Of a DNA stretch of 64,000 bases, positions 1 to 64,000 are shown one piece after another. The stretch covers positions 94-64,093 of the forward strand of contig JAGDCJ010000016.1 in the NCBI GenBank assembly GCA_017958565.1, given 5' to 3'. The DNA comes from Opitutales bacterium. Lineage in GTDB: Bacteria > Verrucomicrobiota > Verrucomicrobiia > Opitutales > UBA9783. How positions within the stretch are numbered: position 1 is the stretch's first letter; each line of letters starts with the position of its first letter. The position numbers were made by a program, and so were the translations under genes. The notes beneath the pieces are model-generated. The model was not told where the DNA came from. It searched no databases and saw only the letters and a program-made list of their open reading frames with translations.

Positions 1-499
1 AAAAATCGCGGAAAAAAGTAGCCCATGGATAACTTCTCCACTGGTCGCTATAATAGCAAGCGCAGCACATACCAATGGAAAAATGTAAGAAGAAGAAAAT
101 ACCCACTCCCAACGCTCGCAGTTTCCACTCCCAAGAAGCAATTGGATTGGTCCAAAAGAGGTAGCTCATCGCAAAAGAAGCCAGCAAAATATCGAGTTCG
201 CTACTGGCACGGACCGGATAACGACTGGTAAAAACCGAACCCAATACCGCTACCGCGAACAACCCGATCCAAAAATTCCTCCACCGCGAGCTTCCTTGAA
301 AATGCTTCAAAAATTTCCACAAACCCAACGCGCAAACGGTTGTGTAAAACGCTTTAAAAATCAAGGCGTACGTAGCGTCAAAGCGCCTCCAAACATAAAT
401 GCCTGCGATCAGATCATAGCCGAAAATCAGCAACCAAAGGGACTTGTATCGCCAAAACCATGCACTCGCTACTGTGATTCGTTGTACGACTTGATACAT
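1..499 (-). CDS. integral membrane protein of unknown function (5' part only; runs off the window start)
   Basis: This ORF is not in the supplied track because it is cut by the window edge. My manual reverse-strand translation from ATG at 499..497 stays open to position 1: MYQVVQRITVASAWFWRYKSLWLLIFGYDLIAGIYVW...LGVGIFFFLHFSIGMCC... It is hydrophobic and Trp-rich. The + strand ORFs here (25..231, 296..514) look like Lys/Arg-rich shadow frames. Confidence 0.35.
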   Translation of the reverse strand, partial: MYQVVQRITVASAWFWRYKSLWLLIFGYDLIAGIYVWRRFDATYALIFKAFYTTVCALGLWKFLKHFQGSSRWRNFWIGLFAVAVLGSVFTSRYPVRASSELDILLASFAMSYLFWTNPIASWEWKLRALGVGIFFFLHFSIGMCCACYYSDQWRSYPWATFFRDF

Positions 500-653
500 A
501 GTATTTTATCGTAGAAAAATTTTCCATAAAAAACAAGATTGTTGATGATGGAAGGCTCATCAAAAAAACACCAACCTTCTCAATATACGAAATCGTCTTT
601 GTTCTTTTGAGCTTGCATGACGACGGAGAAAAAACCTATGGTAAGAGCAGCTT

Positions 654-739
654 GCCTGGATGGCGGAACGGTAGACGCTGAGGACTTAAAATCCTCTGAT
701 CGTAAGATCGTGCGGGTTCGAGTCCCGCTCTAGGCACCA
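654..739 (+). tRNA. tRNA-Leu (anticodon UAA), type II with long variable arm and encoded CCA
   Basis: I folded the cloverleaf by hand. The acceptor stem is GCCTGGA/TCTAGGC with one G-U pair. The D arm is GCG...CGC. The anticodon stem is GAGGA/TCCTC with loop CTTAAAA. The variable arm is GATC-GTAA-GATC. The T arm is GCGGG-TTCGAGT-CCCGC. It ends with discriminator A and CCA. Confidence 0.85.
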
Positions 740-859
740 AACCAACGTTACCCATTTTTGAAAAAGATCTTCTTCTTTTGCGAAGACACCCATGGTTTTT
801 TAAAAAAATTTTTTGAAAATTGCTTGATTCTTTGATCCAAACTTCTTAAAATAAGAGGT

Positions 860-2842
860 ATGAACACCATGAAATTTTGGAAACAAGGATGCTTGCTGGG
901 GTTGTCCATTGCATGGGTCCCTAACTTTGTACACGCTTTAAAGTGGTTTTGCCCTGAATGCCAGAAAGACCATGATACCGACCTATGTACCCGCCGGATT
1001 TACGTGCGCGATTTTTATTGGTGGTGTAAGGAATGCCGTGCAATTCATGTTCCCGGTCAAGTTTGGCCTGTTGATAACCGTGAGGATCCTTACGGCAGAG
1101 AAGATCCTTACTCTTGTACGAACGATTGCTTTCCTTGCAGCACTTGCGATGCGGTTCATGACCGTTATACTATTTACAGAGAGAATCGGTGGTGTTGCAA
1201 ACGATGCCATCGAACGCATGTATTAAATGAAATATGTCCTTATGGATCTTGGTGGTGTGAGGTTCATAACAGACCACATGTCATTGAATTCGATTGCCCT
1301 TATTGCTGGTATTGTACCAATTGTAAAACACATCACCAAGTAAAGATCTGCTCGAAACAGAAACAATTGGAGCATTCACAATGGCGCACCCTACAATGGT
1401 ACTGTTGGGATTGTCACAAAAGCTATCAAGCCGGAAAAGGCTGCCAACATAACTGGTGGTGCGGAGCCTGTTCCGATACGCATGAGCAGCTCAAGGAGCC
1501 TTTTTGTGAAAACGGTTGGTATTGCAAAGAATGCAAGATAGGACACCTTTTTGCAGAAAACTGCCCACGCGGATATTGGTTCTGCAAAGAATGTAAGTTG
1601 GCCATCAAAAAAGAGGTCGCTTGTTCCCATCAAAAATGGTGTGAATCATGCCATCAAAGCCACCTCAAAGACGACCCATGCCCTCTTGATCAAAAGCTTT
1701 CGCAATCCCAATCTTCTAAAAACAAAAAAAGCGATAAAAAAAAGCACAGCAATCAAAAAAAGGAAGACTCCAACTCTAAAGAGGTAATCAAAAAAAAGAA
1801 AGAAAAGAAATCGGTGAAAAAACTTTCTTCCTCAAAATATCAGCAAGAAAATCTTGAGATCAATTTTCATATTTCAAAAATTGAAAAAAAAGAGGAGATT
1901 GTTCCCGCCAAAAAAACTTTCGAAAAAATCAGTATTTCTAAAGAAAAGAATGTTCTTTCTTTTCAGCCAAATAAAAAAAAGGAGAAGAAAAATGTTATTC
2001 CATCTAAACAAAACGAGCTTTTGATCAAGCCTCTTGTTAAGGAAAATAAAGGTAAGAAAATAATTCCTGATCAAAACAACAAGCTTACTATCAATCTTGC
2101 TCCCAAATCCAAAAAAAAGGAGGTAATTCCTTCTTCAAATTATCAAATAAACAACCTTGCTATAAATCTACCTTCTCAGAAGAAAGAATCTACCCCTACC
2201 CCAAAAGATGAGTTTTCCATCCAAAACTTTTCTCATTCTTTCACACCAACACCCAAAGACAAAGAGTCTCCTAAGGTAACAAACTTCGGAAACGATTCTT
2301 TCCCTGCTCCTCACACACCTTTTCCCCTCTCTTCTTCCCAAAAAATAGAAGAAAAGATTTACACAAACAAAGAGGACAACATGAAGACAGAGGACATCGA
2401 TCACTCAAAAAAGAATGTAAGCAAGAATGAAAAAGAAGACAAAAGAGATCATCCAAAACTTAGCTACAGTTTTATAAAAAACATGAAAAACCCTAGCCTC
2501 AACCTTAGCTACAGTTTTCTAGACAAAATGGAAATCCCTAACGTCAACGTCCACAAAAAAATTGCGGAAAAAAGCTCTAGCAAAAGCCACCACGAAGAGG
2601 AAGAGAATGAAGAAAACGAAGAGAATGAGGAAAGTGAAGAAAAAAGCGATAAATCCCCTTCCGTTAGTAGTTCCCGTTCAAAAAATGAGGAAAGCAAATC
2701 TCAAATGAACGAGGAAGAAGAGGAAGCGGAAGAAAGTGAAGAGAACGCTGAGCACGAGGAGAATGAAGAAAACGAAGAAATGGAAGAAGACGAAAAGAGC
2801 AATTCCGTTTCTGCTTCCAACTCAGACAATAAGGAAGAGTAA
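860..2842 (+). CDS. secreted Cys/His/Trp-rich tandem-repeat protein (CCHC zinc-knuckle-like repeats) with Lys-rich and acidic low-complexity tail
   Basis: 660-aa ORF. The N-terminus MNTMKFWKQGCLLGLSIAWVPNFVHA is signal-peptide-like. Residues ~29-275 hold about 12 repeats such as WFCPECQKDH...C, WWCKECRAIH, WCCKRCHRTH...C, WYCTNCKTHH...C, WWCGACSDTH...C, WYCKECKIGH...C and WCESCHQSH...C. These are followed by KKK/S-rich and EEN/EES-rich tracts. Confidence 0.7.
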   Translation: MNTMKFWKQGCLLGLSIAWVPNFVHALKWFCPECQKDHDTDLCTRRIYVRDFYWWCKECRAIHVPGQVWPVDNREDPYGREDPYSCTNDCFPCSTCDAVHDRYTIYRENRWCCKRCHRTHVLNEICPYGSWWCEVHNRPHVIEFDCPYCWYCTNCKTHHQVKICSKQKQLEHSQWRTLQWYCWDCHKSYQAGKGCQHNWWCGACSDTHEQLKEPFCENGWYCKECKIGHLFAENCPRGYWFCKECKLAIKKEVACSHQKWCESCHQSHLKDDPCPLDQKLSQSQSSKNKKSDKKKHSNQKKEDSNSKEVIKKKKEKKSVKKLSSSKYQQENLEINFHISKIEKKEEIVPAKKTFEKISISKEKNVLSFQPNKKKEKKNVIPSKQNELLIKPLVKENKGKKIIPDQNNKLTINLAPKSKKKEVIPSSNYQINNLAINLPSQKKESTPTPKDEFSIQNFSHSFTPTPKDKESPKVTNFGNDSFPAPHTPFPLSSSQKIEEKIYTNKEDNMKTEDIDHSKKNVSKNEKEDKRDHPKLSYSFIKNMKNPSLNLSYSFLDKMEIPNVNVHKKIAEKSSSKSHHEEEENEENEENEESEEKSDKSPSVSSSRSKNEESKSQMNEEEEEAEESEENAEHEENEENEEMEEDEKSNSVSASNSDNKEE

Positions 2843-2864
2843 CCATAAGAAACATTTGTTTGCA

Positions 2865-5800
2865 CTAATTACCCGAACGATACTTTGGGAACGGTTCCAT
2901 TTTCATCGGCGTTACTTCCAGCGCAACAAAAGCGGGATGGTGACGCAATTGTGCGATATCGGTTAAGGTCAGCGTCGTTTTGGCCCCATATGGCAGTTCC
3001 CCTTCCAATGCGTAATCATCATCCAACGCAAAACTGACCTTCAATCGCATCGATCCTTCGCGTTGGTTGATCCAGGTTTGTAACTGTTGACAAAAATCCA
3101 ACGCGGACTCATTCGGAAGGATGATCCAATGCAGCTGCTGAATCAATTGAGGAAATTCTTTGCGAAAATCTCGTACGCGCTGCGCCTGGAGGGCAAATCC
3201 CGAATCATTTTTCCGTACAACCCCTTCCACCACCACTAATGCGCCTTCCTGCACGAAAGAACCGTATGCCGTATACGATTCTCCAAACAACGTACATTCA
3301 TACCGTTCCGCTTGTGTCGATACGGTAAAGGCTAACCACGGCCGATTGCTTTTCCGAGAAATCCGTTTGGTTACCTCTTCCACCACCCCACAAAACCGAA
3401 AAGGTTCGTAGTTGGGTACCAGCGGCCATTCTTCCGGTCGAAACGTCTGAAAAAACCGTTCCAATCCCTGCAGTTCTTCCATCGGATGCCCGGATAAGTA
3501 AAATCCCAACAACTCGTGTTCGTACCGCAATTTTTCAAAAAGGGACATAGATAGCACGCCTTTCTGGTTGGAGGGAACCTCTGACAAAGCATTCGCGTTA
3601 TCGGCTGTACCCGCCTTCTTCTCTTTAGGAATCTTCGACGAACAGGACACCTCTCGCGGCTCCATTCCCAACAATTCATCAAAATCAAAGAGTGAACCCT
3701 GCCCTTTATCGGCATCTTGATGCGCCACTACTGCGGATTTTAACAACCGATCGAGGTTTTCCAATAAAAACCGACGATCTTCCCCCAGCTGATCAAACGC
3801 ACCAACTTTTACCAATGCTTCCACCACCCGCCGGTTCGCCGCCTTCATATCCACGCGTTGCGCAAAATCCAAAAAGGAACGAAAAACACCGTTTTTTTGG
3901 CGCTCTCCCAAGATACAAACAGCCGCTACATCGCCTACGTTCTTAATGGCGGATAAACCAAAACGAATGCATCGTTTTTTCCCCGGTAAGGGCGTAAACG
4001 TGGTAAGCGATTCGTTGATATCCGGCCCTAAAATTTCGATACCTAAGGTGGAACGGCACGCCTCAATATAAAACGACAATTTGTCTGCATTCCCCAATTC
4101 AGAAGAAAGCAATGCTGCCATAAACTGCGCTGGATAATGCGCTTTCAAATACGCGGTTTGATAAATAATAATCGCGTAAGCATCCGAATGGGATTTATTA
4201 AAACCGTATCCCGCAAACTTTGCCAATACGTCGAAAATGTCGTTGGCTTTCCCTTCCGAAATTCCATTTTTCTCCCACGCTCCCTTTACAAACACCGCCC
4301 GCTGTTCTTGCATCACTTCGACCTTCTTCTTTCCCATGGCACGGCGTAAGATATCCGCCTCTCCCAAAGAATAACCAGCAATCACCCGCGCCGCTTGCAT
4401 CACTTGCTCTTGAAATACCAAAATCCCGTATGTACTGCGGCAAATCGGTTCCAACAATGGGTGGATCACGTGAATTTTCTCTGGATGCTTCTTCCCTTGG
4501 ATATATTCCGGAATCCATTCCATCGGCCCCGGACGGTTCAACGCGCTCAGTGCGCTAATTTCATCGATCGAATGAAATGCAAACTGCTGGCAAATTTTCT
4601 GAATGTATGGCGATTCCAGCTGAAACACACCGATGGTTTCTCCTCGGTTGAGCATTTGAAACGTTTGCTCATCTTCAAACGGAATCGTATGAATATCAAA
4701 ACTGGCATCCGCTTGCTCTTGTATCATCTGCTGTGCATCTTGGATAAGCGTAAGGGTTTTGAGTCCCAAGAAATCCATTTTGAGCAACCCTAACGCTTCC
4801 ACATACTCTTTGGAAAATTGCGTCGTAAGTGCGTTTTCCTGCAAGGTCATTGGAACAAACGTTGAAAGCGGATGATCGCTGATCAAAACCCCGCAAGCAT
4901 GGGTTCCCGAATTGCGCGCGATCCCTTCTAAAACTTGCCCATCATGAAAAATTTTTTTCACCAGCGGATCGACCTTAACCGCTTGCTGCAATTCAATCGA
5001 TCGGGTTAACGCATCCGATAGCGTAATTTTTAAATCATCCGGGATCATCTTAGCCAACCGATTGGCTTCGGCATACGGCAACCCATACACTCGCGCCAAA
5101 TCTCTCACAACCTGCTTGGCTCCTAACGTTCCAAAGGTAATAATATTGCCCACATTTTCCTCGCCGTAGGTTTGTCGAACATACGCAAGGACTTCCTCCC
5201 GTCGACGCATGCAAAAATCAACGTCAATATCGGGCGGCGAAACTCGATCCGGATTCAAGAACCGTTCAAACAACAAATGGAAACGAATCGGATCGGTATC
5301 CGTAATGTGCATCACGTAGGCAACCAATGAACCTGCAACAGAACCGCGACCCGGACCTACGGCAATTCCATGCGCTTTTGCCCAATGAATAAAATCCCAA
5401 ACGATGAGAAAATAATCCACAAAACCTGCTTGTTCGATCACCTTCCATTCATATTGCAAACGTTCTATCATTTCTTTGGGGGTTAACCCAAACACCGCCT
5501 TCCCTGTCGCCGTGTCAAAATCGATTCCATAACGCTGTTGCAACCCGTCTTTGCACAAACCCACAAACAGCGCATGATTGGTAGGATATCGTCGTCGATC
5601 GGCTTCTGGCAAATGATCCATTCGAAACACCGGATAATGGTTTTCGCCAAACGGTAGCTCTACATGGCAACGCTCTGCAATTGCCATCGTATTTTCCAAG
5701 CCCTCTGAACAGTCCGGAAACGCAAGCGCCATTTCTTCCGCCGATTTTAAATAAAATTGATGCGTGGGCATTCGCATGCGCACCTCATCGTCCACTTTCG

Positions 5801-6512
5801 TTGCGGTTTGAATACACAACAACGCATCCTGTGCTTCCCAATCCTCTGCATGAATGTAATGCACATCATTGGTGACAACACAACGAACAGATAATTCTTT
5901 CGCTAATTGCAACAACGGTGGATTCAAAGTCACCTGCTCGGGCATTCCCTGATTTTGCAATTCAACATAAAAATCCTCTTCTCCAAAAATATCGATCAAT
6001 GTCCGTAAGGCTTGCTTCGCTTTATCGTACTCTCCACGCAACAAAAATTGAGAAAGTACTCCGTTAATGCATCCCGAAGAACCGATTAATCCTTCGTGAT
6101 ACTTTTTCAGCTGTTCCAAATCCGTTCGGGGTTTGTAATAAAACCCTTTGGTGTGTGCATCCGATACCAGCTGCATCAAATTTCGGAAGCCGGCCCAATC
6201 TTTTGCCCATACGCAAGCATGAGCCAACTTGAGACCTTCGGTGCCGGTTTGCCGTTCTCTTTCTAACCGGCTTCCTTCATACAACCAATAAATTTCACAA
6301 CCCAAGATCGGGTGAACTCCTGCCTTTTTTGCCGCTTGATAAAATGCAGGGATGCCAAACAAATTCCCATGGTCGGTCAAAGCCAACGCCGGCATTTGCA
6401 ATTCCACCGCACGTGCGACCAATCGCTCGATTTTACAAGCACCGTCCAACAAGCTGTATTCGGAATGTACATGCAAATGGACAAAAGGCTTTGGCATCTC
6501 TTTGATTGTCAA
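2865..6512 (-). CDS. dnaE: DNA polymerase III alpha subunit
   Basis: 1215-aa ORF with the N-terminal PHP motif FVHLHVHSEYSLLDGACKI. Its length and overall layout are typical of DnaE. Confidence 0.95.
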   Translation of the reverse strand: MTIKEMPKPFVHLHVHSEYSLLDGACKIERLVARAVELQMPALALTDHGNLFGIPAFYQAAKKAGVHPILGCEIYWLYEGSRLERERQTGTEGLKLAHACVWAKDWAGFRNLMQLVSDAHTKGFYYKPRTDLEQLKKYHEGLIGSSGCINGVLSQFLLRGEYDKAKQALRTLIDIFGEEDFYVELQNQGMPEQVTLNPPLLQLAKELSVRCVVTNDVHYIHAEDWEAQDALLCIQTATKVDDEVRMRMPTHQFYLKSAEEMALAFPDCSEGLENTMAIAERCHVELPFGENHYPVFRMDHLPEADRRRYPTNHALFVGLCKDGLQQRYGIDFDTATGKAVFGLTPKEMIERLQYEWKVIEQAGFVDYFLIVWDFIHWAKAHGIAVGPGRGSVAGSLVAYVMHITDTDPIRFHLLFERFLNPDRVSPPDIDVDFCMRRREEVLAYVRQTYGEENVGNIITFGTLGAKQVVRDLARVYGLPYAEANRLAKMIPDDLKITLSDALTRSIELQQAVKVDPLVKKIFHDGQVLEGIARNSGTHACGVLISDHPLSTFVPMTLQENALTTQFSKEYVEALGLLKMDFLGLKTLTLIQDAQQMIQEQADASFDIHTIPFEDEQTFQMLNRGETIGVFQLESPYIQKICQQFAFHSIDEISALSALNRPGPMEWIPEYIQGKKHPEKIHVIHPLLEPICRSTYGILVFQEQVMQAARVIAGYSLGEADILRRAMGKKKVEVMQEQRAVFVKGAWEKNGISEGKANDIFDVLAKFAGYGFNKSHSDAYAIIIYQTAYLKAHYPAQFMAALLSSELGNADKLSFYIEACRSTLGIEILGPDINESLTTFTPLPGKKRCIRFGLSAIKNVGDVAAVCILGERQKNGVFRSFLDFAQRVDMKAANRRVVEALVKVGAFDQLGEDRRFLLENLDRLLKSAVVAHQDADKGQGSLFDFDELLGMEPREVSCSSKIPKEKKAGTADNANALSEVPSNQKGVLSMSLFEKLRYEHELLGFYLSGHPMEELQGLERFFQTFRPEEWPLVPNYEPFRFCGVVEEVTKRISRKSNRPWLAFTVSTQAERYECTLFGESYTAYGSFVQEGALVVVEGVVRKNDSGFALQAQRVRDFRKEFPQLIQQLHWIILPNESALDFCQQLQTWINQREGSMRLKVSFALDDDYALEGELPYGAKTTLTLTDIAQLRHHPAFVALEVTPMKMEPFPKYRSGN

Positions 6513-6556
6513 AATTTGAGCAAATTGGGTCGAGAAAAATCCAAAACTTTTTCTCG

Positions 6557-6925
6557 TTATGCCAGAAGCGCAACCGCTAAAGCAGTTGTTCGATGATGCG
6601 ATAAGGAAATCTGCACTTCCGTTGCTTGATATTTCTGCAACAACATTTTCCCAAATTCATCCAATTGCACATATGGGCTTCCTTGCGCGTCGTTTCGAAC
6701 TTCGACCGAAACCCACCGCAAAGAAGCTCCAAAACCAACCCCAAACGCCTTTGCAACCGCTTCTTTTGCAGCAAAACGTGCGGCAAATGATGGCCATGGA
6801 ATGTTTTTCTTCCAACAAAACTGCCATTCGTACGGTGTAAATACTTTTCCACACAAAGATTCTCCATACCGTTCTACACAATGACGAATACGATCGATCT
6901 CAACCAAATCGGTACCGATTCGCAT
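6557..6925 (-). CDS. acpS: holo-[acyl-carrier-protein] synthase
   Basis: 122 aa. MRIGTDLVEIDRI... and ...FAAKEAVAKAFGVG are classic AcpS motifs. Confidence 0.85.
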   Translation of the reverse strand: MRIGTDLVEIDRIRHCVERYGESLCGKVFTPYEWQFCWKKNIPWPSFAARFAAKEAVAKAFGVGFGASLRWVSVEVRNDAQGSPYVQLDEFGKMLLQKYQATEVQISLSHHRTTALAVALLA

Positions 6926-6928
6926 GCT

Positions 6929-8071
6929 TTATCCTTGCCGTGTACGAGGTTTTCCGGCACGCAGCCACGCCTCTATAAAAAGATCCAAATCGCCATCCAT
7001 AACGGCTTGTACATTGTCTGTTTCCACCTGGGTACGCAAATCTTTTACCATTTGATACGGCTGAAAAACATAACTGCGGATTTGGCACCCCCAACCGATT
7101 TCTCCCTTTTCTCCATAAAAACGCTCCAACGCAGATCGTTTTTCATCCTGCATGCGTTCATACAAACGAGCTTTTAAAACCGACAGGGCTGAAGCACGAT
7201 TTTTCATCTGCGATCGCTCATTTTGACACGTTACCACGATTCCGGTTGGGAGGTGCGTAATCCGAACCGCGGATTCGGTTTTATTCACATGTTGTCCACC
7301 AGCACCGCTGGAACGAAACACATCAATTTTCAAATCTTTTTCTTCATCGATCGGAACCTCTACCTCTTCCTTTAATTCTGCAATCACATCCACCGCACAA
7401 AAGGAAGTATGCCGCTTTCGATTTGCATTAAAAGGACTGATGCGCACCAACCGATGAACTCCACGTTCCGCCTTCAAATACCCATATGCGTGCAAACCTT
7501 CCACACGAAACGTTACGCTGCTAATACCAGCTTCCTCTCCGTTTTGCAAGGATTGCAACTCCATCACAAACCCTTTGCGCTCAATCCAACGAGTATACAT
7601 GCGAAACACCATTTGTGCCCAATCGCACGCTTCTGTTCCACCAGCACCAGCGTGAATGGTTACAATGGCATTATTTTCATCCATCGGGCCCGATAAAAAC
7701 GCTTGCAGCTCTAAAGAATCGACTGTTTTTCGCGCCTCGGTAATCGCTTGTATAAGCTCTCGATCCCATTCTGCCCTGTCTGCTTCGGAACATTCGGTTT
7801 TTTGGTACAACTGAAAATATTCTTGCAACCATTGCATTGCTTTCTCGCCTGCTTCAATCGGTTCCAAAAAACGCTCGCAGGCACGCGCTTCCTGCTGCAA
7901 AGCTTGCGCTCTTGCATGATCGCCGCTCTGCCATAAATCATCTTCCGCCAATTGTTTTTGAAGCTCCGCTAACTGTGCCCTTTTTTCTTCGATTTTCAAA
8001 AAAGCTGTCAGTTTTTCCCACCGGCCTATTAAGGCTTCCACCTCTTCCTTCTGCCCGTGATCGAGAAACAT
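6929..8071 (-). CDS. prfB: peptide chain release factor 2
   Basis: It carries the SPF tripeptide (RISPFNANRKRHTSF) and the GGQ motif (SSGAGGQHVNKTES). I trimmed the start to ATG 8071 (MFLDHGQKEE...) because the 436-aa ORF start at 8239 would overlap trmB by ~130 nt. I found no in-frame TGA or canonical +1 frameshift site. Confidence 0.9.
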   Translation of the reverse strand: MFLDHGQKEEVEALIGRWEKLTAFLKIEEKRAQLAELQKQLAEDDLWQSGDHARAQALQQEARACERFLEPIEAGEKAMQWLQEYFQLYQKTECSEADRAEWDRELIQAITEARKTVDSLELQAFLSGPMDENNAIVTIHAGAGGTEACDWAQMVFRMYTRWIERKGFVMELQSLQNGEEAGISSVTFRVEGLHAYGYLKAERGVHRLVRISPFNANRKRHTSFCAVDVIAELKEEVEVPIDEEKDLKIDVFRSSGAGGQHVNKTESAVRITHLPTGIVVTCQNERSQMKNRASALSVLKARLYERMQDEKRSALERFYGEKGEIGWGCQIRSYVFQPYQMVKDLRTQVETDNVQAVMDGDLDLFIEAWLRAGKPRTRQG

Positions 8072-8105
8072 GCTGGTTTGAATGTAAAAAACCTCAACAA
8101 GAGAC

Positions 8106-8717
8106 TCAAGCTGATTTATCCTCTCGATTCTGGCATTGAAAAATGAGCTGCTGTCCTTGCCCCATTCGTCGAGAAAAAACCGTATCGACCACATAGGGTT
8201 CCCGATCCACAAGAATCCAACGGGGATGTTGCTCGACATTTTTGATAACCGCTTCCCTGTAAGCTACATCATCCGTTTCAAAATAAACGCACCCTCGCGG
8301 TACCATTCGTGCAGCTAACAAGGTAAAAAACTCCGATTGTAACAATCGATGCTTATGATGGCGTCGCTTCGGCCATGGATCTGGATACAAAATGAATACT
8401 TCATTCCAAAACACCGAACTGGGCTGGCATTCCAAAAACTCTTCCGCACTTGCTTGCAAAAAGCAACTATTCTTTACCTCTGCACGCTGCGCTTTTCGTG
8501 TAGCAGAAGCCAATCGATGCGCAAGAAGATCGATTCCGAAACAAAAACGATCTGGATACTGTTGCGCATAATGCACCAAAAAATCTCCATGCCCACAACC
8601 GATTTCCAATGTTTTCCAGCCATCGTGTGTTGGAAGCAGTCGCTGTAAAGATTCCAACAAAGCCGCTTTGCGCGTTTGTACTTTTTGCTGGTAATCTAAA
8701 AACAAATTCATAGGCAT
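8106..8717 (-). CDS. trmB: tRNA (guanine-N7)-methyltransferase
   Basis: 203 aa. LEIGCGHGDFLV is the SAM motif, and ILYPDPWPKRRHHKHRL is the TrmB signature. Confidence 0.85.
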   Translation of the reverse strand: MPMNLFLDYQQKVQTRKAALLESLQRLLPTHDGWKTLEIGCGHGDFLVHYAQQYPDRFCFGIDLLAHRLASATRKAQRAEVKNSCFLQASAEEFLECQPSSVFWNEVFILYPDPWPKRRHHKHRLLQSEFFTLLAARMVPRGCVYFETDDVAYREAVIKNVEQHPRWILVDREPYVVDTVFSRRMGQGQQLIFQCQNREDKSA

Positions 8718-8770
8718 TGTTTCAAACTACCATCATTCTTTTTGCCGCTTGACCGCAAACAATTTGCTGT

Positions 8771-10642
8771 TTATGAGCTGTTCCCTTTGTACCTTTTCAA
8801 CGCGACCATAAGCAATTGAATATCGGAAGGATTAACTCCACTGATACGAGATGCCTGTCCTAAGGTTAAGGGTCGTATGGAAGCTAATTTTTGCCGACTT
8901 TCGTTACGCAATCCATATACGGTCGACCAATCCCAATTCGCCGGAATTTTCATGGCTTCCAGCCAGCGCATTTTTTCAACTTGTTGCTGTTCTCGTTCCA
9001 AATACCCGTGGTAGCGGACTCGATACAACACTTCTTCTTGGATCGCTTCGGATAATGCACAAAAATCCGAGGGTAAGTTCGGTGTAACTGGGGTTGGGTT
9101 ACTTTGCGCTTGTCGGACTTGATCCGCAAAGGTTTGTCCTTCCCAAACTGGCATCGATTCTAGCTTTTGGACCCATTGTTCAATGGCTTGCTTTTTGCTT
9201 CGAATCGCTGACAAACGCGCTGGCGAACAAACCCGATATTTTTCTGCATGCGCAAGTAAACGCAATTCGGCGCTGGTGTGATTTAACAACAGACGATGCT
9301 CAGCACGCCCGGTGAACATACGGTAAGGTTCTCGGGTCCCTTTTGTGACCAAATCATCGATTAATACACCGATATAACTTTCTTCGCGCGATAAGATACA
9401 AGGTTCTTCTCCCAACACGCTTGCGGAAGCATTGATTCCCGCCAACAAGCCTTGACCAGCGGCTTCTTCGTATCCGGAGGTTCCGTTAATTTGCCCCGCG
9501 AAAAACAATCCACGCAGCCGCTTGCTTTCTAAGGAAGGGAACAGGTCCGTTGGGTCGGAAAAAACATACTCGACCGCATACGCTGGACGTACCAAAATCG
9601 CTTGCTCAAGCCCTGGTATCGTTTTCAACAGATCTCGCTGAACGTCGATCGGTAAGCTTGTGGACAATCCATTGATGTACCACTCATGGGTTCCCAATCC
9701 TTCCGGTTCTAAAAACAATCGATGCCGATCCCGATCCGGGAAACGGACACACTTATCTTCGATACTCGGACAATAACGCGGCCCTACCCCTTGAATGTTT
9801 CCAGAAAACAAAGCCGATTGTTTCAAGTGGTCCAAGATGATGCGGTGCGTTTGCGGGTTGGTATAGGTCATCCAACAAGAGTGCGCCTGTGTTCCTGGCT
9901 TCCAAACCATTGGATTGCGAATATTGTCCGACGAAAATTCTTCCGCAGGACGCGTATCATAAAACGCAAAAAAACAAGGATTTGCGTCGCTTTTTTGTTC
10001 TTCACAAACGGAAAAATCAATACTGCGCCCCAAAATCCGCGCGGGTGTTCCCGTTTTTAACCATCCGAGCGGAAACCCAAACTCTTTCAACTGTTCCATT
10101 AAGGCAATACTCACCGAATCCCCCATTCGACCTCCTGAAAAATGAGTATGGCCAATATGCAAAATCCCGCCTAAAAAAGTCCCGGTCGCCAACAGAACGG
10201 TTTTCGAAGAGATGGAGCCGGACCATCGAGTCTGTACACCGCACACTCGATGATTTTTTGTGAGCAAACCTAACACTTCATCTTGCAACAGTTGCAAATG
10301 GGGCTGTTGCTCTAATTGACGCTTGAGACTCCACTGATAACATTTTTTATCACATTGCGCACGAGGGGCTTGTACCGCATACCCTTTGGAACGATTAAGT
10401 ACGCGAAATTGAAGCGCCGTCTGATCGGCATGGATAGCCATCTGCCCACCCAATGCATCGATTTCACGAACCATGTGGCCCTTTGCCAATCCACCAATCG
10501 ACGGGTTGCAACTCATCTGTGCGATCGTATCTAAATTGTGCGTAATTAAAAGCACGGATACGCCGCGCTTCGCCGCAATCGCAGCTGCTTCGCACCCCGC
10601 ATGCCCCCCACCGCATACAATTACATCCCAATCGGTTACCAT
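8771..10642 (-). CDS. mnmG: tRNA uridine 5-carboxymethylaminomethyl modification enzyme MnmG (GidA)
   Basis: 623 aa. [15 protein letters not shown] is the FAD motif, and [24 protein letters not shown] is typical of GidA. Confidence 0.95.
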
Positions 10643-10670
10643 CTTCTCGATTCCTCAACCGGATTTCTTT

Positions 10671-12017
10671 TCATTTTCCAATGCAAAATTTCGAAAAAAT
10701 TGTATCCAAAACCTGCTCATCGTAGCTCTGTCCTACGATGGTTTCGAAAGCATGTAACGCTGTTCTCAATTCCGCGACCAAACAATCCTCTTCGCGGTGC
10801 TGTTGCCACAATGCTTGTGCGTGTTGCAAAGCAGCTTTGGCGTGTTGCAAAGCAGCTGCATGCCGTTCATGTATCATAAAGCTCGCTTCCGATAAATCGG
10901 AACAAGATTGCTGTAAAAATTTTCGCAACCGATCTTGTAGCAAGGATAATGCGCTCGAATCTTGCAAAGAAAGTGAGCAAACGGTGTAAGTTTCCAAAGC
11001 TTTTGGCATAGAAGCGTGTAGGCCACAATCTAACTTATTGAGAATCACAAAAGTTCTTTTGGGAGAAAAGCGATTTTTCAATGCTTCCAAGGAATCATTC
11101 CACGGTTGCGATCCATCAATCACCCAAAGCAAACAATCAGCTTTGGTTACTTGTTCTTCGGTCTGTTGAATCCCTTTTTGTTCCAACTCATTTTCGGCAG
11201 TACGCAAGCCAGCGGTATCAACTAGCTTCAAAGAATACGGTTCGAGAAAGAACCGTTCGGAAAGGAAATCGCGCGTCGTCCCAGGAATGGAGCTTACAAT
11301 GGCACGCTCTTGCCCTAAAAAAACATTTAGCAAGGTACTCTTACCTGCATTGGGCAGCCCTACGATGACCGTATAAATTCCTTGCTGCAACGGACGATAG
11401 GCACCTTGTTGGCGCAATAATTTTTCGATCGCTTGCAACAATTCTTGCAGTTGTTGTCCTACGTGCGTGTGATCTTCCTTCGGCAAATCTTCTTCTGGAA
11501 AGTCCAAAAATGCTTCGATCATCGCAATGAGCTCCGTCAATTTCTGAAGGAAATGTTCTACGCAACGACTCAACGAACCGCCCAATTGATGCTGTGCCAA
11601 GGTAAGGGCTTGCTGTGATTGCGCATGAATGATATCAGAAACCGCTTCGGCTTGACACAAATCCAGTACATCGTTCATAAATGCACGTCGGGTAAATTCT
11701 CCCGGCTCTGCTGATCGTGCACCGCGTGTCCGAAGATCCTGCACGATTTGCTGAATGATGAGCGGATTCCCATGGCACGAAATTTCCAACATGGATTCGC
11801 CAGTATAAGAAGCTTTTTCGGCAAAAAACGTAAACACTACTTCATCCAGCGGTGTGCCAGAATCTGAATGATACAAGCTATGGTAGGCCTTGCGCGGCTG
11901 GATATTTTCTTTCTGAAAGATTGATTGTGCGAAGGAAAGGCATTGTGGACCGCTGCAGCGAATAACAGCAATTCCAGAAACTCCAAATGGTGTAGAAAGC
12001 GCAACAATGGTGTCCAC
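10671..12017 (-). CDS. mnmE: tRNA modification GTPase MnmE (TrmE)
   Basis: 448 aa. It starts MDTIVALSTP, carries the G1 motif GLPNAGKSTLLN, and ends with the C-terminal CIGK. Confidence 0.95.
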   Translation of the reverse strand: MDTIVALSTPFGVSGIAVIRCSGPQCLSFAQSIFQKENIQPRKAYHSLYHSDSGTPLDEVVFTFFAEKASYTGESMLEISCHGNPLIIQQIVQDLRTRGARSAEPGEFTRRAFMNDVLDLCQAEAVSDIIHAQSQQALTLAQHQLGGSLSRCVEHFLQKLTELIAMIEAFLDFPEEDLPKEDHTHVGQQLQELLQAIEKLLRQQGAYRPLQQGIYTVIVGLPNAGKSTLLNVFLGQERAIVSSIPGTTRDFLSERFFLEPYSLKLVDTAGLRTAENELEQKGIQQTEEQVTKADCLLWVIDGSQPWNDSLEALKNRFSPKRTFVILNKLDCGLHASMPKALETYTVCSLSLQDSSALSLLQDRLRKFLQQSCSDLSEASFMIHERHAAALQHAKAALQHAQALWQQHREEDCLVAELRTALHAFETIVGQSYDEQVLDTIFSKFCIGK

Positions 12018-12299
12018 TGCTCACCAACAAGCCGAAAAAGCAAATTGCTCGCAAGCTTATTTCCGAAAAATAGAAAAATTTGTGAGTAAATAATCAACAA
12101 CAGAAAGAAGGGAACCAAAATATTTCTTGTTTTGTCCTTTTTCATTTTTTGTTCACACCCTGTTTGGGTAGGAAAGAAAAAGGAAAAAACAGGAAAAGAA
12201 GATTTGTTCACACTGATAAGGAGAATATAAATTTTTGTAAAATGTTTCTTATAGAAGAAAAGGCTTTCCGGCTTTCTAAAAAAACCATACAAGAGAATC

Positions 12300-13211
12300 A
12301 TGGAGAAATCCATAACGGAGTGTTTACAAGCGCTTTTTCGACAGTGTGGAGAAGATCCTCAGCGGACAGGCTTGGTACAAACCCCTCACCGATTTTTGCA
12401 GTCTTTTCAAGAGTGTACGCAAGGATATGGGCAAACAGCAGAAGAAGTGGTTGGTGGTGCTCTTTTCCCCTGCGATAATCCAGCACCGGTCGTTATTCAA
12501 CGAATTCCTTTCTTTTCTTTGTGTGAACATCATCTTTTACCGTTTTTTGGTTACGGAACCGTTGCCTATCTACCTAGCCAAAAGGTTTTAGGAGTATCCA
12601 AAGTATACCGCCTAGTGAACTTATTTGCGCGCCGCTTGCAGTTGCAAGAACGGTTAACCCAGCAAATTGGTGAAGCGATCCAGCGAGTGGCCCAAGCAAG
12701 AGGTGTATGGGTGGAAATGCGCGGAGAACATTTGTGCGTGGCCATGCGGGGCGTGCAAAGAACCGATTCGCAAATGCGCACATTTTTCCAATCTGGAGAA
12801 CGCATTGACTCATCCCTTTTAGGAACCGAAAACAGTTCTTCCGAGAACCAAAACCACTTGAGGGTCATTACTGCCGAACTTCCCATGAAAATTGGCTGTT
12901 CTCAAGAAGAGCAACGAACCATGACGCCAGTGCAAATGGTCCTTGAATTGAAAATACCAAGTTCATACGGGACGTGTTCAGACGATTTAGCACAAACCGT
13001 CGATTATGACGCATTGGTACAGTGGGTTTATCAAACCATTTTCCACAAACGTTTTCAGTTGCTGGAATATGCCACTCAACAAGTGCACCAAACGATCCGC
13101 CAATTTTTGCAAGACCACCATCGAAAGGCGGCGATTCGGGTAACGTTAATCAAAAAACTGACGCATCCCTTAGTGCAAGAAAGTCAGTTTACCATCGGCG
13201 ATTTTGCATGA
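12300..13211 (+). CDS. folE: GTP cyclohydrolase I fused to a dihydroneopterin-aldolase-like (FolB-type) domain
   Basis: The N-terminal ~185 aa carry FolE motifs (FFSLCEHHLLPFFG, GEHLCVAMRGV). The C-terminal ~115 aa (IGCSQEEQRTMTPVQMVLEL...CSDDLAQTVDYDALV...RFQLLEYATQQV...IRVTLIK) follow the FolB pattern. Confidence 0.8.
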   Translation: MEKSITECLQALFRQCGEDPQRTGLVQTPHRFLQSFQECTQGYGQTAEEVVGGALFPCDNPAPVVIQRIPFFSLCEHHLLPFFGYGTVAYLPSQKVLGVSKVYRLVNLFARRLQLQERLTQQIGEAIQRVAQARGVWVEMRGEHLCVAMRGVQRTDSQMRTFFQSGERIDSSLLGTENSSSENQNHLRVITAELPMKIGCSQEEQRTMTPVQMVLELKIPSSYGTCSDDLAQTVDYDALVQWVYQTIFHKRFQLLEYATQQVHQTIRQFLQDHHRKAAIRVTLIKKLTHPLVQESQFTIGDFA

Positions 13212-14419
13212 TCAAAGAATCGTTTCGGTGTTGGTGGTATCAATGGTTAGAGCTTCAAAAGAAGCACTTGCCATGGGACCGAAAAACCCCTGGTTTGCTA
13301 CTTTTGCTGAGTGGGATTGGAATTGCGTTTATGTATTCGATTCAAAGAGGGTACGATAACGGAAAATGGAAAATGCAAATTCTGTGGTTATGCCTAGGCT
13401 TTCTCGTTTATTTTGGGACTGCAAGCATTCATTATCATTTTTTTTTTCGAAAATCTCATCTTTTGTATATCCTTTCGATCGTACTGTTATTGTTGCTGTG
13501 GACACCCATGGGAAGGACTTTGGGGGGAAGCCGACGGTGGCTTTCTTTGGGAATGATCACCTTTCAACCATCAAACGTCAGTGAAGTAGCAACCTTGCTG
13601 ATCCTTGCAAGCACTTTGATGCGAACGCGATGGATTACCATTCGCGATGCTTATCCAACGCTCGGCTTTACTTTTTTTGTCAGTGGACTTTCTTTTTTTC
13701 TCATTTTTCTTCAACCGGATTTAGGGTCCGCTTTGGTGATCCCCATCTTGTGCTTCGGTTTACTATTTGTTTCGCAATTGCCCCTTCGATTTTTTTGCAT
13801 ACTATTTTTCGTTTGTAGCGTCGTATTCGGGCTTATCGCGGCGGATACGCGTGGGTACTACTGTCAGATCAAGCAACAACCTTCCTTTTGGAAACCTTTT
13901 TTACCGTTGAAGAACTATCAACGCAACCGAATTTTGTCGTTTGCGGTACCTACCTCGATCGACCCCAAGGGGGTTCATGTTGGTTGGCATTTAAAACAAT
14001 CCTTGATCGCAATTGGTTCAGGCGGGTGGTTTGGGAAAGGTTGGACGCACAACACGCAAGCTCGTTTAGGATTTTTACCGCAAGCGGCTTCCCTGGATGA
14101 TTTTATTTTTTCAGTTTTGGCCGAAGAAGCCGGATTGGTCGGGGCCTTATTTGTGCTTGTTCTTTACATTCTTTTGGTCTTTAATAATTTTCGTATCGCT
14201 CTGATGGCACGCGATCGACTAGGATGCTATTTTTGCGTCGGGGTTGGGTTATTCATGATGTCTCATATTTGGATTAATATTGGAATGACGTTAGGAATTA
14301 TGCCGATTACGGGCTTGCCAACTCCCTTTTTGAGCTATGGAGGATCGTTCTTATTGATGTGCTTTTTTTGCCAGGGGTTGGTTCAGAGTGTGTATCGTTT
14401 TCGGTGGTATGAGGAGTAA
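13208..14419 (+). CDS. SEDS-family peptidoglycan glycosyltransferase (FtsW/RodA)
   Basis: It is polytopic, with a C-terminal GLPTPFLSYGGS motif. I trimmed the start to ATG 13208, which forms an ATGA overlap with the folE stop. The upstream part of the 465-aa ORF overlaps folE. Confidence 0.85.
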   Translation: MIKESFRCWWYQWLELQKKHLPWDRKTPGLLLLLSGIGIAFMYSIQRGYDNGKWKMQILWLCLGFLVYFGTASIHYHFFFRKSHLLYILSIVLLLLLWTPMGRTLGGSRRWLSLGMITFQPSNVSEVATLLILASTLMRTRWITIRDAYPTLGFTFFVSGLSFFLIFLQPDLGSALVIPILCFGLLFVSQLPLRFFCILFFVCSVVFGLIAADTRGYYCQIKQQPSFWKPFLPLKNYQRNRILSFAVPTSIDPKGVHVGWHLKQSLIAIGSGGWFGKGWTHNTQARLGFLPQAASLDDFIFSVLAEEAGLVGALFVLVLYILLVFNNFRIALMARDRLGCYFCVGVGLFMMSHIWINIGMTLGIMPITGLPTPFLSYGGSFLLMCFFCQGLVQSVYRFRWYEE

Positions 14420-14511
14420 TCTTCTTCGTTTGCCGAGCAACAAAATTCGTATGGAAAACGATTTTCATAAAAAATATTTTCGTTTCGGAAAAGAGGAAAG
14501 GATGGTACAGG

Positions 14512-16209
14512 ATGGAATGGAAAAAGAAACGAGCTGCTGATGGAATTGCCTTAGTGGAAAAACCGCGTCAAAAGCCGATTCATCTGTCTGTAGAATCTTT
14601 AAAAAATAAAGCGAAAGAGCGTTCCAAAAAGAGCGAAAACTTATTTCAGTGCATTTTAAATTTGTTCCAAAAAGAGAAACATTATTGCGAGATGGTTATT
14701 AATGGGATCTTGCCGCAAAAGCGGGTAGCGGTTTTGGTGGATGGGCTACTGGAACATTTCGAAATGGATATAGAGGAAAAGCAAGATTTGTACGGAGCAA
14801 TTTTCCTTGGGAAAATCCAGAATTTAGAAACCGGATTAAAGGCAGCTTTTGTCGATATTGGACAGGGGAAGAATGCGTTTTTGCACTATTGGGATGTTTT
14901 GCCGCTTTTGAACGGGGAAGGTTTTAACGAAAAAAATCAGGACGAGATGGTTGAAGTGATTGCTCGAAAGCCGTCCAACCAAAACGTGAAACAATGGACA
15001 AGCGAAGAGGTTCCCGAAAAGATCCCTATTGGAAGTTCATTATTGGTGCAAGTCATTAAAAGTCAAATTGGTTCGAAAGGGCCGCGGGTGACGACGAACA
15101 TTTCGCTTCCAGGGCGTTATGTCGTGTTAACGCCCTATTCGCACCAATGTGGAATTTCGCGGAAAATCGAACAGCCTCGTCAGCGTGAACGCTTGAAAAA
15201 ATTGCTGCACCAATTGGTATTGCCGGAAGGAATAGGTGTGATTTTTCGTACCGCTTGTGAAGAGGGAAGTTTGTCACGAATCATTCGTGAGGTGCAGTTT
15301 TTATTAGATACGTGGAAACAAATTCAGCAAAAGAGTGCTAATCTTCATGAGCCGAGCTTGTTGTACCATGAACCGAATTTGTTGGAACGAACCATACGTG
15401 ATTATTTGTCGGATCAAATGGATCGGGTTTTGGTGGATAACGAGGCGGATTTTCAATGGATTCAAAAGCGACTACAAACGTTTGCGCCTCATTTGCGAAA
15501 GAAAGTAAGTTGGTACCGAGAATCGATTCCGATTTTTGAACGGTACAGCGTCGAACCGCAGGTGGAGCAAATGTTTTCTCAACGGGTACCGTTGCCATCC
15601 GGCGGAGAAATTGTGATTCAAGAAACAGAAGCGTTGACATCGGTCGACGTCAATACGTCTTCCCATAAAACGGATGAAAGCTTTTCTTCCCAATTCATTT
15701 TTCAGGCCAATTTGGAAGCGGCTCGAGAAATGGCTCGGCAAGTACGGTTGCGCAACATTGGCGGCATTATTATTGTGGATTTTGTGGATATGCGACAGCC
15801 GAAAAATCGGCGCTTGTTGTACGATTTCGTCCAAAAGGAATTTGAGAATGATACTGCGCGTGTGCAAGTTTTTCCAGTGACAGCATTGGGGCTGATTCAA
15901 ATTTCTCGCCAGCGGCATAAGGAAAGTTTGCATCGGCAATTGTACACGTGTTGCCCTTATTGCAACGGAGAAGGGCACTTGAAATCTTTTTGGAATTTGT
16001 CGTTGCGCATGCAGCGCGAATTGCTGAATCAATGCTCCACAACCAACGGAGGAGTTTTTACCATTGCGTTGAATCCTTCGTTAAAAAATTATGTAACCAC
16101 CCAAGCTGCTTCGGAATGGAATGCATTAGAAGCGCAAGCTTCTCTTCAGGTCGATTTGATCGAAGATGCTTCTTTACATATAGAAAATTTTCACATTACA
16201 CGAGCGTAA
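14512..16209 (+). CDS. rng: ribonuclease G/E family endoribonuclease
   Basis: It has an S1 domain (GKIQNLETGLKAAFVDIGQGKNAFLH) and the catalytic-core motif VDVNTSS. The first ~60 aa are a Lys-rich extension, so the true start could be M61 (14692). Confidence 0.85.
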   Translation: MEWKKKRAADGIALVEKPRQKPIHLSVESLKNKAKERSKKSENLFQCILNLFQKEKHYCEMVINGILPQKRVAVLVDGLLEHFEMDIEEKQDLYGAIFLGKIQNLETGLKAAFVDIGQGKNAFLHYWDVLPLLNGEGFNEKNQDEMVEVIARKPSNQNVKQWTSEEVPEKIPIGSSLLVQVIKSQIGSKGPRVTTNISLPGRYVVLTPYSHQCGISRKIEQPRQRERLKKLLHQLVLPEGIGVIFRTACEEGSLSRIIREVQFLLDTWKQIQQKSANLHEPSLLYHEPNLLERTIRDYLSDQMDRVLVDNEADFQWIQKRLQTFAPHLRKKVSWYRESIPIFERYSVEPQVEQMFSQRVPLPSGGEIVIQETEALTSVDVNTSSHKTDESFSSQFIFQANLEAAREMARQVRLRNIGGIIIVDFVDMRQPKNRRLLYDFVQKEFENDTARVQVFPVTALGLIQISRQRHKESLHRQLYTCCPYCNGEGHLKSFWNLSLRMQRELLNQCSTTNGGVFTIALNPSLKNYVTTQAASEWNALEAQASLQVDLIEDASLHIENFHITRA

Positions 16210-16341
16210 ACGAGAGAATTTCATAAAAGAACGATACGAGTGATTTATCTTGTTCGTTTTTTCGTTTGTACGAGGGAAGGATTTTTGTTCGAATGAATGC
16301 AGGTGAGAGATTACACAGATGCAGCGTAGGAGAAAAATCCC

Positions 16342-17151
16342 ATGATTCATCCAACCGCATGGGTGGATGAATCGGTGCAAGTTCCGGAAAGCTGCACGGT
16401 TGGTCCTTTTTGTGTGATTGAACGGGGCGTGCAATTGGGCCCGCGAGTGGTATTGGGTGTGCAGGTGGTGCTCAAATCCGGCGTGTGTTTGGGAGAAGAG
16501 GTGCAGGTGCATTCGCATGCAGTGGTGGGAGATAATCCACAAATCAGCGGACAACGATTAGATTTTGAAAGCGGGGTACAAATTGGTGCGCGAACGGTTT
16601 TGCGGGAAGGGGTTACCATTCATCGTGCTTCACAGCCACACCAATGGACTCGAATCGGAAGCGATTGCTTGTTCATGGCCTTTTCACATGTGGGGCATGA
16701 TACAACGGTTGGCGATCATTGTATTTTGGCGAATTTGGCCTTGTTGGCCGGTTGGGTCACGGTAGGACCGTATGCGTTTCTCAGCGGTGGATCGATGGTG
16801 CAACAGTTTGTGCAGATAGGAGAAAGTGCTTTTCTTTCCGGCAACGCGGAAATCTCGATGCATATTCCACCGTTTGTGACCGTTATAGGACGCAATGAAG
16901 CGGCAAACATCAATGTGGTAGGGTTACAACGGCGCGGTTTTTCTTCCGAAGAAGTGGCGGATATTAAACAACGATACCGTTGGATGTACGATGGAACATC
17001 CCTTTCGTTCCAGAAAAGAGCTGCGCAAGCTTTGGAAGAAAAGCAATACACAACCGATCGTGGTCGGCAATTTTTGTCCTTTTTTACCCAATCGATGCCC
17101 TCTCGCGGTTTTGTGTATCCACGATCGCACCGATGGGAAAAATCTTGGTAA
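16342..17151 (+). CDS. lpxA: acyl-ACP--UDP-N-acetylglucosamine O-acyltransferase
   Basis: 269 aa. MIHPTAWVD is followed by left-handed beta-helix hexapeptide repeats. The C-terminal helical domain (NVVGLQRRGFSSEEV) is typical of LpxA. Confidence 0.85.
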   Translation: MIHPTAWVDESVQVPESCTVGPFCVIERGVQLGPRVVLGVQVVLKSGVCLGEEVQVHSHAVVGDNPQISGQRLDFESGVQIGARTVLREGVTIHRASQPHQWTRIGSDCLFMAFSHVGHDTTVGDHCILANLALLAGWVTVGPYAFLSGGSMVQQFVQIGESAFLSGNAEISMHIPPFVTVIGRNEAANINVVGLQRRGFSSEEVADIKQRYRWMYDGTSLSFQKRAAQALEEKQYTTDRGRQFLSFFTQSMPSRGFVYPRSHRWEKSW

Positions 17152-17156
17152 CCCGA

Positions 17157-18689
17157 CTACGCCTGGGAAGATTGCTCAGGCAGATCGATTTGCATTTGTC
17201 GAAGTAGATGCAAACCTTTTCGGTCGAAAAACCAAAGCATCCCTATATAGCTAGCAGTCCCCAGAAGGATTGCACCGCTTAACCAAAGCAAAGTGGATCC
17301 TTTTTCTGAGCTCCAAGGAATGTTTTTATAGAGCATCCAAAGAAGAAACGAGTATATCCCAAGTCCGATCCAAGGAAACGAGGTGAACAAGTTTCGATGA
17401 ATTCGCAATTCCGGGTATTTTTTTCGCAATTCAACGATTTGCAGAGTAAACTGAAAAACAGAACTTAGGAGGGTTCCCATCGGAATCCCCAATATACCGT
17501 AAAAAGGAATGAAGCAGCCACAGCTCAGTAAATGAACCAAAAGCGTCCAAGCAGTGTTCCGAATAGGTGTTTGTACCTCTTGATAGGAGTAAAAAACACG
17601 GTTTAAAAGTGCGATGACTCCGGAGAAGGGAAGTTGCAACGTGTACAATTTCATCAAGGGAATAGTATATTGAATATCCAACCATGAAAACTTTCCCCAT
17701 TGAAAACAAAGAGATAAGAACGGTTGTGCAAAAACGAACAATCCGATGGTAGAGGGGAACAACAGGAGCAAGGATAATTGCAAGGAACGATGAAGAAGTG
17801 CATAGGACGCGTGATGATTGTTTTGGGAAAAAGCGAGCGATAATTTTGGGAATAGAACGGAAAAAACGGAGACTGAAAACAGCGCAAACGGCAAGTTGAC
17901 AAATCGTCCGGCTAAGCACAGGTATCCGGTGCGAGGTGCATCGATCACATAAGATAGGAATTGTCCAAGGCAGTTGTTGATTTGAAAGAGAACAGCACCG
18001 ACCACACTGGGAAGAAAGAGCTGCCAAACATGGGTAACATCGGGATCTTGAGCCCATCGAAAGGCGGGACGAAAGCCTTTTCGTTGCAATTGTTTTTTCG
18101 GCAGAAACCATTGGAACCATCCGCCGACGACAACACAAACAGAGAGTGTCATCACGCTTAGGATTGGATAGAGGTGAAACAACGAGCAAAGGCCTAATCC
18201 ACATAAAAAAGAGAGGTTTAAAGCGGTCGAAGAAAAGGCGGTTAAAAAGAAAGCGTTGCATACGTTGAGCGCTCCATTGTAAAGTGCGGCGGTGCAAACA
18301 AACCATAAAAATGGAAGCATAATGATCGTTAGTCGAAGCACCAGGTTGGTTTTTTCATCGGTAAAATAATGATGCCCGATAGCTAGTAAAACACCAAACG
18401 TGATGCAAAAGCTGCCGAGAGCCACGCCAAATCGTGAAAAAAAACAGCTTAGAAAGTGGTGCGCGGTTTGAGGTTGTTGTTGCAGCCGTTCTGAAAAAAC
18501 CGGAATAAACGCGGTGGTCAATGCGCCTTCCCCGCATAATCGGCGAAAAAGATTCGGAATGAGGAAGGCGACGAGAAAAGCAGAGGTTTCCAGCGAAGAA
18601 CCCAAAACTGCAAACAAAATGACATCTCGGAGAAATCCCAATAAGTGGGAACAAAAGGTTCCCATCATCATTTTTATGATGGGATTCAT
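17157..18689 (-). CDS. murJ: lipid II flippase MurJ (MviN)
   Basis: 510-aa polytopic protein. The N-terminus SHLLGFLRDVILFAVLGSSLETSAFLVAFLIPNLFRRL is MurJ-like. Confidence 0.85.
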   Translation of the reverse strand: MNPIIKMMMGTFCSHLLGFLRDVILFAVLGSSLETSAFLVAFLIPNLFRRLCGEGALTTAFIPVFSERLQQQPQTAHHFLSCFFSRFGVALGSFCITFGVLLAIGHHYFTDEKTNLVLRLTIIMLPFLWFVCTAALYNGALNVCNAFFLTAFSSTALNLSFLCGLGLCSLFHLYPILSVMTLSVCVVVGGWFQWFLPKKQLQRKGFRPAFRWAQDPDVTHVWQLFLPSVVGAVLFQINNCLGQFLSYVIDAPRTGYLCLAGRFVNLPFALFSVSVFSVLFPKLSLAFSQNNHHASYALLHRSLQLSLLLLFPSTIGLFVFAQPFLSLCFQWGKFSWLDIQYTIPLMKLYTLQLPFSGVIALLNRVFYSYQEVQTPIRNTAWTLLVHLLSCGCFIPFYGILGIPMGTLLSSVFQFTLQIVELRKKYPELRIHRNLFTSFPWIGLGIYSFLLWMLYKNIPWSSEKGSTLLWLSGAILLGTASYIGMLWFFDRKGLHLLRQMQIDLPEQSSQA

Positions 18690-18690
18690 G

Positions 18691-19428
18691 TTAAGGGAGG
18701 GAGATCAATTCACTCTTTTTCACCCATCCATCTTCCCCGCGCATGGTACTGACAAAATAAAAATCTGCGACTTCTGATTTGATCCAACAAGCGGTTCCCA
18801 TGGGCCATTGATAACGAGTGGGGCTTTTGGCGTTGGGAGCGTAATGTCCAACGGTTACTTCTGGCAAAATCCCAAACGTGTTATAGGGTCGATGCAAAAA
18901 AAGAACAAGCGTTAATCCGGCAAACAGAAGCAAGCTACTGCTTCCGATGATCTGGTACGTTTTGTTTTTTCGGATACGAGACTTTCCCAAAAAAGCTACG
19001 GCCATCCAAAAAAGAATCGCTGCGATCCATTTCCACGTAGATAAGGTAAAGAGTTGAAATAATGAATGATACCATGGGAACGGAACCGGTGCGAGGGTCG
19101 AATTTTCCGCATACAATTGTTTTGTTGCTTGTTGCAGTAACGTCCAACGAGGCTTGATTTTTTCAGCTTGCAAGAAATACGCCAAGGCATGACCTGGTTT
19201 CCGAAGTTGAGTATAGGTTTGCCCTAAATTGTAATACAGTTGGGGGCTTTGTCCGAACGAAAGGGCTTGTTGGTAATTTGCGACCGCTGCTTCCCACTCT
19301 TTTTCGCCAAAATGCTGATCCCCTTTGTGTGCAAACTCTTCTGCTTCGGAACGAGAAAGGGCGTGTAAGCAACCTGGCATCAGCAGGAGATGGATGCAAA
19401 AGAAGGCCGAGATCAGTCGTTGTTTCAT
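18691..19428 (-). CDS. BatE-like TPR / SH3-type membrane protein
   Basis: I trimmed the start to ATG 19428 (MKQRLISAFFCIHLLL...), which forms an ATGA overlap with the batD stop. It has a TPR-like segment (ANYQQALSF...YYNLGQTY), two TM helices and a C-terminal SH3-like tail. Confidence 0.6.
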   Translation of the reverse strand: MKQRLISAFFCIHLLLMPGCLHALSRSEAEEFAHKGDQHFGEKEWEAAVANYQQALSFGQSPQLYYNLGQTYTQLRKPGHALAYFLQAEKIKPRWTLLQQATKQLYAENSTLAPVPFPWYHSLFQLFTLSTWKWIAAILFWMAVAFLGKSRIRKNKTYQIIGSSSLLLFAGLTLVLFLHRPYNTFGILPEVTVGHYAPNAKSPTRYQWPMGTACWIKSEVADFYFVSTMRGEDGWVKKSELISLP

Positions 19429-21215
19429 GAAAAGGAATCTAAAAATTGTTGCATTTCTTTTAAGGAGGGTGGGCATTCGATGGACATTTGACCAAAACGA
19501 CTGGCTTGGTAGGTTTGTTCGAAATTTTGCAAGCGTTTTCGTTGTTCTTCCGAAAATCGAGAGTCTTGTAAAATTGCTGTGATCGACGAACCGCGTTTTT
19601 GTAATTTCCACTCGAGGTACTCATGAGCGGCAGTATAAACACCCACGCCATCCTTTTGACGAAAGGCTTCTTGCAACGTACGTTGCAAGCGTTGCAGTTG
19701 TTGTTTGGAAGCTTGCTGCATTCGATAATTGTTGGTATGAGTTTTTCGGTAACGCCATCCGCCGATGATTACAACAATGGAAAGAAATCCTTGAATCCAC
19801 CAGAAGAGAGAAGTGGACGAAACCCACGTAATAGGCTCCATGGTAATCGTGTGCTCACCGATGGAGCTTTCGGAAGAAGAATCCTTTGCAGGGATTTCTT
19901 CTGCGGAAGGAGACGAAGGAGAAACGGCAGAAGTGGTGGGGATCGATGATGGTTGGCGAATAGCTGGTTTGACCGAAAGCGCCTTTGATTCGGAAGTAAG
20001 GGTTTCGTATTGACCGTTCACCGGGTTGAAAAAGCAAAAGGTTACGGAAGGTAGCGGAACGTTGCCTTCTTTTAACGGAACCAGCGTGTAGGTAAAATGC
20101 ATCGTCCCTTTAAAACCTAAAGAATCGGTTGATTCAAAATGTTTTTTGGGATCATACGCGCGCCAATATTGCGGATCATATTGCAACGAAGGAGCTTGTA
20201 TGGCTTCGAAATTTCCGCTGCCGGTTACATCAACGGTTAAGGAAATGGGCTCATGTTGAATAAATTCGGTTTCGAAAGTTTTTAAGGGTAATAATTGGAA
20301 CTGCCCAATGGCTTGCGTAAATTCTTTCGGTTGTGGAAGCGGTAACGGTAAGACTTCCACATAATACGGCTTTGTTTTCAAGGTTTGCGGTTCCATTTGG
20401 ATCACGCCCAATCCTTTTTTTAAGATACTCAACGGATCCTCATCATCTTCTTCGAACAGAGCGTTTGATCGAGAAGCTTGCTCGATTTCCATATCAACGG
20501 AAAAAGAAAGAGAAGTATTCCCTGATTGGAGTGCGGTAAGCAAGGTTGGCCACGATAAAAGGCCGTACGATTCACCGTTGTGAACAGTGCTTTCTTTTTT
20601 GGGATCTTCCGTCATTTTAGAGGCGGAGAATTTATCACCCTGTTTGTGAGGATAGCTGTTTAATTGACCGCGGACCCTTGCGTTGACGAGTAATTGGACA
20701 TTGGCGGGGCAACATTGTCCCACATACCAACGTTTCGGGAAAGAACCGGATAGGAGCAATTGTGCTTTCGAGATGCGTTCGTTGGGGGAAGAGGAAATGA
20801 CTTGTTGGTTGGAAGATTTGGGAGTAGCTGAGGTGGCCGAATCCGGCTGTACGGTGAAGTGGGTAGCCGGAACGGTATACGATTCCCCTTTATAGAGGAC
20901 CGAAAAAGAAGGAAACGTGATATGGCCAACTTGTGAGGTTTTAAAAAGAAAGATCCACGAGGTTGCGTGTGTCGATCTTCCGTTCTCATAAGACATTCTG
21001 GAAGATTTCCCAACGCGTTGGAGTGGAATAGCTGGTGGGTTTTTTTGCGAAAACGAAATATCATCCAGCGAAGCATTGGCGGTGAGGATAAATCGCAGGT
21101 ATTGATTTGGCGTGGCCGGATTCGGTTGTACTTGCGCTGTGAAACGAATATCCGCGCTGCTGCCCCATACGGTTATGGGAAAGAAGGAGAAGAAAAGAAG
21201 CCACCTTTGTTTCAT
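19425..21215 (-). CDS. BatD-like oxygen-tolerance protein
   Basis: 596 aa with a signal peptide (MKQRWLLFFSFFPITVWG), a long beta-rich ectodomain, a single TM helix near the C-terminus and a cytoplasmic tail. It sits where batD sits in Bat operons. Confidence 0.7.
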   Translation of the reverse strand: MKQRWLLFFSFFPITVWGSSADIRFTAQVQPNPATPNQYLRFILTANASLDDISFSQKNPPAIPLQRVGKSSRMSYENGRSTHATSWIFLFKTSQVGHITFPSFSVLYKGESYTVPATHFTVQPDSATSATPKSSNQQVISSSPNERISKAQLLLSGSFPKRWYVGQCCPANVQLLVNARVRGQLNSYPHKQGDKFSASKMTEDPKKESTVHNGESYGLLSWPTLLTALQSGNTSLSFSVDMEIEQASRSNALFEEDDEDPLSILKKGLGVIQMEPQTLKTKPYYVEVLPLPLPQPKEFTQAIGQFQLLPLKTFETEFIQHEPISLTVDVTGSGNFEAIQAPSLQYDPQYWRAYDPKKHFESTDSLGFKGTMHFTYTLVPLKEGNVPLPSVTFCFFNPVNGQYETLTSESKALSVKPAIRQPSSIPTTSAVSPSSPSAEEIPAKDSSSESSIGEHTITMEPITWVSSTSLFWWIQGFLSIVVIIGGWRYRKTHTNNYRMQQASKQQLQRLQRTLQEAFRQKDGVGVYTAAHEYLEWKLQKRGSSITAILQDSRFSEEQRKRLQNFEQTYQASRFGQMSIECPPSLKEMQQFLDSFS

Positions 21216-21216
21216 C

Positions 21217-22068
21217 TTACCAATCTTTTATGACGGGATCATTACCGCCTTGATCGGAAGAAGGAGGCAACATCTTTTCATTGCGCTTTTCACGATTAAG
21301 AATATTATCCATTTCTTGTTGCTTTAAATCAACCTTTTCTTTCGGAGGCGGAGGTGGAGATGGAGGAGGGGGTGGTTGATTTTGGGGTGGTGGCGGCTTT
21401 TGAGAATCTTTATTCGGATCGTTTTTCGGTTGATCAGGGTTATTTTTTTGCTGTTTTTGACGATTGGGATTCTTTTTCTGTTGCTTGTTTTTCTGCTTTT
21501 GCCGCTTTTTTAAGTATTTTTTTACAACCTCAATATTATGCGCAGTGTCTTCGCTTTTTTTCAGCGCCAATGCATTTTCATAATTTTGCAAGCTTTCTTC
21601 CAATAAGGGAATTTGTTGATCCTCTGGGTTGGAAAGGGCATGGCGAAAACACGCACATCCTAAATTGTAAAAAGTGTTTTCTTGTTGTTCCGGATTTTGA
21701 CAAATTTGAATGGCTTTCGAAAAAGATTGCTTAGCGCCAGCGTAATCCATCAACTGATATTTTTCGACGCCAAGGTTGTAGTTTGCTTCCCAGTTTTTGG
21801 GATGTTTTTCGCAATACTTTTCTAGTTTTACCAACGATTTTGGTTTTTCTGGAGATGTTTTGTCGGAAGAAGGTTGGGTGGTATCAATGGCTTGCAACAG
21901 TTTTTGTGACTCGTCCATCAACGACCTGAATGCGGCAGGAGAATCCGATGGAGCTGAAGCGGGCGTATCGGCTGCCTCGCTTGAGGATAACGAAAAAATC
22001 ATTCCGCTTCCCCACACAAGCCACGTTTGGAAGGTGTTTTTGAAGGAACAGAGAAAGGAACGGTTCAT
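21217..22068 (-). CDS. BatC-like TPR protein with Pro/Lys-rich tail
   Basis: TPR-like motifs are present (ANYNLGVEKYQLMDYAGAKQSF, FYNLGCACF). The C-terminus has KQKNKQQKKNPNRQKQQ and PPPPQNQPPPPPSPPPPP tracts. I trimmed the start to ATG 22068, an ATGA overlap with the batB stop. Confidence 0.65.
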   Translation of the reverse strand: MNRSFLCSFKNTFQTWLVWGSGMIFSLSSSEAADTPASAPSDSPAAFRSLMDESQKLLQAIDTTQPSSDKTSPEKPKSLVKLEKYCEKHPKNWEANYNLGVEKYQLMDYAGAKQSFSKAIQICQNPEQQENTFYNLGCACFRHALSNPEDQQIPLLEESLQNYENALALKKSEDTAHNIEVVKKYLKKRQKQKNKQQKKNPNRQKQQKNNPDQPKNDPNKDSQKPPPPQNQPPPPPSPPPPPKEKVDLKQQEMDNILNREKRNEKMLPPSSDQGGNDPVIKDW

Positions 22069-23072
22069 TTGGTTCCCTTTCGTAGCGCTTTCCAAGAATA
22101 GAATAAAGGCTCAAGTGCCAATAAAATGAAGGCAATGCCTAAAAACCATACGTATCGTTCGATGGGAATTTTTTCCAAACTTTCAAAATTTTCTTTGGGT
22201 AAATTTTTCAAGGCCATTTGATAAATTTGTTGTAAGCCTTCGCCGGCATTTCCTAATGGAGCGTAGAAACCTTTTGTGATGCGAGCGATTTCTTGGAGCG
22301 TTTTTTCATCTAGTTTTGTAATTACCGTTTCCCCGTTCGAATCTTTTACATACTCAGTGGTTCCCTGAGGGGTTTGAATGCAAATCGGGCAACCTTTCGG
22401 TGTTCCAATTCCAACCGTATGCACAACGATTCCTTTTTCCGCTAGTACTTTTGCCATTTTTAAGGTATCCCCTGCTAAGTTTTCGCCATCGGTGAATAAA
22501 ATGATGTGTTTGTTTTTCGATGTTTGTTCGAAAGTTTCCAGCGCTATCCCCATCGCTGCTGACAAATTGGTGCCTCCATAGGTAATGGTACGCGTATCCA
22601 GTATATCTAATGCCGCTTTAAAAGCACCCATATCATTCGTAGAAGGGCATTGTAAAAAAGCGGAGCCTGCGAAAGCAATCAACCCGACGTGGCTTCCACG
22701 GATCGATTTCAGCAGCTCTAGAATGCTAATTTTGGCTAATTCCAAACGATTGGGGCGCACATCGGTGGCTAACATGCTTTTGGAGGTATCGATCGCAAAC
22801 AGGATGTTCGTGCCAACGTATTTGTGCTTTTCCAAATAAGAGCCCCATTGAGGTCGGGCGGCCGCGATACAAAAACACGGAATGCCGATCCATAAGCAGA
22901 GGTTGCGTACTCGTAGGCGAAAATTTTGTTTGCGGCTGGGATGGTAAAGAAACGTACTTCCCCACTTTTTTCGTAATTGATGACCCTTCCGTCGGCCAGT
23001 ATAGAGCGTAAACAAGACTTCTAAGCAAAGAAAGCCTAAAATCAAACCAAAGGTAGGATAAACAAATTTCAT
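22065..23072 (-). CDS. BatB-like von Willebrand factor A (VWA) membrane protein
   Basis: The VWA MIDAS motif is FAIDTSKSM, followed by ...ILFTDGEN. N- and C-terminal TM helices are present. I trimmed the start to ATG 23072 (MKFVYPTF...), immediately after the batA stop. Confidence 0.8.
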   Translation of the reverse strand: MKFVYPTFGLILGFLCLEVLFTLYTGRRKGHQLRKKWGSTFLYHPSRKQNFRLRVRNLCLWIGIPCFCIAAARPQWGSYLEKHKYVGTNILFAIDTSKSMLATDVRPNRLELAKISILELLKSIRGSHVGLIAFAGSAFLQCPSTNDMGAFKAALDILDTRTITYGGTNLSAAMGIALETFEQTSKNKHIILFTDGENLAGDTLKMAKVLAEKGIVVHTVGIGTPKGCPICIQTPQGTTEYVKDSNGETVITKLDEKTLQEIARITKGFYAPLGNAGEGLQQIYQMALKNLPKENFESLEKIPIERYVWFLGIAFILLALEPLFYSWKALRKGTK

Positions 23073-24016
23073 GCAAGGATTCGGTATCGGTGGGTTTTTA
23101 AGAAATATTCTAACAGAAGGAGGGCGGTTGCCGCCCATAAAGCGTAAAAGAACAGCTCTCCATACGATTTTGAGCCTTCTTGTTTTACTTGGGTTTTTTC
23201 CAGCGTATCGATTTGTTGATAAACGCTTTGTAAGCTTTTTAGGTCGTACGCACGGTAAAATTGTCCACCGGTGGATTCCGCCATACGTGCAAGGGTTTGT
23301 TCGTCGGCGGGAAACACTTGGTCGTTTCCAATCATAATCGCGTAAATTTTGGTCTGGAAACTGTTGGCAATCGTTGCGGCTAAGGTAGGCGTAACGTCCC
23401 CAAAATTGTTCACGCCATCGGTGAGCAAGACAATCAAGCGCGTTTTAGCAGATAATTCTTTTAGTCGATTTAAGCACATGGTTACCGCACTTCCAATGGC
23501 GGTTCCGTCTTCAATTAAACCGGCATCGAGACGCTGTAAATTTTGCAATAACCATTCATGATTGAGTGTAAGCGGACTGACTAAATAGGGGTAGCGCGCA
23601 AACGATACGAGACCAATGCGATCATCGGGGCGTTGTTGAATGAAGTCTTCTAATACGCCCTTGGCAGCTTCAATACGCGTCGCGCGTCTGCCCATGCCAC
23701 TGGTAAAATCAGGAATTAGCATGGAGGTGGATAAATCGATCGCCAGCATCATGTCGACCCCATTGGCATCATGGTGGGTGATTTCGTAAACCATTTGCGG
23801 GCGTGCAAGTGCGAAAATAATGCAGGCTAAGGTACCGGTTCGTAGGAGAAGCGGAATCTTTTGCGGTTGTGCTTGCAATCCTTGAAAGGGTTGGATGGAG
23901 CTGTGCATCAGAAAACGTTTGGCTTGCCAGACCCGCATGGAGACCCAAAACCACAACGGCAACCACAGCAGGTTTAGAAACATCCATGGGTACCGAAAAG
24001 CAAATCCGGTTTTCAT
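23069..24016 (-). CDS. BatA-like VWA membrane protein
   Basis: The VWA motif is LAIDLSTSM, followed by ...VLLTDGVNN. TM helices sit at both ends. I trimmed the start to ATG 24016 (MKTGFAFRYPW...). Confidence 0.8.
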   Translation of the reverse strand: MKTGFAFRYPWMFLNLLWLPLWFWVSMRVWQAKRFLMHSSIQPFQGLQAQPQKIPLLLRTGTLACIIFALARPQMVYEITHHDANGVDMMLAIDLSTSMLIPDFTSGMGRRATRIEAAKGVLEDFIQQRPDDRIGLVSFARYPYLVSPLTLNHEWLLQNLQRLDAGLIEDGTAIGSAVTMCLNRLKELSAKTRLIVLLTDGVNNFGDVTPTLAATIANSFQTKIYAIMIGNDQVFPADEQTLARMAESTGGQFYRAYDLKSLQSVYQQIDTLEKTQVKQEGSKSYGELFFYALWAATALLLLEYFLKTHRYRILA

Positions 24017-24897
24017 AACGATTTCCTTTCGTTCGGATTTGGATCCGTCGGTTTCGGTTGGGTTAAAGCATGCGCTGCTTCCACAATGGCTTGTGCTTGT
24101 TGATGTAAAGAGATTAAGAAAGATTTTTCGAAAGAAAGCTGTGTAAATTTGACCAAGTCGCACTGTTGCAAAAAATTCGTAATGGTGGATTGCAGATCAC
24201 CTGGAATTTTTGTGCAGATCGTTAAATGATACAATAGCTCCTGCGTCGTTGATTCCGGCGCGGGCAAGGGGAAGATGCGCGATAAGTACAAACGAACTGC
24301 TGCATCCATTGGAAAAACGAACGGTTTTGGATCGGTCATCTGGAGGTTTTGTAAAGCGTGCGTAACTTCCGTATAGGGGTCCAAAGGAGGTGTTTTTGCC
24401 TTTGCTTTGGTCTTCTTTTTCCATCGAAGGATCATCCAAAGGGAAAAGAGAATGAGGGCGAAGACGAGGAGAATGAGAAGGAGCGGAACGTACCAGGGCC
24501 ATTTTAACGGAACAGCCGGACGAAGGTCCATAATATCCCCTAAGCTTTCATCGCTTTTTTCTTCCTCTTCTTCCGATTGCTTTTCGTGGGTATCCGCGGA
24601 GGGTTTAGAAGAATGAACGGCAGATTCGTTGTTCGAAGGCGATGAATCGGATGCGTTCGGTTCGTTTGCAAGCGCTTGAGGTTGAATCGGTTCGGTTGAA
24701 GAAGTCGGAAGGGGAGCTGGAGATTGTTCGGAAGGGGGTATAGAAGGAATTTCTGGGTTTATTTTTTCTCCGTCGGTTTGCGGCTGGGTCGGTTCTGCTA
24801 TCGTTTGAGTGGGAAGCGAAGGTGTATCTCCTTGTGGATCTGCCACAGCAAACGGTATGAAAAGCGAGAAAACCAGTGAAAAGGAGAACCGTTTCAT
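24013..24897 (-). CDS. DUF4381-like membrane protein of the Bat operon
   Basis: I trimmed the start to 24897 (MKRFSFSLVFSLFIPFAVA, a signal peptide). It has a Pro/Ser/Glu-rich region, then a TM helix (WYVPLLLILLVFALILFSLWMIL), then a conserved tail. It occupies the usual slot between DUF58 and batA. Confidence 0.55.
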   Translation of the reverse strand: MKRFSFSLVFSLFIPFAVADPQGDTPSLPTQTIAEPTQPQTDGEKINPEIPSIPPSEQSPAPLPTSSTEPIQPQALANEPNASDSSPSNNESAVHSSKPSADTHEKQSEEEEEKSDESLGDIMDLRPAVPLKWPWYVPLLLILLVFALILFSLWMILRWKKKTKAKAKTPPLDPYTEVTHALQNLQMTDPKPFVFPMDAAVRLYLSRIFPLPAPESTTQELLYHLTICTKIPGDLQSTITNFLQQCDLVKFTQLSFEKSFLISLHQQAQAIVEAAHALTQPKPTDPNPNERKSL

Positions 24898-24902
24898 GTT
24901 GT

Positions 24903-25796
24903 CTATCGATGTTGAAAAAGGCTTCGCAGGCCTTTTAAGTACGGCTGGCCATTGGTGAGCGTTAAAACATCGATTCCGCAATGGAGGCAAGCGTTTTGGA
25001 AATGCTCCCAATATTGTTTTTGGTTATTCGCAAAGCGGTTTCGAATGGAAGCATTATGGGTATCCACATAGGTGCATTGTCCGGTTTCAGCGTCCGAAAG
25101 AGCAACAAAACCGACGTCGGGCAATTGCTGCTCTCGAGGATCAGCGATCCGAATGCACAAAAAATCATGGCGTGTATGAAGGCGGCAGAGAATTTTTGTC
25201 AAAGCTTGCAAATCTAACGTATGCGTTGGTAAAAAATCCGATAAAAAGCAAATAATGGCCTTTTTTTTGAGCATTTGCTCCAGCGATTGCAAACAACCAA
25301 CGATGTCTGTTTGGGAATGCTGCGGCTGAAAAAACAAGGCTTCGCGAATGACCGAAAGCAGTTGCGAGCGGCCTTTTTTCGGTCGCACAAATTTTTCGAT
25401 GTGGTTGGAGAATAAAAACAATCCGACTCGATCGTTGTTTTTCAGGGCAGAAAGCGCCAAAACGCTTGCGATTTCTGCGGCGAATTCCCGTTTGGATTGT
25501 TTGGTGGATCCGCAAAAGGAGGAAGTGCTAATATCAAGCACCACCAGGAGCGTCAATTCTCGTTCTTCGCGAAAAATTTTGACAACAGGCTTATGTAATT
25601 TTGCCGTCGTATTCCAGTCGATCGCGCGAATTTCGTCTCCTGGTGCATAATCGCGCAGCTCTTCGAAATTTATCCCCTGTCCCCGAAAGCGGCTGCAGTA
25701 GGATCCCGAAAGCCCTTCATTCATGGTTTGTCGGGTACGCAATTCAATCGCACGTACCTTTTGTAGCATCGTGCGAACTTTGTTTTCTTCCAACAT
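24903..25796 (-). CDS. DUF58-family protein (MoxR partner)
   Basis: The diagnostic motif is FEELRDYAPGDEIRAIDWNTTAKL. I trimmed the start to ATG 25796, a TAATG overlap with the moxR stop. The 440-aa ORF otherwise overlaps moxR. Confidence 0.8.
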   Translation of the reverse strand: MLEENKVRTMLQKVRAIELRTRQTMNEGLSGSYCSRFRGQGINFEELRDYAPGDEIRAIDWNTTAKLHKPVVKIFREERELTLLVVLDISTSSFCGSTKQSKREFAAEIASVLALSALKNNDRVGLFLFSNHIEKFVRPKKGRSQLLSVIREALFFQPQHSQTDIVGCLQSLEQMLKKKAIICFLSDFLPTHTLDLQALTKILCRLHTRHDFLCIRIADPREQQLPDVGFVALSDAETGQCTYVDTHNASIRNRFANNQKQYWEHFQNACLHCGIDVLTLTNGQPYLKGLRSLFQHR

Positions 25797-26806
25797 TAGG
25801 GAACCGGAACGGTTTCTAAGATTTTTGCAATTATTTGATCGGTGGTCATGTTTTCTGCTTCTGCTTCGTAGGATAGACCAATTCGGTGATTCAAAACCGG
25901 CAATGCCATGGCTTTTACGTCTTGCGGAATCACATAACCGCGTCGATTGAGGAAAGCCCATGTTTTGGAAGCAATCGTGAGGGCAATGGTCGCACGAGGA
26001 GAGGCTCCAAATCGCAAAAGATTTTGAATATCCAAGTGGTAGCGTTCGGGTGAACGCGTAGCAACAATTACATCCACAATGTAGTCTTTGATTTTTTCGT
26101 CCACGTAGATTTGGTCGATCGCTTCTCGGCTTTCTAGGATTTCTTTGACCGATAAGAGCGTTTTCGGTGCTTCTTCCGGTTTCAATTTGGTCTTTAACTC
26201 CAAAATTTTCCGTTCCTCTTCCCAAGAAGAATACCCTACTTTTAGCTTGAGCATGAAACGATCCATCTGTGCTTCAGGAAGGGTGTAGGTTCCTTCTTGT
26301 TCTATCGGGTTTTGGGTCGCTAATACCAAAAAGGGGCTGTCCAGCGGATAGGTGGTATCGCCTAACGTAACCTGTCGCTCTTGCATGCCTTCCAACAGCG
26401 CAGCTTGTACTTTCGAAGGCGCACGGTTAATTTCGTCCGCGAGCAGTAGGTTGGTAAAAATGGGCCCTTTTTTGGTCGAAAAGGCTCCGGTAGTTGGGTT
26501 GTAGATCATGGTTCCGATGATATCGGAGGGCAACAAGTCCGGCGTGAATTGAACCCGCTTAAATTGAAGCTGAAATACCTGCGCCAGCGTTTTAATGACG
26601 AGCGTTTTCGCCAACCCCGGTAACCCTTCTAATAAAACGTGGCCGTTCCCTAATAACCCGATCAATAATCCATCCACGACTGATTGATTTCCAATGTACG
26701 CTCGGCTGATTTCCGCCCGAAGTACTTCAATCCACTTCGTCATTTCTTGAATTCGCTCATTTAATTCTCGCAAAGAAAAAGCTTGTGTAGAAGTTTGTGG
26801 TGCCAT
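25796..26806 (-). CDS. moxR: MoxR-family AAA+ ATPase
   Basis: 336 aa. Walker A is LEGLPGLAKT and Walker B is LLADEINRAPSKVQAALLEGMQERQVT, both typical of MoxR. Confidence 0.9.
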   Translation of the reverse strand: MAPQTSTQAFSLRELNERIQEMTKWIEVLRAEISRAYIGNQSVVDGLLIGLLGNGHVLLEGLPGLAKTLVIKTLAQVFQLQFKRVQFTPDLLPSDIIGTMIYNPTTGAFSTKKGPIFTNLLLADEINRAPSKVQAALLEGMQERQVTLGDTTYPLDSPFLVLATQNPIEQEGTYTLPEAQMDRFMLKLKVGYSSWEEERKILELKTKLKPEEAPKTLLSVKEILESREAIDQIYVDEKIKDYIVDVIVATRSPERYHLDIQNLLRFGASPRATIALTIASKTWAFLNRRGYVIPQDVKAMALPVLNHRIGLSYEAEAENMTTDQIIAKILETVPVP

Positions 26807-26892
26807 AAGATAACCTCATCGTAGTGTTTTTGGATGAAAAGGCAAGGGTTTATAAAAAATTGGATTTTTCTAAAAAAATTTTTTTAACAAGA

Positions 26893-27749
26893 ATGAAAAG
26901 ATTGTTAAAGGAATTCGGCAAGGGAAATAGGACTTACGTTAAAAATGCAATTTGTAAAAAACTTTATCCGATTTGGATCAAACATAAGCCCCATCTTGAT
27001 TTTTTAGGATTCCACGTTGTCGATCATTGCATTTTACACTGTAAGGGTTGCGATGCTTGCTCGCCTTTGGTGAAAAAACCGTGGTTTTACGATGCAAAGG
27101 TTTTTGAAAAAGACGTAGAAGAGTTGTCGAAAAAATTAGCGCTAAGGACATGCGAAATTCTGGGGGGGGAGCCCTTATTGCACCCACAAATCGAACAAAT
27201 CGTATCTACGGTAAGGAAATTCTATCCATTCACATCTATTGTTTTCGTAACAAATGGAATTTTATTAAAAAAGATGAAACCTTCCTTTTTTGAATGTTTA
27301 CGCAAAAATAAAATATTATCTTACGAATATCAGTTTATACGCCATTTCAAGAAAAAGTAAAGGAATGGGTAAACTTTTGTGAACAACAAAAACTTTGTGT
27401 ATGCACCATACCAAATTATTCTTTGTGGCGCGATTTTCGTTATCGTTTTGATGTAGTTTCTGATCCAAAAGAACAGTTTAAAAATTGTAAATGTAGGTGT
27501 GGTATGCTTTACAAATCCAAAATTTGTCCATGCTTGAGGGTTTTTTTGAAACACTTCAACGAGTTTTTTCATGAACGCATAGAAGAAGTACCAGTGTATG
27601 ATGTTTTTCAATACAGCGGTCGCGAGTTGCAAAAATTGATGAATCAACCAAATCCGTGTTGTCGACGTTGTAATGGAGGTTCTGAAAGCCATAACTTGAT
27701 CCCTTGGGGGTATTCGAAACGAGAAAAATCGGAATGGCTTATTGAATGA
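26893..27749 (+). pseudogene. radical SAM protein interrupted by a frameshift (pseudogene, sequencing error or recoding)
   Basis: ORF 26824..27360 carries the CxxxCxxC motif (HCILHCKGC) and GGEPLLHP, then stops. A second frame opens at 27312 (..NIILRISVYTPFQEKVKEWVNFCEQQ..) and continues into ORF 27423..27749, which has Cys-rich motifs (CKCRC, CPC, CCRRC). The two frames overlap in the A/T-rich stretch ~27304-27358. The probable start is ATG 26893, because GTG 26824 lies only 17 bp from the moxR start. Confidence 0.6.
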
Positions 27750-27761
27750 GAAAAAATGATT

Positions 27762-28949
27762 TCACTTCTTTTCCGTTTTTAACGTACAAACGTGCGGTTC
27801 AGGAAGCGGAAATTTGAGGTAGATGATGGAGCCAACGTCTTTTTTGCTTTCAATTTCTACGGAACCGTTATGTTCGCGTAAAATTTGTTGTACGATGAGC
27901 ATGCCGATGCCATGACCGGATGGTTTTTGGGTATGAGAGTGCCGTGAAAGTACATGGGCGGCTTGTTCGTTCGAAAAGCCGCAACCTGAATCGGCAAACG
28001 CTAAAATGAGCGATTGTCCGTCTTGCAAAAACGAGATGCGAATCCACCCGTTGGTTCCGATGGCTTCCATGGCATTTTTAAGAAGATTGAAAAACGCTTG
28101 GTGCAAACGCGCAGCATCCAGGAAGATTGTCGGGAGGTTATGCGGGATATTCCATTGAACGGCAATGTGCGCGTTTTCCAGTTGGGGTTGTAAGACCGAT
28201 AAAACATTCTGAAGGGTTGGCAAGGGACTTCCGCGTTTGAGCTCCAATGCACGAGGACGAACCGATTGTAAAAAATGTTGAACAATGCCATCCAGCCGTT
28301 GAACTTCCGATTGGCAAATCGATAAGGACGAAAGAAGACGAGAGGTGTTTTCTAAGGAGGGCGGCAGGGAGGAAAGCGTGCGTTGAATGAGTTGCAAGTG
28401 GATACTGATGGAATTGAGAGGATTCCCTAATTCATGCGCTACTTCGGAGGATAATTGAACCACCGAATCCATCTGTTCTTGCAGTCGCTGCTCTTCGGAA
28501 GCCTTTCGTTCTTGCGTAATATCCTGCAGCAGCACGATCCATCGCACCGATTCGGATTTTTCGGAAAAGGGTTGTACATGAACCCGAACCCACCGTTTTT
28601 CCGGATACGTTAATGCGGTTTCTTTGGAAAGAACATCTGGGGAAGAGTCGGCAGGAGACGAGAAGAAATGCTTGAGCGATGGAATCCAGTGCCACAAAGG
28701 CATGGATGGCAGAGAAGATTTTGGCAATCCCAGTAATTGGGAAGCGGATTCGTTGAAAAATTCAATGGTGCCATTTTGATGAACCAATAGAATGGATTCG
28801 CTCAAAAGGTGGAAAATCGCATGCAGCAATTGGCGTTCTCGATCGAGGTAGGTTACGGTTTGTTGTAATTCCTTCCCTTCTAAGGAAGGAAGCCGTTGGT
28901 ATATTTTTTCCCGAACGCTTTTTTTCATAGAAGTGGAGCGATGAACCAT
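27762..28949 (-). CDS. cytoplasmic PAS-domain sensor histidine kinase
   Basis: The H-box is EVAHELGNPLNSISIHLQL. The HATPase N, G1 and G2 boxes are LLKNAMEAI, DSGCGF and GHGIGM. I see no TM segments and no adjacent response regulator. Confidence 0.8.
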   Translation of the reverse strand: MVHRSTSMKKSVREKIYQRLPSLEGKELQQTVTYLDRERQLLHAIFHLLSESILLVHQNGTIEFFNESASQLLGLPKSSLPSMPLWHWIPSLKHFFSSPADSSPDVLSKETALTYPEKRWVRVHVQPFSEKSESVRWIVLLQDITQERKASEEQRLQEQMDSVVQLSSEVAHELGNPLNSISIHLQLIQRTLSSLPPSLENTSRLLSSLSICQSEVQRLDGIVQHFLQSVRPRALELKRGSPLPTLQNVLSVLQPQLENAHIAVQWNIPHNLPTIFLDAARLHQAFFNLLKNAMEAIGTNGWIRISFLQDGQSLILAFADSGCGFSNEQAAHVLSRHSHTQKPSGHGIGMLIVQQILREHNGSVEIESKKDVGSIIYLKFPLPEPHVCTLKTEKK

Positions 28950-28958
28950 AAAGAATTT

Positions 28959-29708
28959 TTACCGTTTTGCTTTCCCTTGTTGAGCGACCGCTTGCTGCGC
29001 TTTTTTGAGAGCATCGGCATTGCCTAAGTACGCATGGTGTTTCGGGTGTAGCGATGTATCCAATTCGTAAACAAGCGGGATTCCGGTTGGAATGTTTAAA
29101 GCGGTGATTTCGTCGTTGGATAGATGATCCAAATATTGTACGAGCGCGCGCAGAGAATTTCCGTGTGCAACGATCAGCAATTTTTTCCCCGATCGAATCG
29201 CGGGAGCAAGGGTAGATTGCCAATATGGCAACAATCGTGCTTGGGTATCTTGTAAAGACTCTCCTGATGGCAAGCTTTCCGGTGCACAAGAAGCATACCG
29301 CGGATCTTGGCAGGGATGACGAGCATCGGTGCGTTCCAATAAGGGTGGGCGTACCTCATAACTTCGCCGCCAGGTATGCACTTGCGCTTCTCCGTATTTT
29401 TCGGCAGTTTCTGCTTTATTAAGCCCTTGTAAGGCACCGTAATGCCGTTCGTTGAGCTGCCACGCGCGTTCGACGGGAATCCACATCGCATCTAATTCAT
29501 CCAGCACGATCCATAGCGTTCGAATTGCTCGTTTGAGAACAGAAGTATAAGCAGCATCGAAGGAAAAATGATGTTTTTTCAGTAATTGTGCAGCCTGTCG
29601 TGCTTCCTGCTTCCCTTTTTCGGAAAGATCCACATCGGTCCATCCGGTGAATCGATTTTCTTGATTCCAACAGCTTTCGCCATGGCGCAATAACACCAGG
29701 GTGCTCAT
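28959..29708 (-). CDS. gpmA: 2,3-bisphosphoglycerate-dependent phosphoglycerate mutase
   Basis: [29 protein letters not shown] is the classic GpmA N-terminus. 249 aa. Confidence 0.9.
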
Positions 29709-29810
29709 TTTTTTCGCCTATTGGTTAGTTTTTTCAAACGAAGTGATGGGAAAATCATGGCAGAAAAGTGGTTTTTAATTTCTTTGAAAATTTTTTGAAA
29801 GCAAGTTGCA

Positions 29811-30683
29811 TTACTGTGGCAGTTTGAACCAATCTTCGGAATCGATCGTTTTTTGCGTGTGCGAATAGGGCAAGCGGTTGGCTTGTTCAAATCGATGCGA
29901 CCAAAAAGCTTGAAAGTCTGCTGCGGAAATCGGTTGCGGACAATAGTTTTCTGCGCCGGTAAATTCAATCCCAACGTAACGCGTTTGTGGAAAGGTCGTT
30001 TGGAGGGCTTCTTCCATGTCAGCGTGATTTTTTACGCGATCATCGACGAGCAAAACGCATTGCGGTGTCCATCCGATGGTTTGTAAAAAGGCGCACAAAA
30101 CGGTTCCTTTGGTTGTATTGCCACGCTCGCTGTTGGACAGCAAAATCCCTTTATAAAAAACCGGATAATTCCCCCGATAGCAAGGGCATTGGTAAAGAAT
30201 GATTTCTGATTGCGGAAACGTGTTTTCAAAAGAAAAGTTGTTTTCTTTTAAATGTTCATATCGACGGACTTCCATGCGGGTGCCTAAGAAATCTCCGGTT
30301 AAGGTAGCTGTCAAACTGATGGTTTTGACCGAAAGGTTTTGCAACACGTCATAAACGTCAGGATCCACCACGCGTTGTGGAAGGAGAAAATTGAAAGCAA
30401 ACGTCAAGGAAACGTCTTGTTCAGGGTACTGTTTTTGGATGGCATGATACAGATCCTCGTGTTGGCGCACATTGGGCAGATAGGTTGCGGGATGATCTGG
30501 TTGCAAAAGGGTCATGTCGATATCAAACAAGCACAATACCTGCTGTGGATCATAGGGAGCGATTTGTTGCTGCAAATACGTACCGACTTCTTTCATACGG
30601 GAAAGAATTACTTGGACTCCAGAAGGAAGAGGCATATAGAAGCAACTTTCTTTTAGTATAGAAAAGCTTCTGTACACCTTCAA
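29811..30683 (-). CDS. HAD-like protein (DxDxT; resembles the DUF2608 family), paralog 1
   Basis: The motif LCLFDIDMTLLQPDHP is followed by LLVDDRVKNH. It aligns along its length with the neighbouring ORF 30753..31607. Start uncertain (30683 or M17 at 30635). Confidence 0.5.
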   Translation of the reverse strand: MKVYRSFSILKESCFYMPLPSGVQVILSRMKEVGTYLQQQIAPYDPQQVLCLFDIDMTLLQPDHPATYLPNVRQHEDLYHAIQKQYPEQDVSLTFAFNFLLPQRVVDPDVYDVLQNLSVKTISLTATLTGDFLGTRMEVRRYEHLKENNFSFENTFPQSEIILYQCPCYRGNYPVFYKGILLSNSERGNTTKGTVLCAFLQTIGWTPQCVLLVDDRVKNHADMEEALQTTFPQTRYVGIEFTGAENYCPQPISAADFQAFWSHRFEQANRLPYSHTQKTIDSEDWFKLPQ

Positions 30684-30752
30684 GGAAAAACAAACACACG
30701 ATCAAACATTACTTACCGAATGCTTGATAGAACCGACGAACGAGAAAACGTT

Positions 30753-31607
30753 TTATAAGGTTTGTTCTTTTTGAGAGGGAGGAAAGACTTTTTTCAACAA
30801 TGCTTCTATCGAGGAGGTAAATTCTTTTTGAGAGACCGGAAAGGAATGCTTCCTTTGATACAAAATACCGATATATCGAATGTTGGGGAATTGTTGATGA
30901 AGAGACTGTTGAACGGTTTGAAGGTTGGTTTGGCGATCATCCACCAATAAAACGCATTTCGGTAGGTGTGGTAGGGTTTTGAGAAAAGCGCATAAAACGG
31001 CACCTTTGGATCCCGCACCTTGTAGTTGAGGAGAAGAAAACAAAATTCCTCGATAATATTCCGGGTGCATTCCGTTTTCAAAAGTAATCGAATCGATGGA
31101 GCGAGAAGAAAAAGGGAAGGCTTGTTCGAAAGAAATCCCGAAACGCTTTAATTCTTGATACCGTAAGGTGGTGATCGCTTGCCTCAAACACTTTTCGGTT
31201 CCGGATGCCGTAAAGGCGATGGTTTGTGGAGGAAAGTAGTGGCAATAGGAAAGAAAATTGGGATCAGCTAGGTGGACGTGCGATGATACCTGCGCACGCA
31301 GCATGAAATACAGAACGGATTCTGTAATGTGAGGACAATAACGCTTTTGCAATGATTGAAAGATTTTTTTGTGTTTTTGAAAAGAGTCGGAGGATAGCGG
31401 TGGATAATCGAGCTGTATAAGGGTGTCGTCGATGTCGAAGCAACATAAAATATCCTCAGGACGGTAATCAGCGGTTTCTTGTTGAATCCAACGGCTCACT
31501 TCTTTCATGTTATGAGCGGTATACGTGACGGCTTGATTATGTTTCCAAATTTGCCAACCTGCCCATGTGGCATAAAGAACAATCGCTCCTATGATGAACT
31601 TTTTCAT
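30753..31607 (-). CDS. HAD-like protein (DxDxT; resembles the DUF2608 family), paralog 2, membrane-anchored
   Basis: I trimmed the start to ATG 31607 (MKKFIIGAIVLYATWAGWQIW, a TM or signal anchor). Motifs are CCFDIDDTLIQLDYP and LLVDDRQTNL. Shared blocks with paralog 1 include GILLSN/GILFSS, KGTVLCAFLQT/KGAVLCAFLKT and RYVGIEF/RYIGILY. Confidence 0.5.
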   Translation of the reverse strand: MKKFIIGAIVLYATWAGWQIWKHNQAVTYTAHNMKEVSRWIQQETADYRPEDILCCFDIDDTLIQLDYPPLSSDSFQKHKKIFQSLQKRYCPHITESVLYFMLRAQVSSHVHLADPNFLSYCHYFPPQTIAFTASGTEKCLRQAITTLRYQELKRFGISFEQAFPFSSRSIDSITFENGMHPEYYRGILFSSPQLQGAGSKGAVLCAFLKTLPHLPKCVLLVDDRQTNLQTVQQSLHQQFPNIRYIGILYQRKHSFPVSQKEFTSSIEALLKKVFPPSQKEQTL

Positions 31608-31703
31608 GCTGAAAAAATTTGTAAAAAAACACAGCTCATTTTCAATCAAAAATTTTTTTGAAAAAACACGCTGAGTGATTTCTGAGATATTGGAAAAATC
31701 TTT

Positions 31704-32825
31704 TTAATGCCGTAAGGCGCGTCGAAACAGATAGATCGCGAGTCCTTGAAAGAGAAGATGCGGTAACCACACTAAAAAATCTGGTCGATATTGCGGGACC
31801 GATTCTAGCCAGGAAATCGCCATGACGATGAAGTAAAAACTGAGCGCAAGCCCAATTGCGAGGACGATATTAGCGGATGTTTCTGCGCGGCTGAGTTTCA
31901 TCCCGAGAGGAATGGCGATCAACACCAGCGATAAGACCGCAAACGACATCACCGCGTTTTTTTGAATTTCCAGCTGAAGAAGAATTTTGCTTCGCTCTCG
32001 TAGTGGTGGATGCGGAATCGTCTCTGCCTTTTTACGCTCGCGGCGCAATTCGGATAATGTCATATAGCCGACTTTTTTGTGAAAATGTTCTTTCCCAAGC
32101 ATCGTGGTTAATGGTAAGGCAATATCGGTACTTTCAAACGAAACTGCTTGTCCATCGATCGAACCATTGTATTTTTCTCCGGATCCTTTCAGCAGGGTTA
32201 AGACAATGGCGTTTTTTTTCTCATCGTACCGCAGGACCCCTTGCTGAGAATGCAAAAATAAGTTTACGCCGGATTCTTGCCGGTTATCCAATTCCCAAAG
32301 CCAGCAATTTTCAACCGCGTTTTCATGTTTTTTTTCGATGTAAAACAAGTAACCAGGAAAGTCTTTTACAAAGGTTCCTTCTTGAATGAAGGACAGCGGT
32401 TTTTGGCGAATTAAATTCCCTAAGGCTTTGCGGTAATACACGATTGAATGAGGTCCCCAATGAAAATTCACCAGGAGCGTAAAAATCGTACTGAGGCTGG
32501 CTAACAGCAGCAAGGGAGCAATGATATACCACAAACTAAGCCCAGAGGCTTTCATTGCAATCAGCTCGTTTTGCGAAGAAAGACGCCCTAGTACCAATAA
32601 GGTAGCGGTCAAGATGCCTAGCGGTAATGAGTAAGCCACCATGGATGGAATGAGGTGTAGCATCGTGTCGAAGAAGAAAGACCATTCGATTTTTCCGCTT
32701 GCAAGCAAGGGAAGGATATCTTTCATGGCATTTCCGGCGATTAAGACAAAAACAAACAGCAAAACCGTATTCAGAGTGGCAAAGAAAAATTGACGCAACA
32801 GATAACGTTGCAAGAGGGAAGGCAC
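31704..32825 (-). CDS. LPS export ABC permease, LptF/LptG (YjgP/YjgQ) family
   Basis: 373 aa. The N-terminus LLQRYLLRQFFFATLNTVLLFVFVLIAGN, the six-TM layout and the central periplasmic domain are typical of LptF/G. Confidence 0.8.
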   Translation of the reverse strand: MPSLLQRYLLRQFFFATLNTVLLFVFVLIAGNAMKDILPLLASGKIEWSFFFDTMLHLIPSMVAYSLPLGILTATLLVLGRLSSQNELIAMKASGLSLWYIIAPLLLLASLSTIFTLLVNFHWGPHSIVYYRKALGNLIRQKPLSFIQEGTFVKDFPGYLFYIEKKHENAVENCWLWELDNRQESGVNLFLHSQQGVLRYDEKKNAIVLTLLKGSGEKYNGSIDGQAVSFESTDIALPLTTMLGKEHFHKKVGYMTLSELRRERKKAETIPHPPLRERSKILLQLEIQKNAVMSFAVLSLVLIAIPLGMKLSRAETSANIVLAIGLALSFYFIVMAISWLESVPQYRPDFLVWLPHLLFQGLAIYLFRRALRH

Positions 32826-32871
32826 ATTTTTCTTATAACGGAAATCCGTGATCGTTGAAAAGCAAAAAGGC

Positions 32872-33618
32872 TTACGAGCGCGGAATTCCTAGGATGCGGA
32901 AAACGGGATCGAGAATTTTTTGCGTCCCGTTTTTCTCTTCATAATGTTTCAACACGGCATAGATGTAGTAAGGATGTTGGAGCAAAAATCCCAGCAAGCA
33001 ATGTTTCAGCACTTGTTCGAGGGTGTTGATATGTACGGGATTTTTTGTGTAAATGGTGTTGAAGAAAAATGCATCGAAATTTCGTGCCTGTAGCAGGAAG
33101 AAATCTTTCTTTTTTAAAAAATCCGTGGTTTCTTCGATCGTATGCATGCCTTGAAATAGAGGAACGCTTCTTGCCTCACAACAAATGCCGATCCCATGGA
33201 GAAACAACGATTCATTGGCCGATACAAGAGCGTCGTGATCAGAGCCCATTAAGATCATTTTGATAAAATCGTAGGAACAAGAAGGATCCAACAAATCAGC
33301 AAGGGTTTTGACAGAAATGGTGATTTTTTGTGGTTGCTTCCACATGGATTCATCAAAATTGATAGCGGCTGCAATGGCTGGATCAACGGTACGCAAGGAA
33401 GCGCACGCTTTGCTTTTCGGAAGATATAAGGTAGCCGATCCGGTATGAGCACCGACAGCTTCGGTGTAAATGTGATCATATTCGCCGCTTTGCAACAATC
33501 GATGAGCTTCTTCCTCCTCTGGTTCAACCCCATGAATGATTTTATTCTTTACCCAGCGAAGGGGCGCAAAAATGTGCGCTTTTGCTAAGTTACCTTTTTT
33601 GATAAAAAATGGACACAT
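32872..33618 (-). CDS. FkbM-family methyltransferase-like protein (N-terminal SAM motif not obvious)
   Basis: The segment ...HGVEPEEEEAHRLL...IYTEAVGAHTGSATLYLPK... resembles the FkbM (Methyltransf_21) core. I chose ATG 33618 as the start to avoid a 43-nt overlap with sctU. The longer ORF start is 33750. Confidence 0.4.
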   Translation of the reverse strand: MCPFFIKKGNLAKAHIFAPLRWVKNKIIHGVEPEEEEAHRLLQSGEYDHIYTEAVGAHTGSATLYLPKSKACASLRTVDPAIAAAINFDESMWKQPQKITISVKTLADLLDPSCSYDFIKMILMGSDHDALVSANESLFLHGIGICCEARSVPLFQGMHTIEETTDFLKKKDFFLLQARNFDAFFFNTIYTKNPVHINTLEQVLKHCLLGFLLQHPYYIYAVLKHYEEKNGTQKILDPVFRILGIPRS

Positions 33619-33707
33619 TGCGCTTTTATGGGAAAGTATTTTAAAAGGCGGATGTGGATCCGTACGAGGCGAAAAGAGATGAAGATTTTGAATCGATCGA
33701 TAAAGTA

Positions 33708-34763
33708 TCAGAAAGGTTTGGATGGTTGTTTTTTTTGTTCCTGTAACCAACGAATCACCTTCGCGATGGGTTCAATCAATTCACGAGGGATGTAGTGCCC
33801 TTCTTCTGCCAAATCGTATAGGGCGTGGGCTAAGGGAATATCTTCTAGAATGGGGATGTGGTATTCAGCAGCGACTTTTTTCATTTGTTGCGCTTGGAAA
33901 TCAACCCCTTTTGCCAATACGAACGGTAAAGGGGTCACGAGTTCGTTGTAATAAATCGCGACGGCGTAATGGGTCGGGTTGACAATCAGAGCAGAAGCGC
34001 GTTTGGTTTTTTGGATCGGTCCTCCTTGTAAAAGCTCGCGATGAAGCTGTTTGCGCTTCCCTTTAATGGTAGGATCTCCCTCTTGTTCCTTAAATTCCCG
34101 CTTGACCTCATCCTTGGTCATCATGAGTTGTTTTTTGTGATTGTAGCGCTGAAAAATAAAATCAAAAAGTGCCACCAGTCCGTAAGCGAATGCCACATTC
34201 ATAACGAAACGCTTCAGAATCGGAAACATCAGGTTTGTAAAGTCCGGTACGGATAAAAAGGGTGTTTTGAGGAGCGGATCTAAGGTGTTGCGAATAACAA
34301 AGTACAGCAGAGTGCTTAAGAAGAGAATTTTGAAAGAAGATTTGAGAAATTCGATGCAGTTTTTGAGGGAAAAAATTTGCTTGAGTTTGGAAATCGGGTT
34401 GAGCTTGTTGAAATCCGGTTTGATGGCTTCTGGAGAAAACAGTAGTCCGAATTGCAAACAATTCGCGAAAATGCCCGTTAAGAAGACCAGCATCATCAAC
34501 GGCAACAGAACTTGAACGGTGGCCCATAAACAAGCTAATGCGGTATGTTGACAAGCTTCTCCAAAAGATTCTTGAAAAAAACGAGCCGGAGCAACGGTTA
34601 CCTCCAACAGTGCTTGGAAAATGGTTTCGTGCCGAATCCCGAAGTACGAAAAAATGACGATTAACAAGGCAGTAGAGGTGACATCTTTGCTGTTGGCAAC
34701 TTGTCCTTTTTTGCGAGCATCTCGCAATTTTTTTGCGGTTGGTTGCTCGGTTTTTTCAGCCAT
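33708..34763 (-). CDS. sctU: type III secretion export-apparatus switch protein SctU (YscU/FlhB family)
   Basis: MAEKTEQPTAKKLRDARKKGQVANSKDV and EAIKPDFNKLNP are present. The autocleavage NPTH motif is in LIVNPTHYAVAIYY. The C-terminus HYIPRELIEPIAKVIRWL follows the YscU pattern more closely than flagellar FlhB. Confidence 0.85.
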   Translation of the reverse strand: MAEKTEQPTAKKLRDARKKGQVANSKDVTSTALLIVIFSYFGIRHETIFQALLEVTVAPARFFQESFGEACQHTALACLWATVQVLLPLMMLVFLTGIFANCLQFGLLFSPEAIKPDFNKLNPISKLKQIFSLKNCIEFLKSSFKILFLSTLLYFVIRNTLDPLLKTPFLSVPDFTNLMFPILKRFVMNVAFAYGLVALFDFIFQRYNHKKQLMMTKDEVKREFKEQEGDPTIKGKRKQLHRELLQGGPIQKTKRASALIVNPTHYAVAIYYNELVTPLPFVLAKGVDFQAQQMKKVAAEYHIPILEDIPLAHALYDLAEEGHYIPRELIEPIAKVIRWLQEQKKQPSKPF

Positions 34764-35553
34764 GAAGCGCCTTTAAAAGCGTTGTGACGGCATTATGGGG
34801 CTCAAAATGCGTGCAAAAATACCGCGTTAGGTAAGACAAATAGAGGATAAAAAAGAACATCGCGAGCTCACTTTTGATCGGCATGGAGAGAAAGAATACG
34901 TTCAATTGGGGTGCAAAACGAGTTACTAATCCCAGGCCGAATTCGGATAAGAACAGGATAAATAAGACTGGACCTCCTAGAAGAAAAATCAAGGAAAACA
35001 GCTTCCCTCCCATGGTATGGATAAAAAAAGTATTCCACCACGAAGCTAACGGTTCCATGGGGATCAAGACCGGAAGTTGTTCGTAGCTGAAATACAATCC
35101 TTTTAAAAAGAGTAAAAATCCTCCACTGGAAATGGCCAAAATCATCACAAATTTTAGAAGAAAATCACCCAGCGGGCTGGTTTGAGAGTTGGAAATTGGG
35201 TCAAACAAGCTAGCCATGGCAGCTCCTCGCTGCGTATCAATGATGAACCCAATTCCTTGTGCAACGTACAATAGAAAATTGCTGAGCCATCCGAAAATAG
35301 CGCCGAGAAGAACTTCTTTGCATAAGAGAATCCCAAAAAAACCTTTGTCGTTTTGCAAAAGAGCGATGGCAGGTTCGAACAAGGGAGGAACGATTACGAG
35401 CGTTAGTGCCAATACCAGAGCACGGCCGGCGATTCCGCTTACATATTGCGAAGAAAAGAAGGCGGATGTTGAACAGAAACCGAAAACACGGCTGCTGCAC
35501 ATTCCCAACACCAACAGGGAGTCCAAAAGCGGTTGTAATTGTTCTAAGGTCAT
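34756..35553 (-). CDS. sctT: type III secretion export-apparatus protein SctT (YscT/FliR family)
   Basis: 265-aa polytopic protein. GFIIDTQRGAAMASLFDP and RFAPQLNVFFLSMPIK are FliR/YscT signatures. It overlaps sctU by 8 nt and sctS by 4 nt. Confidence 0.8.
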   Translation of the reverse strand: MTLEQLQPLLDSLLVLGMCSSRVFGFCSTSAFFSSQYVSGIAGRALVLALTLVIVPPLFEPAIALLQNDKGFFGILLCKEVLLGAIFGWLSNFLLYVAQGIGFIIDTQRGAAMASLFDPISNSQTSPLGDFLLKFVMILAISSGGFLLFLKGLYFSYEQLPVLIPMEPLASWWNTFFIHTMGGKLFSLIFLLGGPVLFILFLSEFGLGLVTRFAPQLNVFFLSMPIKSELAMFFFILYLSYLTRYFCTHFEPHNAVTTLLKALHG

Positions 35554-35822
35554 GAAGGAGACCGTTGTTGAAGAAAGTAGAAAATGGATTCAGTGTAGCG
35601 TATCATTTCCGTTCCCATCCAATGGGCGGTTAACAGAAGTACCAGGGCAATGCAAATCAGACGTACGACAAAGCTAAGGGTTTGTTCTTGGACTTGCGTT
35701 AATGCTTGTAACAAACTAACACCTAGACCGACCAGTGTAGCTAGCAAAATAGAAGGAAGGGACAGCAATAAAACCATCGTCATAGCTTTGGAAGAAAGTT
35801 CGATGACAACCGAAGAATCCAT
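35550..35822 (-). CDS. sctS: type III secretion export-apparatus protein SctS (YscS/FliQ family)
   Basis: I trimmed the start to ATG 35822, giving 90 aa. GVSLLQALTQVQEQTLSFVVRLI matches the YscS/FliQ core motif. Confidence 0.8.
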   Translation of the reverse strand: MDSSVVIELSSKAMTMVLLLSLPSILLATLVGLGVSLLQALTQVQEQTLSFVVRLICIALVLLLTAHWMGTEMIRYTESIFYFLQQRSPS

Positions 35823-35917
35823 ATAAACTATTATAATCCAAGAAGGCAAGGAACACAAACGGTTTGTTAGGGTCAAAATAGATTGCTTTGTAACGATGGA
35901 AATGAAAAAATAAAAAC

Positions 35918-36955
35918 ATGACGCAATTTCGAAAGGCCTGTGCAGCAGCTAAACGATTTTGGAAGTACTGGAAAGCGAAAAAACACCGTTCGATTTATGT
36001 AGGTATTGCGGATGTGTGCAATGCGAAGTGTTATTACTGTCAAAAAGGTTATGATAACTTACAGCAGGTTCGATCGACGAAAAAACCTTTTATGGAAGTT
36101 GGTTTTTTCGAAAAACTGGTACGTCATTGCAAGGCAGCTCATTTTTTGGATGAAACCGGTGTGCTCGGTTTGTACTCATGGAATGAGTCTTTTTTACATC
36201 CGGAACTTACAAAAATAATTGATGTAGGAACGCGAGAGCATTGCTTAATGTCCTTAGCATCGAATGGAAGTATTCGTCCAAAATTGCCGGAAAATTTTGA
36301 TGCAAGTGCAATTGGGAATATTTCTTTTTCCTTATGTGGCTTTAGCCAAGCATCGTATGATAAGATTCATCAGTTGGATTTTCACCAGATTCGATCGAAT
36401 ATTGAATGGATGGTACGAGCGTTTCGTCAGCATGGATTTTTTGGTTTTTTGTTGCTTCGTTTCCATATTTATCAATTTAATGTGTCCGAAATTGAACCGG
36501 CGCGACGTTGGGCGAAATCCTTAGGAATGCAGTTTGCGCCTTATTATGCGTATATCAATGATCCACAAAAAAGTTGGCAATATCTCCAACAAACGTTGCC
36601 AGTGGAATACTTAACAAGGGTTTCGAAGGATTTATTCATGGGATACCATTTATATCGTTCGAAAAAAGTAATGAACGGTTGCGATCGCATTGCTGTTGCA
36701 TGGCCTGATGTGGAAGGAAATTGCAAGGTATGTTGTATGAACAATACAAGTATTGGTTCGATTTTCGATTTTTCTTCTCCTGAAGAAATGATGCGAGCGA
36801 AGCAAGCCATTTGCCAACAATGTTTGGCGACCTTTGATTTTAACATGTGGGATGAAATTAACGATGATGATTGGAAAAAGCGTCGAGCTGGGAAACTCAG
36901 TTTCTCCTATGTAAGTCAGTTTTTGAAAACCTGCTTTTTGAAAAAAACACGGTAG
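35918..36955 (+). CDS. radical SAM protein, function unknown
   Basis: 345 aa. The CxxxCxxC cluster motif is in GIADVCNAKCYYCQKG. C-terminal Cys pairs (CKVCC, CQQC) suggest an auxiliary cluster or zinc site. Confidence 0.7.
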   Translation: MTQFRKACAAAKRFWKYWKAKKHRSIYVGIADVCNAKCYYCQKGYDNLQQVRSTKKPFMEVGFFEKLVRHCKAAHFLDETGVLGLYSWNESFLHPELTKIIDVGTREHCLMSLASNGSIRPKLPENFDASAIGNISFSLCGFSQASYDKIHQLDFHQIRSNIEWMVRAFRQHGFFGFLLLRFHIYQFNVSEIEPARRWAKSLGMQFAPYYAYINDPQKSWQYLQQTLPVEYLTRVSKDLFMGYHLYRSKKVMNGCDRIAVAWPDVEGNCKVCCMNNTSIGSIFDFSSPEEMMRAKQAICQQCLATFDFNMWDEINDDDWKKRRAGKLSFSYVSQFLKTCFLKKTR

Positions 36956-37012
36956 TACGGTCATTGAAAATGTTTGAAATCGATATTGATTTCTATTTAA
37001 TAAAAAACAACT

Positions 37013-38158
37013 ATGAAGGTTCGGATTGAAAAAAATGCACTGAGCAACGGATTGCAGCAAGTGCTCAATGTGGTTGGTATGCGAACGACTTTACCAGTAT
37101 TGAGCAATGTGCGTTTGTGTGCGAAAGAAGGTGGATTGGAATTAACCACAACGAATTTGGATATGGGTATTCGTTGTACCGTTGCTGCAGAAATCAAAGA
37201 ACCGGGTTCGTTGGCCTTACCCGCGCGAAAATTAGCGTCGATTGTAAAAGCCTTGCCGGAAGGAATGATTGATTTGGATTGTTCTTCAGAACAAGCGAAA
37301 TTACATTGCGGACGATCAAAATTCCGGATGATGGGAATGAATGATCACGACTTTCCCAATTTGCCACTTTTCCCGCAAGAGGAAGGGTTATGCTTGGAAC
37401 AGCAACAATTGCGAAGATGGTTACAGCATGTTTCGTTTGCGCAATCGGAAGATGAAAATCGTTATTTGTTAAACGGGGTTTTGTTTTCCTTCAAGGAAGA
37501 AGCGGATAAAACCGAATTGCATATCGTCGCAACGGATGGACGTCGTTTAAGTCTTATGCAACAAGAGGTAGCCGTTCCTGCTTCTTTTCGAGGAAAATCT
37601 TTTATTTTGCCTGCAAAAGCGGTGCAAGAATTAGAGCATTTGCTACAACAAGCGGCATCGATGCGGGTATATTACAATGAAAAGCAAATCGGGTTTGATT
37701 TATCCTTAGATGAGAATGCACAAAAAAGTGGATTGGTACAGTCGATTTACTTGGTTTCTAAAAAAATTGAAGGAACGTTTCCCAATTATTTACAGGTTAT
37801 TCCGAAAGCAACCGAGCAGCGTGTTCAATTGGATCGTGCGTTATGGTTGGAAAGTATCCAACGGGTATCGTTGGTTTCCAGCTTGGATAATTATACGGTT
37901 CGATTGACCTTTACGGAAAATTTATTGGAGGTTTCTGCCTCAAGCGCAGAGTTTGGGGAAGCGCAAGAATCGATCGCGATTCAATACGCCGCAAAAGAAC
38001 CAGTTTCGATCATTTTTAATGCGCGGTTTTTGATGGATCCGCTCAAAGCGTTGACCGAAGATACCGTTATATTTGAATTTAAGGATGATGTAAGTCCGGG
38101 TGTGATCAAAACGAAAGAAAAGTTTCAGTGTGTCATTATGCCGTTGCGCATAGGATAA
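37013..38158 (+). CDS. dnaN: DNA polymerase III beta sliding clamp
   Basis: 381 aa. It starts MKVRIEKNALSNGLQQVLNVVGMRTTLPVLSNVRL and ends with the C-terminal MPLRIG. Confidence 0.9.
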   Translation: MKVRIEKNALSNGLQQVLNVVGMRTTLPVLSNVRLCAKEGGLELTTTNLDMGIRCTVAAEIKEPGSLALPARKLASIVKALPEGMIDLDCSSEQAKLHCGRSKFRMMGMNDHDFPNLPLFPQEEGLCLEQQQLRRWLQHVSFAQSEDENRYLLNGVLFSFKEEADKTELHIVATDGRRLSLMQQEVAVPASFRGKSFILPAKAVQELEHLLQQAASMRVYYNEKQIGFDLSLDENAQKSGLVQSIYLVSKKIEGTFPNYLQVIPKATEQRVQLDRALWLESIQRVSLVSSLDNYTVRLTFTENLLEVSASSAEFGEAQESIAIQYAAKEPVSIIFNARFLMDPLKALTEDTVIFEFKDDVSPGVIKTKEKFQCVIMPLRIG

Positions 38159-38341
38159 AAAATTTTCGATCGATCGTTTTTCTAAGCGATTCAAAAAGTT
38201 TCAAAGATTTTCCCCTTGTAAGGGATATCGGCTTGTTAGGTGTTTCTTCCCCTAAAACGAAAGATGGTTCCGCCCTTTGAGGGTTTACAAGCGAGGAAAA
38301 ACCTTGCGTATTTTCGATCGAAAAGAGGACAATAAGACCAT

Positions 38342-39571
38342 ATGCATGGGTGGGTTTTCTATCTTGCTTTTCGCTATTTGTTTCCACGAAGGCGATTTGG
38401 GACCTTTTTTACCGGTATGTCGATGTTGGGGATTGCAGCTGGTGTAACATTGCTATTGGTCGTGATAAGTATTATGAATGGGTTTGATGATCACATTGCG
38501 CAAAAATTGATACAGATTCATGGCTCCATTAAAATTTTAGCCACGCGACCAGTTGATTTTTCTGAAAAAGAGGTAGCAGAATGGAAAAAAGTTCCGGGTG
38601 TGCAAGCGGTAACGCCTTTTGTGAATGGAATTGCAATGATACAGCATAAGAATCGAGTGGCTTTGCCGAAATGCCTTGGGTTAGATCCGGAAACCGCTTT
38701 ATCGGTATTGCCCATCCGTCGTTTTATCGTGCAAGGATCTGCAAGCGATTGGAAAACGGGAGTATGGATCAGTCAATCTTTGGCGCAGGAATGCGGATTG
38801 CAGGTAGGAGATACTTTTGATTTATACTCTCCGTTGGCATTAGAAGCAATTAAGCAAGAGGAAATCATATTGCCACGAGAAGTAAAAGTTCAGGGAATTT
38901 TTCAAACCGGCTGGGCGGAAATCGATCGATCGACCCTTTTGTTTCCTTTATCCATTTTACAAGATTTGTATGGATTGGGGCAGCAGGTTCATGGATGGAG
39001 CGTGAAAGCCGATGAAAGGCAGTTAGGAAAAATATGCCGAGCGCTGAATGCGTTGTTGCCGTCGTACGCAACTGCTTATGCTTGGAATGCCCTCAACGCA
39101 GATTTTTTCTATATTCTCAAGCTGGAAAAAAGCATGTGTTTTTTTGTCCTATTGTTTGTAGTTGCGGTGGCCGCTTTTTCGATGAGCAGTGGCTTGATGT
39201 CTTCGGTGGTTCGAAAGCAACGAGAATTGGCGTTGTTACGAACATGGGGAGCGAGTTGTTGGGAAACGGCAATTTTATTTGGCATACAAGGATTGGTTTT
39301 AGGGGTTTGCGGTATCGGAATCGGTTTCGTATGTGCGGGAATCGTGCTGTATTATCGCAATGCGATTGTTCAAGGTTTGACCGGATGGTTGTTGCCGAAA
39401 GATATGTTGTGGAATTTTTATGATGTCGAAACACTCCCAGCGCTGTTTTGCTGGAAAGATGCTGGTTGGATTGTTTTCTTTACGCTACTTATTACAGGGT
39501 TGGCTAGCTTATTGCCGATGTGGCGTCTTCAGCGGATTCCCTTGGTCAATCGTTTGCGCAATGGAGGATAA
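38342..39571 (+). CDS. lipoprotein-release ABC permease LolC/LolE (FtsX-like)
   Basis: 409 aa. It has an N-terminal TM helix, a large periplasmic MacB-like domain, and a C-terminal FtsX 3-TM bundle ending LPMWRLQRIPLVNRLR. Confidence 0.8.
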   Translation: MHGWVFYLAFRYLFPRRRFGTFFTGMSMLGIAAGVTLLLVVISIMNGFDDHIAQKLIQIHGSIKILATRPVDFSEKEVAEWKKVPGVQAVTPFVNGIAMIQHKNRVALPKCLGLDPETALSVLPIRRFIVQGSASDWKTGVWISQSLAQECGLQVGDTFDLYSPLALEAIKQEEIILPREVKVQGIFQTGWAEIDRSTLLFPLSILQDLYGLGQQVHGWSVKADERQLGKICRALNALLPSYATAYAWNALNADFFYILKLEKSMCFFVLLFVVAVAAFSMSSGLMSSVVRKQRELALLRTWGASCWETAILFGIQGLVLGVCGIGIGFVCAGIVLYYRNAIVQGLTGWLLPKDMLWNFYDVETLPALFCWKDAGWIVFFTLLITGLASLLPMWRLQRIPLVNRLRNGG

Positions 39572-39578
39572 CGTCAGC

Positions 39579-40292
39579 ATGCAAGTTTCGGATGGTTTGG
39601 ATAAAACACCGTCATGGAAAACGGTGCCTCCTTTGCAAAAGGAATCGCTGCCGTTGTTGGTTGTTCAAGGTCTATCGAAACGTTTCGAGGGTCATGATTT
39701 GTGGAAAAATGTTTCTTTTACGTTGCATGCAAGCGAAACGGTATCCATTTGCGGCGCTTCGGGGTCTGGAAAATCGACCTTATTGTTCGCGATTGGCGGG
39801 TTAGAAACCGTGCAAAGTGGCTCGATTGTTTTTCAAGGGAAGCCCATTATCGGTGGGGAAAACGCTTCAATCCAAGGAATTGGGTACATTTTTCAACAGT
39901 ACCATTTAATCGAAGAATTAACGGTGCGAGAAAATATTCAGTATCCACTTTGGGTGCAAACGCGAACAAGAGCGGTTCCGAACTGTTGGGAAGAGATCAT
40001 AGAAACTTTAGGGCTTGAATCATTGTTGGATCGGCTTCCGACGCATTTATCGGGAGGTGAGCAACAACGGGTGGTGATTGCACGTACGTTACTCACACAA
40101 CCAACATTATTATTGGCCGATGAACCAACCGGAAGTTTAGATGAGGCGACCGGTGCGCGTGTAATGGAGTTGTTGTTGCAAACATGCCGGTTGATGCATA
40201 CCGGCCTTATTTTGGTGACGCATTCGGTGGCTTTTTCGAAACAAACCGATCGGCAGATGATTTTGAAAGGAGGGAGTTTGCATGAACCATAA
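39579..40292 (+). CDS. lolD: lipoprotein-release ABC ATPase LolD
   Basis: Walker A is GASGSGKSTLL, the signature is LSGGEQQRV, and Walker B is LLLADEPTGSLD. I chose ATG 39579 as the start because it is preceded by GGAGGA. The longer ORF overlaps lolC. Confidence 0.85.
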   Translation: MQVSDGLDKTPSWKTVPPLQKESLPLLVVQGLSKRFEGHDLWKNVSFTLHASETVSICGASGSGKSTLLFAIGGLETVQSGSIVFQGKPIIGGENASIQGIGYIFQQYHLIEELTVRENIQYPLWVQTRTRAVPNCWEEIIETLGLESLLDRLPTHLSGGEQQRVVIARTLLTQPTLLLADEPTGSLDEATGARVMELLLQTCRLMHTGLILVTHSVAFSKQTDRQMILKGGSLHEP

Positions 40293-41214
40293 CATTCGAT
40301 GCGGTGTGGTGGGCGTTGGGTATTTAGGAGAGCATCATGCCCGTATTTATGCCGAGATGGAAAACGTTCAGCTGGTGGGGGTTTTTGATACCGATCAGAC
40401 GCGTGCAGAAATCATTGGAAGGAAATACGGATGTTCCGTTTTCTCATCACCCGAAGCCTTAGCGCAACAATGCGAAGGCATCAGTGTGGTGACTCCAACG
40501 ATCACGCATGCATCCATTGCCATTCCATTATTACAAGCCGGTTGCCATCTTTTCGTAGAAAAGCCGCTTTGTAGCAATTTATCAGAAGCAGAAGCGATGA
40601 TCGCGGCGGCAGAAAAAAAACATCGCTATTTGCAAGTGGGCCATGTGGAACATTTTAATCCAGTGAATGAGTTTTTAGAAGCGCAGGTACGGTCGCCAAA
40701 ATTTATTACCGCCGATCGGTTATCTCCGTTTCCGCAACGCAATACAGATGTAGGGGTTACGCTTGATTTGATGATTCATGATTTGGGGATTGTGTTGCAA
40801 TTGGTACGATCGCCCATTCGATCGATCGAAGCCATCGGGATTCAGGTGTTATCGACTACAGAAGATATTGCCAATGCGCGCCTTCATTTTGAAAATGGTT
40901 GTATCGCAACGTTTAATGCCTCTCGAGTAAGTTTAAAAAAGGAGCGGGTGATTCGTATTTTTCAACCTGGCAGTTATGTATCGCTCGATTTTATGGGACA
41001 AAGCGGCCATCGGGTATGGAAAGAATCGGGACAGATTAAAACCGAACCGATTCCGTTGCAAAAAGTTGAACCGTTGCGGGCAGAATTGAGTGCCTTTGTT
41101 GATTGCATCGTACATGCACATCAGCCAAAAGTAAACGGGGTGGTAGCGCGTTCGGCTTTATCGGTGGCGTTGGAGATTACGCGGCAAATCCAAGCCAATC
41201 ATTTAGTAACGTGA
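40282..41214 (+). CDS. Gfo/Idh/MocA-family NAD(P)-dependent oxidoreductase
   Basis: The N-terminal Rossmann motif is IRCGVVGVGYLGEHHA, with the consensus EKPL in LFVEKPLC. 310 aa. It overlaps the lolD stop by 11 nt. Confidence 0.8.
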   Translation: MNHNIRCGVVGVGYLGEHHARIYAEMENVQLVGVFDTDQTRAEIIGRKYGCSVFSSPEALAQQCEGISVVTPTITHASIAIPLLQAGCHLFVEKPLCSNLSEAEAMIAAAEKKHRYLQVGHVEHFNPVNEFLEAQVRSPKFITADRLSPFPQRNTDVGVTLDLMIHDLGIVLQLVRSPIRSIEAIGIQVLSTTEDIANARLHFENGCIATFNASRVSLKKERVIRIFQPGSYVSLDFMGQSGHRVWKESGQIKTEPIPLQKVEPLRAELSAFVDCIVHAHQPKVNGVVARSALSVALEITRQIQANHLVT

Positions 41215-41338
41215 GGTGCGATGTGAGCAATTTTTTAGTTTAAAAAAAACGAGAGCCATGGAAAAATTTCCATTTACCTACGTTAGATGAAAAAGGAACG
41301 ATCAAGTCGTGGAAGAGTGCTTAAGGTAGATCAATGCT

Positions 41339-42517
41339 GTGGTGGTACAAAAAGAAAATCCTGTTGAGGTGAAACGGGTCGATTTATTGGTTGTTGCTGG
41401 GGAGCCTTCTGGCGATCAGCATGCGGCGATTTGTGTTCGAGAGCTGAAAAAGCGCCATCCGCAATGGTCTATTTGTGCGACCGGCGGACCAGCTTTGGAA
41501 GCGGCCGGTGCGCATTTGTTCATCAATATGATGCCGTTTTCTGCAGTAGGCCTCATGGAAGTTGTTTCGCATTATAGCCGATGGAAGCAGTTGCTGCGAT
41601 GGTTGGTGGAATGGGTGCGCGTGTATCAACCGAAAATGGTTTGTTTGGTGGACTTTCCTGGATTCAATTTGCGTTTTGCGAAGGCGTTATATCGAGAGCA
41701 TTTAAGCCAAAAAGGTGGTGGCTCGGTGAAAATTTTAGGGTACATTGCACCACAAATTTGGGCATGGAAAGCGCGTCGTCGATTTTCGATGGCGCGATGG
41801 TTGGATGCATTGGCCGTCATTTTCCCGTTTGAGCCTGCGGGTTTTGCCGATACCAATCTTCCGGTGTATTTTGTAGGGTATCCGTTGTTACAACAGCCGA
41901 ATCCTTTCCGTTATGATCCGCAAGGGGCGCTGTTATTATTGCCGGGAAGTCGCAAAAGCGCGGTTGTTCGTATTTTTCCTCTTTTACAGGAGGTTTTTCA
42001 GCAATTGAGAAAGCAACACCCTTCCTTACAGGCGGTGGTCCCGTTTCCGAATGAAGCGGTAGGTGCATACCTCAAAGCACAGGCGGGTGATGATATAACC
42101 ATCTGTTCTGTATCAAATGTATCCGTTGGATTTTGCGGTGCGGTGATGTCTTCAGGAACGGCATCTTTACAAGTAGCGTTTGCAGGCATTCCCGGAGTGG
42201 TGACGTATCGAGCCAATCCGATCACCTTTTTTTGTGGCAAACGCCTGGTCAAGGTTCCTTACTTATCTATGGCCAATTTGCTTTTGCAACGCGAAGCTTT
42301 CCCAGAAATTTTGCAAAATACCCCTTTCCAAGCAATTGCGATTGCGCGACAAATGAATCTTTTTTTATCCGATCCAGAACCAGCGCATGCGCGTTTTTTG
42401 GAGGATGCCCATCGTTTAACGGAACTGTTATCAGTGCCGCCTCAGCAATCGTTATTGGATGTAATCGATACGATGATGGATGAATGTTTTTTGGGCTTGG
42501 AGTCAAAGAGAGGATAA
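41339..42517 (+). CDS. lpxB: lipid-A-disaccharide synthase
   Basis: DLLVVAGEPSGDQHAA and LLLPGSRKSAV are LpxB signatures. The GTG start makes the 5' end uncertain. Confidence 0.85.
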   Translation: MVVQKENPVEVKRVDLLVVAGEPSGDQHAAICVRELKKRHPQWSICATGGPALEAAGAHLFINMMPFSAVGLMEVVSHYSRWKQLLRWLVEWVRVYQPKMVCLVDFPGFNLRFAKALYREHLSQKGGGSVKILGYIAPQIWAWKARRRFSMARWLDALAVIFPFEPAGFADTNLPVYFVGYPLLQQPNPFRYDPQGALLLLPGSRKSAVVRIFPLLQEVFQQLRKQHPSLQAVVPFPNEAVGAYLKAQAGDDITICSVSNVSVGFCGAVMSSGTASLQVAFAGIPGVVTYRANPITFFCGKRLVKVPYLSMANLLLQREAFPEILQNTPFQAIAIARQMNLFLSDPEPAHARFLEDAHRLTELLSVPPQQSLLDVIDTMMDECFLGLESKRG

Positions 42518-42610
42518 AAGCTTCTTTGAAGCAATTTTTTGTAAAAAATCGCTTGTTGAGGAAAACATGAAATTTGAATTTTGATCATTTTTGATTATAC
42601 TAAAAAATGT

Positions 42611-43597
42611 ATGGAAATCGTGGATATTTTTTGGGTAATTTTGGGCGTCGTCGTGCTGATTGGCGTGATTTTTGTGATTCCTTTTTTTATGGTGTGGTTG
42701 CGTGCATGGTTAGCAGGTGCGTACGTCAGCATTCCAAATTTATTGGCAATGTATTTGCGAAAAGTTCCATATGGATTGGTGGTGGATTGTCGTATTACCG
42801 CCATGAAAGCAGGACTGTCCTTAACAACCGATGAATTAGAAGGGCATTTTTTAGCCGCCGGGAATTTGGTGCAAACCGTGCAGGCGCTGATTGCAGCGGA
42901 TAAAGCCGGTATTAAATTGTCGTTTGTGCGTGCGTGTGCAATTGATTTGGCAACGAAAGGAACCAGCAAAACCGTCTTGGAAGCGGTTCATACATCGGTG
43001 AATCCGAAGGTGATCGATTGTCCGCAAGATCGAACGTCGGTGGATGGGGTCGCAAAGGATGGCATTGAGGTAAAAGTGCGTGCGCGGGTGACCGTTCGTA
43101 CCAATTTGGATCGTTTTGTGGGCGGTGCGCAGGAAGAAACGATCGTAGCGCGTGTTGGAGAAGGAATTGTGGCGACCATCGGAATGGCAGAGACGTACAA
43201 ACAGGTGTTGGAAAACCCGGATTTGATTTCTAAAGAAGTGCTGAAACGTGGTTTAGATGTAGGAACGGCTTACGAAATTTTATCGATCGATGTATCCGAT
43301 ATCGATATCGGAGAGAATATTGGGGCGAAATTGCAGGTATCGCAAGCGGAAGCGAACAAAAATATGGCGCAGGCGCGTGCTGAAATGCGCCGTGCTACGG
43401 CTGTTGCGTTGGAGCAAGAAATGAAAGCTCGGGTAGAAGAAATGCAGGCGAAGGTGGTGGAAGCACAAGCGGCGGTTCCTTTAGCGCTTGCAGAAGCATT
43501 CCAGAAAGGCCGAATGGGCGTGTTCGATTACTATAAAATGGAAAATATGAAGGCCGATACCGCCATGCGTGATCAATTAGCGCAGCATCCTTTATGA
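42611..43597 (+). CDS. floA: flotillin-like protein FloA (UPF0365/YqfA family)
   Basis: An N-terminal TM helix is followed by [28 protein letters not shown], an SPFH domain and a coiled-coil tail. I chose ATG 42611 as the start; the ORF track begins at a TTG at 42581. Confidence 0.8.
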
Positions 43598-44133
43598 CCT
43601 TCGGGTGGGAAGATTGGCTGACGTTTGTCCTGGTCGTTGGATGGACGCTTTGGAAATATGCTTGCTTACAAAGAGCAGATCGGAAACGTGGTTCATCCGC
43701 TCCTTCGATTCCACCGATGGTTGCGCGAGAAGAGGAACCAGAGGTTTCGGAGGTGGAAGGCGACGACGAAGCATCCGAAGTTTTTGAAGAAGAATGGCAA
43801 GAGACAACGAAAACAAAAGAGGAAGGACAAAAACTTCCACCACCGATTTCACGGGAATGGTCCGAAACGGTTCCTTTGCCAAGCGAGCCAAGCTTTCCGA
43901 AGAAAGAGGTTTCGGTTTTACGGGAAGATCTTGTTGCTTCTGAAATTCCGTGCGATGGCGCGCCTTTTGCGAAAGATTTAGCAAAAGGGAACGTATCAAC
44001 AGAAGTGTTGAAGCCGGAAATTTCAAAAGCAGAATCTTTACTAGAGAAACCAAAACGGACTTCTTCACGGTTAAAAAATTGGATGGTAGGCTATTTCTTG
44101 CTAGAAACGCCGGCATTTCGTCGTTACCGATAA
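43594..44133 (+). CDS. hypothetical membrane-anchored acidic protein
   Basis: 179 aa with an ATGA overlap with the floA stop. An N-terminal TM helix ([13 protein letters not shown]) is followed by a Glu/Pro-rich sequence. I preferred it over the antisense ORF 43592..44152 because of the translational coupling and the strand context. Confidence 0.45.
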
Positions 44134-44213
44134 ATGACGGTTCATTAGACAATCAGCATTTTAGAAAAAGATACAATGCAACGTTTTGAAAGTGTGCAAA
44201 AGCGGTCGCCCGT

Positions 44214-44744
44214 TTAGGCGAGAGAACGCAATTGAACAATGGTTTGTGTGGTGCTTCGGCCGAGAAGCATGGGCAGAAAGAGAATTTTTGCGTGGCAAGA
44301 TTCCAATGCTTGTCGTTCTTGCGGGTGCAGGGTTGCGATAGAATAATCGCTACTTTTTACATAAACATCCGGTTGAATGCAGGATAATTCTTGCGCACAA
44401 TGGGTCCCTTCAAACAGCAATAATCCATCTACGCACTGCAAGGCGTTCAATAAGTACAATCGCTCATTTTGAGAATAAATCGGCCGATCATTTCCTTTTA
44501 GCGCGTGAATACTTGCATCGGAGTTGACCCCTATCCACAAAACGGTACCTTGTCGTTTGGCAGCTTCTAGCGCCATTACATGCCCAGCGTGCAATAAATC
44601 GAAACACCCATTGGTAAACACCAACGTTTTACCTTGTTGACGAAGTTTTGCACGGAGTACCGAACATTCAGCCAACAAGATTTGTTTAGAAATGGGAAGC
44701 AATTGGTGGGTATTGTATGTTGGTGCTGGTTTCATCCTAATCAT
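44214..44744 (-). CDS. hldC: D-glycero-beta-D-manno-heptose 1-phosphate adenylyltransferase (RfaE domain II-type cytidylyltransferase fold)
   Basis: LVFTNGCFDLLHAGHV...GVNSDASIHALKGNDRPI... is the classic RfaE-II/HldC pattern. 176 aa. Confidence 0.8.
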   Translation of the reverse strand: MIRMKPAPTYNTHQLLPISKQILLAECSVLRAKLRQQGKTLVFTNGCFDLLHAGHVMALEAAKRQGTVLWIGVNSDASIHALKGNDRPIYSQNERLYLLNALQCVDGLLLFEGTHCAQELSCIQPDVYVKSSDYSIATLHPQERQALESCHAKILFLPMLLGRSTTQTIVQLRSLA

Positions 44745-46443
44745 TACGGAGTTTTTTAAGAAATTTTCCGTTTGCCAACTGGAACGCTTGTCGATATTGC
44801 CGATAAAAACGTTGGATCAAGGTTGTTTCTAGCTGCATTTGCGCGCGTACATTCCCTGATTGCAATAGAGGATTCAATTCTTTGAGCACCCAAGAATAGC
44901 TCAGGTCCTCGAAATTTTCGAGCAAAGCCAGAGCGCGTTGAGCATCTTGCGTTCGGCCGGCTGCTTTTGCATCTAAAATCGCTTTCCAGGCTTTCGAAAG
45001 TTCCGTGTAGGTGTCCAAGAATAAAATTTTGGAAAGCAATCGAATTGCTTTAAAAGTAGGCGCTGTCCACGTTGGTTGGAAAACAAAATCATTGATTTTT
45101 GCAAACGGGTTTGTATCTGGAGAAGATTGAAAGGGCTTTTTTGCATCGCAGTAAAAATCTTTGCGAACGGGCATGCGATGCAAAGCGTAATAGCGCGGTT
45201 GGTGAGAGCGCAATCGACGGGTGGTTGGATCGTCGGGAAGCGAAAGAGGTTTTTGCTTGGTTTCGGCGATGGATCGAAATCCGATCCGATCTTGCCCTTC
45301 TTCGGAATGAACATATTCGATAAACCATTGTGCAACCTCTCGGTTGGGTGCTCCGCGAAGCAATGCAATGGGATCAGGAGAGTAACATGAACCGTTTTTA
45401 GGTAAGACGAAGCGTATTCGGTCGCTTCCACTGCGTTGACGTGTGACAGAACGTTGATGGCGTCCGTAGAAGTCTACAACGATACCGGCAGCACAATTCC
45501 CTTGATTCACATCCCAAACGGTTGTAATCGAATTATCGGTAAAATAACGAGCATTCGCCATGATCTTTTGAATCAATCGAAATCCGCGGAGCCATCCCTC
45601 GTTCAACATTTGATCTCGTTCCGATGGGGTGCATTCGGTTTGGCCGGTTTTTTGCAAAATCTCTTTTCGAACTTGCTGCATTTGTTGTTGCAGAATCATT
45701 TCAAAGCATTTGACGACTACACTACTTTGAACGGGATCAACCATGGCAATTTGATGATAAAAAGCTGGTTGTGTTAAATCTTCCCATTGTTGAGGTGCAG
45801 GGATCTGTAAGTCGCGGATACGGTCGGTATTATACATCATCCCAAAACTCGCAAGAGAGGTTGGGTACCATCGTCCTTGCGGATCATACATGCTATCGCC
45901 ATCAATGGTTGCAGGGATACAATTTTCTTGGAACCATTCGGGGTGTCGTTTCTGCAAATCGCACGGGACAAAATGACCGATTTCTGCTTCTTTTTTAAAT
46001 TCGACGATTCCGCCACCAAAAAAAAGATCCATGCCGCAACTAATATTGGAAGCTAAAAACGCTTCGCGTGCTTCTTTGCCCGCAGTGTTTTTGGGTGTAG
46101 GATTCCGAAATCCCTCTTGGATGGTTGCGTCCCACGTTCGGTGGAGGGTTTGTTCCCAATACTGCTGAAAAGCGTTTTCGAAGCTCGTATGCATCACGCG
46201 AATACAATTGTTGGTGCTTCCGGGTACTCGCCAATCGATTTTAACCGTTCGTTGGGTTCGCTGAAAATACCAATCGCGGAATCCTAATTCGAGCTCCAAT
46301 CGGATCGATTCATTATGGGGTGTGAGAATTACAACCGTATCATCGGTTTGTTGGGTTAAGGAAATCCCTGGTCGCCGGAAAAGAAACGGCAAGGCAATAA
46401 CGAGCGCAATTGCGAGGAAAATTAGGAAAAATTTTTTCCTCAT
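44737..46443 (-). CDS. ABC transporter periplasmic substrate-binding protein (iron/polyamine-type fold) with a C-terminal extension
   Basis: 568 aa with signal peptide MRKKFFLIFLAIALVIALPF. The start VVILTPHNESIR... is typical of PBP2 iron/polyamine binders. It has a TAATG overlap with the upstream ATPase. Confidence 0.65.
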   Translation of the reverse strand: MRKKFFLIFLAIALVIALPFLFRRPGISLTQQTDDTVVILTPHNESIRLELELGFRDWYFQRTQRTVKIDWRVPGSTNNCIRVMHTSFENAFQQYWEQTLHRTWDATIQEGFRNPTPKNTAGKEAREAFLASNISCGMDLFFGGGIVEFKKEAEIGHFVPCDLQKRHPEWFQENCIPATIDGDSMYDPQGRWYPTSLASFGMMYNTDRIRDLQIPAPQQWEDLTQPAFYHQIAMVDPVQSSVVVKCFEMILQQQMQQVRKEILQKTGQTECTPSERDQMLNEGWLRGFRLIQKIMANARYFTDNSITTVWDVNQGNCAAGIVVDFYGRHQRSVTRQRSGSDRIRFVLPKNGSCYSPDPIALLRGAPNREVAQWFIEYVHSEEGQDRIGFRSIAETKQKPLSLPDDPTTRRLRSHQPRYYALHRMPVRKDFYCDAKKPFQSSPDTNPFAKINDFVFQPTWTAPTFKAIRLLSKILFLDTYTELSKAWKAILDAKAAGRTQDAQRALALLENFEDLSYSWVLKELNPLLQSGNVRAQMQLETTLIQRFYRQYRQAFQLANGKFLKKLRND

Positions 46444-47663
46444 TACGGTTGTAAAACCACCACATCATCCACTTTCACATTGGCAAAAAGCCCTTTTTGC
46501 AAATTTTGATGAAGGTGTTTGGGGTTTAACTCGGAAATTTGCAATTTGATGTGGTTTTTCACAAATTCGTAATGGGCGACTTCACCGTAATAAATGGTTT
46601 GGCCAATCATACCGTCGGTCGAGTTTTCCGTCATGCGGTACGGTTTTAATTTAATCGCTTCTGGACGAATGGATAGCGTTACCTTTTCTCCGGTTTGCGG
46701 AATGGGTTGGCCTGAATGCCATACGCCGCGATATCGCCCCAATTCGGTTTGTACGAGGACTTCCGGAGCTAATTCGAGCGGTTGTGGGTTAGAAGCCGCC
46801 ACAAAATTATCGAGAGTTTGCTCTTCTTCTTGCTCTTGTTTCGATCCCCAAGGAGCTTCTGAAGAAGCGTTCAACGTACTTCCTTGATGCAAGTAAGGTG
46901 CTGCATCGGCGGCTGGCTTTTGATAAGGAAGAACCGTTCCATCGAGGAAATTCGTTTCTCCCAAAAAATGTGCAACAAATCGGTTGCAAGGGCATTTATA
47001 TAAATCAAGAGGAGTTCCAATTTGCTCGATTTTCCCTTCTGAAAAAATGGCCATTCGATCTGCGATGGATAACGCTTCCTTTTGATCATGTGTAACGTAG
47101 ACGGTTGTGAGTTGAAATTCTTTACAGATGCGGCGAATTTCCATCTGCATTTCCATCCGTAATTTCGCATCTAAATTCGAAAGAGGTTCGTCTAACAAAA
47201 GGCATCTCGGTCGAATGGCTAATGCGCGTGCTAGCGCTACGCGCTGTTGTTGTCCGCCCGATAGTTCATTTGGTTTTCGGTTCGCATAGGCATCCATTCG
47301 AACCGATTGCAAAATTTTGCTTACCTGTTGCTGAATATCATGGGTTGGTAATTTTTTTTGGACGAGGCCAAGCGCGACGTTTTGTGCAACGGTCATGTGA
47401 GGCCATAGGGCGTAATTTTGAAACACCATCCCGGGTTTTCGTTTATAGGGTGGTAATTTGGAAATTTCTTTGTTCCCAAAAAAAATGCACCCGGAATCGG
47501 GTGCATAAAAACCAGCGATGGTTCGTAAAAGCGTTGTTTTTCCGCAACCGCTTGGACCGAGTAAGAAAAATAATTCGCCCGAATGGATGGAAAAACTTAG
47601 ATCGTTTAAAGCAACAACGTTTCCAAAAAATTTTGTAAGATGTTCGATACGAATATCGATCAT
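46443..47663 (-). CDS. ABC transporter ATP-binding protein (PotA/FbpC-like) with an extended C-terminal regulatory domain
   Basis: Walker A is GPSGCGKTTLL, the signature is LSGGQQQRV, and Walker B is LLLDEPLSNLD. The C-terminal domain carries an acidic insertion (SKQEQEEEQTLD). Confidence 0.9.
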   Translation of the reverse strand: MIDIRIEHLTKFFGNVVALNDLSFSIHSGELFFLLGPSGCGKTTLLRTIAGFYAPDSGCIFFGNKEISKLPPYKRKPGMVFQNYALWPHMTVAQNVALGLVQKKLPTHDIQQQVSKILQSVRMDAYANRKPNELSGGQQQRVALARALAIRPRCLLLDEPLSNLDAKLRMEMQMEIRRICKEFQLTTVYVTHDQKEALSIADRMAIFSEGKIEQIGTPLDLYKCPCNRFVAHFLGETNFLDGTVLPYQKPAADAAPYLHQGSTLNASSEAPWGSKQEQEEEQTLDNFVAASNPQPLELAPEVLVQTELGRYRGVWHSGQPIPQTGEKVTLSIRPEAIKLKPYRMTENSTDGMIGQTIYYGEVAHYEFVKNHIKLQISELNPKHLHQNLQKGLFANVKVDDVVVLQP

Positions 47664-47690
47664 TCTAAAAAGAGTTTTTGCGGGAGGGTT

Positions 47691-49787
47691 TTAAGAGTCA
47701 AGGCTTTTCGAAGTTTTTCTGAAAATTTGTTTCCCTTCGTATTCAAAAATGAGGGTAGAAAGTGGAGGTAGGTACAAATCGAGACGATACGGTTGTTGGT
47801 CGCAAGGCTCCGGGCATGCAAATACTGTTTTATTACCGCGATTGCTTCCGCCATAAGAAGCGGCATCGGTGTTTAAAATTTCACGCCAAGTGCCGCCAAA
47901 TGGGACTCCACAAGGATAATGCGAACGTTCAACCGGTGTAAAGTTGGCAATAAAAAGAAGAGGTGGCGTTGAAGGTACAGAGGGAAAAGATTTTGTTTTC
48001 GAAGACGTTTTGCCGGTATGAGTTATGGAAGGAGAGGGCGCAGTTGTTCCCCAGAGTTTGTGTTCTTGTGCTTTTTGTCGAATAAACGAAAAAACGCTGC
48101 AAGCAGCATCGTTCGGATTGATCCAATAAAATCCTTGCGGAACCATATCCGAAGCGTACCAAGCTGGGTGTGTGCGATACAAGCGATTGAGATCGGCAAT
48201 TAGTCGCTGGATGCCAGCATGTTCCGGTTTTTGTAATAAAAACCAATCGAGTGCTTTTTGGTAGTTCCATTCATCCCATGGTGCCCATTCATTTCCCATG
48301 AACAACGTTTTTTTCCCGGGCCATCCCCACATCCATCCGTACAACGCGCGTAAGGTGCTGAATTTATCGGAAGCATACCACGAGCCCATTTTACGAAGCA
48401 GCGAACCTTTCCCATACACGACTTCATCGTGAGAAAACACTTGGATAAAATGTTCCGCATACTGATATATTCTTCCAAAGGTCATTTGTTGGTGATGATG
48501 AGAGCGTGCGAGTGGGTCCTGTTGGCAATAAGACAAGGTGTCATGCATCCATCCCATATTCCATTTGAAATCGAACCCTAGGCCGTTGTATTCGGTTGGT
48601 TGAGAAATGCGATCAAAGGAAGAAGATTCTTCCGCGATCGTGATAACGCCAGGGTAGTAATGATGAATCAGGTCGTTGGTGGTTCGTAAGAACGCAATTG
48701 CTTCTAAATTTTCTTTTCCGCCATACACATTGGGAAGCCATTCTCCATCGTTTTTGGAAAAATTGAGGTACAACATGGAAGAAACCGCGTCCATTCGTAA
48801 CCCATCTACATGAAACAAATCGATCCAAAACAAGGCATTGCTGAGCAGAAAATTGCGAACTTCATGGCGTCCGTAATTAAATAGCAATGTTCCCCAATCG
48901 GGTTGTTCTCCTTGCCGTGGATCGGCATGTTCATAAAGCGCGGTCCCATCCCATCGCGATAATCCAAATTCGTCTTTGGGGAAATGCCCCGGTACCCAGT
49001 CGAGAATTACGCCGATATGCGCTTGATGGAGGGTGTCGATAAGAAATTGCAGGTCTTGCGGAGAACCGTACCGCGATGTTGGTGCAAAAAACCCGGTGAC
49101 TTGATAGCCCCAGGAATCGGCGAGAGGATATTCTGCAAGCGGCATAAATTCCACGTGCGTAAATCCGGTTGCTTGAAGATACGGAACCAATTCTGTCGCT
49201 AGCGCGCGATACGAGAGAGGTTGATTGTGTGCATCGCGTTTCCAAGAACCCAAGTGCATTTCATAGATCGACAGCGGTTGTTCATAATGCTTTTGCTTCG
49301 AACGTTGCGCGATCCAATCGGAATCGTGCCAAGAATATTCCAATAAAGAAGGACAAAGGATCGAAGCATGCCCTTGGTTATATTCGCCGGCGTTTGCATA
49401 CGGATCCGCTTTAAGGATTTCTTTCCCTTGTGCATTTCGTACGGCATATTTGTAAGAATGACCTGTCGAGAGATTGGGAATAAAGGTTTCCCAAATGCCA
49501 GATTGTTGGACCCGATGCAATGGGTGTGCGCTTGCATCCCAATGGTTGAAAGAGCCGACAACCGATATTCGTTGTGCATTGGGGGCCCAAACTGCAAAAT
49601 GATACCCAGATTGATAGCCGATGGTTTGTGGATGCGCGCCGAGTTTTTTATAAATCCGGTGATGATTCCCTTGCCGAAATAAATACAAATCTTTTTCGGT
49701 AAAAATCGAAGAAGCGTTTTCGCATTCTGTGGAGTGATTCCCCAAACCTTTTTTGAGCAAGATCGATGTAGTTGCCGATGGCGTCAT
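47691..49787 (-). CDS. glgB: 1,4-alpha-glucan branching enzyme
   Basis: 698 aa. GH13 motifs are present: GVILDWVPGHF, DGLRMDAV, TIAEES and FSHDEVV. Confidence 0.9.
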   Translation of the reverse strand: MTPSATTSILLKKGLGNHSTECENASSIFTEKDLYLFRQGNHHRIYKKLGAHPQTIGYQSGYHFAVWAPNAQRISVVGSFNHWDASAHPLHRVQQSGIWETFIPNLSTGHSYKYAVRNAQGKEILKADPYANAGEYNQGHASILCPSLLEYSWHDSDWIAQRSKQKHYEQPLSIYEMHLGSWKRDAHNQPLSYRALATELVPYLQATGFTHVEFMPLAEYPLADSWGYQVTGFFAPTSRYGSPQDLQFLIDTLHQAHIGVILDWVPGHFPKDEFGLSRWDGTALYEHADPRQGEQPDWGTLLFNYGRHEVRNFLLSNALFWIDLFHVDGLRMDAVSSMLYLNFSKNDGEWLPNVYGGKENLEAIAFLRTTNDLIHHYYPGVITIAEESSSFDRISQPTEYNGLGFDFKWNMGWMHDTLSYCQQDPLARSHHHQQMTFGRIYQYAEHFIQVFSHDEVVYGKGSLLRKMGSWYASDKFSTLRALYGWMWGWPGKKTLFMGNEWAPWDEWNYQKALDWFLLQKPEHAGIQRLIADLNRLYRTHPAWYASDMVPQGFYWINPNDAACSVFSFIRQKAQEHKLWGTTAPSPSITHTGKTSSKTKSFPSVPSTPPLLFIANFTPVERSHYPCGVPFGGTWREILNTDAASYGGSNRGNKTVFACPEPCDQQPYRLDLYLPPLSTLIFEYEGKQIFRKTSKSLDS

Positions 49788-49880
49788 TACGCCTTTAGTA
49801 TGACAAATGAATGGTCATTCGTCAAAAGCTTTCCAGCATTTTGTGGAACAATCGTGTTTGTTTAGAAGCGAAGATGTGGA

Positions 49881-50447
49881 TTAAAATCGATTTTCGTTTC
49901 CTTGCCACAAGCGAACCAAATTGGCGCGGTGGCGAAACAATACCCACAGGCTCAGGAGGAATAAGGGTAACGCGTGAAAGCGTGCTGCTGAAATTCCTTC
50001 GTAAAGGCAACAAAACGGAAGGAGGGAAAAAGCGAAACCAATCGAAGCGCAAGAAACGTATCGCGAAGTTTTGAAAATCAGGAGCCAAACCACGAGTCCC
50101 GATAATAAAGGAAGTGGAATCAATACCAACAATCCACCGATGAGACTAGCGACCCCCTTCCCTCCTTTAAAATGAAGGAAGCAAGAATAGCTATGCCCAA
50201 GCAGCGTTCCAGCCAATGCAACATAAGGGCTTTGCCATTGGAGGCCCAGAAAAACCGCAAGGGTGCCTTTTAATGCATCGAGAACAAACACGGTGTATCC
50301 AGCACCTTTCCCGACGGTTCGTAGCACGTTCGTAGCGCCGGGGCTCCCACTTCCCACTTGAAAAATGCAAACGCCATGCATGTTAGCGATCCATACACCA
50401 AACGGTAACGCTCCGAGCAAATATCCGAGTAAAAAAGAACCGAGCAT
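49881..50447 (-). CDS. plsY: glycerol-3-phosphate acyltransferase PlsY
   Basis: 188 aa. GYLLGALPFG...GSGSPGATNVLR...HFKGGKGVA are PlsY signatures. Confidence 0.85.
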   Translation of the reverse strand: MLGSFLLGYLLGALPFGVWIANMHGVCIFQVGSGSPGATNVLRTVGKGAGYTVFVLDALKGTLAVFLGLQWQSPYVALAGTLLGHSYSCFLHFKGGKGVASLIGGLLVLIPLPLLSGLVVWLLIFKTSRYVSCASIGFAFSLLPFCCLYEGISAARFHALPLFLLSLWVLFRHRANLVRLWQGNENRF

Positions 50448-50452
50448 CTCTT

Positions 50453-51433
50453 TTAGTGTAGCGAAAACTTTTCTTTTGTCGAACCCAATCGTCTATTTTC
50501 AGCGGTTGCAAGGAATGTTCGGTTCCCGCGTAAAAATTCGGCAGAAGATATTGGTTTCTTTCCTGCTTTTTGAATACGGTCAATGACCAAAATGCCTTTC
50601 CCTGTACCAACTTGCAGGGTTTTCTGATGAGGATCGGTAAAAAACATCCCAGGCGTGAGAGAACGATCGATCATGTCTAAGACATGGGCTTGTAAGACCA
50701 AAAGCCGTTCATTTTTTTGGAAAAAATAAGCGCCAGGCCATGGTTGGAACGCACGAATGCGTCGTTCTAACTCGATAGCTGGTTGGGAAAAATCCAAACG
50801 GCCATCCATTTTGGTAATTTTTTTACAAAAGGTTGCTTGGGATTCTTCTTGCGGAATCAGGGTGTAGGAGCGAGAGAGGAGGCGAGGCAAGGATGTTTGT
50901 AAACATTCTGCGCTTGCTTGAGCCAATGTTTGCGTGAGTGTAAGAGTCGTATCGGTAGGAGCAATGGGTACTGTTTTCTGCATCAACCATGGACCTGCAT
51001 CCAATGCTTCTGTCATCGACATCAAGGTGACGCCAGTTTCACGATCTCCTTGCAAAAGAGCTGTTTGGATGGGAGAAGCACCGCGATACTTTGGCAATAA
51101 GGAGGTATGAAGATTCCACATTCCCAATGGCGGAATCGTTAAGAAGCGTTGGGGGAGCCGATGGCCAAACGAAAAGACGATACCCAGGGAAGGTTGTACG
51201 CTTTGCAGCCAATGAAAAGCAGCATCATCCAAGGTTTCAGCAGGATAAAAAGGAATTTGGTGTTCTTGTGCCCAAAGCGCTATTGGATTGGCGGTTTGCA
51301 TATGCCCACGACCTTTTGCACGTGCGGGTTGTGTGAGAATGCCGCACAAGGTGATGGTCGGTTCGTGTTGCAAAAATTCTAAGCACGGAAGCGAAATTTC
51401 GGAGGTGGAAAAAAACACCACGCGTGGGTTCAT
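50453..51433 (-). CDS. fmt: methionyl-tRNA formyltransferase
   Basis: I trimmed the start to ATG 51433 (MNPRVVFFSTSEISLPCLEFL). The catalytic region is NLHTSLLPKYRGASPIQ. The upstream part of the 436-aa ORF overlaps kdsA. Confidence 0.85.
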   Translation of the reverse strand: MNPRVVFFSTSEISLPCLEFLQHEPTITLCGILTQPARAKGRGHMQTANPIALWAQEHQIPFYPAETLDDAAFHWLQSVQPSLGIVFSFGHRLPQRFLTIPPLGMWNLHTSLLPKYRGASPIQTALLQGDRETGVTLMSMTEALDAGPWLMQKTVPIAPTDTTLTLTQTLAQASAECLQTSLPRLLSRSYTLIPQEESQATFCKKITKMDGRLDFSQPAIELERRIRAFQPWPGAYFFQKNERLLVLQAHVLDMIDRSLTPGMFFTDPHQKTLQVGTGKGILVIDRIQKAGKKPISSAEFLRGNRTFLATAENRRLGSTKEKFSLH

Positions 51434-51506
51434 GGAATGAGTCGATGAAAATTGCGTAAAAACTGCCCGTTTCGAATCCGTCGAATCCGCCCAAATTGGA
51501 TTTTCT

Positions 51507-52331
51507 TCATGCGGATAAAGAGGTTTTTTCTTGCATACATTCCCAAACGGCCAAGCATTGCTTGAGGATCGAAGACAGTTGCTCAAGCGGTACTTGTGTG
51601 GCTTGATCCGACCAAGCCTTTTCGGGATGCGGGTGCGTTTCCATAAAAAGCCCTTGAGCACCGGCGGCCAGTGCAGCTTGTGCGAGTGGTAAAAGAAATT
51701 GTCGATCGCCGCCGGTCGTTTTTTCTCCTTTCCCGCTGTGCTGTAGGCTGTGCGTTGCATCAAAAATGACTGGACAGTGCGTTTGCTTTAAAATGGGAAA
51801 TGAACGCATATCCACCACTAAATTCCCATAACCAAAGCAGGTTCCTCGCTCCAATAACCAAATTTCTTTTGCATGAAAATAGCGCAGTTTTTCCACAATA
51901 AACGAAACATCCCACGGGGACAAAAACTGCCCTTTTTTCACGCTAACTACACGTTGGGTTGCAGCGGCAGCAGCTAGCAAATCCGTTTGCCGGCATAAGA
52001 AGGCGGGAATTTGAAGGATGTCGCACACCTTTGCAGCAAGAGCTGCTTGTTCGGGAAGATGAATGTCGGTGGTAGTTTTTAACCCATAGGTTTGGTGGAG
52101 GTTGGACAAAATTTCCAACCCGGCTGAGAGTCCCAGTCCGCGTGGGCTATGGACATCAGTCCGGTTCGCCTTGTCGAAAGAGCCTTTAAAAACAATCTCG
52201 AGTTTAGAAGCATACCGCTGTTGCAAATCCGCTAACACATCGGCAATGGTTTGGCAAACGGATGCACTTTCGATCGTGCAAGGGCCAGCGATGAGCAAGA
52301 ATTTGTTGGAGGGGAAAAGAGAGGAAGGCAT
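51507..52331 (-). CDS. kdsA: 2-dehydro-3-deoxyphosphooctonate (KDO-8-P) aldolase
   Basis: 274 aa. FLLIAGPCTIES, FKGSFDKANR and VIFDATHSLQ are KdsA signatures. Confidence 0.9.
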   Translation of the reverse strand: MPSSLFPSNKFLLIAGPCTIESASVCQTIADVLADLQQRYASKLEIVFKGSFDKANRTDVHSPRGLGLSAGLEILSNLHQTYGLKTTTDIHLPEQAALAAKVCDILQIPAFLCRQTDLLAAAAATQRVVSVKKGQFLSPWDVSFIVEKLRYFHAKEIWLLERGTCFGYGNLVVDMRSFPILKQTHCPVIFDATHSLQHSGKGEKTTGGDRQFLLPLAQAALAAGAQGLFMETHPHPEKAWSDQATQVPLEQLSSILKQCLAVWECMQEKTSLSA

Positions 52332-52403
52332 GCTTTTACAGTAAAACCTTTCATTGCTTTTTCAAGGGAAAAAGCGGGCAAGAAGGAGAAAGAAGAGCCG
52401 TCG

Positions 52404-53228
52404 CTATTTTTTCGTACAAACCGCAAACGTTCGACCTCGATCGCCGCTGGTTTTGCTCTGTAAACGAAATCGTTTGGTAACCTGAAAGTATGTTTGAAGA
52501 ATTTGGAACACTTTTTCGAGTTGGTCTTCCGATTCATAGCCAGGGAAATGCGATTCAAATAGCAATAAACCGTGATCGGCGCAATAAGCAGCGCATTTTT
52601 GAAAATATTCTTCTAATGTGTGTTGCGTATTGTGATCGTAGGTCGAATGATTGGCAAAAGAAAGAATGACTTCATACGTTGCCTTTTCTTGAACCTCTTC
52701 AAATCGTCCGGTAAACAGGCGAACATTGGTGTAGCCAAAATATTTTGCAACAGCGTTTCCGATTTGGATGCAATAGGGATTGATGTCAAAGCCCGTAATC
52801 GAGGAACAAATCGGAGCGAGTGAACAAGCCAGAAATCCGGTATTGGTACCGATATCGAAAACCATTTTCCCCGAAACGTACGATCGGAGTTGCATTTCAG
52901 CGATGCGTGTTTCAGTATTGCGGAGTCCACGGAGGTGAGCTGGCGGAAAGGATTGGTATAGATAACCTTTCCCATAATCATAAGAAGAGTAATGTTGCGC
53001 CTGCTCTTCTAAAATTTTTGCAATTTCATAATGCAGGGGTAATTGTTTTCGGATTTGGAAATAGTCGCACAGACGATTTAAAATGGAAGATCGCTTTTCT
53101 TCGTCTTTTTCTCGGTAAAACATTCGGAGAAAGATCGATAAAGCTTTGATAGGTTGCCATTTTCGATAAAGAAGGTCGGCTAATCCTTGGGCCTTCTGGG
53201 TTGCTCTGGGTTGCTCTGGGTTGCTCAT
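52404..53228 (-). CDS. class I SAM-dependent methyltransferase
   Basis: 274 aa. SAM motif I is VFDIGTNTGFLACSLA, and the post-I acidic residue is in ITGFDINP. The 5' end carries the 10-bp x3 tandem repeat listed below. Confidence 0.7.
   Translation of the reverse strand: MSNPEQPRATQKAQGLADLLYRKWQPIKALSIFLRMFYREKDEEKRSSILNRLCDYFQIRKQLPLHYEIAKILEEQAQHYSSYDYGKGYLYQSFPPAHLRGLRNTETRIAEMQLRSYVSGKMVFDIGTNTGFLACSLAPICSSITGFDINPYCIQIGNAVAKYFGYTNVRLFTGRFEEVQEKATYEVILSFANHSTYDHNTQHTLEEYFQKCAAYCADHGLLLFESHFPGYESEDQLEKVFQILQTYFQVTKRFRLQSKTSGDRGRTFAVCTKK
53195..53226. repeat. perfect 10-bp tandem repeat x3 (coding-strand unit GAGCAACCCA) plus 2 extra bases, starting at the last base of the methyltransferase start codon
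   Basis: The + strand reads tctgggttgc tctgggttgc tctgggttgc tc at 53195-53226, followed by 'at'. The - strand reads ATGAGCAACCCAGAGCAACCCAGAGCAACCCAGAAGG. The unit length is not a multiple of 3. Confidence 0.9.
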
Positions 53229-53261
53229 TTTATGAAAAAAATGTTTGGTTCAAACAAAAAG

Positions 53262-54404
53262 TCAAGCTTGGAATCGATGCAATAGGTAATTCGCTCCTTC
53301 TTGTGCTGCGTGATGAGGATGAAACACTTGCTGGATGTACAAATGGTGCAATGTATGTTTCCATTCGGAAGCATGCTGGAGTAGGTTTTCAACGATCGGC
53401 ACGATCTGTGGTAATTGATCTAAAGGCACGGCAACCCCCAATTGGTTTCGTAGTTGCAATTCAATGGGTTCGAGGTTGAGTGCGCGCCAATTCTGATTGT
53501 GTTCTTTGTACGGCGTATCGATGAACAATACCGGACGTTGCGTGCCGAAGGCGTATTCGAAAGCAATTCCCGAACGATCGGTCACGAGCAAGTCTGCTTC
53601 ATATAAGTTTTCTTCGGATAGAAGCGTATCTTCCCAAAAAAAGTTTGGAATGGCTTGTACGTGTGCTTTTAACGATTGGGCAGAACCGGCGCATCGTTTG
53701 AGAAATTCGGGATGGGGACGAACAATCACACGGTAAGGAGTTGTTTGGAGAGCTTCTAAAAGGGCGTCGATGCCGTTTACAAATAAGCTAGCGATGCTCC
53801 AAGTGGGGGCAATGAGTACAGTGGTTTGTCCCGGATATTTTTTCGTATAACGTTGATAGTTGCTTTCAATCCGTTCAATGCGCGGGTACCCGATGGATAG
53901 CAATCGTTTTTTGGGCAAAGAAAATTGTTGTTCACGTTTTTGAATTTCTTGGATATGGTGAGGACCGACACAAAAGATGGTATCGTAGGCATCAAAAGCG
54001 CGCTCGTTGTATTGCAAATGCGTGCTGGAGAACGAATGGAATAGGTAGACGTATTCGCGCGTTTTATTATTTTTTCTTACGTATAAGGTGTTTAAATCGG
54101 GCATTGTCATGACCAAACACGTTGCGTCGATGTGATCAAAGATCGATTTGATGAAAGCATTGAAGTAAAAGGGATAAACGCGTTCAGGATGGTTCGTTAA
54201 TATTGGGTCTTTGGGATCGCGGGTGAGATAACTACAGGTAAAATTTGGATCGCGAAGCAATTCGGTTAAAAAGGGCTCGAAGGTTTGATAATAAATATCT
54301 TTTTCGGAAAAAAAGGTAATGCGACGGTGAGGTGCGTGATTTTTCTGAAAAAAACGATTGAAAGAAGAAATTTCTCTTAACAGACTGGTAACATGCTTCC
54401 ACAT
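53262..54404 (-). CDS. TagF-like CDP-alcohol phosphotransferase family protein (CDP-glycerol glycerophosphotransferase fold)
   Basis: The pattern VLIAPTWS...VIVRPHPE...LYEADLLVTDRSGIAFEYAFGTQRPVLFIDTPY matches the Glyphos_transf motif (LYAPTWR...HP...aDiLITDYSS..fDf...kPiifF). The start is ATG 54404 or TTG 54413. Either one overlaps the 5' end of the divergent gene. Confidence 0.6.
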   Translation of the reverse strand: MWKHVTSLLREISSFNRFFQKNHAPHRRITFFSEKDIYYQTFEPFLTELLRDPNFTCSYLTRDPKDPILTNHPERVYPFYFNAFIKSIFDHIDATCLVMTMPDLNTLYVRKNNKTREYVYLFHSFSSTHLQYNERAFDAYDTIFCVGPHHIQEIQKREQQFSLPKKRLLSIGYPRIERIESNYQRYTKKYPGQTTVLIAPTWSIASLFVNGIDALLEALQTTPYRVIVRPHPEFLKRCAGSAQSLKAHVQAIPNFFWEDTLLSEENLYEADLLVTDRSGIAFEYAFGTQRPVLFIDTPYKEHNQNWRALNLEPIELQLRNQLGVAVPLDQLPQIVPIVENLLQHASEWKHTLHHLYIQQVFHPHHAAQEGANYLLHRFQA

Positions 54405-57386
54405 CCTCTCCAAGTTATCATATTAGGTGCCGGAAAAGCAAAACAATTAGTGGAGAATCCCTCTTTAGTCCGAGTAGGTATGGAACAGTGTACGTTGGAT
54501 TGGCTGTTGTGTGCCTTTGGAACGCATGCCGCTTTTACGTTTGTGGGGGGATATAAATTGGAAGAAATTACCAAGCGGTATCCGCAATTACAATTCCATG
54601 TGAACAACGATTGGCAACAGACCGGTTGCAACCTTTCTTTGAAATGGTCGCAATTTGATCCGAAAATTCCCGCCTTTGTTTGTTACGGGGATATTCTGTT
54701 GCGTCCCGAATTGTTAGAGAAAATGCGACAAGCAGGAGAGGATGCATCCGTCGATGCGGTGGTTGCCATCGATTCGGATCGTTCTTTGCTCACGACCAAA
54801 CCGTCGTACGAGAGAATGATGGGTGTGTTACATGGGAAAAAAAAGGAATATCCCTTTGTCGGATGCGTATATTTTCAACCCAAAGTTTTGCGTATTCTTC
54901 AGGAGCAGGATTGTTTTTCAAACCACTCTTTTCAACGGTTATCCGACGTGCTGGTTGCGTTAGGAAACGCTTCTGTGCGGTTTCAATGGGTTGATGCGCA
55001 TGGTTTGTGGGCAGAAGTTTTACGGCCGGTGGATGTTGCGCGGTTTGTCTTAACCACGAAAGCACAAACGTTATCGACGTTATCGAAGCGCATTACAAAG
55101 GCGCGCATTTTGCCAGAAGTTTATTTTTCCGTAAACGTTTGGCGGAAGCATTCGGAAGAGCAGATCGAGACGATTTTGCAAACCTTTGGTAAAAAGCCTT
55201 TGGTCGTCCGTAGTAGTTCTTTGCAGGAAGATGGTTTTGTAAAAGCCAATGCTGGAAAGTTTGAAAGTGTCGCACAGGTATGCCCCAATAAAGAGGCCAT
55301 TCGTAAGGCAGTAGAGACTGTCATTCGTTCCTATGGAACCAGCCAAGGCGAAGATCAAGTTTTGGTACAGCCGATGTTGGAAAATGTAGCGGTGAGCGGG
55401 GTTGTTTTTACACGTACGCTGCATTGGGCTGCGCCATATTATGTAGTGAATTACGACCAGCAAGATACCGCATCAGTAACAAGCGGTACCAGTAAGTACG
55501 ATGAAACATTTTATCATTGGAAAACAGCTCCGATTCCTTCTCATGCTCCTTGGTTTTATCCTTCCTTATATGCTTTGTTGCAAGAAATCGAGCAATGTAC
55601 CCAATTGGATGCGTTAGATGTAGAGTTCGCAGTGACGCAGCAAAAAGAATTGTACCTGTTTCAGGTCCGTCCCTTAACCTCGCAGCATTTGCGAGAAATT
55701 GAAGATGAGCAGTTGCAATCGCATCTAGAAGCGGCCGCAGAGCGTTTTGTTGCTTTACAGACACCACCGCCGGATATTCAAGGTGATGCAACCATTTTTG
55801 GCATCATGCCGGATTGGAACCCCGCTGAAATTGTCGGAACGAAACCGCATACGTTGGATATTTCGTTGTATCAAACTGTTATAACGAATTCGATTTGGGC
55901 GCAACAACGCGCAGAGTTTGGGTATCAAGATGTGCGTCCTTACCCGTTGATTGTCAATTTTGTGGGACATCCATATGTAGATGTGCGTGCGAGTATTCAT
56001 TCGTTCTTACCGGCTTCGCTTCCGAAAAAAACCACGCGGAAGCTAGTAACATTTTTCCTAGCGCGATTGAAGCAGCATCCAGCGTGGCACGATAAGTTGG
56101 AATTTATGGTGATGCCGACATGCTACGCGTTCGATTTTGAGGATCGCTGGAAGGAGGTTCTTTTGCAAGAAGCGCATTTGTCGGAAACGGAATATCAAAC
56201 CTACCGATCGGCTTTGCAAACATTGACGCAGTCGGCTTTTGAGAAATGCGATCGATTTTACGAGGAAATGTTGGCGATCGAAGCGCGTTTTGATCGAATT
56301 CAAGCATCGTCTTTGTCCACCGTAGATCAAATTTATGTGTTGTTGCAATCTTGTACAGTTGGTACTCTGAATTTTGCGCACTTAGCGCGCTGTGGGTTTA
56401 TTGCAAGTTCTTTGCTAAAATCCTTTGTCGCAAAAGGTTTGTTGTCTGAAGAGGAAAAGGATGCATGGCTGCATTCGATCCAAACCATTACTGGTCAGTT
56501 TTTTGAGACAACGCAAGCGGCTCTTGCGGGGAAAATAGATCGAGTAAGTGTTATCGAAAAGTACGGTCATTTGCGACCAGGAACCTATGATATTACCTCG
56601 CCTACCTATCGTTCCAATCCCGAAAAGTATCTTTTCCCACCTTCCTTTGGTTACAAGGAGAATACATCGGTACCTCAGCCACTGCCGCCGTCAAAGCCGT
56701 TTGTCGAAGCACTGCAGCAAACTTTTGGGCTTTCGTGGGAAGCTTTTCATCGATTTTTACACCATGCTATTGCAGGTCGAGAGTATTCTAAGTTTATTTT
56801 TACGCGTTATCTTTCTTGTGCCTTGGATGGCATTCAGAAAATCGGGGAAGAAAATGGTTTTTCTGCGGAGGAAATGGCGCATGTTCCCGTGTCGTTGTTT
56901 GAATCGTTGCGGTTAGGATTGGAATCGCCGCGAGACATCCATTCGTTGTTGAAGCGAGCAATCCAGCGAGGAGAGTGGTTGTATCGGGTTACGCAGAGTA
57001 TCGAATTGCCGCCGCTTTTAACGCAAAAGAGTGATTTCTTTTCTTTTTTTACGCAAAAAACCTTGCCAAATTTTATTGGCAATCAGTGTGCTGAAGCGCC
57101 GTTGGTGTATTTGGAAAATTCGCAGCAAATCGAAGGAGAGCGATTAAAAGGGAAATTTGTGTTGATTGAAAAAGCAGACCCTGGCTTTGATTGGATTTTC
57201 AATTATCAGATTGCTGGATTATTGACGGCTTATGGAGGACCGAATTCGCATATGGCCATTCGCTCAGCGGAATTCCAGATTCCAGCAGCGATTGGCATCG
57301 GAGAAGCATTGTTTTCATCCTTGAAAAGTGCACAGTTTGTGCAGTTGGATTGCATCCATCATCGATTGGTGGTGCTTCGATCGTAA
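54393..57386 (+). CDS. fusion protein: N-terminal nucleotidyltransferase-like domain + PEP-utilising/PPDK-type ATP-grasp kinase with swivelling phosphohistidine domain (Cj1418 L-glutamine kinase-like)
   Basis: 997 aa. Residues 1-~220 form an NTase fold (QVIILGAGKAKQL, CYGDILL). Residues ~270-560 form a PPDK_N-type ATP-binding region (LVVRSSSLQEDGFVKANAGKFESV). The C-terminal mobile domain has phosphohistidine motif GGPNSHMAIRSAEFQIPAAIGIG, with the His at about residue 953 (nt 57249-57251). Confidence 0.7.
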   Translation: MLPHPLQVIILGAGKAKQLVENPSLVRVGMEQCTLDWLLCAFGTHAAFTFVGGYKLEEITKRYPQLQFHVNNDWQQTGCNLSLKWSQFDPKIPAFVCYGDILLRPELLEKMRQAGEDASVDAVVAIDSDRSLLTTKPSYERMMGVLHGKKKEYPFVGCVYFQPKVLRILQEQDCFSNHSFQRLSDVLVALGNASVRFQWVDAHGLWAEVLRPVDVARFVLTTKAQTLSTLSKRITKARILPEVYFSVNVWRKHSEEQIETILQTFGKKPLVVRSSSLQEDGFVKANAGKFESVAQVCPNKEAIRKAVETVIRSYGTSQGEDQVLVQPMLENVAVSGVVFTRTLHWAAPYYVVNYDQQDTASVTSGTSKYDETFYHWKTAPIPSHAPWFYPSLYALLQEIEQCTQLDALDVEFAVTQQKELYLFQVRPLTSQHLREIEDEQLQSHLEAAAERFVALQTPPPDIQGDATIFGIMPDWNPAEIVGTKPHTLDISLYQTVITNSIWAQQRAEFGYQDVRPYPLIVNFVGHPYVDVRASIHSFLPASLPKKTTRKLVTFFLARLKQHPAWHDKLEFMVMPTCYAFDFEDRWKEVLLQEAHLSETEYQTYRSALQTLTQSAFEKCDRFYEEMLAIEARFDRIQASSLSTVDQIYVLLQSCTVGTLNFAHLARCGFIASSLLKSFVAKGLLSEEEKDAWLHSIQTITGQFFETTQAALAGKIDRVSVIEKYGHLRPGTYDITSPTYRSNPEKYLFPPSFGYKENTSVPQPLPPSKPFVEALQQTFGLSWEAFHRFLHHAIAGREYSKFIFTRYLSCALDGIQKIGEENGFSAEEMAHVPVSLFESLRLGLESPRDIHSLLKRAIQRGEWLYRVTQSIELPPLLTQKSDFFSFFTQKTLPNFIGNQCAEAPLVYLENSQQIEGERLKGKFVLIEKADPGFDWIFNYQIAGLLTAYGGPNSHMAIRSAEFQIPAAIGIGEALFSSLKSAQFVQLDCIHHRLVVLRS

Positions 57387-57398
57387 GATAAAAGGTCG

Positions 57399-58010
57399 AT
57401 GACAGCTAAAACCTACCTTCGCATCGGTGTCACGCAACGATTTGATATCGTGGAAGATCGGCAGGAAATTCGCGATGCCTTAGATCAGCAATGGACCGTT
57501 TGGTTGCAAAAGCAAGGATTTTTATGCGTTCCGATTCCCAATCGTTGCGATGTTCCCTTGTGGATCGAACAGGTACACCTGGATGGATTGTTGTTGAGCG
57601 GCGGTGGTGATCATCCGACACGTACAGCGTGTGAATCTGCCTGTTTCCGTTATGCGGTTGAGCATCACCTGCCTGTGTTAGGAGTATGTCACGGGATGCA
57701 AGCAATAGCAAAATATTTTGGCGCCCATCTCGTTCCGATCGAAGGACATGTGCGGGTTTTGCATGAAGTCACGATTTTGGCGAACACTTGGCAAATCCCA
57801 ACAGGAAAGCTGACCGTCAATTCCTACCATCATCAGACAATCGACCGCCTTCCGGAAGGATTTTTGCCTTTAGCAACCGATGAACAAGGGCATTGGGAAG
57901 CAATGGTTCATGCGTCGCTTCCGTTCCTCAGTATGATGTGGCATCCCGAGCGGCCGCCCTTTTACGATTGGTTTTCTGCTTTTTTGCATCGATGGTATGA
58001 GAAATGTTAA
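57399..58010 (+). CDS. class I glutamine amidotransferase-like gamma-glutamyl hydrolase (Peptidase_C26/PuuD-type; Cj1417-like)
   Basis: 203 aa. The nucleophile elbow is LGVCHGMQ, and the His-Glu pair lies in MMWHPERP. Confidence 0.8.
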   Translation: MTAKTYLRIGVTQRFDIVEDRQEIRDALDQQWTVWLQKQGFLCVPIPNRCDVPLWIEQVHLDGLLLSGGGDHPTRTACESACFRYAVEHHLPVLGVCHGMQAIAKYFGAHLVPIEGHVRVLHEVTILANTWQIPTGKLTVNSYHHQTIDRLPEGFLPLATDEQGHWEAMVHASLPFLSMMWHPERPPFYDWFSAFLHRWYEKC

Positions 58011-58734
58011 AGTGTTTGTTTTATGTGCGGGGGAAGGACAGCGGCTGCGTCCTTATACGGAGCATCAACCAAAGTGTTTAGTTCCTTATCGCGGAAAGCC
58101 ACTATTGCAATACCAATTGGATGTTTTTCAGCAATTGCACATCACCGATATTACTCTCATCGGTGGGTATCGAGCGGAAGCATTGCCGAAAAACTACCCA
58201 ATCGTTATCAATCCCGATTATGCAACAACAAACATGGTGTATAGCTTGTTTTGTGCTCGTTCGCGCATGACGGAAGACGCAGATTGTATCGTGAGTTATG
58301 GAGATATCCTTTATCACGCCTCGGTTTTGCAAACTTTATTGGAGGATCCGCATCCCATTGGGGTCGTAACGGATGATCATTGGAAAGCTTACTGGTCTCA
58401 GCGCATGGGCGATCCATTGCAAGATGCGGAAACGTTTCGATGGGAAGAAACGACGCATCGATTGTTGGAATTGGGGAAGAAACCAACATCCTTATCGGAT
58501 ATTCAAGGGCAGTACATTGGTTTGGTGAAAATTTCCGCTTCAGAAGTCATTCGTTTTCAACAAACGTATGGTGCGTTTGTAAGGGTTACGCCAACGTATC
58601 GAACCGCTTACATGACGGATTTAATACAATTTTGTATTGATCAAAAGCTTCCTGTCTTTGGTGTGCCCATCAAGGGACGATGGGCGGAATTTGATACCGT
58701 GACCGATTTAACGATGGAGCGGGACATTGTATAA
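57997..58734 (+). CDS. nucleotidyltransferase (LicC/Cj1416-type cytidylyltransferase)
   Basis: 245 aa. VFVLCAGEGQRLRPYTEHQPKCLVP is the NTP-binding loop. NMVYSLFCA and SYGDILY are typical of the LicC-like family. It overlaps the preceding gene by 14 nt. Confidence 0.8.
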   Translation: MRNVKVFVLCAGEGQRLRPYTEHQPKCLVPYRGKPLLQYQLDVFQQLHITDITLIGGYRAEALPKNYPIVINPDYATTNMVYSLFCARSRMTEDADCIVSYGDILYHASVLQTLLEDPHPIGVVTDDHWKAYWSQRMGDPLQDAETFRWEETTHRLLELGKKPTSLSDIQGQYIGLVKISASEVIRFQQTYGAFVRVTPTYRTAYMTDLIQFCIDQKLPVFGVPIKGRWAEFDTVTDLTMERDIV

Positions 58735-58784
58735 ACTCCCTTTTCCTCAATCGGCTGAAGAAAAGAAGATGATTTTAAGGGAAT

Positions 58785-58979
58785 TTACTGGGAAGGGTTA
58801 TCTTCTAATGTGGTTGCTAACGCAAAGACGTCCTTTGTTTCCGCAAAAACATCTTTAGCAACAGCGGTTCTTCGGCTTGCCGGAGAAGATTTTGCGATAG
58901 GTGTGTCTGCGGTCGATGGTTCTGCAAACACAGATATTGTGGGTATTAAGAAAAGGGGAAGAAGGTAGATCGTTTTCAT
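58785..58979 (-). CDS. small predicted secreted protein
   Basis: 64 aa with signal peptide MKTIYLLPLFLIPTISVFA and an internal repeat (KDVFAETKDVFA). The only support is the ORF and the signal-like N-terminus. Confidence 0.3.
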   Translation of the reverse strand: MKTIYLLPLFLIPTISVFAEPSTADTPIAKSSPASRRTAVAKDVFAETKDVFALATTLEDNPSQ

Positions 58980-59606
58980 ATCGAAACCGAAAAGAAGAGC
59001 AAAATTTGTGCCAAATAGATTCCCTGTTCAGGTATTATCCGGTTACCAACCCGATTAGACAGGATAAAAAATAGATTCCAAGGAAGAAATTTTCGTCTAA
59101 AAAAGAGAAATTTTTACCATAGAATGGACGAAAAATTCATGATGACTTTCGATATTTGAAGCAGCATCTAGAAAAGGACGATAAACTAATAAATCAATTA
59201 TTTCTCGTTTATAAAAGGAATTTTGGCGTTTTCCTATTCTTTATTTCATTAGATTCAGCGGTTGGAGTGTATCTCCACGAGCTTTGTGTTCATGGACAAT
59301 GATTTCGGGTTATGAAAAAAGAAAACAGGTACCACTTCGGTGGTATGGCCAGTATAAAGATAGTATGAATAAGATGTTTATTCTCCATGGGTGTATTTAT
59401 TTAGCAGAAATTTTTCAAAAAGTTTTGTTTTTACTTTTTGACTTTTTGGGAGAAGATAGAAACATCCCTGAACAGGGAATATGTAATTTTAGCTGCCAGG
59501 AAGCGGTAAGCGATTGTGCTAAGTGAAAGGAATACGTAAAAAATATATAAATCTCATATAGAATTTTGTGATTTTTCATAATGGTTATCTACTTAGATGT
59601 AAAATT

Positions 59607-62600
59607 TTACACCATTCCTTTCCTTTGGAGCACTCTTTGAAGATCGTTTAAGCAACGTTCTTTATCTGCATAAAAATTAGAACTTCGGATGCGGAAAAAT
59701 TCCCATCCGCAACGTTCCAGTTGCTCTTGGCGTTGTTGATCAGATTCGTATTGTTCAGGACCGTGCCAATAATCACCATCGCACTCAACTGCGAGGCGTT
59801 GATGCCCCGCTTCAATCACTAAATCGATACGTCTCCCTGCGATACGATACTGTGAAATAACACGTAATTTGCGATGTAATAGTTCAAGCGCAACATCTAC
59901 TTCAAACCAACTATCAAAAGGTTCTGGAGCCTTGATAAGGGAACGATCATCTTGTAAAGCGTGTTGCTCGAGTTCTACTAATGACAATCCTGCTATTGAT
60001 TGTTGTTGCTGTGGCTTTAAAAAAAACGCCAACAGACGATAACGTAAATCTGATGAATTGAGATCTTCTAGTCCTAAGGAATGAAAAAGAAACATTTGGT
60101 TACGTGCACGACTGGCGGCAACATTGAAACGTTGTTGATCAGCTGATTTTGTTAAGGTTCCATTGCGTACATTCGTAGCTGCTACCATGGATAAAAAAAT
60201 AACATCTCGTTCATCTCCTTGAAAATGATAAGGATCACCGCAAAGGAGATTCCGTTTTTCATATTCTTTTGTGGATAATCGCGTTAATAATAGTCCTTGA
60301 ATAAAAATCGCTTGTCGTTGTCCCTGTAGGCTAATAACTCCCATTGTTGCATCTTTGTAGCGTGGATCGCGACAACATTCACAAATTTTATCACAAATAG
60401 CTTGTGCTTCTGGTTGATTAACTACACTAGATCCTGTTCCTTCGCGATAACCATTTTGAACAAAGATGTGTTGTATCGGAGGAAGTGAATAAGCATCCTG
60501 TCTCAAAGGAATAAGTGGCGTTTTTGAATAACAAAGATCATTACTGAAAGCAATTATTTCGGGTAGGCATCGAAAATGTTCGCGTAGGGTTACACAATGA
60601 GTACCGCAGTGTAAGCACGCTTGATCAAATAAGCTGCTATCCGGTTGCAAAGTATCTACATAGTCAAAATCGAACAAATATTTTTTATGAAGTTTGATCA
60701 TATCTTCCGTTTTGATTCCAATACTTTGCGGACTTATTTGTTGATTATCACCAACAACTATCATTTTTTTTGTCAATCCGAATAAAAAAATTCCTTCCAG
60801 TCCACACTGAGAAGCTTCGTCTACAATTATCACATCGAAAGGATTTTTTGCTGAAATAGTGCTGATGACACGATACAAAGGCATAATCCAAGCTGGAATT
60901 ACATCTTTGCATTTTTCTAAATGCTGTTGTGCCTCTTTTTGATGTATCCACGCATACTTTCCTATTCCTTTGCCTACTCTTTTTAATGCTAGTTGCCATG
61001 CCTGCATATGGAGATAATGGGAATCGGAAAGATTTTTTAATGTATTATTCCATGCATGATAAACTGCTAATGATAATAGCTGTTTTTGAATTTCTTTATC
61101 TACTTGGTGTATGCGTTTTTGTACGGAAATGGCATTTTCTTTTTTTTGATATGTTTCTAGCCAATCGGCAGCTTCTTTCCAATAATATCCTTTATCGAAT
61201 TCTTCGATGTGTTCTAGAACTTTTTCTGTTATCTCGTTCGTTTCAAGTGTTTTAATAAAATGCGGAAAATATTTTACTAATTTTTCATGTATCGATTCCC
61301 ATGTTTTAAATCGTGAAAACATATCTGATCTTTTCTGATTTTCTTCGACAAGTTTTTGGTAAGTTGAAGTATATAAATCAGCTTTCTTTTCTCTAATAGC
61401 ACACAAAAGTGTACTTACCATCGGATGTTTGTCATGAGGTAACCACTGCTGTTTTAAGTTTTCAAACGTACGTTTGCATGATGATTGTTCTTCCAATATT
61501 TCAATAAATTTAGAAAGATCTTTTATCTTATCATACGGTAATTCCAAACAAGCCCTCAAATAAGTATGAGAGAAACCTTCTTCCTTTAAAGATAGGGAAA
61601 AATTCAACATTATATTTATATGTTGAATTTGCTTTAACATGTTATCCCAACTTTCATCTGTAAGATGAAAATTTGTACTTACTGATTTTAGTGAGCGTTT
61701 AATTTCGAGACACTTTTTTACGAGTTCAAAATCGTCTTTTGTTTTCAAAGTATGACCTTCGCAGGAGATTTCTTCCAATACATAGGAACGTGTTTTAAGA
61801 ATTTTGGGGCGAAACCATAAATGCCTTAGTTTACCCCCACGTTCTAGGTGTTGCAGTACGCAAAGGATATCGGTAAAAAGTTTTTCTAAAGGAATTCCTT
61901 CGGGTAGGATTAATGTCGCGAGTTTCGAGCGATGTAAGTCTATTTCTTTGCCTAAACTCTGTAAACACTGATAACGATTATCCCATTCTTTCATTTCCCC
62001 TCGTTCAAATGCCATTAAAAATGGTTTCATCCACTGGTTATCAGAACTCTGTCGTTCTTGTGCAATGAGTTGTATCTTTTTCAAAGAAGATCGTAAAAGC
62101 TCTGTATTTCCTTTCCGATATTCATCGTACAGCCATTCGATGAACGCCTTATCGTATAAAGAGGCGAGGGTTACAAGACTTGATGATAAACATTGTTCCC
62201 TATGTAGGAGATCTTCAAAGAATTTTGGTTCTGTCTTATGTGGAATAGGAATCGGTTTTTCAAGTTTAAAATTTTCTTTGTGAAAACATTTGGAGTCCTC
62301 GACAAAGGAGTTTAAGGCTTGCTTTAAAACATCAAAATTTTGAAAAGCGTTTTTAAAATCAACCGTCTTGTCTAGGAACCATTCATATGGGTTTCGTCCT
62401 TCTTGTATCTGTTGAACGATATGCGTAGGAGTTCCACTATAAAGATCGTTGATTTTTACTACGTCAGTTTCTTTTTTGCGTCCAGCTTTGAGATCTTGAT
62501 TTAACGTTACGCGCTCTTTGCGCAACCTATCTAACTGCTCTTTACAAGTTTTTGCTTTTCTTTCTTCTTTTTCTTGTTCCCAAGTATTTTTTTGAGAAAA

Positions 62601-63947
62601 AAAGGAATTGATGGAAGCGCGCAGCTCATTCGATATTTTGTTCTGATCACCAAATGCTTCAATACACAAATCTTGTACTTCTTTTGGTAATTTTTCTTTA
62701 ATGACTTGCAACGCACGATCCGTTTGTGCAGTTATCAACAACCGTTTTCCTTTTGCTAACAAATGGCAAGTAAGGTTGGCGATGGTATGCGATTTTCCGG
62801 TTCCAGGAGGTCCTTGAACAACTACTATATTGGAATGTTTCAAATGGTCTACAATCTTCTGCTGTTCACTATTCGATGGATTTGGGAAATAAACTTCAGG
62901 ATCGGAATCGTAAGATGTATTTGTATCAGTTTCCGTTTGTGATTCTTCTGCATCGCATTCTGCAAACCCACGAAGTATTTGTGAAACAGTTCCACTTTCT
63001 GCTTGTTGATTTAATTCATCTAAACGTTGCTCTAATGGTTGTATGGAACGTTCTCGCAAAAATATAGCTGGAGCAAATTGAATAATAGGTATGCAGAGAG
63101 CTTCTTGAGGTTTTAACCCTTGTTCATAGACGCCTTTTGCATCCAATTGGTGTGCAATGGATGTGAGCAAATACTCGATAGATTTTCGTTCACAGAGGCT
63201 TGTCCCTAATTCGTTAAGACATGCCTTCATGGTTTCAGTGAGGCGCAGTTCCTTCGCTTTCTGGGGCAACATATTTGTTCCCAATTTCACATGAAGGCAG
63301 TTTGTGTTTACACTTACTGTTAAGGTTCCTTCTTCATCCAGTTGAATTTCTGCTTCAACTGTTAATAAGTGTCGTTTAATATATAAAGGGGGTATCATCT
63401 CTGTATTTGTTTCAATCGTTTGTGGTTTAATCGTTTTATATTGTATTTTCCATTGTAATAACCCTACACCGACACAACATTCCATAAATTCAGAGGAACG
63501 TTTCAATTCCAGATATACGTTGAATAGGTTTATGTAATTCTGTTGCGAAACTTTATACCTTTCATTTTCCTTCTTGTAAGCTTCATAACTGGCTTCAATT
63601 TTTTGGAACGCTTGTTGAATAGAGTCATTTAAAGAATGTGTTTCCTCTTTTATTTTCTGTGATTGTTTTAAGAAGCACTTTCCTTCTTCAATCCCTATAT
63701 ATTCGCAATATTTTTCCGGGATCTTTGGTGCATTCGGCTTTACTGGACGCTGTAATTTAAATAAAATTCCCTCTTGCTTTGACGCATTGCACTTTAACAA
63801 AGAGCTGATGCAACCATCGGATTGGCATAAATCATCTAGCCAAAGACATGCGTGGTAATGATCTAATGAATATACCGGTTTCTTTCGTAACTTCGAAAAC
63901 TCTTTCAAGAAACGAAAAAATCGCAACAATTTTTCATTTTTTACCAT
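59607..63947 (-). CDS. SF1 (Upf1/DNA2-like, AAA_11/AAA_12) helicase fused to a C-terminal DUF559/Vsr-like PD-(D/E)xK endonuclease
   Basis: 1446 aa. Motif I is VVVQGPPGTGKSHT (residue ~379), motif II is IIVDEASQ (~1043) and motif III is VVGDNQQISP. Motifs V and VI are GDERDVIFLSMV and RFNVAASRARNQMFLF. The C-terminal nuclease is RRIDLVIEAGHQRLAVECDGDYWHGPEQYESDQQRQEQLERCGWEFFRI. About 650 aa of helical insertion separate motifs I and II. The gene is visibly more AT-rich than the rest of the window. Confidence 0.85.
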   Translation of the reverse strand: MVKNEKLLRFFRFLKEFSKLRKKPVYSLDHYHACLWLDDLCQSDGCISSLLKCNASKQEGILFKLQRPVKPNAPKIPEKYCEYIGIEEGKCFLKQSQKIKEETHSLNDSIQQAFQKIEASYEAYKKENERYKVSQQNYINLFNVYLELKRSSEFMECCVGVGLLQWKIQYKTIKPQTIETNTEMIPPLYIKRHLLTVEAEIQLDEEGTLTVSVNTNCLHVKLGTNMLPQKAKELRLTETMKACLNELGTSLCERKSIEYLLTSIAHQLDAKGVYEQGLKPQEALCIPIIQFAPAIFLRERSIQPLEQRLDELNQQAESGTVSQILRGFAECDAEESQTETDTNTSYDSDPEVYFPNPSNSEQQKIVDHLKHSNIVVVQGPPGTGKSHTIANLTCHLLAKGKRLLITAQTDRALQVIKEKLPKEVQDLCIEAFGDQNKISNELRASINSFFSQKNTWEQEKEERKAKTCKEQLDRLRKERVTLNQDLKAGRKKETDVVKINDLYSGTPTHIVQQIQEGRNPYEWFLDKTVDFKNAFQNFDVLKQALNSFVEDSKCFHKENFKLEKPIPIPHKTEPKFFEDLLHREQCLSSSLVTLASLYDKAFIEWLYDEYRKGNTELLRSSLKKIQLIAQERQSSDNQWMKPFLMAFERGEMKEWDNRYQCLQSLGKEIDLHRSKLATLILPEGIPLEKLFTDILCVLQHLERGGKLRHLWFRPKILKTRSYVLEEISCEGHTLKTKDDFELVKKCLEIKRSLKSVSTNFHLTDESWDNMLKQIQHINIMLNFSLSLKEEGFSHTYLRACLELPYDKIKDLSKFIEILEEQSSCKRTFENLKQQWLPHDKHPMVSTLLCAIREKKADLYTSTYQKLVEENQKRSDMFSRFKTWESIHEKLVKYFPHFIKTLETNEITEKVLEHIEEFDKGYYWKEAADWLETYQKKENAISVQKRIHQVDKEIQKQLLSLAVYHAWNNTLKNLSDSHYLHMQAWQLALKRVGKGIGKYAWIHQKEAQQHLEKCKDVIPAWIMPLYRVISTISAKNPFDVIIVDEASQCGLEGIFLFGLTKKMIVVGDNQQISPQSIGIKTEDMIKLHKKYLFDFDYVDTLQPDSSLFDQACLHCGTHCVTLREHFRCLPEIIAFSNDLCYSKTPLIPLRQDAYSLPPIQHIFVQNGYREGTGSSVVNQPEAQAICDKICECCRDPRYKDATMGVISLQGQRQAIFIQGLLLTRLSTKEYEKRNLLCGDPYHFQGDERDVIFLSMVAATNVRNGTLTKSADQQRFNVAASRARNQMFLFHSLGLEDLNSSDLRYRLLAFFLKPQQQQSIAGLSLVELEQHALQDDRSLIKAPEPFDSWFEVDVALELLHRKLRVISQYRIAGRRIDLVIEAGHQRLAVECDGDYWHGPEQYESDQQRQEQLERCGWEFFRIRSSNFYADKERCLNDLQRVLQRKGMV

Positions 63948-64000
63948 AGAAATCTTTTTTGTTGAAAATGGACATTTCTATCGATTTTGTAAAAATCGTT

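What the first reader, a model, noticed from the sequence alone, without database searches (positions are those of the whole stretch)
54393..58734. A Campylobacter MeOPN-type phosphoramidate activation module (glutamine kinase / gamma-glutamyl hydrolase / cytidylyltransferase) in a different genomic background, with an extra fused nucleotidyltransferase domain and no Cj1415-type kinase
**Seen in sequence.** Three co-directional, overlapping or near-abutting genes are present.
- The first encodes a PPDK/PEP-synthase-type ATP-grasp plus swivelling phosphohistidine enzyme (VVRSSSLQEDG...; GGPNSHMAIRSAEFQIPAAIG).
- The second encodes a 203-aa class I amidotransferase-fold hydrolase (GVCHGMQ, WHPE).
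- The third encodes a 245-aa LicC-like NTP transferase (LCAGEGQRLRP).

**Established knowledge.** In C. jejuni NCTC 11168 the capsule O-methyl phosphoramidate pathway uses four enzymes.
- Cj1418 is the same PEP-utiliser fold. It is an ATP-dependent L-glutamine kinase that makes L-glutamine phosphate.
- Cj1416 is a CTP:phosphoglutamine cytidylyltransferase that makes CDP-L-glutamine.
- Cj1417 is a gamma-glutamyl hydrolase that releases cytidine diphosphoramidate.
- Cj1415 is a 3'-kinase.
- They are transcribed in the order 1418-1417-1416-1415, and the first three match the order here.

**Differences from the paradigm.**
- The kinase carries an additional ~220-aa N-terminal nucleotidyltransferase-like domain, so the locus has two NTase modules.
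- No APS-kinase-like Cj1415 homolog follows. The next sequence is a small ORF and then an AT-rich spacer.

**Inference.** The locus may build a CDP-activated phosphoramidate, or a related P-N or gamma-glutamyl-phosphate compound, by a variant route. This would be a glycan modification not described for this kind of organism.
Basis: partly seen in the sequence, partly recalled or inferred. Interest (0 to 1): 0.78.

Follow-up and report, generated by a model that had tools for sequence, protein, structure and literature searches.

The report
Kinase-free phosphoramidate glycan-decoration gene cassette
A gut Opitutales bacterium carries five genes that probably attach a phosphorus–nitrogen (phosphoramidate) group to a surface sugar; it is a widespread, undescribed variant of the Campylobacter capsule pathway in which a teichoic-acid-type transferase replaces the usual extra kinase step.

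Summary
**Observation:** confirmed. The three ORFs, their motifs and their overlaps are as described.

**What the genes are**
- Residues 214-995 of the 997-aa protein match NCBIfam NF004508, the ~780-aa PEP-utiliser family found in Campylobacter-type loci, at 842 bits (cut-off 501).
- The 203-aa protein's best family is gamma-glutamyl-CDP-amidate hydrolase.
- The 245-aa protein is a canonical cytidylyltransferase.

- Two divergent genes complete the module: a TagF-like CDP-X phosphotransferase (53262-54404, −) and a SAM methyltransferase (52404-53228, −).

**Comparison with other genomes**
- At least 594 species genomes from more than a dozen phyla carry the kinase.
- Loci with the fused kinase usually have the TagF-like gene and lack an APS-kinase-like gene (3/42).
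- Loci with the unfused kinase have the APS-kinase-like gene (9/10), sulfotransferase-like genes and no TagF-like gene.
- The unfused loci form a single clade, so these counts reflect roughly one evolutionary event.

**The N-terminal domain**
- It is a paralogue of the cytidylyltransferase.
- It has lost the invariant Arg and Lys and has a 5-residue deletion in the phosphate-binding loop.
- It is probably not a second active nucleotidyltransferase.

**Best reading:** CDP-amidate is made as in Campylobacter, then used directly by the TagF-like enzyme. This is a new variant of a known kind and has no biochemical support yet.

The parts
54393..55031 (+). N-terminal domain (residues 1-213) of the 997-aa protein: a nucleotidyltransferase-fold paralogue of the cytidylyltransferase with a degenerate phosphate-binding loop.
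   Evidence: - It aligns end to end with the stand-alone cytidylyltransferases (A2).
- 62/65 copies have a 5-residue deletion in the phosphate-binding loop.
- Arg16, Lys26, Asp143, Gln172 and Asp233 of the stand-alone enzymes are not conserved.
- Retained residues: Tyr98, Asp100, Asp127, Glu140, Trp206, Glu208 and Asp214.
- AlphaFold2 pLDDT 87.2.
- Foldseek top matches are IPCT, RmlA, PntC, GlmU and LicC, TM 0.61-0.74.
- This domain type occurs only fused to the kinase: 324 clusters, and the short hits are fragments of fused proteins.
55032..57386 (+). Kinase core (residues 214-997): ATP-grasp plus swivelling phosphohistidine domain; a predicted L-glutamine kinase of the Cj1418 family.
   Evidence: - NF004508 scores 842.5 bits (cut-off 501) over model positions 5-788 of 789. 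PEP synthase, PigC and similar models score 49 bits or less.
- Pfam finds PPDK_N and PEP-utilizers.
- Arg273-Ser274-Ser275, Glu279-Asp280 and Gly948-Gly949-x-Asn951-Ser952-His953 are invariant in 27 homologues.
- JGI names the fused homologues P0033 and P0110 'glutamine kinase'.
57249..57251 (+). Codon of His953, the predicted phospho-carrier histidine of the swivelling domain.
   Evidence: - It lies in the motif GGPNSHMAIRSAE.
- It is invariant in alignment A1.
- It falls within the PF00391 match, residues 923-987.
57399..58010 (+). 203-aa class I amidotransferase-fold hydrolase; predicted gamma-glutamyl-CDP-amidate hydrolase (Cj1417-like).
   Evidence: - Its best NCBIfam match is NF045546 at 96.9 bits (E 1.6e-27), full length. 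This is below the equivalog cut-off of 250; the next family scores 61 bits.
- Cys97, His182 and Glu184 are conserved in 80-82 of 82 locus homologues.
- A homologue is present in 52/52 loci with good flanks.
57997..58734 (+). 245-aa canonical cytidylyltransferase (Cj1416-like; COG1213 / LicC-like).
   Evidence: - Pfam NTP_transf_3, 54.5 bits.
- Closest solved structure by sequence is LicC, 1jyk.
- Gly14, Arg16, Thr21, Pro25, Lys26, Asp103, Asp143, Glu145, Gln172, Trp229, Glu231 and Asp233 are invariant in 78/78 locus homologues, in both fused-type and unfused-type loci.
- A homologue is present in 52/52 loci.
53262..54404 (-). TagF-like (GT-B fold) CDP-X phosphotransferase, 380 aa from the ATG at 54404; the predicted phosphoramidate transferase.
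   Evidence: - Pfam Glyphos_transf, 39.4 bits (cut-off 22.1).
- AlphaFold2 pLDDT 93.2.
- Foldseek top matches are TagF (3l7j, 3l7i; E 1e-12), then TagF-like capsule polymerases 8qoy and 8a0c.
- His126, His132 and Arg232-Pro-His234-Pro are invariant in 25 homologues.
- A close homologue sits next to the triad in 24/42 fused loci and 0/10 unfused loci.
52404..53228 (-). 274-aa class I SAM-dependent methyltransferase; predicted to O-methylate the phosphoramidate, either on the donor or on the product.
   Evidence: - Pfam Methyltransf_25 / _31.
- Homologues with E down to 1e-95 occur in 15 other loci, all of the fused type. These include Planctomycetota, and Actinomycetota where it is a C-terminal domain.
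- It is unrelated to the Methyltransf_11 family found in the unfused loci.

Best explanation
The window encodes a five-gene module that makes and installs a phosphoramidate group, probably O-methylated, on a cell-envelope glycan. It does so by a route that skips the Campylobacter 3'-kinase step.

**Proposed steps**
1. [quoted passage not shown]
2. The 245-aa cytidylyltransferase condenses L-glutamine phosphate with CTP to give CDP-L-glutamine.
3. The 203-aa Cys-His-Glu hydrolase removes glutamate and leaves cytidine diphosphoramidate (CDP-amidate).
4. The divergently encoded TagF-like enzyme uses CDP-amidate directly as a CDP-X donor. A sugar hydroxyl attacks the beta-phosphorus and CMP leaves. 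The PAPS-like 3'-phospho donor, and hence a Cj1415-type kinase, is therefore not needed.
5. The adjacent SAM methyltransferase methylates the phosphoramidate oxygen, on the CDP-linked donor or on the glycan.

**The N-terminal domain.** It is a catalytically degraded duplicate of the cytidylyltransferase. It most likely docks the active enzyme or binds a nucleotide or intermediate, which would couple or regulate steps 1 and 2.

**Status of the steps**
- Steps 1-3 are inferred from family membership and conserved catalytic residues.
- Steps 4-5 and the role of the N-terminal domain are inferred from comparative genomics and from precedent.
- Nothing here is shown biochemically.
For: **Family assignments**
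- The family matches and conserved catalytic residues of the three core genes are as listed under parts.

**Conservation of the triad**
- The three genes occur together in 52/52 loci with at least 5 kb of flank on both sides.
- At least 594 species genomes carry the kinase.

**Two gene sets (unless stated)**
- Fused loci (n=42):
  - close TagF-like gene in 24;
  - more distant Glyphos_transf genes in L023, L034 and L046;
  - a CDP-alcohol phosphotransferase in L058;
  - an APS-kinase-like gene in only 3.
- Unfused loci (n=10):
  - APS-kinase-like gene in 9 (PF01583 and NF004041);
  - TagF-like gene in 0;
  - sulfotransferase-like neighbours.
- Fisher p = 5.6e-7 for the kinase and 9.5e-4 for TagF.
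- NCBI PGAP annotation of plasmid copies shows the same two gene sets: Vibrio alfacsensis against Azospirillum lipoferum.

**The TagF-like protein**
- High-confidence model whose best structural match is TagF, followed by CMP-bound TagF-like polymerases.

**Precedent and pathway from the literature**
- In C. difficile FtaABCD, a TagF-like enzyme installs a phospho-X group on a glycan from a CDP-X donor, and a methyltransferase acts on that donor (bioRxiv 10.64898/2026.02.12.704994).
- The Campylobacter pathway and its proposed donor, CDP-phosphoramidate 3'-phosphate, are described in PMC11800397.

**Context**
- kdsA lies immediately downstream of the methyltransferase on the same strand (NF003543, 352 bits).
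- lpxB and an rfaE-domain-II gene are also in the window.
- In Marinobacter the cassette sits inside an LPS-core cluster.
Against: - No enzyme of this fused type has been assayed.
- The Campylobacter sequences could not be obtained, so no direct comparison with Cj1416-1418 was made.
- The hydrolase scores below NCBI's equivalog cut-off (96.9 against 250). A hydrolase from an APS-kinase-containing locus also does (120).
- The unfused loci form one clade in the kinase tree. The association between fusion, TagF and absence of the kinase therefore reflects roughly one evolutionary event, not many independent ones.
- 18/42 fused loci lack a close TagF-like neighbour.
- Some fused loci have sulfotransferase-fold neighbours but no APS kinase: four Marinobacter loci and L044.
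- Three fused loci do have an APS-kinase-like gene: L049, L054 and L077.
- The rest of this genome is unavailable, so a Cj1415-type kinase encoded elsewhere cannot be excluded.
- The acceptor sugar is unknown.
Confidence: 0.6

Rival explanations
1. The triad makes CDP-amidate exactly as in Campylobacter. The true donor is still the 3'-phosphorylated form, made by an APS-kinase-like enzyme encoded elsewhere in the genome. The TagF-like gene and the methyltransferase are unrelated neighbours, for example for a glycerol- or ribitol-phosphate decoration.
For: - Only one 64-kb contig of the genome is available.
- Three fused loci do carry an APS-kinase-like gene: L049, L054 and L077.
- Marinobacter loci and L044 have sulfotransferase-fold neighbours.
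- 18/42 fused loci lack a close TagF-like gene.
Against: - Adjacency of the TagF-like gene to the triad recurs across Verrucomicrobiota, Proteobacteria, Planctomycetota, Actinomycetota, Chlamydiales, Cyanobacteria and Bacteroidota. The gene order differs between them: divergent here, co-directional elsewhere.
- No CDP-glycerol- or CDP-ribitol-forming gene lies next to it here.
- 39/42 fused loci have no APS-kinase-like gene within 8 kb, whereas 9/10 unfused loci keep it adjacent.
- The window contains no sulfotransferase-like ORF at all.
Confidence: 0.15
2. The TagF-like enzyme transfers the whole phospho-glutamine group from CDP-L-glutamine onto the glycan, as FtaD does with phospho-N-methylthreonine. 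The hydrolase then acts afterwards or only edits. Alternatively, the kinase of the fused clade phosphorylates an amide or amine other than L-glutamine, so the product is a different P-N or phosphodiester decoration.
For: - FtaD is a precedent for transfer from a CDP-amino-acid donor.
- The hydrolase and the cytidylyltransferase fall below, or lack, equivalog-level models.
- The fused kinases are only about 31-42% identical to the unfused ones over the kinase core.
Against: - The hydrolase is present in 52/52 loci with an intact triad, and its best family is the CDP-amidate hydrolase.
- The kinase core matches the same equivalog model, full length, as kinases of APS-kinase-containing loci: 842 against 908 bits.
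- If the hydrolase acted after transfer, the final product would still be a phosphoramidate.
Confidence: 0.15
3. The N-terminal domain is an active second nucleotidyltransferase with a non-canonical phosphate-binding loop. It might itself cytidylylate glutamine phosphate, leaving the 245-aa enzyme to activate another substrate.
For: - The nucleotidyltransferase fold is kept.
- Tyr-x-Asp (62/65), Asp126, Glu145, Trp229 and Glu231 (stand-alone numbering) are retained.
- A basic residue follows GAG in 44/65 copies.
- The domain has persisted across more than a dozen phyla.
Against: - Six residues that are invariant in 78/78 stand-alone enzymes are lost: Arg16, Thr21, Lys26, Asp143, Gln172 and Asp233.
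- 62/65 copies have a 5-residue deletion in the triphosphate-binding loop.
- In this window even the second metal-ligand position is Leu.
- The canonical 245-aa enzyme is kept in every fused locus (42/42). This argues against the N-terminal domain being a redundant catalyst.
Confidence: 0.2

Closest known systems
Campylobacter jejuni O-methyl phosphoramidate (MeOPN) pathway: Cj1418, Cj1417, Cj1416, Cj1415 and the transferases Cj1421/Cj1422
   Same: - The same three enzyme families in the same gene order: PEP-utiliser-type kinase, class I amidotransferase-fold hydrolase, and COG1213-type cytidylyltransferase.
- The same predicted intermediate, CDP-amidate.
- A methyltransferase is associated.
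- The target is a surface glycan.
   Different: - The kinase carries an N-terminal degenerate cytidylyltransferase paralogue.
- There is no APS-kinase-like 3'-kinase.
- Sulfotransferase-like proteins neighbour the kinase in the unfused, APS-kinase-containing loci; here the transferase is TagF-like (GT-B fold) instead.
- The methyltransferase belongs to a different family from the one in the unfused loci.
- The predicted donor is CDP-amidate itself, not its 3'-phosphate.
Clostridioides difficile FtaABCD flagellin Type A glycan modification (bioRxiv 10.64898/2026.02.12.704994)
   Same: - The logic is cytidylyltransferase, then CDP-X, then a TagF-like phosphotransferase that puts phospho-X on a sugar hydroxyl.
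- A small class I SAM methyltransferase is involved and acts on the CDP-linked donor.
   Different: - There X is (N-methyl)threonine, joined by a P-O bond and made from phosphoserine or phosphothreonine.
- Here X is predicted to be NH2, made through glutamine phosphate and a hydrolase.
- No PEP-utiliser kinase or amidotransferase-fold hydrolase takes part in the Fta pathway.
TagF/TarF teichoic-acid CDP-glycerol or CDP-ribitol phosphotransferases and TagF-like capsule polymerases (PDB 3L7I, 8QOY, 8A0C)
   Same: - GT-B fold.
- A Pfam PF04464 match.
- The best structural matches.
- CMP is the leaving group in those enzymes.
   Different: - Only 13-16% sequence identity.
- No sequence-level match to any PDB entry.
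- It is a single 380-aa domain with no polymerase context.
- The predicted donor has an amide in place of an alcohol.
Pseudo-nucleotidyltransferase partners such as GMPPA with GMPPB (from my own knowledge, not tested here)
   Same: A catalytically impaired paralogue of an active nucleotidyltransferase is retained alongside the active enzyme, presumably for regulation or assembly.
   Different: - Here the paralogue is fused to the upstream kinase rather than being a separate subunit.
- No interaction or ligand binding has been shown.
Unmethylated phosphoramide substituents on the LPS cores of Xanthomonas campestris and Shewanella MR-4 (PMC8042644, PMC3210612, PMC3907429)
   Same: - A P-N group on an envelope glycan outside Campylobacter.
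- In Marinobacter the cassette lies in an LPS-core gene neighbourhood.
   Different: - No genetic link was tested. Whether those strains carry the cassette could not be checked with the searches that remained.

Membership tests
L-glutamine kinase family (Cj1418; EC 2.7.3.13; NCBIfam NF004508/PRK05849) | Full-length match to the family model above its curated cut-off. | tested here: met
   - 842.5 bits against a cut-off of 501, residues 214-995 on model positions 5-788 of 789.
- An unfused kinase from an APS-kinase-containing locus scores 907.7 bits on the same model.
- That Cj1418 itself seeds this model is my inference; I did not verify it.
L-glutamine kinase family (Cj1418; EC 2.7.3.13; NCBIfam NF004508/PRK05849) | ATP-grasp (PPDK_N) domain plus a swivelling phosphohistidine domain with the conserved His. 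| tested here: met
   - PF01326 and PF00391 match.
- His953 in GGxNSH is invariant in 27 homologues.
L-glutamine kinase family (Cj1418; EC 2.7.3.13; NCBIfam NF004508/PRK05849) | Stand-alone architecture of about 780 aa. | tested here: not met
   There is a 213-residue N-terminal nucleotidyltransferase-fold extension.
L-glutamine kinase family (Cj1418; EC 2.7.3.13; NCBIfam NF004508/PRK05849) | [quoted passage not shown] | not testable with these tools
   This needs an enzyme assay.
Gamma-glutamyl-CDP-amidate hydrolase (Cj1417; NCBIfam NF045546) | Score above the equivalog cut-off. | tested here: not met
   - 96.9 bits against a cut-off of 250. It is still the best family by 35 bits and the match is full length.
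- A hydrolase from a canonical-type locus also fails the cut-off, at 120 bits.
Gamma-glutamyl-CDP-amidate hydrolase (Cj1417; NCBIfam NF045546) | Class I amidotransferase Cys-His-Glu triad, and adjacency to the kinase and the cytidylyltransferase. | tested here: met
   - Cys97, His182 and Glu184 are conserved in 80-82 of 82 homologues.
- The gene is adjacent in 52/52 loci.
CTP:phosphoglutamine cytidylyltransferase (Cj1416) | Canonical nucleotidyltransferase signature: GxGxR, PK and the metal-binding Asp residues. | tested here: met
   Gly14, Arg16, Lys26, Asp103 and Asp233 are invariant in 78/78 homologues.
CTP:phosphoglutamine cytidylyltransferase (Cj1416) | Orthology to Cj1416 itself. | tested here: inconclusive
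   - The libraries hold no family-specific model and no Cj1416 sequence.
- Homologues in APS-kinase-containing loci match at E 1e-33 to 1e-53 and share all invariant residues.
Campylobacter-type MeOPN system as a whole | An APS-kinase-like CDP-amidate 3'-kinase (Cj1415 type). | tested here: not met
   - None in the 64-kb window.
- Absent within 8 kb in 39/42 fused loci.
- The rest of this genome was not available.
Campylobacter-type MeOPN system as a whole | A sulfotransferase-like phosphoramidate transferase. | tested here: not met
   - No ORF in the window matches the sulfotransferase-like proteins of the unfused loci.
- That Cj1421/Cj1422 belong to that family was not verified. One search found only Lachnospiraceae relatives.
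TagF-type CDP-X phosphotransferases (Pfam PF04464) | A Pfam match above the gathering score, and a GT-B fold closest to TagF. | tested here: met
   - 39.4 bits against a cut-off of 22.1.
- Foldseek top matches 3l7j and 3l7i, E 1e-12, TM 0.57-0.62.
TagF-type CDP-X phosphotransferases (Pfam PF04464) | Catalytic histidine pair, equivalent to TagF His444 and His584. | tested here: inconclusive
   - His126, His132 and His234 are invariant in the family.
- No residue-level superposition was possible.
- There was no sequence-level PDB match.
Active sugar / phospho-alcohol nucleotidyltransferases (for the N-terminal domain) | Nucleotidyltransferase fold. | tested here: met
   pLDDT 87; TM 0.61-0.74 to IPCT, RmlA, PntC, GlmU and LicC.
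Active sugar / phospho-alcohol nucleotidyltransferases (for the N-terminal domain) | GxGxR...PK triphosphate-binding signature. | tested here: not met
   - 5-residue deletion in 62/65 copies.
- Lys26 column: Ser 30, Ala 12, Pro 10, Thr 3 and Arg 3 of 65; Lys is not among the common residues.
- Arg16 column: Arg in 19/65; Gln in this window.

The most novel reading that the evidence does not exclude
**Claim.** Phosphoramidate (P-N) decoration of envelope glycans is not a Campylobacter speciality. It would be a widespread trait in more than a dozen bacterial phyla, installed mostly by a second, undescribed pathway type.

**Features of that pathway type**
- CDP-amidate is used directly by TagF-like transferases, and occasionally by CDP-alcohol-phosphotransferase-type enzymes.
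- There is no PAPS-like 3'-phospho intermediate.
- The glutamine kinase carries a built-in pseudo-cytidylyltransferase domain that couples or regulates the first two steps.

**Consequence.** This cassette would be the missing genetic basis for the orphan phosphoramide groups reported on the LPS cores of Xanthomonas and Shewanella.
Probability: 0.4. Interest if true: 0.75.

Novelty: new variant of a known kind. Interest (0 to 1): 0.6.

Why it matters
**How this differs from the current view**
- Reviews held in the paper library describe MeOPN as known only from Campylobacter (PMC6429109).
- They call the glutamine kinase 'C. jejuni-specific' (PMC9561416).
- Here the same three-enzyme core occurs in at least 594 species genomes.

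**Consequences if the proposed route is right**
1. P-N-containing surface glycans would be common. That is relevant to phage receptors, serum resistance and innate immune recognition in many bacteria, including gut Verrucomicrobiota, Pseudomonas, Legionella, Vibrio and Chlamydiales.
2. There would be a second, simpler chemical logic for phosphoramidate transfer, which makes CDP-amidate a bona fide group donor.
3. The LPS phosphoramide groups of Xanthomonas and Shewanella would gain candidate genes.
4. The fused domain would be a clear bacterial example of a pseudo-nucleotidyltransferase kept as a module of a biosynthetic kinase.

**Testability.** All of this can be tested in cultivable carriers.

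Tried and rejected
- **Direct comparison with Cj1416-1418: not possible.**
  - No Campylobacter sequence could be obtained from any collection.
  - The single genome-contig scan returned the 80 closest loci, none from Campylobacter.
- **Raushel-laboratory papers not held**: PMC5629633, PMC5938751, PMC5938747 and PMC6643271.
- **Sequence searches of the PDB**
  - The 997-aa protein and the TagF-like protein, alone or as a profile, found nothing.
  - The hydrolase and the cytidylyltransferase hit only generic relatives.
- **The Foldseek afdb50 library** would have carried UniProt names for the Cj proteins. It was not installed.
- **Last protein search.** I used it on a sulfotransferase-like 599-aa neighbour from an unfused locus, hoping to reach Cj1421/Cj1422. 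It found only Lachnospiraceae proteins.
- **Promoter and terminator scan of 52-59.7 kb.** It gave fewer hits than the shuffled controls and was uninformative.
- **E. coli CysC query.** Its hits were therefore rechecked and confirmed as PF01583 and NF004041.
- **Rejected: the formyltransferase gene at 50453-51400 as part of the module.** Formyl_trans_N-like domains do recur in other fused-type loci, but this gene is ordinary fmt (TIGR00460, 247 bits against a cut-off of 201.5).
- **Rejected: stand-alone versions of the N-terminal domain.** The short hits are fragments that run on into the kinase core.
- **Rejected as strong statistics: the Fisher tests.** The unfused loci form one clade.

Full report
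**1.

- The three co-directional ORFs are at the stated coordinates:
  - 54393-57386, 997 aa;
  - 57399-58010, 203 aa;
  - 57997-58734, 245 aa.
- A 12-nt gap separates the first two, and the last two overlap by 14 nt.
- Every quoted motif is present.
- Pfam finds:
  - PPDK_N and PEP-utilizers in the first protein;
  - GATase / Peptidase_C26 in the second;
  - NTP_transf_3 in the third.
- The exact protein is on record as a hypothetical protein (J6Z25_01050) of a metagenome-assembled Opitutales (Verrucomicrobiota) genome. Its contig is 64,255 bp, so the window is almost the whole contig.

**2. Family assignments**

*Kinase core*
- Residues 214-995 of the 997-aa protein match NCBIfam NF004508 (PRK05849) at 842.5 bits against a cut-off of 501, over the full model.
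- PEP synthase, PPDK, PigC/RedH and rifampin phosphotransferase models score 49 bits or less.
- An unfused 794-aa homologue from a locus that also has an APS-kinase-like gene scores 908 bits on the same model.
- JGI names two fused homologues 'glutamine kinase'.
- The RSS/ED ATP-grasp motif and GGxNSH (His953) are invariant in 27 homologues.

*Hydrolase*
- Its best family is gamma-glutamyl-CDP-amidate hydrolase, NF045546: 96.9 bits, full length. The next family scores 61 bits.
- This is below the strict equivalog cut-off of 250. A hydrolase from a canonical-type locus also falls below it, at 120 bits.
- The Cys97 / His182 / Glu184 triad is conserved in 80-82 of 82 locus homologues.

*Cytidylyltransferase*
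- The 245-aa protein is a canonical nucleotidyltransferase. The closest solved structure by sequence is LicC.

**3.

- Upstream on the minus strand lie a 380-aa Glyphos_transf (PF04464) protein at 53262-54404 and a 274-aa SAM methyltransferase at 52404-53228. kdsA follows them.
- The Glyphos_transf protein gives an AlphaFold2 model with pLDDT 93.
- The model's best PDB matches are the teichoic-acid polymerase TagF (E 1e-12), then TagF-like capsule polymerases, one of them solved with CMP.

**4. Comparative genomics**

*Spread*
- A pattern scan of one genome per species found at least 594 genomes with a relative of the kinase.
- They include:
  - Verrucomicrobiota;
  - Alpha-, Beta- and Gammaproteobacteria (Pseudomonas, Marinobacter, Legionella, Rheinheimera);
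  - Bacteroidota, Planctomycetota, Acidobacteriota, Cyanobacteria, Chloroflexota and Actinomycetota;
  - Chlamydiales, Bdellovibrionota, Spirochaetales, Pelagibacteraceae and Firmicutes.

*Method*
- I scanned six-frame ORFs of 84 loci with the window's proteins and with an APS kinase.
- I clustered the neighbouring genes and checked cluster representatives against Pfam and NCBIfam.

*Counts in the 52 loci with at least 5 kb on both sides*

| Feature | Fused kinase (n=42) | Unfused kinase (n=10) |
|---|---|---|
| Hydrolase | 42 | 10 |
| Cytidylyltransferase | 42 | 10 |
| Close TagF-like gene | 24 | 0 |
| Window-type methyltransferase | 12 | 0 |
| APS-kinase-like gene | 3 | 9 |

*Other neighbours*
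- Further fused loci have more distant Glyphos_transf genes (L023, L034, L046) or a CDP-alcohol phosphatidyltransferase (L058).
- The unfused loci carry:
  - APS-kinase-like genes that match PF01583 and NF004041/PRK05541;
  - a different methyltransferase family (Methyltransf_11);
  - sulfotransferase-like proteins.
- NCBI's own annotation of plasmid copies shows the same two gene sets:
  - Vibrio alfacsensis pYa108: PEP-utilizing enzyme, hydrolase, cytidylyltransferase and a CDP-glycerol glycerophosphotransferase family protein.
  - Azospirillum lipoferum AZO_p6: adenylyl-sulfate kinase, methyltransferase, PEP-utilizing enzyme, hydrolase, cytidylyltransferase and sulfotransferases.

*Caveats*
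- In a neighbour-joining tree of the kinase cores, all 14 unfused proteins form one clade. The Fisher p-values (5.6e-7 and 9.5e-4) therefore overstate independence.
- There are exceptions:
  - L049, L054 and L077 are fused but have an APS-kinase-like gene.
  - The Marinobacter loci and L044 are fused, have sulfotransferase-fold neighbours and lack that kinase.

**5. The N-terminal domain**

- It aligns along its whole length with the stand-alone cytidylyltransferases. It shares their family-specific insertion and their Y-x-D, W-x-E and D-L motifs, so it is a duplicate of that enzyme.
- In 78/78 stand-alone enzymes, from both locus types, these residues are invariant: Gly14, Arg16, Thr21, Pro25, Lys26, Asp103, Asp143, Glu145, Gln172, Trp229, Glu231 and Asp233.
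- In 65 N-terminal domains:
  - the loop Leu17-Thr21 is deleted in 62;
  - the Lys26 position is Ser, Ala or Pro in 52;
  - the Arg16 position is Arg in only 19 (Gln in this window);
  - Asp143 and Gln172 are replaced;
  - Asp233 is Asn in 36 (Leu in this window).
- The fold is kept: pLDDT 87, with TM 0.61-0.74 to IPCT, RmlA, PntC, GlmU and LicC.
- A search of 1.84 billion cluster representatives found 324 clusters with this domain. The long hits carry it at the N-terminus of ~1000-aa proteins. Six short hits that I read all continue into the start of the kinase core, so they are fragments.
- The canonical 245-aa enzyme is retained in every fused locus.
- Three fused loci still have an APS-kinase-like gene.
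- From these two facts, the domain's role seems tied to the first steps (kinase and cytidylyltransferase) rather than to the choice of final donor.
- I consider a non-catalytic docking, channelling or ligand-sensing role the most likely (about 0.6). An active non-canonical transferase cannot be excluded.

**6. Proposed mechanism**

- Steps 1-3, inferred by homology:
  1. Gln + ATP gives glutamine phosphate.
  2. Glutamine phosphate + CTP gives CDP-glutamine.
  3. Hydrolysis gives CDP-amidate + Glu.
- PMC11800397 summarises these as the Campylobacter reactions. There Cj1415 then makes CDP-phosphoramidate 3'-phosphate, the likely donor.
- Step 4, inferred from gene association and enzyme class: the TagF-like enzyme uses CDP-amidate directly and releases CMP, which makes the 3'-kinase unnecessary.
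- Step 5, inferred: the methyltransferase produces the O-methyl form.
- The closest experimental precedent for steps 4-5 is C. difficile FtaC and FtaD. There a TagF-like enzyme transfers phospho-N-methylthreonine from a CDP-linked donor that has first been methylated.
- The acceptor is unknown.
  - kdsA, lpxB and a heptose-1-phosphate adenylyltransferase gene in the window hint at LPS.
  - The LPS-core context in Marinobacter points the same way.

**7. Comparison with what is known, and novelty**

- Reviews held in the library state that MeOPN has been found only in Campylobacter (PMC6429109). They call the glutamine kinase C. jejuni-specific (PMC9561416).
- A Borg preprint notes a MeOPN-like cluster in archaeal extrachromosomal elements.
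- Unmethylated phosphoramide groups are chemically known on the LPS cores of Xanthomonas campestris and Shewanella MR-4. The passages I read name no biosynthetic genes for them.
- I found no description of the fused, TagF-associated, kinase-free arrangement in the 23 papers that mention 'glutamine kinase'.
- It is therefore a new variant of a known kind of system, not a new kind.
- The window's copy is one ordinary member of a large, uncharacterised clade. It is conserved at 57-62% identity in related Opitutales and Puniceicoccales genomes.

**8. Limits**

- There is no biochemistry.
- No Campylobacter sequences were available.
- Only one contig of this genome could be examined.
- The comparative sample is biased toward relatives of the query.
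- The associations rest on few independent evolutionary events.

Noticed in passing
window 54393-54404: The ATG of the 997-aa gene (+) and the ATG of the TagF-like gene (−; MWKH..., which matches NCBI's 380-aa model) overlap head to head by 12 nt. The two divergent genes therefore share no intergenic promoter region. Conserved N-terminal blocks leave little room for other start codons.
   Followed up: partly
window 59607-63947 (−): A 1446-aa protein with AAA_11/AAA_12 helicase domains and a C-terminal REase_MTES_1575 / DUF559 nuclease. GC content is 0.35-0.36 against 0.44-0.47 in the neighbouring sequence. It is probably a horizontally acquired defence or mobile gene and is not part of the cassette.
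   Followed up: no
L001 15970-17556; L048 15638-16816 (about 10 loci): A YidC/Oxa1-like (60KD_IMP) paralogue sits next to the TagF-like gene in about 10 fused-type loci. JGI even labels many of the TagF-like proteins 'YidC/Oxa1 family membrane protein insertase'. This may be a membrane partner of the transferase.
   Followed up: no
L047 15718-17775; L051 7149-9017; L060 10913-12676; L001 17561-18931; L049 8559-9980: A weak Formyl_trans_N-like domain recurs in fused-type loci. In Actinomycetota it is fused N-terminally to the methyltransferase; in Pseudomonas and Rheinheimera it stands alone. Its function is unknown. The window's own formyltransferase gene (50453-51400, −) is ordinary fmt.
   Followed up: partly
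L058 14447-15439 (−): In one deltaproteobacterial genome the triad is followed by a CDP-alcohol phosphatidyltransferase (PF01066) instead of a TagF-like gene. That is a second class of CDP-X-using transferase associated with the fused kinase.
   Followed up: no
L002, L013, L017, L020 (Marinobacter); L044: In these fused-type loci the nearest candidate transferase has a sulfotransferase fold (Sulfotransfer_3 or Sulfotransfer_1), yet no APS-kinase-like gene lies within 10 kb. In Marinobacter the cassette is embedded in an LPS-core cluster with heptosyltransferase, Kdo kinase, WaaY and O-antigen ligase genes. The TagF-based model does not explain this arrangement.
   Followed up: partly
L084 (Vibrio alfacsensis pYa108); L085 (Azospirillum lipoferum AZO_p6); 14 plasmid records in all: Both pathway types occur on large plasmids. 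The Azospirillum copy has an 846-aa protein annotated as adenylyl-sulfate kinase, which suggests the 3'-kinase is fused to another domain there.
   Followed up: partly
GenBank MT837632.1 (9.5-kb 'Bacteriophage sp.' contig, human faeces), positions 673-2988: An unfused homologue of the kinase (31.7% identity over 77% of the query) lies on a contig labelled as phage. The record has no annotation.
   Followed up: no
window ~12000-14000: GC skew changes sign from negative to positive, and the predominant coding strand switches, near 12-14 kb. This may be a replication origin or terminus. dnaN is at 37013-38158.
   Followed up: no
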